The position numbers and the translations under genes were made by a program. This document shows, piece after piece, positions 1 to 64,000 of a stretch of DNA of 64,000 nucleotides. Source of the stretch: Monocercomonoides exilis PA203 (taxonomy: Eukaryota; Protista; Preaxostyla); assembly GCA_001643675.2 (NCBI GenBank), contig LSRY02000060.1, forward strand, positions 372,001 to 436,000. The letters are read 5' to 3'. A model generated the notes under the pieces. That model was not told the DNA's origin, ran no database searches, and saw only the letters and a program-made list of their open reading frames with translations. Position 1 is the stretch's first letter. Each line of letters opens with the position of its first letter.

Positions 1-615
1 ATTTCCAAATTGAATATGTTGCATTGAAAATTCTTGATTTGGTAAAAATGAAAATAATCAATTACAAAAGAATATATATATATATTTATATTATTTCTTT
101 TGTTGTTTTTTCAATCTATCATTCAAGTTATTCAATAATCTTTCTTTCTTCTTTTCTCAGTTGTTTCCTTTGATCGTTTCTTGAATTCCACTTTCAACAA
201 AAATTTCATATCCAAATATTATCTTCTTTTTATTCAATAAAAAATCTTATCAATTCTTTCAATCCTATTTTCATTCCTATTCTCCTCTCTAAACACGCTC
301 TTTATTCTCTTTCTCTTTTTCATTTATTCTTTTTTCAATCTTCTGATTCTTTTTTTATTAATGCAAATTTCCTTCGGTTGTATAATTTCTCTGTTTCCTT
401 CTTTATTTATCTCTTGATCTCTGATGCCAACGCAGAATGTGAAGAAATTCAATCAGATGAAGTGAATGAAGAAGAAGAAGAAGAAATAGTGTGAAATGTC
501 AATGATGTATTAAATGAAGATGTTGAGTATGGTGTGTGAATTAAATGAAAAGATTGGCTGTTGAAAATTGTTAGAATGAGATCCAATGAATGCCAACGGA
601 GAAATTCATTGATAT

Positions 616-670
616 GGGTGATTATTTTAAAAATCATAACTTTTTTCGGGGTGTTATTTTTTCAAATGTT
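616..670. mobile_element. Solo terminus of the GGG/ATAT transposon family (matches the right end of the 22472-36962 element)
   Basis: ATAT(612-615)|GGGTGATTATTTTAAAAATCATAACTTTTTTCGGGGTG matches the reverse complement of 36925-36962 (GGGTGATTCTTTTCGAAAACATACTTTTTTTCGGGGTG), which is also flanked by ATAT. Confidence 0.7.
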
Positions 671-2550
671 GTTTGAAATAGGGAAGACCTTTTGTGATCA
701 AATGCAATAATTGTTACAATCGTTTCACAAACATATGTGTTATCTGAAATAAAGATGAATATGTCTTGAATATGCCTGTGCACTTTTCAGTATTCATTGA
801 TTAATGTCATAGTGAATTTTTCGAACCGAAAATTTTGAATGAAAAAATATGATTTCAAAAATAACTACACAAATTCTCATTTTTAGGCAATAATCTTTTG
901 CTTCTATATTCTGCTGGGTTGAAACTTCCAAATCCTTCACACAATTCACTTGAACAAATTCTTCATACCATCTCTAAATGAGAAACACATATGATCCCTT
1001 TTATGTTCTATCTCTTCAGCTTTCAATATGCTTTTCTCACAGAAATGTTTCTTTCTTCAAAAATAATCCACGCCAAAGCCAAATGAGTTCATCTACAAAA
1101 TATCTTGAATTTCTTCGATTTGTCATTTTCTTTGAGCATTTTTCTTCCGAAATTTTTATTAATCTCCTGCACCCTCAGTGACTGAATGAATCATAGAAAT
1201 AATAAATTCTTCAAAAAAACTTCGAACCTCAAACAAATTTATTTTGAGAATTATATCAATGCTTTGTTTCAAAAGGAACGGATTACTCAACAAAAATTCA
1301 TAATCACTTCCTTTTTCAAGTGTTTTTATATTGATTCTTCAATTTCACATCCAAATCTCTTTTTTTTGCTAAGTCTCTATTTGAATTCGCTTTTCTCATT
1401 CGAAGTTTATTCTGGATAAAAAAAATATTCCACTCAGAACTTGTTTTCTTCAATTTCCGCATGCTGCTTAGAAAGAAAAACATACACATTTATTATGTTA
1501 GACAACAATATACAAACCGAACAACTATCATTCAATGTGAACGTGAAACTGAAATTAAATCATTTTTAAAATTTGTGTTATTATTATGGTTCATGATCTT
1601 TTCTTAAATAGATAAATGATGAAAGTAAAAAAATCATTATTGAGGACAGCTGAATAAATTTATTGAAATGAACATTATGTCGAATTGTCTTCAAAATAAA
1701 GAGTAAAATGATTATTTAACACTGACGAGAAAAAAATCTGCTGACTGACGTTGCCATCAATTTTTCAATCCGTCACCCAAGCTAATTAAAAAACAAAACA
1801 TCTCAAATATAACAATAAAATCTTTTATTTATCTAAAATCAGTGAAATGGAAAAAATAACAAAAAAATGAAGTGTTTTGAATCAAAAAATAACCAAAACC
1901 ATAAAAAAGTTCAGTTTATTAACAATGATATAACTCAAAACACTCATTACAAAAAGCTCGTTTAAATATGAGCAAGTCTTTGATCTGAAAAATCAAACGA
2001 AATATTCGTCATCGACACAATTTTTAATTCGAAATTTGTAAACTTCTTATTCAAAATTAAAAAAATTCAGTATTTGTTAAAAAAATTGTTTTTGATATAA
2101 TATTATCACTGCCAGAGTGTCAGAAAGTGATTAAAATGCTTTGTTTTTTCATTATCCTAATGAAGGATGAAAAATTCAACCTCTAATATTATTATTTGTT
2201 GAAAAACATAATATTTTTTGTTTTTTCAGAAAATAATCATCACCATGGAAATCGGATAATTTTTTAATGAATCTTTCACTGTTGGATTGCAATGAATCGT
2301 GATTTGTACAATATTATCATGAAGCGATATTACACTTCCATCTGATGGTGTGTTATGTTGAGACGAATAAGTGTTATTCTCTTTTGAAAATGATGAAAGT
2401 TAAATTTAGAAATGCTTGAAGTGGATTTGGAGTCTGTGAAGTAAATATTCAATTAATTGATCATTAGTCCACACATAGTCGTTGAAAAAGAAAGTTGAAA
2501 ATTCTTCAATGTTAATGGTTCTTTCATTTTCCATTTGTCTATTTTTTAAG

Positions 2551-4030
2551 GATGAGGAAGACGAGGAAGATGAAGAAGTTTAAATTGAAGAAGGCGAATA
2601 AACGATGTGACAAACAATTCTTTTGGCAATTCAATCACATTTCACAGGATATTGAACATTTCCAAAAACATCCCATTTCCACAGTTCACTTAAAACTCTT
2701 CACAAAATCTCATTCCAAAATGTTGAACCTGATCCTTTCATCCAAATCACCATACCCGGCCATCCACTGCTCATTCCTCTGCCTTTTCTTCTCCATCGCC
2801 CTCCCCTTTCCCCTCACAATTCCAGAGTGATGGCTGCTCTCAGTTTCTTATCTTTGCTATTGTCCTCCTCCATCCACCTCACAAAATTCTCCGAAAACAA
2901 CATCCTTCTCCTTTAATTCTTCTTTCTCACCCTCATCCAAAAATTCCTTCCCCTCCTCTTTCCCTTCTCATCCTCCACACAGCCTTTCCTCTTCACTTCT
3001 CTGTTTTATCGCCTCTCTGGCGAATGGCTTCTCCCATCAAAGCAGTCTTCTCCTGAAAGCCCTCTCGCTCTTTCAAGACATGCCAAACAAAGTGGCTGTG
3101 CTGCCAACACACAGCCCGATGTTCCATCGCCTGACAAGATGGAGGGCAATGAGCAGCTGCACGATGCCATCGTGACGAGAGATAACGCGGCAGAGGAGGC
3201 GAACATCACGTCGGAGATGCTTGGCCAGTCTCTCCTGCGGAAAGCGCTCCACAGTTACCCCATGCATAATCTGCCACTGTTGCAGATGTGCTGTCATCGC
3301 TTGGCAAAGGGGAGCTCCCCGTATTCTTCAGATACCACTTGATGGATGTGACTGTTGTGTTGGCGTGGCGTCAGTGTTTCAGAGGAGAAGAGAAGAGAAG
3401 AGAAAAGAAGAGATGATGTGTATCTTCACTCAATTTGCTGACTGCTCAATGATGAAAGAGGAAGGCAGATGCTGATCAGCAAATGGTTGACCACATCGGA
3501 AAAGAAAAGACAGAAACAAACATCACTTTCTTCCCCTCTGCTTCTTCCTCTGCTTCTTCCTCTTCTTTTCCTTCTCTTCCTTCTCTTCTCTCTCTTCTCT
3601 CTCATTCATCTCGCTCTCTGCTCCAAGCAACGCAAACTGCTATTTCCATCTCTGACTCCACCAATGCCATGCGTTGCTCACCTCTTTCATCTCCATTCCT
3701 CAAAAATGTCTCATTACCCACAGGCTGCAGACAGAAGCAAAAGAAGAAGATGATGAAGATGGTTGAACAGCTGACAAAAAGGAAAGCGATGATGTGAATG
3801 CAATCTGTCTCTTGCCTTTTCCCTCCCATATCTGTGCAGCCTCCAACATCCTCGCCTTATCATCCCTCTCTTCTCCTCTCTTACAAAAAAGTGGTTGTGA
3901 GCGGCTGCTAACACCAAATAAAACATGCTCCACACTCTACGCCAAATCCACTGGCTGTGAGGCAGTGCTTCAGACAATCCCAGAACTGACACCTTCATTC
4001 ATATGAACATTTCGTTTAATCGGCTCGCCA
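2551..4030 (+). repeat. Dispersed ~1.45-kb GC-richer repeat, copy 1 (inverted copy at ~27775-29200)
   Basis: 2551-2849 reads identical to the reverse complement of 28902-29200. The rest is clearly homologous but diverged (e.g. LLQATQTAISIS..TNA..CSP.SSPFLKN in both copies). Confidence 0.9.
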
Positions 4031-4149
4031 AATGAGAAGATTAAGATGAAGAATATAGAGAATTGATTAATGGTTTGCGGAAAGGGAAAGAAAAAGAGAA
4101 GGAGAAAGGGAAGGAAAAAAATAGCTTAAAGAAAGATGCTCAATTTAAA

Positions 4150-4913
4150 TGCCTTTTGCAGTTGTTGAAAGAAATGCTCCAAACATATATCGTTCTCGAT
4201 GTTAAATCTCTTTTTTGAATAATGTTTCCTTTTGAAAACTCCACTTCATCAGCCTCAATAGAAATAAATGCCACTTCTTTGCATTGTCCAATCTCAAATC
4301 CATTTGATGTTGAATGAATCAGTTTCAGTTCAATGTTTGTGAAATTGACATAATCTCTTTAAAGTAAAAATGAAAAATCTCTGAATGAAAAGAACGTTAT
4401 TGTGCAATTGTTAACATATTGAATTCCATTTTCGATGCTCAGCAATGATGAGTTGAGAACAGCAGGTTGAATGCTGTTTGACTCACAAACAGAAGAAAAA
4501 ACAACGAATGAAAGAGATAGCTTCCTTTAAGTTTCATGGATGAAAGAACTTCCCGAATAAGAAAATGAATGGCTGATGTTGAATTTTAATCTTTCAATCC
4601 GAACTTTCTCTGAGGTTATAACAACACTTCTCTCATCATAAGATATGGTTGAGTCCAGATGAACCAAAGCAGTCGAGGGAGATTGCAATGAGCGGATGGT
4701 CTCATCATGTACATCACATTCCCCATTGATGATCGTCTCCTCTGAGATCAGCAGCTGAGAATAAGATGATGGAATAATATGTGTCATTCCCTCATTCATT
4801 GATTGACATGGCGCATTGAACTCTCTGCATTGCTTGCTGTCTTCATAATTGCATGCAACTGAAGACACAAAATTCGTCTCTCTCTGGCATTTTACAACCT
4901 TCAACAGATGCAT
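4150..4913 (-). pseudogene. Fragment of expanded Cys/Ser-rich beta-helix (pectin-lyase-like) family gene
   Basis: EDSKQC...PCQSMNEGMTHIIPS.YSQLLIS aligns with EDSKQC...PCSTLSEGLLHIIPSLFSQQLIS at 34700-35617; broken by stops. Confidence 0.7.
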
Positions 4914-7105
4914 TTTTCATCTACTTATGAATGTGTTGTGCATTTTCATATCCCAAGTTCATTGTCGAAAGGAACTCAAAAATCTGCCACATATTTGATA
5001 AGCTCAAAACAAAATGTTTTTTATAATTAATTAGACTAAAAGAAAAACAAATTGAAAACCATCAAATTTTGATGATTTTTTTGTTCATTCCAACTTGAAC
5101 AAACTATGCCCGCTTCCAGGAAAAGTTGCCATTCATTTTTTGTGTGGAAAAATTCAAATTAAATTTTTCTTAAACAATTATCAGTGTTTTCCATAACTCA
5201 AAAAATGAATTAAAAAAATACAATGCACAATTCTTGAAGCATAAATTGCAAAATGGTTTTTTTAAAAAACCATTTTTCATTAAAAAACTTTTTGTTTTAT
5301 TTTGATAAGATAAAAAAATATATATTTGTTTGTCTCAAAATATTTTCTTTCAAAAATAAGTTTGTAATTCACAAACATTCTCATGGTAGTTACAAAATTT
5401 CATCAAAATTATGGTCACTGAATGAAAACAAAAAATTCCCATCAATCAAATTTTTGATCTGATGTCACTTTATTATAATGGAAATGCAATATATTTTTTC
5501 ATTAAATCGAAAAAGTGATATTTTTGATCTTCAGTTCAACATTTCATGAAAAAGTTTTTTATAAACTAATAATTGTGATTAGTCTGACTTTATAGCTTGG
5601 TTATTTAATTCAGAAAAAAACAATCAAAAAGTCGATAAATACTCCTGATATCAAATTGAAACAATATAAAGATATGATTTAATTCGATATGGAAATATCC
5701 GATTTGAACTTTATAAATGCCACTTTGTAAAAAAACACTGGAAAACATGGATAACACGAAAAATTTTCTTTATGATCATCTCCTTTATGTGTCGACATGA
5801 AAGAAAATAACAAGAGAAATTCAACTTTATTTATTTGCATTTTTTCATTCATTGGCTATATAAATTAAGTTGTTTTTAAGTCAGTCCAGAATCTTTATCG
5901 TTATTTAAAATAAAAGCTCCAGAGAGATTGTTGTTTTCTATGTAGTTTTAATTCAAAAAGTGCATCAAAAAGTTAGTGAAAAAATACAGAATATGAAATT
6001 GTGATAATAAAAGGGAGAACTATGAAAATCAAAAAGATGTTTTTTGTTTGAATATTTTTGCAAACATATAAAGGTTTTCACTATTATAAAGTGACAAAGG
6101 AAAAACAATGCACGAAGTCAATGTGAATTTTTTAGCTACAAATGTTAAAATGTGGTTTTTTGTCAATGGTTCAGTTTTCGAAATTATTGATAATAGAATT
6201 GAAGAAAAATTGAAAAGGCTGCTTATTAAAAAAATTGGTATGTTCTTTCATCTCTTATAAAAATTGATCCTTAAAAAAGTCAAAAAAGCTTCAAATGAAA
6301 AAAATTGGACAGTCCACAATGCTCGTTTTTTGTATATTTTAAATGAATTTGAAGAACTATTTAAAAACTCAAATAAATACCACAATTTGTATATCATTTT
6401 TTGAAAAACATATCACATGGGATTCGACAGATTCAATAAAGATTATTTCTCAGCCTGATTGCACCAATCAAATCTCACAAAAAATACCCTTTCCTTTTTC
6501 AATTTTTTAACATTAACTCATTTCTTCAGACGAAAAACATTTCAAGTCTTCAATGAACAGATGTTCTATTTTTCTCCCAAAGGAAAATGTGGAGCCCTAT
6601 TTTAATAATTTAATTTTTTAGCTGCATCAAAGAGAGGAATGGATTTATCTTTGTTTTTGAAACTTGCATCCAGATGTTTATATGAAAAATTTAAATGAAA
6701 CATCTTCAACTTAAAACAAATATTCTTGGAACAATTTTATTCCATCACTTATTTGTTCAGTGTGCTGATTTTTCGTTTCAATACATATTTTCTTTATTGT
6801 TTGAAACATTTCGTTTCATCTTTATTTACCATATTTTTTTTTCTTCATATCAAAATTTAACATTTTTTTCATTCAATGAACAAAAATAAAGAGGTGCAAA
6901 AACATTCATTTTGAAAAATTTTATGAGATAATATTTTCTTCAATGAGTCTCATCTAATAACAAAAGATTCAATACTTAAGTTCAAAAAAGAGACTCATTT
7001 TGTTTAAAGCTTCCTTGTTATTCGAATGGCACGTAAAATAATAGACATATGTCTCCACAAGTCACTTATCTCTTAAATATTTCCAGTTAAAATGTGAACG
7101 ACATA

Positions 7106-9103
7106 GGGTAATTATTTAACACCAACCAATTTTTTCATTCTTATCCAAATTTTTGAATGAAAAATTTCGAAAAATTCAAAAAAAAAAATACAAAAGAAGA
7201 ATTAATTCTTCGAATAATCTTTATTTTTTGTCGTATTCTTTGCTTTTTTTCATTTTCCTCTTATTTTGGATTATCAAAAATAACTTCAAAACGTTTTCTT
7301 TTGATTTTTTGTTTGAATTCAAATATTTCATCTATTTTATTTTCTTTCTCTTGTTTCTGTATTTTTCCTTTTCCTTTTCTTCATTTCTCTTTAAAAATCT
7401 TTCACAATCGTTGAGAAGTTCTTTTTTTGTAATTAACTTTCCAAAATAATCGAAACGGTTACGATGGGAAGGAAGAGGGTATTTTGATGATTCAGATAGT
7501 GCGAAAAACCGAACCGAACGTGTTATGAAGGACTCCGCTTTGTTTAAAAGCTTTTTTAATGACAGAAGGAGTGAAAGAGAACAAAATTGTTTGAGAAAGC
7601 ACGTCGACAAGTGCTTTTCTCGAAGCCGACGATGATGTTGATGATGGAACATCAAATGAAAAAGAAAAAAAAGTTTTGAAAGTTGCAAATACTCATCTAT
7701 CGAGTGGCTGAGGCAAATGAGTATTGTGGGGGATGAATGTTACGATGTCCATGTTATTATCTGAAAAAGATTTCCTAATTGAAGGATCACCACGTGAAGG
7801 ATGAGAATAGATGAAAAGAAGACATTTCTATGTTTCTAGTTACACGCTTTTTCTTCTTTCAATAATGGAAAGGAGAAGAACTGTTTCTGTATATTTTTTG
7901 AAGTTTTTCATGTTCATCCAGCCACTTTTATTAGGCCAGATGTCCAGAGCTGGAGAGAGAAGAGGCTTCAGTTCGTCCGGTTGTTTAACACTTGGACAGA
8001 GAATGATGCAAGGCAATGAATAACCATCTGCAGCCACGGCAGCAACAAGTGTTGCATTGTCCATTCTTTGCGTTTCCTTTCAGAACACAGCGCTTTAGTT
8101 TGATTGATGAATAACGCTTATACTACCAGAAGAAGGAATACGCTAAGATGATTCGTCTAATTCAAACGTTAATGAAAGTTTGAAGTTATTTTTTTTTGTA
8201 TAATTCTGTAATCATGTTATACCGGGGCTTCATCACACTTTAACATGACACAGCCAGCCAATTTATGTCTAAACATTTTGGTTTCCCCTTTATAAGATCG
8301 GGACCCCGATTTTAAATTTATAAGCAGCTGAATTTGAAACCTTTATGAAAGGCTCGTTTTCGTCTATTGTCTCTTTAAAACATTTTCCATCTAAAGAAAA
8401 AATGTAATTGTTGCAATAAAAAACTTGAACAAACCAATTCTCTTGTTTTCTTCATTGTTAAACTGCTCCCACAAATAGAATCAATTTTGATCACATCCAG
8501 AACTGTTTCTTCCTTTTCTTTGCTGATTGCCTGCTGTCTCCCTGGTTTTCCAACTTCACTTTTAGCTCACAACGTCCGAACTGCGTTTTTAATACTGCTA
8601 TGGCTGACTTGCTTAGAATTGATGGTGTCTGTATTCCTGACGACGCCATCATACACAATATGTTCCATTTGTTCAAGTTTGTTCTTGTATTTTCTGTGTA
8701 AAAAAGATAACATGGCATGCTATAATTTAGTCTGCACTGCTTTTCTTTTTTCTTCAACAAGTATTTTTATTGTTTTTTTTTAGGGTTTTGATCTAATTTT
8801 CTATTTTTTTTCTAAAAAAATTAAATTTCAAAAAAAATATATTAAAAAATATAATTTGAATGAACAAAATGGCTTAACACCCCTTGAAACCAACCAATTT
8901 CCGTGGAAGCTTGATGGAAAGTTTTCAACAACTCCATTCACCCCCATGAGAAATAGGCTTCATTTCAAAATACATTTTAAAAATTCAATATAGATTCCTT
9001 TTATACAAAAAATTAAGTTATTATTTCAAAATGTGGGATATGAAACTTTTGAAATAAAAAAAAAGGTCAGAGTTAAAAAAAGGTGGGGGTTAAATAATAA
9101 CCC
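7106..9103 (-). mobile_element. Decayed pogo/Tigger-like (DDE_1) DNA transposon
   Basis: Termini GGGTAATTATTTAAC (7106) and GTTAAATAATAACCC (ending 9103); TA on the left only. Fragmented transposase (ATLVAAVAADGYSLPCIILCP...NKSGWMN) is homologous to 38606-39169. Confidence 0.7.
7690..8760 (-). pseudogene. pogo-like DDE transposase pseudogene
   Basis: ORF pieces 8491-8760 and 7840-8064 with frameshifts and stops; GWM motif typical of DDE_1. Confidence 0.7.
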
Positions 9104-9347
9104 AAAGAAAAATCATCTTATTGAACCATGACGATACCAAATTTAAAATCATTGAAATAGAAAATGTGAATGATAATTTGATCTGGAAATAAATAGAAAA
9201 AGTTAAAAACAATATGCAATTTTTAAAAATAGCGATCCAAATATAAATCGGAGGAATTATCAAACATCCATAAATATTATTTGCTTTCATAATAATTCTT
9301 CAAATAATATTAATAGAAAAAAACATTTGAAAAAAACTTTGGATCAT

Positions 9348-11606
9348 TTAACAATCTCTATTCTGTTCAAAGTTTAAATATTTCAAAAGAATTCCATCTG
9401 TTTCATTCATCGCAACAACGAATCTCGCAAGCATCCTCTTATTCTCATCATTTTGACTCAAATGCAAGAAATTCTGTTGTTTTTCTTGCCATTTGGCTTC
9501 GCTCCTCGACAATGAAGACTCCATCCCTGCTTGTCTACTCGCTGATGCGCTGAGTGCAGATGGAGTCGCTGAAGACGATTGAAACATTGAAGAAGATGGA
9601 GAAAATTGTTCAAAATTTCCTTTTCTAACTTCTTCGACATATTCTTTTGGAATATGAAAACAAGAGAAGAGATACATTTGTTCGATGATTTTATTATTAT
9701 TTTCCCATTGTTCATCGCATTCCCTGCAAAACTCTAAACATTTTTGCAACCTTGAACTCCTGTTGATCCATTTCTCCTCCTCATTTTTCAAATATTCTAT
9801 CCGCTCCTCCATATCCCTCTTCTTTTTTTCATTTGTGTTTATCTCATCCTTTTTCCTGTCGTTACGTTTTTGGACCATATCTAATTCTCTTTTCAATGTA
9901 TCAATACTTATTCCACATTCCTCTTTTCTGTTTTCGCACTCTTTCACTTTGATCTGATATTCTTGTATCTTCTGTCTATTTGAAGGAATATCACGCTTTG
10001 GGGCAAACAGATCAATTTTCCCTTCACAGACACTTGAATCGTTTAAAAATGCTGTTGGAATTCCTAATCCCACCACAGCTCCAACAACATTAAGAGCATG
10101 CCTTAATGCTTTTGGTGCTTTGAAAACTCCTCTCAAGACCCCATCTTTGATGCAAACTTCTTGTTCTTCCTTGTCGTTGTATGTGTATTTATTTCCAGCA
10201 GTGAAAAAGCAAGTGGCATTTGGAACATTGATTGGTCTCTCTATGACAACTTCATTTGATGCATAATTGTCAAATTCACAGAATTCAATTGTGTCAAATT
10301 TCACGGTTTCAGGTTGATCTAGTTCATTGATCCTTTTTTGATATTCGACAACATCATCATTGCATTGCCTGATAGTGTTTTCTTGATTTTTGATTTTTGT
10401 TTCGATTGATTCTTCTGATTCAAAAGTGATGTTTCTCAGCTTATCCTCCAATTCCTCAACATCGTCGCTCACTTCTGAATACAACTTTTCCGAATCTTTT
10501 GCAAAATCCTTGCACGCCTCTATTATCTCTTGAAGCATATTCGGCACTTGAACTCTCCCCCTCTTGGCTAATACAAGCCAATATAGCTTGCTCGCCATCG
10601 ATGATGCAGAGTCCATAAACCAGTAATAAGATGGTGTGCATCGGTCAATATTGACATCATTGGGACTCTTATAGTTATTTAAATTTTTAATCTCGTCTTT
10701 AATTGGTTCCTCAGATCCGTCGAGTGTCGGATCATAGTATATTAGTCTGCCATTAGCGTGAGCCTTCTTCCACACAAGAAGTGTCTGAAGTTGATTCAAG
10801 CTTCTCCTGATTTCCTCTCCTTGCACACCTGTTGCTCCTTTCGCTTTTTGCAGAAGAATTCCAATTATTTGTTCGAGAGATTGTGCTGCTTTAATTTCCG
10901 GAAACTTCTTTTCGATTTTATCCACTGTTGTTTTTTCCAGTTCTGTAAATTTTCCAATCAAACTTCCTTGAACCTTCTCTATAATTTCTGATGTTTCCTT
11001 TTGCTGAATTTTCATTTTATGCAGCCAAAGTTCCTTGCATTTGTTGGCAACGAACACAACTGGAAACTCCTTGTTTTTGCATATCTGGTTAATGAACATC
11101 ATATCATCATATGCATTTGTCAAATTGTAGTAGTTTTCATATTGAGAAATATACGCAATCATCACTTTTGATGCATTTCTCTGGAAAAACTGTAATAAAA
11201 GCATACTGACAACTTCTTCTTTGACATCCACCTCTGATCCAAGAAAGCCTCGAGTATCTAACAAGATAACCTTTTCATTTAATCCATATGATTCTGGAAT
11301 GATGGTCTCTGGCTCAATTCCTTTTCCCATTTTAGCCATATCCTCCACTTTTGTTTTCACTACCAAATCTCCATTGTCATCCTCTTCCATTTCCACTCCG
11401 CGTAATTTGTTTATCATGGTACTTTTTCCAACCTGGCTCCTTCCAAGAACGATCGCCATGTTTTTGCCTGATCCGCAATTGCAACATCTCTTGTAAAACT
11501 CTTTCAAAATATACAAGAAGTCTTCTTGTGAGAATTTCACCTTCCCTCCATTTGTTTTCTGATCCTCCAGTTGACTTTCAAAGATCATCCTTCGGATATT
11601 AAACAC
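9348..11606 (-). CDS. P-loop GTPase (TRAFAC-like) with long C-terminal coiled coil, 752 aa
   Basis: G1 GRSQVGKS, G3 DTRG, G4-like NKCK; E/K-rich heptad region; hydrophobic segment ALNVVGAVVGLGIPTAFL. The start is GTG directly after ...TTTCAAG, so an upstream exon is possible. Confidence 0.8.
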   Translation of the reverse strand: MFNIRRMIFESQLEDQKTNGGKVKFSQEDFLYILKEFYKRCCNCGSGKNMAIVLGRSQVGKSTMINKLRGVEMEEDDNGDLVVKTKVEDMAKMGKGIEPETIIPESYGLNEKVILLDTRGFLGSEVDVKEEVVSMLLLQFFQRNASKVMIAYISQYENYYNLTNAYDDMMFINQICKNKEFPVVFVANKCKELWLHKMKIQQKETSEIIEKVQGSLIGKFTELEKTTVDKIEKKFPEIKAAQSLEQIIGILLQKAKGATGVQGEEIRRSLNQLQTLLVWKKAHANGRLIYYDPTLDGSEEPIKDEIKNLNNYKSPNDVNIDRCTPSYYWFMDSASSMASKLYWLVLAKRGRVQVPNMLQEIIEACKDFAKDSEKLYSEVSDDVEELEDKLRNITFESEESIETKIKNQENTIRQCNDDVVEYQKRINELDQPETVKFDTIEFCEFDNYASNEVVIERPINVPNATCFFTAGNKYTYNDKEEQEVCIKDGVLRGVFKAPKALRHALNVVGAVVGLGIPTAFLNDSSVCEGKIDLFAPKRDIPSNRQKIQEYQIKVKECENRKEECGISIDTLKRELDMVQKRNDRKKDEINTNEKKKRDMEERIEYLKNEEEKWINRSSRLQKCLEFCRECDEQWENNNKIIEQMYLFSCFHIPKEYVEEVRKGNFEQFSPSSSMFQSSSATPSALSASASRQAGMESSLSRSEAKWQEKQQNFLHLSQNDENKRMLARFVVAMNETDGILLKYLNFEQNRDC

Positions 11607-11784
11607 CTTGAAAATTCAAAATGTATTGCGAATATTTTTTAAAACAGTCATATTTCTTTTTCTGCTTTGATTAATCTGAAATATTTTCTACTACAAAAAT
11701 TTGACATTCCAGTTTTCATGCACTTGTCAAGACAACATCTTTTTATCCAGAGAGAGATGTTTTATTCAAAAGGAAATAAGAAAT

Positions 11785-11822
11785 GGGTTATTCTTTTTGA
11801 AAAGTCGCAAATGTTTAATATC
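11785..11822. mobile_element. Solo TIR of the 239-bp MITE family
   Basis: AAAT|GGGTTATTCTTTTTGAAAAGTCGCAAATGTTTAAT is nearly identical to the TIRs at 44472 and 44710; no partner seen. Confidence 0.75.
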
Positions 11823-12715
11823 GAAGAAACAAAAAAATGAACGTTCTATGTTCATTTTTACAGTTCATCTAAATAATTTCTTCAATTTGTAAATATGAAC
11901 ATTTTGTCATATTTGATGAAAGAAAATGTGCATTGTTGAAAAACTTGATGGATAGAGTTCAAAAATGATCAAATAAGGTTCAAATTTATTTATCAAAGAT
12001 TATTAAAAAGTGCAATTTTAAGAAAAGAATAAGCATAATAATAAATATTGTTAAATCATGAGTATGCAGAGTTCAAAAATGCAATATATGTTTTCTTTCA
12101 CTATGTTTTCTAATAATCATACCATTTTGATTCTTTTTGTGAATGAAATTCGTGATCAATTATCAAAAAATATTAATTTAACGAAAAAAAGTTACAAAAA
12201 AACGATGTGAACAACTTTATCAAATAACAAACAATCAATTATTTATTACTAACGTTTAAAGAACAAATAGTTTTGGAATAGATGTGAGATTTTTTTTTGA
12301 AGGATGAAAATAGTTTGTTTTTAAAGTATTTCTTCATCATTTGTGTTGCATAATCTTTGTTCTTTCCAATTAGCTCAATAGATTCAGCAAATATATAATG
12401 AAATGTTTTTGTATCTTTCAATTATGATTTCAATTAACTCTTTTTTATCTCTTCTCTTTAAATTCAATAAATGGATTTATTTTCGAACATCCTTCTCCAT
12501 TTTCAGCTTCGATACCATTTGTTTCATCTTTTCTACATTTTCTCCTCCTTGAAATAATGTGTTTATCATTGCAAGCTTCTGTCTTTAGTGCTTTCGAAGT
12601 TAATCATTTCTCAGCATCCCTCGTTTACTCTTCAATAACATTAAGATTTCACATCGCTTTTTGAATTTTCACTCTATATTTTTGATCTTAGCGATTAGCA
12701 TTATCTTTCTCATAA

Positions 12716-13201
12716 ATGCATAAATCTTCGGATTCGCTCTTGATTTATATCTTTTGTAACATAATGACCAATATCATCTCAGGTCCACAAAACCAACAGA
12801 CTTCCACAGATGGCGGGTGCATCTCATTTGCCTCGTATGCCCCTGTCAACACATTTTCTGTGAGTGACACCACCTTCTCCACCTGTTGTGTGAGAGAGGA
12901 TACAAGTTCTGGAGGAAGAGGCGGTGCTCTCATGATCGAGTTCAATGAAGGCTCACAAGTGTCATCCACAACCTTTTCCATAACCAATATCGTGTTTTCA
13001 GCCAACAAGGCCAGCGTCGGAAGAGATGTGTATTTTGTGTGCGAATCATTTTCCGCTTCTGTGAAAAAGCCCATGTTCGCCTTTATGAGAAGCACCACTC
13101 AGAAAGACACCTCGGTTGTTGGACATTATAGAACAGAAACATTTGGCAACTGGAATGTCGATTTGTTAATATATCTCTATGGGAATGAAGCTAACATTTA
13201 A
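12716..13201 (+). pseudogene. Beta-helix family gene fragment
   Basis: DGGCI, GRGGAL, F..N.A.VG.DVYF.C and VDLL.YL motifs shared with 43217-43795. Confidence 0.7.
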
Positions 13202-14863
13202 TATTTAGAAGGCATGCTTTGAATCTAGTGGGTGAATTGCGAGATTCCAAAGATGTGATTGAAGAGTGGGCACAATTCGATAAGACTTCTTTTGAAAACA
13301 AAGAATATAAGAAAAATATTAACACATGCTCTGTTTGAAGAGAATTTAATGAAATAAGAATTCAATCAATATCTTTGTTCATAGAAGAATGTATCGGAGA
13401 AGAAAAATGAATAGAATAAAATGATGCAAAAGCTGTGATGAAGTTTTAAAATTTATTTCCAGTTCATCTGATTAGTTCAATTCAATCTTTTCTGTCGTTT
13501 CTGTCATTTCAATCACTTTCAACTGTTTTTTTCAGAACATTATTTGTTTTGATTGAACGCAGAAAGACATGTTTTCTCCGAGATAATGAGTATTGAATCC
13601 ATTTTGTGTATTGTTTGAGTGAAAACTTCACCTTTTTAAAATGATGTAAAAAAAAGGGGAAGATGAAAATATAGACAAAAACATTTTCTCTATTGAAAAG
13701 TGTATTATGAATTGTCCGCTCCACTTCACCACCGACTTCGCCTTTTGCCATGGTCTCGAAGACCAGAGGGCAGGGGGCATACCCCTCGGAGCTGTCTCCT
13801 GCAGTCCGTGCAGGGATCGGGTGAGGCAAGTGTTCTGTTCGGAGCAGAAAGAAAAACCACTCTCGCTTTCGCTAGGCGTGGAAAAGAAAACTGCGTGCAC
13901 ACTGCTCTGCCTCCCGCTCTTCTACTGATCCAGCAGAGCAAATCCGCTCGCCACACGCTGTATGGACCAGTCTGACTCTTCTCTTTGCACTTCCTTGCCA
14001 TGAATTAAAGGAGAAAGGTTCTTCTTAACGGTTTCACTAACTTTCCTGTTTATCAATACAGGTTATGGATGCACTTGATATCTCTAGACGGTTTCTATCT
14101 TTCTATTTCCCCTGCTATCTCGCAACTTTTTTCTCGTCCTATTCTTCACCACATGTTTCTCTCTCGTTCTCTCACCCAGAAGCTCTGAGTCTCTCCATCC
14201 GCGTTCGTATTATTTCGGAGCAAATCCTATCTCACTGCGTTTTTATAAATTCGCAATAGAGCGAATCTACGAATGCAAGAAGCAGGTTTGCTCCTCAATA
14301 ATGAGTCCTGAAACACCTCGCTCCCTTTTCTCCACTGATCTTAAACCCTCCTGCCTAGCACAATGTTGTGCGGCGGATGAATAGAGGGACTGCGGATGAA
14401 GGTGCGGCACCTATCTCTACTCCTTCCCTCTTTTGGAATGTTTTCGTGGTGTTCTTGATCTGGTCTTCTGCGCTTTCACAGTCATTACAATTTGCCCTAT
14501 GCTTCTCTCTCCGCATTTTCTCCAATTAGTCTCAAATTTTTTCTGTGAGGCAGTCTGTCTGCCCTCAGTCAGCTCCATGAAGATGCGGGGAATTACGCCG
14601 TGCGTCTTCCTTCATTAGGGGAGTTGAGTTAATCTATTCTTTTAACGACTCTTTTCATCTTGAATGAAGCCTCGTTTCTTCGATCTCTTCCTCTTGCTCT
14701 GCTCCTTTCACCCCGCTTTTGATATCTCTTTAGTGTATTCATTTGTTCCTGATTCCGTATTCTCATTTCTTACATCTTTTCTATCTCCATTCTTCTCCGA
14801 CTTGTCTCACTCTCCTGCGAGATGTACTGGTCATGTGATTGTTTCCAGGATCCACCTAGTGTC

Positions 14864-15760
14864 TTAAACCGTGAACATTATGTAAAAATCATAAGCTACT
14901 CTAGAACCTGATGCCCATCTCACGTACGCATTGATTGCTTTCCAATCTGCATCTTGCTGTCTAACTGAGTGTGTGATCACTTCGAGTCTTATCGAGTATG
15001 CGGTGAATGTTTCCGGTATTCCGTTTTCTCTCAGGACAGCCACTAATTCTTCATTGATCCTCTGCAAATTTGCAGGTTGCCTCTCACTGATATCAAACCA
15101 CACATGTTCATTCTGAAAGGTCGTCATTGAGTAGTTCATCCAACGTTGGAGCGCTGCAACAGCATCGATACGTGGATTGGTGTGTTTGTTTATGATAACC
15201 TTAACCGTCTCCCCTCCCGACGTCTTGGCTCATACTTGTGTCTGGACAAAATTATCTCTTTATATTGTTGTCTCTCTTCTCATTCTTTCCAGCTCTGCTG
15301 GCCTTATCGCTCCAAAAATCATGATGAGGATGAGGGCTCTCCTCTGGAGTGTTCGTATATTTTTTGCGTTGTAGGTGGTTTCGGACCATTTGGTGATGAC
15401 TGTCAAGTCCAACATTGATTTGTATCTTTTGCCATTTCTCGGCTTCTCTCCCACATAGGTCTTTAGGAATATTTCAATGTCTTTCACATCAATCTTAGTC
15501 TCCCTGAATAGATTAATAGAATCCAGTTCTTTCTGAACTGTCTGATAAATCACTCCACTTGAGAGGTTCGTGTTCGAAAGCGTTTCAGTGAACTCTGCCA
15601 TAATTAATTTTGCTTCATTTTTTGTGAGGGGGTCAGTATCATCAATACTTTCTTTATCCAAAAATTGCTTGAATCTTCGCAGGGCTCTCCACGTATCTCT
15701 TTAACTTTTCTGATTTTTCAGTATTGATGCTGCTATGTCTGTTGCTCCAACGAATTCTCC
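14864..15760 (-). pseudogene. DIRS tyrosine recombinase (fragmented)
   Basis: LIMIFGAIRPAEL (catalytic Arg box), FTAYSIR (HSIR-like), RWASGSRVAYDFY (terminal Tyr box). Confidence 0.85.
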
Positions 15761-15837
15761 CCATGTCAGGAAGAGGTCCCTTCCTGGGATATTTTCCTCT
15801 CCAGTTTAACGCTTATAACCTCTCCTGGGGGTAGTTT

Positions 15838-16086
15838 TCAGCCTTCCCTTCTCATCTTCGCTCCAGGGATCATGCACTCTTGAAAGGTCCCCAGTGTCTT
15901 TATCAAATACCCAGGCTGCAGCAGCGGGGTCCAGGTCTGCCCCCGCCAGGCTGGTAGAATCAGAATCGTCAGATCCCTCTGGGCTTCCTTCATCTTCTCT
16001 TTCATCACTCGTCCAATGTTTCTCAGGAACGGGTGGACTAGCACTATGTCGTCTTCTGGTGTTTCTCTCTCTCTCCTCCTTCTCAA
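15838..16086 (-). pseudogene. DIRS adenine-methyltransferase-like (MT) domain fragment
   Basis: LVHPFLRNIGRV..K.....ILILPAWRGQTW.PLL resembles the DIRS MT motif PP..LI.RVL.K...LI.P.W..Q.W...L; located between RNase H and YR. Confidence 0.7.
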
Positions 16087-16110
16087 AGAGGATAGTCTCT
16101 AAGTACTTCC

Positions 16111-17951
16111 TCAGAGCACCGGAGCAATCGTGTCTGCAATTATATCAAGAGTTCTCAGTGCGACTATTTGCAATACCTCTGCGACTTCCTCCTCCCTCAG
16201 TGCATAGTCCATCTTTCTCGCCATTCGGCTGAGTGTGTGTGCTTCCTTGTTTTGTTCTCCCGTGAGATTTTCCGTTTGAATCGTAATGTCCAGGCTGTTC
16301 AGTTTCTTCTCCAATGCTCTCAGTGTTGGAATGAGCGATGGCGCTCCCCTCTTCTTCCGTATTGTCCATCTCGTGGACATGTTGTCTGTCCTCAGACGAA
16401 TATGGTCTATCCTCTGTTGTTGCAGCCATGCTCCTTTTCTCTCTCGTGTCCTCAACACTGCTCTGAACTCCTTCTCGTTTATCGCTAACGCACACTCCCG
16501 GGGTGTCCATCTTCCGTGAAAGAAAATCTTCTCTTCTTTGTTCTCTTTCGGTTCTGTTAACACTGCGCCCCAATCCCGCTCTGAAGCATCCGTTGTTAGT
16601 TCTGCTGGACTCGTTCTCCTCCTCAGACTCCTTGGTCTGTACTCTAGCAGGGTCTTCTTCCAATGTGAAAATTATCCCAACATCATTGGTTTGACTATCA
16701 CAGTTCCCTTCCAGCCCCCGCGGGCTATTGCCTGCTTCAGCATGTGTTGCATGCGCTTCATCCACACGCTCGCTGGTGGGTGTTGCAACCTCACAAAATT
16801 CAGTCTCCCGAGGAGTGCTGCTAGGTCTCTTGTATTTTGAATCCTTCTTCATCTTGCAAGTGCTATCCATCTTCGCACATTCTCCAGGAGCAGCACTCTC
16901 TTCCTCTCTTTAGTGTCACTTCCATCTTCTCTGAATTCCACAACCATCCCAGAAACTCCACGCTCCATGCGGGTTCCAACCTCAGTTTTTCCTCCGACAA
17001 AATCCAGCCCAGATTCCTCAGGAACTGGGCTACCTCCTGTGAAATCAATCTCAATGCATCCCTGTCTGGATGCATGAGGAGAATGTCGTCCAGGTATATC
17101 ACTAGCTTCACTCTCCACTTTTCTCTGATATATGACGCTGCCCGTCTCATTATCTTCGTAAAAACTCTGGGCGCATCCTTTGCCCCAAACGGCATCCCTA
17201 CGTTAGCGTAACATTGTCTTTGAAAGCTTTAGCACAGATAGGTACTGAATTGATCGTCCACCTTGACATGCTGATATGCACTCGATATATCCAGGGTGGT
17301 CATCCAATCGCACTTCTCCAGGAGTTTCACCACTGTCTTCTGGGTATCCATCTTGAAGTGTTTTCCCTGTTCTTCCTCGTCTAACGCCCTGAAATCCAGT
17401 ATCTTTCTCCACTTTCCGTTCTTCTTTCGCACAATGAATGTCGGGTTGAGCCACTTCACCTCCGACTCCTGAATGGGCTTCACCACTCCGTCCTTCAATT
17501 CCTCCTCCAAGAGGAATAAATAATTGTTCATCATCTCCGTTGTTCCCCGAAATTCTTGTCTGTGTTTTCTCTCCTCGAGTGAGATTGGGGATTGGGGACT
17601 CTTCCATCGAGCTCTTATACCGCGGCTCACGACTTTGTATCCCCCAATTTCCTTCCACTTGTTCAGTCTGTTCACTACTCTCCCCGGAAGTGGTTCCCTC
17701 AGTGGTCCAATCTCTACCCTCCTCCTCACTTCTGGAATCCTGCAGCCATGCTGCCTCTGTGTATTCCCTTCTCCTTCGAGAGTATCTACAATAGCTATCT
17801 TCGAGCACACCTCCCGGGCGCTCCCAATTGGGGACTCGATAACATTCCAAGAAGCTCTCATGACTCCAATCTCGTTCCTCATCTCGCTCGTCTGTCTCGT
17901 CACTCGGGGATATGCGGAGTCTTCTTCTGTTCTCGTTGTCTCGTGTCGCAC
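16111..17951 (-). pseudogene. DIRS reverse transcriptase / RNase H (frameshifted)
   Basis: F.V.KKNGKWRKILDFR, HFKM, TLDISSAYQHV, MPFG..DAPRVFTKIM, VIYLDDIL, FLG; RNase H motifs TDAS..WG, IN.KE, TDN, N.EA..LSR. Confidence 0.92.
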
Positions 17952-18285
17952 ATCTTCTATCGATATCTCTCTCGCCGAATCCCCCGTGGTTTCTCGTTCT
18001 CTCCTTTCTTTGGTCTGACGAGTTCAGAGTCCCTCTGACGTTCACCTGTTGTTTCTGCATTTCCGTCCCTGATCGCGTCTCGCTCGGAGCTACGGTTGCT
18101 CGTCGTTTATTCGTCTCGCTGAAATTTGCATCTCTCTCTTCTCTCGGTCTAGCGGCAAAGTGCGGATCTCTCTTCTATCCCAACTCTTACGACCACTTGT
18201 TGGCTCCGATTGTTTGTTCCATCGCTGTCCCTGCTTGGGTCCTTGGGGGAGCCGGTGGCAATGATCTCGTAATAGGGCCTGGCCT

Positions 18286-19101
18286 TCAAGCGATGGTTGG
18301 GACGAACTGTGCCTGAAACTTGGGCGTTCTCTTCTTTCCCCTGAAATCTGTGAAGCTCCTGCTGTATCCCCTTCTCTGGAGCTGTCTGTATACAAATCCC
18401 TGAGTGCTCTTTCCCGAACTGCATCTTCTCAAAGGTCCACTTCTGGCCGTTGAGGGACCGAAACCTGCTGAGGAATCGGGAGATGCACAGTACCCTGCGG
18501 CATCTCCCTCTGCTTGAAAAAAACTGGTGCTCTCTACCAGCTTCTTCAGGTTCTCCGGAACCTCTTCGGACATTCCTCCTTCAAGAAACCCTTTCGCGCT
18601 TTCCCAACCCGATTGGGGTGTAACCTTAAGAAGGTTAATTCTGCTAATACAGTCAGCAATAAGTGCATAGGCGCAAAACAGTCCTCTCAATCGTTCTTTC
18701 TCTTCTTCCATGAGGTGCGCCTTCTCTTGTTCCTTCACTGTTGGTGATGCGATTGCTTTGGCTGCTTCAAAGCCCGATTCTAGGTCCGGCTGGAGGAGTT
18801 CAATTGCTCGTCTCGCTTCTAGTGAATCTCTTCTCCCCTTTGTTGTGATGGCTGTTCTGGCTAGAGCATTCCAATTTGTGTCTGTGTATCCCGTGAAAAA
18901 TTCCTTTTCTCTCTCTGGAATAAATGTATTCAAGATATCTTCACTCATTCAAATTGAGCCATTTTTACAAAACTCCATGAACTTCTTCAGCTCACCCACC
19001 TGTCTCCGGGGTATCAGACATTCATCCGGAAAATTTCCAAAAAAGTCTTGTGAGTTTTCTTCTTCTTCCCTCTCTTATGCACTTCCGGAGTCACCTTCGG
19101 G
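18286..19101 (-). pseudogene. DIRS gag-like ORF, interrupted at 19101
   Basis: 220-aa ORF upstream of RT in the same GC-rich block; assigned by position only. Confidence 0.6.
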
Positions 19102-19599
19102 CATAGGTACATTTTGTACCAGTTTGGAAAAGAGTTATTAATAAATATAATAAATATTATATTAATGCATATAATTATTGCAGAAAAACTGTGGATGGAA
19201 AAAGTCGAAATTCTTCCATCATAAAATAAAAATTTTCTGGATTTTTCACAACCCATAATATTTTTCTTCAGATCATAAAGAATTATAAATTTAATATTTC
19301 AAAGAATAACGTTTCGATATGAATTACATATGATTTATTTTTGTTCAAATCATTTATATTTTTAAAATGTTAACTGATAATGTCAAAAAACCAATCGAAT
19401 GCTGTTCTTTTCACAAAATAACTTTATTCGTGCATTTATTGTTTTCGGAAAAATCGAAAATGAAATCATGTGATAAATAATATATAATACAACAATTTAT
19501 TGATGATTTATGAGCGTTTGTTCAAAATTGGTTTTAATATTCTCTCAAACGGTTTTTAATTTATTTTAAATTTTTATTGATTTGACTGAATAAGAAATG

Positions 19600-20315
19600 A
19601 CACTTTTAGTGGAGGAAGAGCTTTCTTGTTTGAGTACTCATTCTCAATATGCTCTCTTTCAGATCAATAATGTGGAGGGATGCGATGTTTTGGAGTTCCG
19701 GCTTCATTCAAAATGAGAAGAGTCCAATTTATTTCGTGCTCAGCAGTGTCATATGGCGGAGGATTGCGCTTTAATCCTGATCAATCAGCATCCCCAAGCA
19801 ACAATCATTGTTTTTATTTCTTCTTCTTCCACGATTGCATGAGTACTAATTCCACTCCATATGGTCATGATGTGTTTTTTCAAGATCTACACAATCACTT
19901 TTCATCAAACAATCCGTTCAAAGAATCATGCACAACGAATACAAATGAGAAGAGAGTGTGCTATTATTATAATAGTTATCAGCATACAGAAAAGAAGGAT
20001 TGGCTGAAGGAAGGGGTGAAAGATAGATATGTTGGGGTGAGTGGAAGTGACTCGAGCAATCTGTGTGGGATGAGCGAGGCAGCACCTTGCAAGACGGTGG
20101 GGCATGCAGTGTGGTTGAGCATAACACAGCTGAGCTCGACAATCACGTTGCTGGGTGGGAGGCATGTGAGCGAAGAGAAGACAATCAGTGTTGGGGAAAA
20201 GAAGATAATAATAACAGGGAAAGGGAAGACGGTGAGTGTGATTGGGACGAATTCTCTTTCTTCGACTTCGACAGCGCTCTTCAATGTGACGAGTGGACAG
20301 TTGGAGTCGAAATAA
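19600..20315 (+). pseudogene. Beta-helix family gene fragment (cargo)
   Basis: YGGGL, YGHDVFF, RYVGVSGSD...CG....PCKTV motifs; truncated at both ends. Confidence 0.7.
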
Positions 20316-23300
20316 TTATGCTGGCCAAGATAACAGAAAATCCCAGGTCTGAAGGAGAGCATCCAATAAAGGCATCCGTATTTGTGCTGTCTCAGCCACA
20401 GCTGCCAGAACTGCCGTTGAGATGAAAAAACAAAATTCTGCTGCAGCCCCTCTTCTCCACGCTGCACTCCTCCCAATCTCCGTTTTCATTGCTTCCATCT
20501 TTTTCCCCGCTGTTTTGGCACACACAGAAACCCGGATCATCGAAAAATTCTTCTGTTGCGAAACATCCCCAGATGCACCCTGTTGAGAAAAAAAATAAAG
20601 AAAAAAGAACATTAAAAAGGTGTAACACTTGAACGGGTTCCTCGAGAGGCAAATAAAATAGAACACATCCACCAGTATGGCTGAAAAGATAACTTAGCGA
20701 AAAGAAACAACGCCACCCACCAACATCAATCTACCCCACAAGCCCGCTCATCGGGCAAACTCACAACAATTTGCAGACACTAAGCATTGAATGAGGCACA
20801 CAAATATTCTATATGCAAGTCAGTCCTTGGACCAACAAAATGCAGGCTAAGTTCGAAGGCAGCCCAGCATCCGTGCAGCCACGACCTTTGGAAAACCGTA
20901 TGAATATTACGAATGATTCAGTGCGCATTGTATTAAACAAACATTTGTGTTATATAATGTTTGGTTTTAAAGTTTATAAAAACAATTTGAGTTACGAAGG
21001 ATTCATTGGACTTTATTTTAATTTTTTTTTAACAACTGCTTCAAAAGCAGTGAAATGTTGATTTTTTTTAGGTCAAACAAAATATATACACAATTCATTT
21101 ATCAAAATTTCTGTGAACGCTAAGTCAAATACAGAATTAAACTGATTACGTACCAAACAAAAAATGTTTTCAATTGAACTGAATAAAATAGGAAAAATGG
21201 AAAGAAAAGAAAAATATAATGTGAAAGAAAAAACAGAGAAAATTGAGAAAACAGGAAAAAAAACAAGGATAGTCACCGCCAAATAGACAAGACAATTTTT
21301 GTGAATTTTCGAAGACATTTTTATTTTCTCTCTGAATTACATCAATCTCATGTGTCGACGCATTTCTTTTTCTTCTTCTTCCTCCATCACTTTTTCCAAC
21401 ATACTCCACACCCTCCAATGTTCCATATTTCATATTTTTTTCTTGCCCTTTCATTCGTCAGCTCACTCCACTATCTCTCGTCCAACTTGTCTGAACCTTC
21501 CGCTGATAACTCAAAGAACTGACTCTTCCGTTAGTGCTCCTCTTTTTCAACTCGATTTATTAAGGCTCAATCAGGACCCGGTTTCTGCCCCATAGCTCAC
21601 CACTGCTCTTTCATTTTTTATTCCTCTATCCGCCTTTTCCGCTATCATATCTCCGAAAAACGAATCTGCTGTTGTCTCCATCATCATTGCTAACAATCTC
21701 AACAAGAATAGATATATCTCCATCAAGCACGTTTTTGCCCTTTTCATTTTTCCAGCTCCATATCTTCAATGCACATTCTCATTTCTTTCTCACTTCTTCT
21801 TTCGATCTTCCATTCAATCCTAAACAAAGATTTCGCATTCCAATAAAGCTCTGTTCAATACGCTTTGCATTTTTCACTCTATCCATCGGACCATGCTCAA
21901 GTTCACATTCATACACATGTTCCTATTCTTTTCTTCTTTCCAATTTCCTTCAACACCACAAAAAGCTTATTACCAACTGCCCATTTCCTCTTTGTAATCT
22001 TTGCCTTCAATTATTTTATCCGTCACGCATTCGAGTCAATTGCTTGTCATAGAACTTAAAAATCAAAATGAAGAATTTGCGAATAACAATATCATAACGA
22101 TTAACAACTGGCAAAAATATAAATTCTTGAACTTAAGAAAATTATCGCCAAGGAATATTAATTCAATTCAACAGTTATATTTAGGATTTGTATGTTCCTG
22201 CTTCAAACGTTAAATATGTAAAATAATATCAATAAAACGAATTAAAAAAAAATCTCTCAGACAAACATTGTCCATTGAATTTTTTCAGCTACAACAGCAA
22301 TGTGAAGTTTCCTTGAACTCTTCAAAGTTAACAAATTATATATTAAATTCTTTATGATCTGAAGAAAAATATTATGGGTTGTGAAAAATCCAGAAAATTT
22401 TTATTTTATGATGGAAGAATTTCGACTTTTTCCATCCACAGTTTGTCTGCAATAATTATATGCATTAATATGGGTGATTTTTTTTGAAAGCATAATTTTT
22501 GAATGAAAATTTTCGAAGTGGAAAAAATAACATTGAAATGATTAAAAAACACATGTATTTTGCATTAAGATATTATTTTCGATAATATATTCATATAAGT
22601 CATTATTTTTCTTATCATAACTTAGTTCGAAGAAAGATCATTTTTTTTGATAATTGTGGAAAAAGAGAAAAAACAAAAATAAATATTTTTAAATGAATAA
22701 TCAAAGAATTGTGATTGAATATTAAAAAACAAAGTTGATTTGAGAAAATTCTGAGAAATCCATAATTTAATTTTGTTTTCAGTTATATCTAATATTTGAA
22801 TTATTTGGAATTATGAAGGTTAAAAAGCTCAATAATTTCTTATTGAAGATTACAATTTGAGCATGATTGATTTATATTGCTTTTTTGAAATGATTGACAT
22901 GAACTATCATCAAAAAATGTGTGAATTGTTGATTTATTAAATTTTATTCGAAATTAAAGAATTTATTATTTTGTGCAATATTTTTTTAATTTTATTTATG
23001 TTATGAACGATCATAATACAATATAGGTCGATTCGAGTCGTTGAAGAGAAGCAATATATTTAATAAAATAATTGTATTGTTTTTTTGAATTATGAAACGA
23101 ATAATTGAAAAATAATAATGTCAAATCATGTAAATTGTATGTAATCATTTCGAACATTTTGGATAAAATGTGAAAAGTTACCGCAATGTTTTATTTTGCT
23201 ATTATATTATTTTTCATTGTTTTTTGTTTTTTCTTCATTTCAAACATTGCACTTTGTAATTTTTATTGAAAAGTTTATTATTTTTGAAATTTACACTTTG

Positions 23301-23699
23301 TTTATCACTGAAAAAACATTAATTTGTTAAAACTTAAATGAGACCTAATTTTTTTGATAAATTCGATAGAAGAACTAGTCAAACATAACACATCAATTTG
23401 ATTTCTCATTAAACATATAATTAACTTTAACAATTACAAAATATTTATTTCAATTTACCAGTGTACAGGTGAAATGAAGAAAAAAGATAAAACTTTAAAA
23501 AAAAGTGAAGAAAAATTCGTTTCATAAATGATAGCCAAAAAAAAACCTGTCCAATTGCAAAGCTTCATTTTTTCCAAACTTAAGGCAAATTAATTGTTCC
23601 AATTCAGTTTGCTTCAGAAACATGAAAAGCTGAAATAAAAAAATTTCCTCCAAGACTATTTGCTTTTCATTTCTGAAATTCGAAGAAGCTTATCCTATC

Positions 23700-24440
23700 T
23701 CTTTGAGAAACACGCAATAAATACATCCAACCTCCATAACACTTTTGAGAAATACAAGAATTAAACGAATTATTCTCAGTCTTGACTGAACTGATCGAAT
23801 TTCAAAAAATCACTCCCCCAGCATAATATGCTGTGCAGTTGTTGAACGAACAAAATTTCACTGAAAGTGTTCCTGATGCCTTGTTGTACATGAAAATAGC
23901 TCCACCATTTGAAGTTCCATTACTAATGGATGTCGATGTTCCATTTGCTTTTGACTCATTCCATACACACCAAGTGAATGAATTCGCCCCATTGTCTGTA
24001 ATCTGCTGTCTCGCTGGCTTCGACGGATTATCTTCACTCCCGCTGACTGCAACATTCTCAGACCGATAGCATCTGATAAATGAGGTGTTCGAGGCAGCCA
24101 ATGAAGATGAGGGGCTGTTAAGTGAAGGGACAATGCCCCCATCATACACATCCCACACCGATGAAAACTCACACCCACTCATCAGAAACACTCTTTGGCT
24201 CAGCCCTTCACCCAGATGTGATATTTTTTGTGGATTTGTGGAGATGTTGAAGAAGGTCAGCTGTGTGAGTGTCACAATGGGTGTCAAAGGCGGTGCAAGA
24301 AACGGGGCTGATGAAACACAAAAAGATGAGAAATCTGACTCGCTCACCAGAACACTCCCTCCTCCTTCTCTTTCTTCGTCTCTTCCTTCTCCACCTCTTC
24401 CTTCACCACCTCCTCCTTCACCTCTTTCTCTTCCTCTCAA
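23700..24440 (-). pseudogene. Beta-helix family gene fragment (cargo)
   Basis: VSSAPFL, VWDVYDGGIVPSLN, NGGAIFM, CSFNNCTAYYAGG motifs. Confidence 0.7.
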
Positions 24441-27400
24441 TAAAATATTTCTTATAACCCCAAAAATCTTACAACCCTTTTCTTATCTCTTTCTGCTGAA
24501 AATCTAATGAATCTCATAAAAAAATATAACAGACCTTCGCTGTCAATGCATTTTTTTAATTAATAATCCTATAAAGCTCTTTCCCAAGTTGAATCCACCG
24601 ATTGCCCTTCAGTCTCCATCTTCTGATGTTGTTCTGCTTTTCCTCGCTGTTTTAGAAAACGCAAGCAAAAACAATTTTGTCCAAGCAGGTGAAAAGAAAA
24701 AATCAATAAATCATATAAAAAATTGTCAAATAATATAATTAATAAAAATATCATACCTTTTTTATCCTTCAATCTCGCCAACTTTTGTCAAAGAATCGCT
24801 GCATTCCTCGTTTACTCATCCATTCCGTAATCTCCGGCAAAAACAAAACATTTTACAACCTCCGTCCGTAAAGATGTTCCTTTTGGTTAATATTCCGAGG
24901 AGCATTCCCATCTCCTTTTTTGAATAATTCTTTGTTGAACTGACTTTCCTCTATTTTTCTCCAAAATCCCTTTTCTCTTTTTTCTTCTTCATGCCCTCCC
25001 TCAATTCATATTACCATCTCATTCCCTTCTTTCTGCTCTTCTTCCAATGCTCCAAAAAAATTCATTCTTCTATTTCCTCTTGTTTTCCTTCTTCATCTCT
25101 TTTTCTTTTCCCTATCTTCTGCTTCAATTTCCGCTTCTTTTTCTTCCTCCTCTGTATCATTAATTCCTTGATCTCATTTTTCGCTTAAAATAAGATTCGT
25201 CCTATATGTCTTCCAAAACCTTCTTAAAATTTTTAATCTTCTTTTCCATTTCATTCATTTGCATTTCGCCCCAGCTCATTTCACTCAACGTTCTGCAATT
25301 GTCATATCCTGACTTCTTTTAATGCATCCAATATCCTCTTTTTCCGCATTCCTTGTTCATTCATTGTCGTTGAACACTCATTCAAAAAATCTAGTTTCAT
25401 AAAAAAAATAATATAGGAAAATTTATAATTAAAAAATATAAATACACACCGTTATAATGATCATTCTTCACTGATTTTCTTCTCCTCCTCCAAATATTTC
25501 TCCGTTTTGCCAACAAAACCCATCTGTCTCGTCTTCGTTTCCTTTCTGCTTCCTCAAAAAAAAATCAGCCAAAACCCAATTCTGTATTCTGCTTCCACTC
25601 AAATAACTCAGCCAGCTACATTCTATAAAAAAAACTAGCAATGAAGAATATTTCATCTGATAAGCGCTTCTCACCCCTTTTCGCTGTATCGACTTTTTCT
25701 TCTCCACATTCCCTCCAAAATATCAACGCCCTTCCACCAAATATCGCAACCCCTTCGCACAAATCTATTCCCCTTCACTCCCTGTCACTTCTTTTCACAG
25801 CATCTTTCTTCTAATCAAAATTAAATATCTCCATATTTTGCCTCTCTTTGGTGCAAAACATCCTCTCGTCGTCGGCCCCTCATCTTCCTCTGTCTCCATA
25901 CCACCAATGCAAAGTGCCAGCGCTGATGTTCCTTCTTCCTGTCTTCCTCAGCCTCCACCTCCATCCCTTGCCCTGCAAATGTGAGGCGCGACAAAACGGT
26001 TCACAAAATAAATTATATAAAAATATGAAGAAAAATTTTCTTCATTTTTTTTTTCTTCAACCCCATTTCCCCCTCTACTTGTACATCCACAAAAACTTCT
26101 CCCCCTTGCTCTGCCTCATATGAACCTTCCTCTCTCTCCCTGCATTTGAAAAAAAACCATCCCTTTTCCATTTCTTCTCCATTTCCTTTCCAATTCTTGT
26201 CCTCTCCTCCAAAGATAATATATTCCATTCACTCCACTCATCTTCAGCCCTTCTTCTCTTCCCTTTTATTCCACCTCCTCCACATCAAAATCCTTTTCAC
26301 AAATAATAAACGCAATTCCCACACCTTCCAACTCACAAAAATCTCAGAAACAACCCCTCCCAACCTCATCCCAATCCATCTCCTACACATCTATTTTGCC
26401 TCTTAAACCTCCAAAAAATACGTCTTTCTCCCTCCAAAAAAATATTCCTTTATCGCTCCTTTCACCCTCTCAAAACCCTGTTCATTCTCAATTGCACAAA
26501 TCCATCACCCCATTCCATAAATCCATCCTTTTACAACCACATTGTCTTCATATGCCCATTCAGCCACAGTGCATCGAGTTGTGCCCCTTTTCTTGTGTGA
26601 CTCTTATTCGTTATGGAAAATGATCAAACAAATCTCAAATGCTCAAGAAATATCTACAGAATGAAAATTTCATGTGACCAAAAATGCAGCTGGGCTAAAT
26701 GAAATATTTCTAGTGATGAAAAAGCAGCATCAACAACTCTTTTTTTATTGATGGAAGATGAAATTGTTCATTTTGATTGTTGGATGGCTGTGGGGCTATG
26801 ACATTTTCAATGGAAATGAGAAAATTTTAATGTATGCAATTTTTATTGTTCTATTTGTTGTGAATATATTTACATCTGTAACCTCTCCAAAGTCGTGATT
26901 CAAACAATTTATAAAAAATGGACAATTTATTCCATGCAGAGCAGAACAGCGGAAGGGGGCCAAATGTTATCTTACAAATATATCATTGGAGCATGATATT
27001 AATTTATCATAAATGTTTATGCAACTTTTTTTGGACTCAACATGCGTGATGGATAGAAATACGACGAAAAATGAATTTTGATGGAGCAGAAATCAACGAG
27101 GTTGGAAGATGTCCAAGACAAAAAGGAAGAATGTCCAATTTCTATGAAAAGTGAGCGTTTTTTAAAAAGAGGAAGAGGACGTTTACAAAAATATTTTGTT
27201 GGAAAGATTGGGACAGATGACTGAAACAGGACTTTGGAGGCAGCTAGAGCCGAGCAAGGTGCCTTTCTTGGGATAAGAAGGACAAGACATTGATTTTATA
27301 AACAGAAGAGAGCGATGAAACTGGTTTTCATTGGTTGGATTGAGAGCCGTTAATACGAGAAAAACAGACAATTTGGTGTTATACAAGCAGCTGGAGGCAA

Positions 27401-27774
27401 ATGATAGGCAAAATGGATTTGAGTCATTTTGCTATCGCCTTTGGAATTGCATCATCGAGATTTCTATGCTGGGGACATCATACAACAGAAAGTACTGAAG
27501 ACTGAACTCGACATCATTATCTTTTTCTTCTTTCTCTTCAACTTTTTTATCTTTTCTTCTTCTTTGTAGTCGTCTTCAACACCGAGAAATACGAAATTAA
27601 TTTTCCCCCACATTTTTGTTCATCATTTTCTTCACCTTCTTTGCCATATTCAGTCTAGTCTTCTTCATCCACTTCTATTTTATTTTCTATCATCATCTTC
27701 ATCTTCCGATTCTTCTGCTCCCAGCAGCTTCACCAACACCACCACATCCTTCTCCTTCTCCTTCTTTATCAGCG

Positions 27775-29200
27775 AGCCGACTGAGCGACATGTTCGTCTG
27801 AATGAGGGTGCCAGTTCTGGGAGTATTTGCAGGCCTGTTTCACAGGCAGTCGATTTGGTGCTGAATGCGGAGCATGTTTCATTTAGTGTCAGCAGCCGTT
27901 CATAGCAGCTTTTTGGGATGGGATGGTGAGGACGTTGGAGGCTGCACAGATGTGGGAGGGATAAGGAAAGAGACCGATTGCATTCACATCATCGCTTTCC
28001 TTTTTGTCAGCTGTTCAACCATCTTCATCATCTTCTTCTTTTGCTTCTGTCTGCAGCCTCTGGGCAATGAGGCATTTTTAAGGAATGGAGATGAAAAAGG
28101 CGAGCAACACAGGGCATTGGTGGAGCCAGAGATGGAAATGGCAGTTTGTGTTGCTTGGAGCAGAGAGCGAGAAGAATGAGAGAGAAGAGGAAGAAGCAGA
28201 GAAGGAAGCAGAGAGAAAAGAAGTGATGTACATTCCTGTCTACTCCTTTCCGATGAGGTTAGCCACCCGCTGTGCAGCATCTACCTTTCTCGTTAAGCAT
28301 TGAGCACTCAGCAAATCGAGTGAAGATGCACATTATCTCATATCCTCTTCCACACAGACGCCACACCGACTCCACAGTCACATCCATCGGGTGGTGTCTG
28401 AAGGGCATGGGCAGCTGCCATATACCCAGCGATGACAGCACAGCAGCTGCGGAGGCTGCGGCAGATTGTGCATGGTGCAGCTGTAAAGCGCTTTCCGCAG
28501 GAGCGACTGGCCAAGCATCTCCGGCACGATGTTCGCCTCCTCTGCCGCGTTATCTCTTGTCAGGATGGCCTCGCGCAGCTGATCATTGCCCTCGATCTTG
28601 CCGGGGGATGGAACATTGGGCTGTGTGCTGGCAGCACAGCCACTTTGTTTGATGTGTCTTGAAAGGGCGAAAGGACTTCAGGAGAAGACTGCTGCGATGG
28701 GAGAAGTCATTCATCAGAGAAGCGACGGAGCGGAGAAGCGATGGAACAGAGGAGTGGAGAGGACGAGTTGTGTGGAGGATGAGTGGGGAAAGAGGAGGGG
28801 AAGGAATTTTTTGGAAGTGGGTGAGAAAGATGAATGAAAGGTGCGGGGTGTTGTTTTCAGAGAATTTTGTGAGGTGGATGGAGGAGGAGAATAACAAAGT
28901 CAAGAAACTGAGAGCAGCCATCACTCTGGAATTGTGAGGGGAAAGGGGAGGGCGATGGAGAAGAAAAGGCAGAGGAATGAGCAGTGGATGGCCGGGTATG
29001 GTGATTTGGATGAAAGGATCAGGTTCAACATTTTGGAATGAGATTTTGTGAAGAGTTTTAAGTGAACTGTGGAAATGGGATGTTTTTGGAAATGTTCAAT
29101 ATCCTGTGAAATGTGATTGAATTGCCAAAAGAATTGTTTGTCACATCGTTTATTCGCCTTCTTCAATTTAAACTTCTTCATCTTCCTCGTCTTCCTCATC
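27775..29200 (-). repeat. Dispersed repeat, copy 2 (inverted relative to 2551-4030)
   Basis: Identical translated ORF 28921-29199 vs 2552-2830; homologous remainder. Confidence 0.9.
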
Positions 29201-29675
29201 GTCATTGTTTTCGTTTGTTCTGTCTCAGCAAACGAAATTATATGTAATTTTTATGCTTCTTGATCATTATCTTCTTTCTCTTCACCGAATCATTTTTATG
29301 GATTTTTGTTATTTGAGTCACTCGAGAGGAAGCAGTTACGAAAATTGGGCTTTATTTTATTATGGAGAGCAGAAGCGAAACAAATTTATTGACGTTGCGA
29401 TAATCAGCGAAGATGAAGAAAATTTGCTTTATTGGAAGAAAGAAACTATTTTCAAGAAAGAGAAGATGTGAAAGAAGAACTGTGAGAAAAAATATTGAAT
29501 AAAATAGTTTTTAATTATTCGTGATATCGTGTTATTCAGTATTTGTTGAGTAATTATTTATTAAATTCACAAATAGTTGCGATATGTTAATTTTCAGAAA
29601 ATAATTGAAATATTTGAATAACCATTATTCAAATTATCAAATTCGTCAATAACTTTTCAGATTTTTTCTGAAAAA

Positions 29676-32600
29676 ATGGAGCAAAGGAAATTCAGCAACC
29701 TATCATATTCTCGGAAGAGTGAAAAATGCTCTTTCATATGGAACGAATTGAACGAAAAATCTGGAAATGATGCTGTCAGTATGCTGCAATTCATGTTCAC
29801 TCACACAAACATTGGGAAAAAACTAAGTGCAAAGATTCAAGAAATATTTGCTGGTATACAACTCTATTTTCCTTTTTTAATTGTGAGAGTTACTTACATT
29901 TTTACTTTTATTTGGTAGAAAAAGCCAATTATACAATTCTTCGCTTGGCTTCTGCTTTCAACAGCGAAACCAATGTTCATACTAAAGTCACTTTGCTGAA
30001 ATGTGTCTGCCATGAGTACAGTCTTTCCCAATTGCAGGATTATGGATTTGAATGCACAAAAGGCAGTTACAATCACGCCAAGCAAAACAGTTCAAGCACT
30101 TCATTTGATATTACTCCACCAAGAAAGCCTCCTCAACCACCTTCGAAACGCAGTGTGTTTTTTATTTTTTGAATTTTGTTTTGATTTTCGTCTTATGATT
30201 AATGATTTTTTGTTCTTTTATTTTAAGAATTATGTTATGAGGACGAACAAGCGTTTTCTAACTTCATCAACGAAAATACCACAGAATCGTGTGAAAATAT
30301 TTATATATCAAAATGTGTACGTAAAGGTTTAATTCTATTTCTGTTTTGTTCATATATATTGATATTAAATTATTTTTAAATTATATTTGTTTCCTTTTTT
30401 TCTAATAAAATAATAGATTCAACAACAATTATTGATGATAATTTTTCCATTATTAACGGTGAGGAAGGAATGGAAATTGACGTTGACCCACTTGAAAATT
30501 ACTTTCAGGAAAGTCATGTGTCAGATTTTTCAACAATTGATTTTCAAAATGATGACGGCATGGATATCACTACCGAAACTCATGAAGTTTCTTCTATAAA
30601 CTCTGCAATGGATATAGAAGAACCAGAGTTAATCTCTGTATCAGGATTATCCCATCAAAACCAGGAAGATGAAAGCGTTATGAATTTCACAAATCAACAA
30701 ACCATTCTTCCGGAATCCAACGATGAATCCTTGTTCATAGTGATCGAAGACGATTCAGAAGAAAATACGGAAGGTTTACAAGAAGATTCATATATATATG
30801 AGAGAGTGTTGAATCAATCTTCTTCTTTTAAACAAACAATGAATAAAAAGAACTGCGATTATACTATCCCTCAATTTTATCCTTTACCCAATAAAGGAAA
30901 TTCATGTTTCTTTGCTGCAACAATTCAGCTGTTTCGTTCAATTTTTTTCCACTCCGATAAATGCAAAATGCGGAAAGGTCGTTTGTCAATTATACAGAAT
31001 AGTTTATCTTTCTTGGTGAATCCTCAGCACACAAAACCAAAGAATAATCAATCTAATCACACATCGAAATGGACTGCGAATTTTGTCAAAAAATGGGAAA
31101 GTTTGCATAATCTTCGAACTGGTATTCAGCACGAGTTCTATGAAACATTTCTGAGCCTTTTTGATGATATATCATCAATTTATCCTTCATTTCGAAGTCA
31201 AATGGAACAGAAATTATGTTTTCCTCGGATATGCATCGATTGTTTTCATCGGAATGATGGTGTTGTCGAAACAACTCCTATACTGAGGCTGAATGGTAAT
31301 GATCTATTGAAGTCTTTCAACGAATCGTTTGAAATAAGTGAGGATAATATAAATAATAGAGATGCATTCTGCGAGTGTTGTTCAAAAAACACTCATCAAT
31401 TGACAACTTTATCAATCAGTCAATTTCCTCGTATTTTATCAATTTCATTTGAAACACTATCTGATTCAATTACATGTCCAACGAATGTGTACACAGTTTT
31501 ATCATTTCAAAATATCAATGGAAAAACAGTTGCATCCTCAAATTATGACTCAAATGCAATTAATTATAATTTGATTGCAGTGTTATTTCATAAAGGAGAA
31601 AAAGAAAATGGTCATTTTTATTCTATCTGCCATTCAGGAAGCTATGAAGAGTCATCAACATTTCAAAACAACAGTTGGTTCTTGTGCAATGATGAAATGA
31701 TTTCTATTATCAACAAGAATGTGGAAGATGAAATCAAAAGTCATTTGAAAAAAGACTCTCGGCCTGTGATGTGGATATACGTTCAAGTGAAAATAAAAGA
31801 AAATACTCACATTACTGAAATTCTATCTCCACCATTGATTCCATCTTTTCAAAAGAAGAATCCACATCAAGTTTTACACATAAACAATGAACCTTTTCAA
31901 TATGGAACTTTATCAAATTCACATCAACATGTTAATGCAGCTGCAAAACAACCATTTTCAAACGCAAATATCAATGAAACCCATGGAGAAAAAATATCAT
32001 TAGGAAATGATTCCAGTCACTCTTCTTCTTTTTCTCACTTCACTGATTCTGAGTCAAATCAATATCAATGTGCAAAGAATTGCTCTTCAATGCAAAAAGA
32101 AAAAGAAAACTGCCAGGAAACAAATAATTCATCTTATTCAACATCTCATTTTTCATCTTCACTTCACTTTCCACTTCACAATCAATTATGCTGCGAAGAA
32201 TACTTGAACAACAATCACATCATTTCTTCTCCAAACACTTCATTCAATCAATTTGACTTTCCATCCTCATCAAATTCTTCAATCAACATATCAAATTCAT
32301 TTCATTCTAATATCAGTGATTTCAATTTGAACTCTCTCTCACTTCTTCCACATCAACCTTGTGTTTTCACTACAAATAAAATTGCAGAAAAAAATATGAA
32401 AGATGTTCAGAATGACAAATCGATATCTCATAGCATTTTTGAGGTTTCAATCTCTCCAGAACCTGGAACAACATGTTCAAGCAATCAACAAGTTTTTATT
32501 GAAAACATTTCATCTTTCTCATCCAACCTTCCAGATCAGAATACTCAAACGACAATCAACTCATCAAAAAATTCATCTTCGAATTCAACGAATGAACAAA

Positions 32601-34013
32601 ACGGCAATTCGCACTCTTTGCTTCCACAATCAACTGTTTCAACAAATACTTCCTCAACAATGATGAATTCAATATCAATGTCTTCTGATGACATCATTCA
32701 CAGATTCGACTCCCTAAACAACAACACTTCACAACATCAAAAAACAACAAAAACGAATCCAATTCGACTCATTAACACTTCTAAATTACAGTTGTTCCAA
32801 AAAATGAAAGAAACAACAAATATAAAAATGTCTCGAAGCACGTTTTACAAAAGAACTTCCCACCTGAAGCGAGCGGCTCGGAGGACGGACTTGTGCAATC
32901 TTTGCGAAAAATACAATCATATGAAAAAGAAAGAAGAATTCTTGAGAACGAAATCCGAACAGCTTTCAGAAAAAGACAAAGAAATATTGAAGGGAATAGA
33001 GGATCACAGAAAACTTGCAACGAACCAACAACGTTATTATCGTCAAATGAAGGAAAATCTATCAATTGATGATGCACTCGTGCTTTTCGATTTCAAAGAA
33101 AATTGGTCCCTTCCTCTCAGGAGAAACCAGATCAGCAAGGACTATTACGACAAGTATGAGGTGTCTCATCTCTGCATAATTGTCTATACAGTGGACGAAA
33201 ACAAAAACAAGATGAAGCATATTTTCAACTTCTTTTCAAGCATTCTCTCACATGACTATCGTTTCGTTATTGAATGCTTGAACCAAGTGCTTAATAAACC
33301 GATGCTATCACAAAAGAAAAACTTGCATTTTGTTTGTGACACAGGACCACACTTTAGGAATTCACAAGTTATGCATTTTCTTCTGTCTGATAATTCAGCA
33401 GTGGTTCATGGAAAGTCTTCGACATTATCATTTTTCTGTGAAAAACACGGAAAATGTGAATGTGACGGAGAATTTGGATGCCTTGCAAACATAATGAACA
33501 TTCATCTGGATAGTGAAACTGTTATCCAAAACATCGATGATCTCATCAAGTTTTTTGAAGAACATCCTCATGATAGTGTGATTCAGGAAAAATCAATGTC
33601 AAACAATTCTCACAAAATCATTCGTCATTTTCTTAAGTTTGTTATTTCTTGCGGTTAATATTGTTTCTTATTAATAATGACAATTAATTTCAAAACTCTT
33701 ATTGCTTATTCTTTATAGATATAATCCAACAAATAAAATTTTGTGGAAAAAATTGGAAATCAATTCGATAAAGACATTTCTGTTCTACGAGAAAAGAGGG
33801 AATCAAATATATAGATCAGTTGCTTCGCCAGATAACTGTGAAGGATCTTTTTTGGTGAATTTCAAGGAAAAAAGAGTGAGAGATGAGAGAGTTAAAAAAA
33901 TATTTCAAAAGAGTTCAACCAATTCAGCAGAAGAGAGAATAGGAAATTACACCGAGAAATTATTGAAAGATAGAAGATTATTTGATATTAATCATTTCTT
34001 TGATAAACCTTGA
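29676..34013 (+). CDS. USP (peptidase C19) deubiquitinase fused to Sola-type DDD transposase; exons 29676-29853, 29919-30152, 30228-30326, 30417-33636, 33719-34013 (~1341 aa)
   Basis: Four GT-AG introns join the ORFs in frame (4026 nt). USP: Cys box LPNKGNSCFFAATIQ, QHEF, two CxxC, His box YNLIAVLFHKG...GHFYSIC...WFLCND. Transposase: SRSTFYK, TDLCNLC, DFKENW, SHD, CDTGPHFRN, FFCEKHGKCECDGEFG. Confidence 0.85.
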
Positions 34014-34162
34014 GTTTCTGTTTTGTTGTTTCTATTCCTTAAGTAATTCGAAAAAGAGAAGAGTTTTTTTGTGGTCTGTTGCTCAAGCTTTGTGCTTTTG
34101 TTTTGAACAAATGCTACGAAGTACCTCACATTTTTTTCATTTGAATGGAAAAAATTGGGGCT

Positions 34163-34239
34163 AGGCTGATTCCGTCCTGAAACTGTGCTGTGACCGGTCC
34201 AGCACAGTTTCTTGCAGGATTTGGGTCCAGAATCAGCCT
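34163..34239. other. GC-rich long hairpin downstream of the USP-transposase gene
   Basis: Nested stems AGGCTGATTC/GAATCAGCCT, TCCTG/CAGGA, GAAACTGTGCTG/CAGCACAGTTTC with a GACCGGTC palindromic apex. Confidence 0.8.
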
Positions 34240-34699
34240 CCCAGGACAGACCCTTCACATTCTTCTTTCCTATTTTGAATTACTTTAGAAATTTGTATTT
34301 TGTGTGTTTTTTTATTCAAATATGTCGACATATTTGTTTTTATGATCCAAGATAATTATTTATATTCATGTTTAAGATATTGAAAAAGGTTTCATTGTCT
34401 TATTGAGTTTTAATATTAAAAAATTGGATATATTTTATACTCATTGCATGAAGAGACACTTTGATTTGTTGCTCAGTTTGTGAAATCTCAAAAATTCATG
34501 TTTTTAAAACATGATAAGGCAGGGGGATGGATGTGAAATGATTTTCAACAATTACAAAATAGCTCATATTTGAATTGTTGAAAATCTTATTCAAGAATAA
34601 TTCTAAATATATTCAAGATGAAATCAATATTCGTTGTGCTTCTTTGTCAAAGTGCAGATTGCATATTAATAATTCTTTCAGGGATTCAGAGCTTTATCA

Positions 34700-36200
34700 G
34701 TGAATGAAGTTGCGATAGGGGGATGCACTTCAGACATGTATCTGGACGAAGAAGAGCTGCTGAAGAGAACTGTGAAGGACCAGTACGAGACAGTGTTTAT
34801 ATCTTTTGCCTGGGACAATCACGAGGACAGCAAGCAGTGCGGAGGTTTAGACGGGCCGTGCAGCACGCTGAGTGAAGGACTGCTGCACATCATTCCGTCG
34901 TTGTTCTCCCAGCAGCTGATCTCCAGCCGCACCGCCATCTTGAGCAGATGCTATGTACTGAATGTCACCATCCACTCGCTTGAATCGCCTTCTCCAGCGC
35001 ATGTGTTCCTCAACTCAGCAATCCCACATAGCAGCAGCATTATTGCAACCTCGGAGAAAGTTCGGATCGAGAGCTTGTCGTTCTCTGTTGGCTCCTCCTT
35101 TTCGTTTTCAGGAGGAGCACTCATCAGCGAGACAAATGGGCAGCTTTATCTTTCGTCAGTCCTTTTTGCATCTGGCATGCTTTCAAATAGCATCCACCAC
35201 ATGGCCCTCAACTCGTCGCTGCTCAGAGTTGCAAGTGGGCTTCTGTTCATCGATAATTGCACCGTGTCTGAAATTTCATTTGAACAACCATTGTTCCTTC
35301 TGATTCGCAGCAACAATGTGTCTCTGGCAAGTCTGAATCGAAAGCATATTGAGCTGTCATCCAATCTATTTGAAGTTGGAGAGTGCAAGAGTGTGGTGAT
35401 TGATGACGTGGTTGTGGATGGAGTGAAGTCTCGCAATGGCAGTGTCAATTCCATTTGCGAAGATATGCCGGGAGTTGTTTCCTTTTGCAGTTCTTCCATC
35501 AGAAACTTCAGTTGTAACTCTTTTAGTGCGTGTGCCCTTTCCGCATCTTTTCCTTCTGCCAGGATAAACCTGTCAAACTGCTCGTGCTCAAATTGTGTGC
35601 CGTTGTGGAAAAGGTGATCATCGTGGATGTCAGCAGTGCACTTGACATTTCGATGCGCATGTGCGAGTTTGTGGGGAGGCAAGTAATTTCCAGCAGTGAA
35701 GAGAGTGTCTGCAAATGGAATGGATCGCTCATCAATTTGTCGCATTTGGCAGCATTGATGAAGGACGCTACAATATCGAATTCGTCATCAGGCGGATTGT
35801 CGTTGGCATCAGGCAACATGACAATCGAGAAAGGCGAGTTTTATGATAACAGCCCCTCGATGCCGAAATAACTGTCACTCCGCCGGAACATCTTCTGCTG
35901 CGATTCGGCTTCGTTGGCAATTGGCAGCTTGAAAGGCGAGGATGGCGTGAAGGACAGCACTTCGTTGTGGATCATGAGCGAAGATTGCAGTACTGAGGGC
36001 TCTGCACAGGAATGACCTTCTCCGTTTTTCATTCCTCATCTGGAATCAGCATGTCTGGCTGAATCTGGGAGAGTGGCCAAATAAAAATTTAAGGAATCAT
36101 TTATCTTAGAATGCGATCAATCTTTCAAATTGATATGAACAACAAAAGATGAACAGTGAATCGAGTGGTAGCCATTTGATGATAATAGCTATTTTTTCTG
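34700..36200 (+). pseudogene. Beta-helix family gene fragment (cargo), frameshifted
   Basis: 305-aa and 113-aa ORFs; CKWNGSL...MKDATISNSSSGG matches CKWDESL...MKDTAISNSPEGG at ~44360-44450. Confidence 0.75.
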
Positions 36201-37940
36201 AAGCCGAAATTGCAGGAGCTGTATCATATTTATTTATTGCATTTCTTTTTGGATTTTCATTCCCACTAAATAATCAACCAAATAATTGAATGAATTGTCA
36301 CAGATTGTCATGATTTGACAGAATTTTTCGAACTTTTCGGCAAGCATTAAAATTATTAATATTTTCAGTCATTATTTCTCACATTTGTTTTCAGTTTCGA
36401 AATTCTTCAAAAAAGAAAATTGATGTACCATATTAATCATTCTTTTTTTTTGAAATAACAATCTGTTTCAAAAAAAGAAATGAATAAATATCTTTGAAGT
36501 GTTCATAATTAAATAGATAGGAAAAAAGTCATTCATCTCAAAAACTTCTTTCAATAAGATGCTATTTGCTCTGTGAAAGTTTCTGCATGTCAAAAAAATT
36601 CATTTATCAAAAGAAAAGAAGATATCATAGATTTGTGTCATTTTCATTTTATTTGGCTTTTATTATCAATATATATTATCTAAAATATATCAAATTAAAA
36701 AACATGATTGAATTTAATACCTTTTACACATTTTTAAAAACACAATGACATTATCAAAGCATGCACAGAATTAAATTATGGTGTCGATGATCTTGTTGAT
36801 TTATTGAACAATGAAATCACAGGTTTGGAGATTTTTTAAAATAAAATAATAATCGAGATATAAATATGACAGTTTTTATGGATTCAAAAATTAAGTTTTG
36901 AAAGATATTTTTGAATTAATTTATCACCCCGAAAAAAAGTATGTTTTCGAAAAGAATCACCCATATAATATTTATTATATTTATTAATAACTCTTTTCCA
37001 AACTGGTACAAAATGTACCTATGACCACCTTCGCTATCTTTTTCTTTGTCCCAACTCTTCATTGGATTCTATGTGCTTCTGCCATTAACAACCATCTATG
37101 TTTCTTTTTTGTGATCATATCTGAAAGATCTGATTCCGACTCCGATTCACTTGATCTCGACCAAGATCTTCACCTTTATCTTTCTCTCTTTTCCTTTCTC
37201 ATTTATATTTTCTTCGTATCAACTGACTGTTTTGACCATGTTCAACTTCTTGAAAGTTCTTCTATCATCTTTTCTACTCTCATATGTCAATGTGCAAGAT
37301 CAGATTCCTTCTCTTCGCTATTAATTCGTTCGATTCTTCAACTTTCTTGATCCATTTCAACAACGTACGATAAGATTGAAAACAAATTTGAAAATTTACT
37401 ATGTGTGATCTTTAACCACCCAAAAATGGATCCAATTCTCATTATCGAAGAGCAAATCTGCTCCTCTTGTTTGCGTATTAGCTCTATTGAGAATTGAGAT
37501 GGTTGGAGAAACGAATGAAATAATGAACATAAAAACACACACAATTATATAAGTAATTTCTATGAATGGCGAATGTATCTGAGGATGGAAATGATCTGTT
37601 TGTCAAATTGTCAAACTTGACAAAGAGCGTCACAAATATTTATCTTCCATTTGTGTCTGGACATCAGGAAAAATTTCATTAAATTTATTGAGCGGCTTTG
37701 CTGGGAATGATAAAGAAAATGCAATTCCACTTGTTTATTTCTGGTAACCATTTGGTTTGGAAACATCAATATGAAGGGAAGAAAGAGAAACTTAAACTTA
37801 ATTCTCTCATTATCCTTGCTTGTCAATTGAACATTCATTGGATCAATTGACCTAAGGAAATGAAAAAAACTAAAACATCATTTGAAAAGGAATTCTCAAA
37901 AAAAGTGTTGATCTTGGTTGAATTTTGATTAGCTCAAATA

Positions 37941-39950
37941 GGGTTATTATTTCATCCTAACACTTTTTTTTATTCTGACTTTAAAAAATAAAGTGTAAAA
38001 ATTCAAAAAAAACACAGTTATAAGAAAACAAAATCAGAATTAATTCTTCTGATAACTTTCCTTTTTCCTTCAGCTCGGTTTTATGCATGATCTTTCTTTT
38101 CATAATTTGAATCATCGTTTTCACCGTAAAGAATTTTTCTTTCTATTTTTTTCTTATTATCCACAACAGTCTTCACTTCATCTTTCCACTTTTCATCCAT
38201 TTCATTTTTCCTTTCAGTATTCATTTTCAAATGATTTTCCCATTTCTCTGAAATATTTTCGTTGGTGATAACAGTTCCATAAAAGTTGAATCCATTTCTG
38301 CGAGTTGGAAGAGTATTAATCGAAGATTCAGGCAGTTTCAAAAGAACTGGCCCAGAAGAATTGTGTAGCACACCACTTCAAACGAAAGCTTTCTGAATTA
38401 CAGTAGGAGATAATGCAGTGTGGATGGCTTGAGGCAGAACGTCGGAAATAGTTGCTTGTTTTGAAAAAAAAAGAAGAAGATGGAACTTCATATCAATTTG
38501 ATAACTCAGACTGGAAACAGCAAGCGCTCCTTTGTCAAGCTGTTGATAGAGGAGTGTACTGAGTGGCACGAAGGTTTAAACGTCGATTTGTTGTTTTTGG
38601 AATTCTCACCAGATCGATGGATCTGCGTAAGATGCATGCGAATCAAGAAGGAGAAGAATGTGTTCGTTTTGAAGTGACATGCACTTTCTTCTTTCGATGA
38701 TGGAAGGTAGAAGAACGGTGAGAGCATACCTTTTAAAGCACTCGTAATCCATCCAGCCGCTTCCATTTGCCCATATCGCAAGCGTTGGAGATAACAGGCT
38801 TTTCAGCTCATCTGGCAGGTTGAAACTTGGCCACAAAATGACAGAAGGAAAGGCATATCCGTCCGATACAACAGTTGCCACGAATGTTGAATTAATCATT
38901 CTCGGTGGTTCTTGTGTGAAACCTGCTTTTGTGTCTGTTGTATGCACTACAAGCTGTTTTGGGACTGTGGGAACGCGCGTTAAAGATTCATCGATGTTTA
39001 TAATTAAAGCTGGGTTGTAATGGTATTTTTCGTGCAGCTCGTCGAGTGTTTTGAACCAGGGTTTTAAAACACTTCTGCACGAAACAGCCAGTCTGTTAAT
39101 GTCCAGATTCTTCGGCGTTCCAGTCTTCAGCTCCGGATGACGCTTGACAAAGCCGTAAGTTGCAGTCATTGAAATTTCTGAAAATGGTGAGTCTTCATCG
39201 TTGTCGTTTATAACATTTTCAATCTGAAAAACAAATGATTAAAACATATAAATAAAAATTAAACAAACCAATTCTCTTGTTTTTTCAAAGTTAAACATAT
39301 TCCAGACTTTGCTTCAATATGAATAATGTTTAAAACTCTTTGTTCCTTTTCGCCCAATACTGCTGCAGGTCTGCCAACTTTTCCAACTAGCCTTCCTTTT
39401 CTCAGTGCTAGAACTGCATTCTTAATCCCTGTGCGGCTGAATTCCTTGGAAGTGATAGCATCCGTAATGCGAACTACTCAATCAACAACGATATGAGCCA
39501 TTCGATCCAGCCGACTGTGATAATTCCTGAACTTGTTCGAAGACATTGCCCACTGCAGTTTTTTCTTACCTTCTTTTAATTTTATTTATGTTGATATTTT
39601 CATTTTTTAATGATATTTTTTTTGTCATAATTATTTTTTGTTTTTTAAAATTTAAATGAAATAAAAAAAATTGAAAAAAATAACATTTTAAACAAACCAT
39701 AGGTTTTATGCCCCATGTCACACTCCACTTCCACACAGAAGTTCAATGAAGGGGCTTAACACTCCTATCTCCCCCTTTTGCGAAATTGGGTTTGTATCAA
39801 AATGTATTTATTTATTTCTATGAAATTCATATATATACCAAAATTTTTTTTGAAGAATGAAATTGTGGGAAAAGTCAATGAATAATTAAAAAATAAAAAG
39901 GTCTTGATAAAAAAAAGATCAAGAAAAAATTGTAACACTAAATGAAATTT
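37941..39950 (-). mobile_element. Decayed pogo/Tigger-like (DDE_1) transposon, second family member; right end approximate
   Basis: TA|GGGTTATTATTT terminus; ORF 38606-39169 with FVKRHPEL, INIDE, GWMD, LLLLDSHAS. Confidence 0.8.
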
Positions 39951-41029
39951 CCAAAGGAAAATAGAGCATAGGTTCAAACGCGTTCCTTTTGCAATTTGCG
40001 CCTTTGAACCCTCAAATTGTAACGAATTAATAGATAATAATTATTTAAAAACTTTTTATGGACCGATTTTTCGAAAAAAAATTTATTTGTTGAAAAAAAT
40101 GATTTTTGAAAAATGACCCATAAAAACATGAATTTCATTGAAAAATATTCAAATAAAAAAGAAAATGTGATTTTTGGACATCCAATGTGCTTTTATTTTA
40201 ATTTAAATTAATTTTATTAATTAATTTTCATCATAAAAAATATAAATCATTTATAAAAAATTTTATTAAATATCTTTGATCTAACCCACAATAAAATATT
40301 TGATATTTGGTAAACTTTATTATACCGTTTTGGTTAAAATAGAGCATAAAAGTGTGTAATTCGTTCACTTTTATATGTTAATATAAGTATATTATTATAT
40401 GCGAACTTGTATAATATTGAAAACAGATTTTATTCACAGTTACATTAAAGTGTGCTTTTTGACTTTTATTTTCATTAGCGTGCAGATGTTAATTTCAAAA
40501 TTGGTTTTAATGGAACGCAAAAGGTATTATATGATTCATTCTATCAAATAAATGTTCATATTGTTTTTTTCTTTCAAATAGTATCTTTTCCTTTGATATG
40601 TTAATGTATTTTTATATGTCTAAATTTTAATGAAAAGTTCCTTTTGTTAAATTTTCAAATAAAGAAAAATTTTCATATTTCGATCAAATTTCTGTTCCTG
40701 CTCACCAAATTTCACTGTCATGAAAACAAAATCTTGACAATGTTAAAATTAACATACTGGTGAAAGTAGGTGAGTTGGAATAAAATTTAAATGAAAATAT
40801 AAAATTTTTGTTTTATTTGAAAATTAAACAAACGGAACTTTTCAAAAAAATTAAGCCATATTAGACTCGATCAAAACATGTATTAATGAATAAATCTTGT
40901 AAAAATAAACAATAATCACACAAAACAATTCAATATTGTATTATAAAAACAATGAACAAATAAAAGTTTGTCATTTTTATGTTATTTTAAAAAATAAAAC
41001 GAAAAAATAAATTGATTTGACTTTTTTGT

Positions 41030-44000
41030 AGATTTGATGTTGTGCATTGTGGAAGTGAAGAAGAAACATGTTTCACAATTTGGAAGGAGATGGAAAACAT
41101 GAAAAAGGAGATTGTGAACAAAACAATTCAGATAAAAGGATCAACAATTATCCGAGATTCATTCAACTTGTATAATTATCAAATCAAAAAAGCATCATCG
41201 ATGGGAGAAGAAGAAACAAAAGCTTCATTAAGTGTTGAAATGGAAATCAAAAGTCAACTGAATTATATCATTTTAAATGATATTTGTCTTGAATTAACAA
41301 ATATCCAGCTCCAATTAACATCTGATTTTGACAACTCGGCCAAAACAATCATTTCAAACAGATGTGGAGATTTGGTGATAACTGGATGTTCCTCCATTCA
41401 GAAGCAGGAATGAACAATGGATTTGATTGTGCATTTGTGGATATGATTGGAGGAAATGTGGAAGTGAATGATGAAGGATCATTCACACAAGAATGGCTTG
41501 TTGGATGTTCGAGTTCGCTGACAATGAGCAGACTTTCATTTGTTATGAAAGGTCAGTTGAATTCAAGGAGAAGTGCATTCATTCACTCAACAACAACACT
41601 CAGTGTAACGAACTGTTCAGTCTCATTTGAGAGTGGGGCATTAACAAGTGGAAAGATAGGATACACCATCATTTACATGACAGGAGGGAATCTGATTGTT
41701 GATGGATTTGTGATGGAATGTTCAGTGATAATGAATGGGAAATCTCCAATAACTATGAGAAATGGAGCTCAATTGGAGATTTTGAACAGCAGAGTGAGTG
41801 GACTGGAGGTGGAAGGTGGGAGTAGACAGGGAGGATATTTGAATGTGGAGATGAAGGAAGGTGGAAGTGTTAATATTGAAGAAAGCAATATATCCTCGAT
41901 ATGCTCAGGTGGAAGTGGAATGAAAGGGGGAAAGATGAAGACACTAATGGGGAAGAGAGGAACATTGAAAGTGAAAGGAGTGAAATTATTACGATGTGCT
42001 GTGCCATCAGAGGATATTGAGAATGGAGGGAGAGGAATGGGAGAAGGGATGAATGTGAAGCTGCCAGAGGAGACAGTATCATTTGTGATGGAAGGAATGG
42101 AATTTGAGGGATGCAATGCCTGGAAAGAAAAGAACATGTTTGTTTCAGGATGGAATCTGAGCAAGATTGTGAACAAGGAGCACTTGAAATGGGAGATGAG
42201 TGAAGTGGAGTAAGGATCACTGGATGAATTGTGTGGGTGGGAAAAAAGACGAAAGGAGAGGAGGGATGTGTGATTCTATTTGTTGTGTATTTGTGGAGGA
42301 ACTGGAGTGGGTATGGGTTTGTTTCGAAGGATGGAGGAGGAGATTTCATTGGATGTGGATATTCAGAAGCGCCATGTTCATCGATTGACCACTTGATATC
42401 ACTGAGATATGAACCACTTGGAGAAGGGTTATCACACATCAACATTGTGGGATCAGGATTGCTCCAGAAAGCAATATCATTTTTGTTATCATCATCTTCA
42501 AACACTACAGTTGTATCAATTGAGGGAGAAAAAGAAGGAACAAATCTGAAAGTGAGTGAAGGAGGAAGAAATGAAGGCGAAGAAGAAGAAGGAAGGGGAA
42601 TGATATCATCGAATGTTCATCTTTCTTTCACGAATCTGTCATTTTCTCTGCCAAATGAATTGGAGAGACATTTGTCACTCATTCACTCAACTTCATTCTC
42701 AGCAACGTCAATTTCAATCAAGAGGTGCTCATTTGTTTGTGGGGGTTCAGCAAAGGAAACTAAATATTGTCTGATAAAAGCAGTGGTGGGAGTGTGGTGA
42801 TTGAGGATTTTGCACTTTCTCGGTTCAATCTGGCAAAAGGGTTTGTTGAATTCTCAACAGATGTGAAGAGTATTGATGTGATGAATGTGTCTGTTTCAAA
42901 CACAACAATCTCAGGAAGCAGTCTGATATCGCTGAGTCAGGCATCCCCAACAAATGTGTTGATCAACAAAGCAAGAGAAAACGCCAAACAAATTGTGAGG
43001 GCGAACAGCTCCTCGTTTGCTAACATCACATGTTCAAAGAACAGAGCATGTGTGATGAGTGTGGGATCATTTTCATCTGAAATGGAATGTGAGATCGAAG
43101 GGTGTGTTCTGACGAAGTGCATGAGTGAGAGGAGCAAAGAAGGAGGAGGGATGAAGGCGTGTTTGAAGAGAGGGGAATCAGAATTGAAAGTGAGAGGATG
43201 CTCGTTTGTGATGTGAATGTGCTCAACTGAAGATGGGAGAGGAGGAGGAGCGATGATTGATGCAATTGATCCGAATGCTGAATCAGTTGAAAAGGAAATG
43301 CTAGCTCTTGGGGTGAAACTGGAAAACATAAGATTTGTGATGAATGAAGCCTTTGTTGGGAAGGATGTGTTCATTAAGTGCAATTCGATTGAGAGGCAGG
43401 TGAATGAGTCACTGTTTTCGCTGGACTTCAGCCAGGATGCTTTGAAGTCGAAGAACTCGATTTGTGGGAGCAATGGAGAAGAGAATATTGATGTTGATCT
43501 GATTCCACTGATCACATTCTATTATTCAGCACAGGTGTTTGTGTGTGTGAATGGGAGCGACAGCGTGCAATGTGGAAGACAGGATGCGCCATGTGAGAGC
43601 ATCAGCAATGGAGTGCAACACATTCAAGAAAGCACTGCGAGAATGATAATTATTGATGGAGAATGTTTGATTGGAGGAGAATGTGTGATTGGGGATGTGA
43701 GGATGGTGCCAGTGAAGAAAACAAAGGGGAAGATCCATTTTGATGGGAAGATAAAAAACATCAGAGGAGGACAGCATCATGAAGTTTGTGAATGAGAGTA
43801 TGATGGAGAGGTGTTTGTTTATGTTTGGAGATGCATTTGAAGGGGTTGAGGAGAGTGTTTTGAAAGAGAAGGATGGGAAATTGGAGATTTTAGATTGCTT
43901 TTTCAGCTCGTCAGCAATGGATCTTGTGATGAAGAGCATGATTCTTCATGTCGAAAGTGGAGAGCTGAAGATGAGCGAAACGTTGTTCAGTGGAATTCAT

Positions 44001-44471
44001 TCATCTGTGCCACTTCTGTCATTCCGTGGAGAATCGGGTGCGTCAATTGTTGAAACCAGAATGTTGAATATCGAGTGTGAGGGGGAAATTGTGAGAGTTG
44101 GGGAAAAAGCGAAGGTAGAGATGAAGGAAGTGAAGTTTGAGTATATTTCAGTGGCTATTGAAGGAAGCGTGATGAAGATGGATGGAGCTGAAAGGGGATT
44201 GAGTGTGCTGAACTGTTCCTTTGTGAAATGTCGGAGCACAAAAGAGAAGGGAAGAATGATGGAGATTTGTGAATGCTTGGATGTGAAAATAGACAATTGC
44301 CTTTTTAATGGGAGTTCAAAGGAAAGAAAAGAATATCATTTGAATGAAGAAGAGGAGATGTGCAAATGGGATGAATCTCTTGTGGATGTCGTGAAGAGTT
44401 CTGTTTTGATGAAAGACACAGCAATCTCTAATTCACCAGAAGGTGGAATAACAATGAGTGAGAAAACATAT
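41030..44471 (+). pseudogene. Large beta-helix family pseudogene, truncated by a MITE
   Basis: Consecutive ORFs 41042-44477 separated by stops and frameshifts; family motifs CG....PC, GGG...ID, VDLIPLITFY. Confidence 0.8.
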
Positions 44472-44710
44472 GGGTAATTCTTTTTGAAAAGTCGCAAATG
44501 TTTAATTCTCAAATAAATAAAAATATTCATATTTTTATGAAAATTTTGTTAACGTATACTAAACTTCACCAATATGGAATCAAATTCTGGATAATGCCAT
44601 TTCAAACGTTCTAAATAAGATTCGTGAGTGGAAACAGAAATTTGAGCAAATTATGAAAAAAAATTTTTTTTGAAAATTAAACGTTTGCGACTTTTCAAAA
44701 AGAATAACCC
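44472..44710. mobile_element. 239-bp MITE, 36-bp TIRs, flanked by ATAT
   Basis: ATAT|GGGTAATTCTTTTTGAAAAGTCGCAAATGTTTAATT...AATTAAACGTTTGCGACTTTTCAAAAAGAATAACCC|ATAT. Confidence 0.85.
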
Positions 44711-45004
44711 ATATATATAAAAGTCATAAACTTTTAACATTATTTACTGAGACTTTTTCACTTTGCAGAAATTACAATTAACATTTATTCTTATTGTTTA
44801 TCGCAATGCAGTAACTATTTATGATTATTTAAATGATTTCACATTTAATCTTGTTGTATTTTAAAAACATGTATATTTTTTTATTCATTATGTTGAGAAA
44901 ATATAAATTGAAAATAAATATTTTCAATTAAAAATTAAAAATTTCAAAGCAGTTTCGATATTTTTACAAAAAATATTCCCATAACTTGACTATCATAATT
45001 TAAA

Positions 45005-45579
45005 TTGAAAAATATATCTTCCAATTTCTGTCACATGGAGACTCAATATAACAAAGAAGATATTCAAAAATTAACTTTTTTTGAATTTATTGTTATGTCA
45101 AATGGAAATAACAAATTAGCTCTAGAAATTTTGTTATTGATGGGATGCATTAAAAAGTCCTTTAAATGCTGGAAATGCGAAAAAGAGATGAATCTGACGA
45201 TGAAAAAAACCCGAATGCGACTATTACACTTTTAAATGTTCGTTGTGTGGAAAACTATACAGTTGGAATCATGAATCTTTGTTTATGGATTTCAATTTAT
45301 CGCCTTACTACGTCATGACACTGTTTTGTCACTTTTGGTACAAACATTCTGTGAATAAGGTTGTGAAAGAAACAAAACTATCAAAGAACACAGTCTTGAG
45401 CTTTTTCAAAAGATTACGTAATATCTGCTGTTATCTTAAAGCGCTTGACACCGAAAAAATTTGAAAAAACAGAAAAGTTGAAATGGATGAAACACTGATT
45501 CACAAAAGAAAAAATGGGGTGGAAAGAGTTAAAGAACAGCAGTGGCTGTGGGGAGCAGTTGAAAGAAAAGTGGAAGGAA
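45005..45579 (+). pseudogene. Merlin / IS1595(ISXO2)-like transposase 5' fragment
   Basis: CxxC (CWKC), HTH-like region, then KVEMDETLIHKRKNGVERVKEQQWLWGAVER (VEIDE...KRK..GR....WVFG.VER motif); truncated at 45580. Confidence 0.8.
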
Positions 45580-45903
45580 GAGATATGGTATGTCAGCTAT
45601 AGATCCATCTCGATTAAGATCTATCAATATTATCTATTTATGAATATCTGATGGTTATTATCATCTTGTATAATAAGTTGGAAGGCGATGGTAATATGAT
45701 GGAGATCGTTTTATGAATATCTGATGGTAGTTGTCATTTAGTGTAATAAGCTGGAATAGGTGATGATAATAAGATAGAGATCATGAGGAGATTGCTGATA
45801 CTCTTAGAGGTTTCTCATGATTAGATATTCAGTGATGTTCTATAAAGATGGAGTTATTGATAGGTGTAATCGATATGGATCCATAGCTGATATACCATAT
45901 CTC
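45580..45903. repeat. 324-bp fold-back unit with 37-bp inverted ends and an internal ~73-bp tandem duplication
   Basis: GAGATATGGTATGTCAGCTATAGATCCATCTCGATTA vs TAATCGATATGGATCCATAGCTGATATACCATATCTC (3 mismatches); TTTATGAATATCTGATGGT at 45637 and 45710. Confidence 0.85.
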
Positions 45904-46160
45904 CTAGGAGGAGAATTAGCTAAAAGATTAACTGGAAGATTAACTAAAGTTGTTCGCAACGAAGTTGCTCAGGAGACTTTGTCTCCGTGTTCAAGTTGGA
46001 AATTAATGGTGAAATTGTGTGAAAATTGGTGTTATCGTTGATGAAATTGTTGATGAATAACATGAGTTGAACATGTGTCGAACGTTGATGAAATCGTTGG
46101 TGTGATGGTTGGTGAAGTCGCAAATAAAAATAATTGATTAAATTTTTTGTTTTATAGTAA

Positions 46161-46373
46161 ATGGGTCGGAAAAAGATATACGCAACTGTGGAAGAAGCTA
46201 AAGAGGCTCAACAGAAACAAATTAAACAGTTTCAGGAAAAACGCAAGGAAGAAACTAAGTATTACAACGAACATGTATCTGAAAAACAGAAGAAATTGAT
46301 TAAGATATTGAAAAGAAAGCTTATCGAAAATGATGAGTTGTTAGATGAGATGATGGAAAAAGTTAATGGTTAA
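46161..46373 (+). CDS. Small basic coiled-coil protein (MGRKKIYATVEEAKEA...), 70 aa
   Basis: Clean ATG-TAA ORF, K/E-rich; GRKKIY-T-EEAKEA start is reminiscent of small proteins of Polinton-like elements and DNA viruses. Confidence 0.6.
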   Translation: MGRKKIYATVEEAKEAQQKQIKQFQEKRKEETKYYNEHVSEKQKKLIKILKRKLIENDELLDEMMEKVNG

Positions 46374-46737
46374 GTTTGGAGACGATTATATTTTTAGCTG
46401 AATGAGTTAACTGTTTTGCCTGCACAGGGTGGACTGGGCAGTTAATGAGTGTGCTGTGGAGTGGAAATATTGGGTTAAATCTCAATGCTGGAAGCGTGGA
46501 CCGGTGGACCGGATGTCCGGTCAATTTTCATTTCATTTGAAAATAGGTTCCAACATGCCATTTCTTCCACATGAGTGTTTTTCCCTTAATTTTGGCATGA
46601 TTTAAAGGGTTTTTATTTAATTTCGATTGTGTTATCATTTTGCCACATTGCCACATGGTATCGATGGTGGTATAGAACAAGTGGCACACACTTTTTGTAT
46701 TGTTTGTGTGTAAATGATTCCAAATATACGAATATGT

Positions 46738-49080
46738 TCAATTAATATCCACAGAACAGTCAATATCATCTTCATCTTCTCGTCGTTTGAGGAGTTGTTC
46801 ATACTCTGGTTTAAGCTTATAACACCACACTTGATTTCCTCTTCCACCTATTCGTATTTTCTCACATCTGTCTTTAATTGCAAGTTGGAATGAGCGATCG
46901 TTCTTGTATTCAACTGGTCTGAAACATAGTGCATCAGAACATCTCCACACTTCTTTGAGTTTATTGTAATGCTCCTGACAGAACACATCGATGACAGAGA
47001 GTGGTGCTGCAATGATATCTTCCTTTGCTTCCGTTGAAGGAATAGCCCTTGTGTTGAAATTGGAGAGATCTTTGCTGACGAAATAACAGAGAAGTTGTTC
47101 ACAGAATTCATTGTCGAAAGAGCTTATGAAATCCTTGAAGAATGTGAGATTGTTCTTATATTTTGAGTTACAATCACAAACAACATATCTTCTGTCATTA
47201 ATCTCAATCTTCACCGGGTATATGTGATTTGTCACAAATATGAAATCAGCGACGTTCTCAGCTGTTCTTCTTGCCTGATTCTTCTCATTGATTCTGATTG
47301 TTGAATCCATGATTATACTCTTCAATGTGTCAAAGTTAGCTGTTCGATCATCTCCAACATTCTTCAATTCGTTAAATTCAATAAGCATTTTCCCTTCGAC
47401 GATGGAGTTGAACTGTCTTGTCAGTTCTGCAATCTCTGTGACATTTGGACATGAGTGTCCTGCCAACAGTTCGGCAAGCACATTTCTCCAGACATTCTTT
47501 CCAAAACCTTGCAAACCTTTGAGAACAAGTGATGTTTCTGCTTTTTTACCAGGATTATGAACAATTGAAGCAATCCAACAGAGGATGTATTGAAAGAGTT
47601 CTTCGTTATTGTTGTCAATAACTTCTCGTGTGAAATCAAGAAATGGTTTGATGATTTCGTTGTTTGGCTCGTTTGCCATTTGGTATTTGAACCCATGGAA
47701 CAGAGAGAATATTCGAGGGCTATCTGAGAAGTACTTCATCTCATTGATCGATGGAACATGTGAGTATTTTACATAAGCTGTCTCAAATGTGAGAGTCTTT
47801 TTATCATCATGCCAGAGTTTTATTGTTTTGGACAGTTCGTTCATTGCTGATTTAGTCTTGAATGTCATCGAATAACAAGAGGAGTGAATGTCAAACTCTT
47901 TCACAATGAATTCCATCCTTGCTTCAACAAAGCTTAGAACTTTTGTGAGATCTTCTGCAACTTCCGACAGTGAGGAGTATTGTTTTCGACAAACTTTATC
48001 CCTGACTTCAGAGAACGAGAACGATGAGTTGAGATTTATTTCACGAACAGTAATCTCTCGTGGAGGTTCTTCCTTTTGCTCATTCTCTTTTCTGAGGAGT
48101 GGAATGATCACATCATTGTTATATGTTGGATTCCATCTCTTGAAAATATTTTGAAGAACAAATGGATGTGACTTGTTGTCTCTGTTCCTGTTTCTTTACT
48201 CTTCACAGTGAGTGATTGCATTTGCTGCAAGAGCAGTTGTCGCTTTGATTTGAGTGTTAAGAAAATCTTTCGATTCGTTGTCGAAACAGTTAATGTTGAC
48301 GAGAGAGTTGAGAGCTGTAAACAACAGCAAAAGAGTTAACTCAGAATCAAGTGACAAAGAACCTGTGTCGTTATGTATTTCAACATCTTTGAGTCCATCA
48401 ACAAGAGCAAGAGCGACAGTTGGAGACATATCAACAATTCCATCTTTTGTGAGAAGATTGTGTGGTTCAGCTGCAATTATCGCTGATGTATTCTCTGTTT
48501 TGAGGTTCATACCGAATATGTCAAAAACACTCTCAAGTGATGAAAGATTTCTGAGCTCTCTGTTATTGTTGAGGGTGATGTATTTGGTGATAATTCTCTT
48601 GCCATCTTTCATCTCTCTGTATGAAGAGTCAGCTCGAATAACAAGCCTCTGTTTTCCATCTCCAATACCTGCAAAAATGTCGATATCGTTCTCTGGACTC
48701 GTGAACACTTTGGTTTGTGACGAACATTTGAGGGGATAACAACACAGCTCACAATAAATGTGAAGACCACCATGAGCTGTTTGTACAAGTCCGACATTTC
48801 GGGGGAGTTTGTCGAGAATGGAATTCCTGATGGTTTTCGTTTGTTCAGCTTGAAGGGATTTGTTGATATCAACATCAACTGCACAAAGATTCTCACATTT
48901 TCTGATATCGACAGCTGTTCCAGTGTGTCGTTGACCCTGCTTCTTGTCAGAGTATTTCTTGAAGTCGAACAAGTTTACAAGGTGATCTTTCATTCGTTCT
49001 CCCATTGTGTGCTGTTCTGTTAACATTGAATCAATTTATTGTTGGATTACGTTGTCAGAGTCTGTTTGGGGGTTTTCCAT
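46738..49080 (-). pseudogene. Primase-polymerase-like N-terminus plus D5-like SF3 helicase; one reading frame broken by two in-frame TAA codons
   Basis: AVDVD and TAHGGLHIY (prim-pol motifs); Walker A GLQGFGKN, Walker B-like IEFNE, FVTN, DRRY. ORFs 48196-49026 and 46738-48111 are in the same frame with 28 open codons between them. Confidence 0.85.
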
Positions 49081-49221
49081 TTCATTCAAATAAAAAAATC
49101 TCTTTTCAAAACAAATACATTTCAAAAAACGTAAATTAACGGTGAAGATGATGTTGGTGTAAATATCGAAAATGAACGACAATTGAATATTTTCACATTA
49201 AATGTATTTTGCCCAATTTGC

Positions 49222-49500
49222 TCACTTTGACAGTTTGCCCGCATATTTTAATGAATGTAATTGACCAGGTCCACCAGTTGTTGGCAAATAACCATTAACT
49301 TTTTCCATCAACTCATCTAACAACTCATCATTTTCGATAAGCTTTCTTTTCAATATCTTAATCAATTTCTTCTGTTTTTCAGATACATGTTCGTTGTAAT
49401 ACTTAGTTTCTTCCTTGCGTTTTTCCTGAAACTGTTTAATTTGTTTCTGTTGAGCCTCTTTAGCTTCTTCCACAGTTGCGTATATCTTTTTCCGACCCAT
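49222..49500 (-). CDS. Second copy of the small basic protein, C-terminally extended (92 aa)
   Basis: Same as 46161-46373 except one residue; reads past the arm boundary. Confidence 0.55.
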   Translation of the reverse strand: MGRKKIYATVEEAKEAQQKQIKQFQEKRKEETKYYNEHVSEKQKKLIKILKRKLIENDELLDELMEKVNGYLPTTGGPGQLHSLKYAGKLSK

Positions 49501-50081
49501 TTACTATAAAACAAAAAATTTAATCAATTATTTTTATTTGCGACTTCACCAACCATCACACCAACGATTTCATCAACGTTCGACACATGTTCAACTCATG
49601 TTATTCATCAACAATTTCATCAACGATAACACCAATTTTCACACAATTTCACCATTAATTTCCAACTTGAACACGGAGACAAAGTCTCCTGAGCAACTTC
49701 GTTGCGAACAACTTTAGTTAATCTTCCAGTTAATCTTTTAGCTAATTCTCCTCCTAGGAGATATGGTATATCAGCTATGGATCCATATCGATTACACCTA
49801 TCAATAACTCCATCTTTATAGAACATCACTGAATATCTAATCATGAGAAACCTCTAAGAGTATCAGCAATCTCCTCATGATCTCTATCTTATTATCATCA
49901 CCTATTCCAGCTTATTACACTAAATGACAACTACCATCAGATATTCATAAAACGATCTCCATCATATTACCATCGCCTTCCAACTTATTATACAAGATGA
50001 TAATAACCATCAGATATTCATAAATAGATAATATTGATAGATCTTAATCGAGATGGATCTATAGCTGACATACCATATCTC

Positions 50082-50657
50082 TTCCTTCCACTTTTCTTTC
50101 AACTGCTCCCCACAGCCACTGCTGTTCTTTAACTCTTTCCACCCCATTTTTTCTTTTTGTGAATCAGTGTTTCATCCATTTCAACTTTTCTGTTTTTTCA
50201 AATTTTTTCGGTGTCAAGCGCTTTAAGATAACAGCAGATATTACGTAATCTTTTGAAAAAGCTCAAGACTGTGTTCTTTGATAGTTTTGTTTCTTTCACA
50301 ACCTTATTCACAGAATGTTTGTACCAAAAGTGACAAAACAGTGTCATGACGTAGTAAGGCGATAAATTGAAATCCATAAACAAAGATTCATGATTCCAAC
50401 TGTATAGTTTTCCACACAACGAACATTTAAAAGTGTAATAGTCGCATTCGGGTTTTTTTCATCGTCAGATTCATCTCTTTTTCGCATTTCCAGCATTTAA
50501 AGGACTTTTTAATGCATCCCATCAATAACAAAATTTCTAGAGCTAATTTGTTATTTCCATTTGACATAACAATAAATTCAAAAAAAGTTAATTTTTGAAT
50601 ATCTTCTTTGTTATATTGAGTCTCCATGTGACAGAAATTGGAAGATATATTTTTCAA
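50082..50657 (-). pseudogene. Merlin/IS1595-like transposase fragment (mirror copy)
   Basis: Mirror of 45005-45579. Confidence 0.8.
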
Positions 50658-50951
50658 TTTAAATTATGATAGTCAAGTTATGGGAATATTTTTTGTAAAA
50701 ATATCGAAACTGCTTTGAAATTTTTAATTTTTAATTGAAAATATTTATTTTCAATTTATATTTTCTCAACATAATGAATAAAAAAATATACATGTTTTTA
50801 AAATACAACAAGATTAAATGTGAAATCATTTAAATAATCATAAATAGTTACTGCATTGCGATAAACAATAAGAATAAATGTTAATTGTAATTTCTGCAAA
50901 GTGAAAAAGTCTCAGTAAATAATGTTAAAAGTTTATGACTTTTATATATAT

Positions 50952-51187
50952 GGGTTATTCTTTTGAAAAGTCGCAAACGTTTAATTTTCAAAAAAATTTT
51001 TTTCATAATTTGCTCAAATTTCTGTTTCCACTCACGAATCTTATTTAGAACGTTTGAAATGGCATTATCCAGAATTTGATTCCATATTGGTGAAGTTTAG
51101 TATACGTTAACAAAATTTTCATAAAAATATGAATATTTTTATTTATTTGAGAATTAAACATTTGCGACTTTTCAAAAAGAATTACCC
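50952..51187. mobile_element. MITE (mirror copy)
   Basis: Mirror of 44472-44710, ATAT flanks. Confidence 0.85.
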
Positions 51188-54100
51188 ATATGTTTTCTCA
51201 CTCATTGTTATTCCACCTTCTGGTGAATTAGAGATTGCTGTGTCTTTCATCAAAACAGAACTCTTCACGACATCCACAAGAGATTCATCCCATTTGCACA
51301 TCTCCTCTTCTTCATTCAAATGATATTCTTTTCTTTCCTTTGAACTCCCATTAAAAAGGCAATTGTCTATTTTCACATCCAAGCATTCACAAATCTCCAT
51401 CATTCTTCCCTTCTCTTTTGTGCTCCGACATTTCACAAAGGAACAGTTCAGCACACTCAATCCCCTTTCAGCTCCATCCATCTTCATCACGCTTCCTTCA
51501 ATAGCCACTGAAATATACTCAAACTTCACTTCCTTCATCTCTACCTTCGCTTTTTCCCCAACTCTCACAATTTCCCCCTCACACTCGATATTCAACATTC
51601 TGGTTTCAACAATTGACGCACCCGATTCTCCACGGAATGACAGAAGTGGCACAGATGAATGAATTCCACTGAACAACGTTTCGCTCATCTTCAGCTCTCC
51701 ACTTTCGACATGAAGAATCATGCTCTTCATCACAAGATCCATTGCTGACGAGCTGAAAAAGCAATCTAAAATCTCCAATTTCCCATCCTTCTCTTTCAAA
51801 ACACTCTCCTCAACCCCTTCAAATGCATCTCCAAACATAAACAAACACCTCTCCATCATACTCTCATTCACAAACTTCATGATGCTGTCCTCCTCTGATG
51901 TTTTTTTATCTTCCCATCAAAATGGATCTTCCCCTTTGTTTTCTTCACTGGCACCATCCTCACATCCCCAATCACACATTCTCCTCCAATCAAACATTCT
52001 CCATCAATAATTATCATTCTCGCAGTGCTTTCTTGAATGTGTTGCACTCCATTGCTGATGCTCTCACATGGCGCATCCTGTCTTCCACATTGCACGCTGT
52101 CGCTCCCATTCACACACACAAACACCTGTGCTGAATAATAGAATGTGATCAGTGGAATCAGATCAACATCAATATTCTCTTCTCCATTGCTCCCACAAAT
52201 CGAGTTCTTCGACTTCAAAGCATCCTGGCTGAAGTCCAGCGAAAACAGTGACTCATTCACCTGCCTCTCAATCGAATTGCACTTAATGAACACATCCTTC
52301 CCAACAAAGGCTTCATTCATCACAAATCTTATGTTTTCCAGTTTCACCCCAAGAGCTAGCATTTCCTTTTCAACTGATTCAGCATTCGGATCAATTGCAT
52401 CAATCATCGCTCCTCCTCCTCTCCCATCTTCAGTTGAGCACATTCACATCACAAACGAGCATCCTCTCACTTTCAATTCTGATTCCCCTCTCTTCAAACA
52501 CGCCTTCATCCCTCCTCCTTCTTTGCTCCTCTCACTCATGCACTTCGTCAGAACACACCCTTCGATCTCACATTCCATTTCAGATGAAAATGATCCCACA
52601 CTCATCACACATGCTCTGTTCTTTGAACATGTGATGTTAGCAAACGAGGAGCTGTTCGCCCTCACAATTTGTTTGGCGTTTTCTCTTGCTTTGTTGATCA
52701 ACACATTTGTTGGGGATGCCTGACTCAGCGATATCAGACTGCTTCCTGAGATTGTTGTGTTTGAAACAGACACATTCATCACATCAATACTCTTCACATC
52801 TGTTGAGAATTCAACAAACCCTTTTGCCAGATTGAACCGAGAAAGTGCAAAATCCTCAATCACCACACTCCCACCACTGCTTTTATCAGACAATATTTAG
52901 TTTCCTTTGCTGAACCCCCCACAAACAAATGAGCACCTCTTGATTGAAATTGACGTTGCTGAGAATGAAGTTGAGTGAATGAGTGACAAATGTCTCTCCA
53001 ATTCATTTGGCAGAGAAAATGACAGATTCGTGAAAGAAAGATGAACATTCGATGATATCATTCCCCTTCCTTCTTCTTCTTCGCCTTCATTTCTTCCTCC
53101 TTCACTCACTTTCAGATTTGTTCCTTCTTTTTCTCCCTCAATTGATACAACTGTAGTGTTTGAAGATGATGATAACAAAAATGATATTGCTTTCTGGAGC
53201 AATCCTGATCCCACAATGTTGATGTGTGATAACCCTTCTCCAAGTGGTTCATATCTCAGTGATATCAAGTGGTCAATCGATGAACATGGCGCTTCTGAAT
53301 ATCCACATCCAATGAAATCTCCTCCTCCATCCTTCGAAACAAACCCATACCCACTCCAGTTCCTCCACAAATACACAACAAATAGAATCACACATCCCTC
53401 CTCTCCTTTCGTCTTTTTTCCCACCCACACAATTCATCCAGTGATCCTTACTCCACTTCACTCATCTCCCATTTCAAGTGCTCCTTGTTCACAATCTTGC
53501 TCAGATTCCATCCTGAAACAAACATGTTCTTTTCTTTCCAGGCATTGCATCCCTCAAATTCCATTCCTTCCATCACAAATGATACTGTCTCCTCTGGCAG
53601 CTTCACATTCATCCCTTCTCCCATTCCTCTCCCTCCATTCTCAATATCCTCTGATGGCACAGCACATCGTAATAATTTCACTCCTTTCACTTTCAATGTT
53701 CCTCTCTTCCCCATTAGTGTCTTCATCTTTCCCCCTTTCATTCCACTTCCACCTGAGCATATCGAGGATATATTGCTTTCTTCAATATTAACACTTCCAC
53801 CTTCCTTCATCTCCACATTCAAATATCCTCCCTGTCTACTCCCACCTTCCACCTCCAGTCCACTCACTCTGCTGTTCAAAATCTCCAATTGAGCTCCATT
53901 TCTCATAGTTATTGGAGATTTCCCATTCATTATCACTGAACATTCCATCACAAATCCATCAACAATCAGATTCCCTCCTGTCATGTAAATGATGGTGTAT
54001 CCTATCTTTCCACTTGTTAATGCCCCACTCTCAAATGAGACTGAACAGTTCGTTACACTGAGTGTTGTTGTTGAGTGAATGAATGCACTTCTCCTTGAAT

Positions 54101-64000: not shown

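Follow-up and report, generated by a model that had tools for sequence, protein, structure and literature searches.

The window, that is, the whole 64,000-nt stretch of Monocercomonoides exilis DNA that was analysed, contains a 14,491 bp element at positions 22472–36962, with ATAT just before 22472 (22468–22471) and just after 36962 (36963–36966). Inside it lie, from left to right, a nested element with beta-helix-like gene pieces, a predicted five-exon transposase gene that includes a USP/C19 deubiquitinase domain, a GC-rich pseudoknot-like motif and a second beta-helix-like piece. The element is itself lodged in a 3.4 kb Merlin-like element.

Element ends and insertion site

Both termini of the element start GGGTGATT and match at 21 of their first 25 bases, with divergence beyond. 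They form the short imperfect terminal inverted repeats (TIRs) that the first-pass annotation had described, GGG at one terminus and CCC at the other. On the left the TIR is the first ~29 bp of the element's own end (22472–22596, plus strand), and on the right it occupies 36934–36962 (minus strand). Sola2 elements generally have GRG...CYC termini. A GRG start is seen in the published Sola2_DFa-2 (GAG), and not in Sola2_PPa-1 (supplement of PMC3627910).

When 22472–36962 and one ATAT were excised in silico, the reverse complement of ~19100–19295 was obtained; over 186 bases across the junction thus formed, one position differed. A restoration of this kind had been claimed for 19102–19284. In blast comparisons with the ~19100–19295 stretch, the left flank matched at 96% over 137 bp (E value 8e–59) and the right flank at 98% over 64 bp (E value 1e–24). 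The limits first proposed for the element, with their 4-bp target site duplication (TSD), agree with these data and with a sister copy flanked by ACAT (see below). The possibility that the transposase gene is a nested insertion with its own, closer TIR/TSD pair was also considered, and no such pair was found around the gene within the window. Subtraction of the 4,338 bp of the gene leaves ~10.2 kb of non-transposase DNA, in line with the earlier figure of ~10 kb.

At 14.5 kb the element is large for a cut-and-paste transposon, yet it falls within the known range for Sola2: the slime-mould elements Sola2 DFa-1/2/3 (Dictyostelium fasciculatum) and PPa-1/4/5 (Polysphondylium pallidum) measure 10,254 to 15,292 bp (Bao and Jurka 2013, PMC3627910). 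The description of the element as giant is correct as to its length, but novelty of size was rejected in view of these published lengths; size on its own is no discovery.

The site of insertion lies within another mobile element, the main part of which occupies 19100–22471 and the displaced right-TIR tip 36967–37025. This 3.4 kb, non-autonomous element has TIRs of ~200 bp, a GG terminus on the left and the same terminus with one substitution on the right, and an 8-bp TSD (19092–19099 and 37026–37033). The giant element sits in its right TIR, 60 bp from the tip. It is apparent that the sequence first read as an empty target site, although it does match the restored target, is not an empty allele but the host element's own left ~200-bp TIR, and hence paralogous.

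By its ends only, namely the GG termini and 8-bp TSD, the host element fits a Merlin-like assignment. Merlin elements of M. exilis number >100 copies and have 8-bp TSDs (PMC8101967); they have the GG terminus and the TSD length in common with the host element. The TIRs of most M. exilis Merlin families are, however, 23–29 bp long (PMC8101967), as against ~200 bp here, and no transposase was recognised in the host element, Pfam giving no match in five ORFs of the window copy. Approximately 10 paired relatives of the host element were found, with identities of 73–82%, whereas the two TIRs of the window copy are nearly identical. On that basis the insertion of the giant element would postdate the last equalisation of the host TIRs.

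Sister copies in the genome

Searches were carried out against the long-read assembly of M. exilis (82,301,135 bases in 101 contigs; PMC8767320). Comparison at the level of letters covered 50 genome loci and was complemented by coordinate-only searches; the left junction of the copy on contig C21, the middle portions of the sisters and the termini of distant subfamilies lay outside the letter-level comparison. Both ends were found 14,567 bp apart at C46:643269–657835, with ATAT on both sides, and 14,554 bp apart at C7:1684210–1698763, with ACAT on both sides. A third pair of ends, at C21:376264–396187, is 19.9 kb apart. The TSDs of the three full copies (window, C46 and C7) are therefore ATAT, ATAT and ACAT. 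Because the C7 duplication is non-palindromic, it fixes the element ends and the TSD length independently.

The flanks of the C46 and C7 sisters are unrelated to those of the window, except for a Merlin-like copy near C46 that is 78% identical. Sister copies with other flanks, one of them with an ACAT duplication, show that the whole 14.5 kb unit has moved. The left end (22472–22596) is 98% identical in C46, 93% in C7 and 80% over 103 bp in C21. The left cargo is collinear with that of the window in C46 (91%), C7 (79%) and, in part, C21 (80%), and the right cargo is 80–83% identical. In two further copies, at C7:1835697 and on C86, the match starts only at window position 30320. The question of whether other GGGTGATT-ended copies contain the transposase is answered by the C46 and C7 sisters, both of which do. 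A tabulation of the 4-mers flanking GGG-type ends, an analysis suggested in the first-pass annotation, revealed ATAT before 24 of the 33 ends in the genome loci that were read.

The transposase gene

The predicted transposase gene (29676–34013, plus strand) encodes 1337 aa in five exons (29676–29853, 29919–30152, 30228–30314, 30417–33636 and 33719–34013). The introns are GT–AG with compatible phases, and the 1337 codons contain no internal stop; the model was checked one exon at a time, with splicing deduced from the sequence. Exon 2 (29919–30152) corresponds, by a homologue profile, to the N-terminal part of a Sola2 transposase and lies upstream of the USP domain. The core (32750–33636) has the motifs DxCxxC, H, DFKEN, DTGPHF and HGKCECD, with the codons of the DDD triad at 33089, 33338 and 33464. 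The triad Asp residues are 98–99% conserved across 151 homologues. The core is predicted to adopt an RNase H-like fold with the DDD triad (pLDDT 93), and the top fold matches were IstA, Hermes, Mos1 and retroviral integrases.

Pfam contains no Sola model, and the motif comparison with Sola2 was therefore read by eye. The series STFY, RTDxCxxC, H, DFKEN, D-x-x-x-HF, HGKxxxD-x-x-F occurs in the same order and with similar spacing in Sola2_DFa-2 and Sola2_PPa-1, as claimed for a Sola-type core; the triad spacings are 83 and 42 in the M. exilis element and, by hand count, ~87 and 43 in DFa-2. The N-terminal motif in exon 2 also agrees, by eye, with both published proteins. A 4-bp AT-rich TSD is a criterion for Sola2 (PMC3627910). 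By every feature that could be tested in the sequence (TSD, TIRs, predicted DDD/RNase H fold and the motif series read by eye), the element is assigned to Sola2.

The slime-mould elements DFa-1/2/3 and PPa-1/4/5 likewise have TIRs that are short and in part imperfect, 4-bp TSDs rich in A and T, and additional DNA next to the transposase. The passenger in those elements is a Fanzor1 gene that is intact; none was seen in the M. exilis element, where the cargo consists of broken host-gene pieces in a nested element. Only the M. exilis element has a ~700-aa, USP-bearing insert splitting the transposase, and it also differs in the structured motif after the gene.

A full-length search returned two metagenome proteins, both without Pfam domains. 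In the genome, at least 132 related cores were identified (421 candidates), many of them within open frames of >900 codons. The crude pN/pS of the core against four sisters was 0.14–0.29. The transposase copies in the window and on C46 are open, while those on C7, C86 and C21 contain stops. The element had been described as autonomous; the transposase model is indeed intact as predicted, and autonomy is to be regarded as potential only. No transposase transcripts were detected in two RNA runs, which are synthetic-community metatranscriptomes with little of this organism. Coverage of the window in these runs was limited to weak coverage of 35812–35954, with no splice joints.

A deubiquitinase domain within the transposase

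A USP/C19 deubiquitinase domain, absent from the first-pass account, was identified at 30884–31777 (plus strand). Residues 139–436 of the long exon match Pfam UCH with an E value of 1e–13 (51.7 bits against a cut-off of 23.9). Human USP34 is matched with an E value of 1e–7, and its Cys, His and Asn-Asp residues align with the boxes near 30896, 31610 and 31688, respectively, so that the catalytic residues are intact; two CxxC pairs are also present. The domain, with acidic and Ser/Asn-rich linkers, lies between the N-terminal part of the transposase and the DDD core. A profile built from the N-terminal parts of 78 homologues lacking the USP matched exon 2 (profile positions 51–127; E value 2.9e–10 among 1490 frames) and then the core. 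The USP was therefore inserted inside the transposase and not added terminally.

The USP is found at most 2.5 kb upstream of the core in 52 of the 53 closest copies, and upstream of many cores that are 40% identical. Its catalytic boxes are kept across subfamilies that are just ~55–60% identical, and the crude pN/pS of its C-terminal half against four sisters was 0.16–0.42. It was not detected in the 151 database homologues of the transposase, many of which are fragments, and when the USP was used on its own in a word-index search, there was no match. In the literature, no paper on a USP in Sola was found.

Ubiquitin or SUMO proteases encoded with transposases are known from other superfamilies: Ginger1 (OTU, Ulp1), Mutator (Ulp1) and Helitron (OTU, VTD) (PMC2836005, PMC9741609). 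A C19 precedent in another metamonad is Trichomonas vaginalis XP_001314237.1, which combines transposase_11 with peptidase C19 (PMC2836005). In Ginger1 the protease is C-terminal; in the M. exilis Sola2 it is internal and fixed over a family of >100 copies. The VTDs of Helitrons are active deubiquitinases, proposed to shield transposition proteins from the proteasome (PMC9741609). By analogy, it is reasonably likely that the USP would act in cis, stripping the transposase or its complex of ubiquitin and guarding against degradation; otherwise, it would edit ubiquitin marks carried by chromatin or repair proteins in the vicinity.

A conserved motif after the gene

The pseudoknot-like motif (34159–34247, plus strand) is GC-rich, ~90 nt long and located ~150 nt past the stop codon; it is another feature absent from the first-pass account. 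Between subfamilies it keeps ~90% identity, as against only ~65% for their core DNA. In a model with two stems and a five-pair pseudoknot helix, 98.9% of cells are paired and four pairs are changed on both sides, as against 27–45% paired in slid controls. Rfam gave no match at 34159–34247 down to an E value of 1. The covariation, in a small and related sample, is supportive of a structured motif, though not proof of it.

Nested element and cargo

At base 126 of the giant element (22597) there is an inner end, preceded by ATAT and aligning in register with the termini of free copies of a family designated B. The terminus at 22597 is AAG in the window and GGG in C46 and C7. The TIR, of ~460 bp (22597–23052, plus strand), is followed by an interior of host-gene-like pieces (23053–29284), which is collinear in the sisters; the same pieces adjoin the TIR in free B copies, in the same order and with 72–79% identity to the giant's left interior. 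Family B gave 54 pattern matches, among them 19 inverted pairs spanning 2.2–10.7 kb with ~460-bp TIRs. None of the 19 pairs encloses any of the 53 closest cores. Judged from these sequences, B is a separate, apparently non-autonomous GGG-ended family carrying beta-helix gene pieces.

No partner B end was found inside the giant element or its sisters, the B ends that C46 and C7 have at +125 being likewise unpaired; ~6.7 kb of the cargo is therefore a B passenger with a single end. Use of the outer end, and not of that belonging to B, is indicated by the restored target and the C7 TSD. Since no B-free copy of the giant's subfamily was seen among the genome copies compared, the order of nesting is one that we infer. 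As regards the claim of a cargo-carrying element, joint movement with the transposase is borne out, while direct capture of the left cargo is not, most of that cargo being a nested element of another family. The left cargo also includes the dispersed repeat noted earlier (27772–29200, minus strand), which is 83% identical to 2551–4028 and is found at several C42 loci.

Two pieces had been labelled beta-helix fragments, and both are present: a Chlam_PMP-like fragment at 23805–24482 (minus strand) and a second piece at 34685–36212 (plus strand), annotated as the uncharacterised MONOS_10256. The fold label is a lead from language-model features, by which both resemble right-handed beta-helix clusters (0.91–0.94); Pfam gave no match in either. 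The second piece is closer to paired copies on C10 (86–87%) than to the sisters (80–83%), with a range of 83–87% for the paired copies on C10 and C51. Between the window and C46, identity is 96–100% over 1.4 kb, drops to 69–80% within the first fragment and returns to 95–96%. This patchiness suggests that the pieces may have been overwritten by other family members. No intact donor or parent gene for the cargo was identified among the genome matches, many of which sit in inverted pairs and may be cargo themselves.

Interpretation of the locus

Taken together, these data make it highly probable that the locus holds a potentially autonomous Sola2 cut-and-paste transposon with an internal USP and a one-ended B passenger, which landed in a Merlin-like element. 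The transposase would bind the GGGTGATT ends and insert the element by cutting the target with a 4-nt stagger. An element of family B, for whose mobilisation in trans a Sola2 enzyme was probably responsible, would have entered an ATAT located 125 bp in from the left end; having lost its right end, it would now travel as a passenger. Its gene pieces, presumably non-functional, would have been overwritten patchwise as they recombined with the host's huge beta-helix family. The arrival of the window copy in the Merlin-like element's right TIR appears to be fairly recent.

That the structure reflects an assembly artefact or a segmental duplication, instead of transposition, is scarcely credible: the region is repeat-rich, and the organism's short-read contigs cover 31400–37300 with none, among those listed, bridging the right junction or indeed either junction, but such a reading is largely refuted by the restored target and by three copies that each have a TSD of their own, in flanks unrelated to one another. 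The nesting could also be read in the reverse order, with the inner GGGTCATT end as the original one, family B as deletion derivatives in which that end was duplicated, and the outer 125 bp recruited later. The unchanged order of the 72–79% matches between B and the giant's left interior would suit this account, as would the ATAT before the inner end. It is nevertheless unlikely, since the right end agrees better with the outer end (21 of 25 bases) than with the B end (16 of 25), the outer end is present in the diverged copy on C21, with no B-end pattern match at +125, and use of the outer end is shown by the C7 TSD.

With the transposon and its B passenger as the preferred reading, the roles of its parts may be considered. 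The USP might be carried along inertly, or be expressed as a gene in its own right, and Sola2 does appear to work without one elsewhere, none being detected in the 151 homologues, though many are fragments. This is very unlikely, given that the USP shares an open frame with the core and has transposase sequence on both sides, and that its catalytic boxes are kept across the ~55–60% identical subfamilies with a pN/pS well under 1. Selection on the cargo, through a useful RNA or protein from the beta-helix pieces or through a reservoir of variants for host surface receptors, is equally improbable. The two pieces have been kept in four or five copies, although 11–20% of silent sites differ between the transposases of these copies; they retain open frames of 226 and 314 codons, and one has a gene annotation; against this, the pieces are truncated and patchy, and cargo identity between sisters is ~80%, at or under the silent-site level. 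A broader proposal is that of a distinct Sola2 sub-lineage in which the internal deubiquitinase and the conserved pseudoknotted RNA are both required for transposition, and in which recombining cargo feeds variants to the host surface-receptor family. It is doubtful; if true, the USP might, for example, counter a ubiquitin-based host defence, and the RNA might process or regulate the transposase message.

What is new about the element is the USP within its transposase, its nested cargo of Pack type and the RNA motif, and each of the protein and cargo traits has a precedent in another superfamily. Pack-MULEs, like family B and the Merlin-like host element, carry gene fragments between TIRs and are moved in trans (PMC6431247); they differ in superfamily and TSD length and are mostly 1–2 kb, and here the Pack-type element lies inside a coding one. 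The retention of a one-ended nested relative represents one growth route for cut-and-paste elements. The locus combines a restored target, nesting at three levels and a USP that is placed internally. As a delimited, apparently intact element, it offers a test of the role of ubiquitin proteases in DNA transposons, a question open since at least 2010, and the USP could be inactivated via one residue with the DDD core untouched. In the M. exilis genome, only 4.5% was classed as DNA transposon and 35% as unclassified repeat, with Sola not named (PMC8767320); the element helps to explain the 35% of unclassified repeat that overlaps receptor-kinase families (PMC8767320).

Other GGG-type ends in the window

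The giant element had been proposed as the possible master of GGG/ATAT ends at 616, 11785, 44472 and 50952. All four ends are present, but AAAT takes the place of ATAT before 11785. The 616 end shares its type with those of the giant element (19–20 of 25 bases), whereas the other three match at only 16–18 of the first 25. With at least 132 related transposase genes in the genome, any of many could move these ends, and the proposal of a single master was rejected. The ends at 44472 and 50952 belong to 240-bp MITEs with ATAT duplications of their own. One such MITE was found inserted in a dead copy of the transposase gene on C11.

Copies related to the giant element

Two genomic loci were found to hold decayed copies of the USP-transposase gene, the gene of the giant Sola2 transposon, that are interrupted by GGG-ended insertions (L009, 2223-2477; L014, near 804). 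The former locus also contains a second, shortened copy, near 57-197, of the pseudoknot-like RNA motif that lies 3′ of this gene in the giant. Two further copies of the gene, G000:C7:1842333 and G000:C86:5191, are near-identical, and in both the match to the giant ceases at window 30320, just within intron 3. This shared limit may represent either a truncation or an insertion.

A stop-free frame at window 61619-61870 matches the Sola2 N-terminal profile, built from USP-less homologues, with an E value of 0.002, pointing to a second, putative Sola element that would leave the window through the tandem array at 62373-64000.

Neighbouring elements

The Merlin-like element interrupted by the giant is non-autonomous and 3.4 kb in length (window 19100-22471 and 36967-37025), with an 8-bp TSD. 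Its two TIRs are much closer to one another than either is to those of its relatives. A beta-helix-like open frame lies within it (19671-20312). A further family member, on contig C46 (G000:C46:638687-642390), terminates close to the giant's sister copy there, with 0.9 kb separating it from that copy's left end. The two Merlin-like copies are only 78% identical, so this proximity may reflect coincidence or a shared insertion preference.

Two mutually related elements (7103-9103 and 37938-39510; 67-71% identity) have termini GGGT(A/T)ATTATTT, preceded by TA. A weak DDE_1 match (E value 0.008) in one frame (38609-39169, minus) suggests that they are pogo/Tc1-like transposons. A 752-codon frame (9348-11606, minus) contains a GTPase domain (MMR_HSR1, E value 3e-6), as well as coiled coils.

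A 15.7-kb palindrome occupies 39967-55694, its 6.4-kb arms being 99.9% identical. The arms contain 240-bp MITEs of two kinds, and a DUF5906/VapE-like primase-helicase frame (46738-48111) is situated in the centre.
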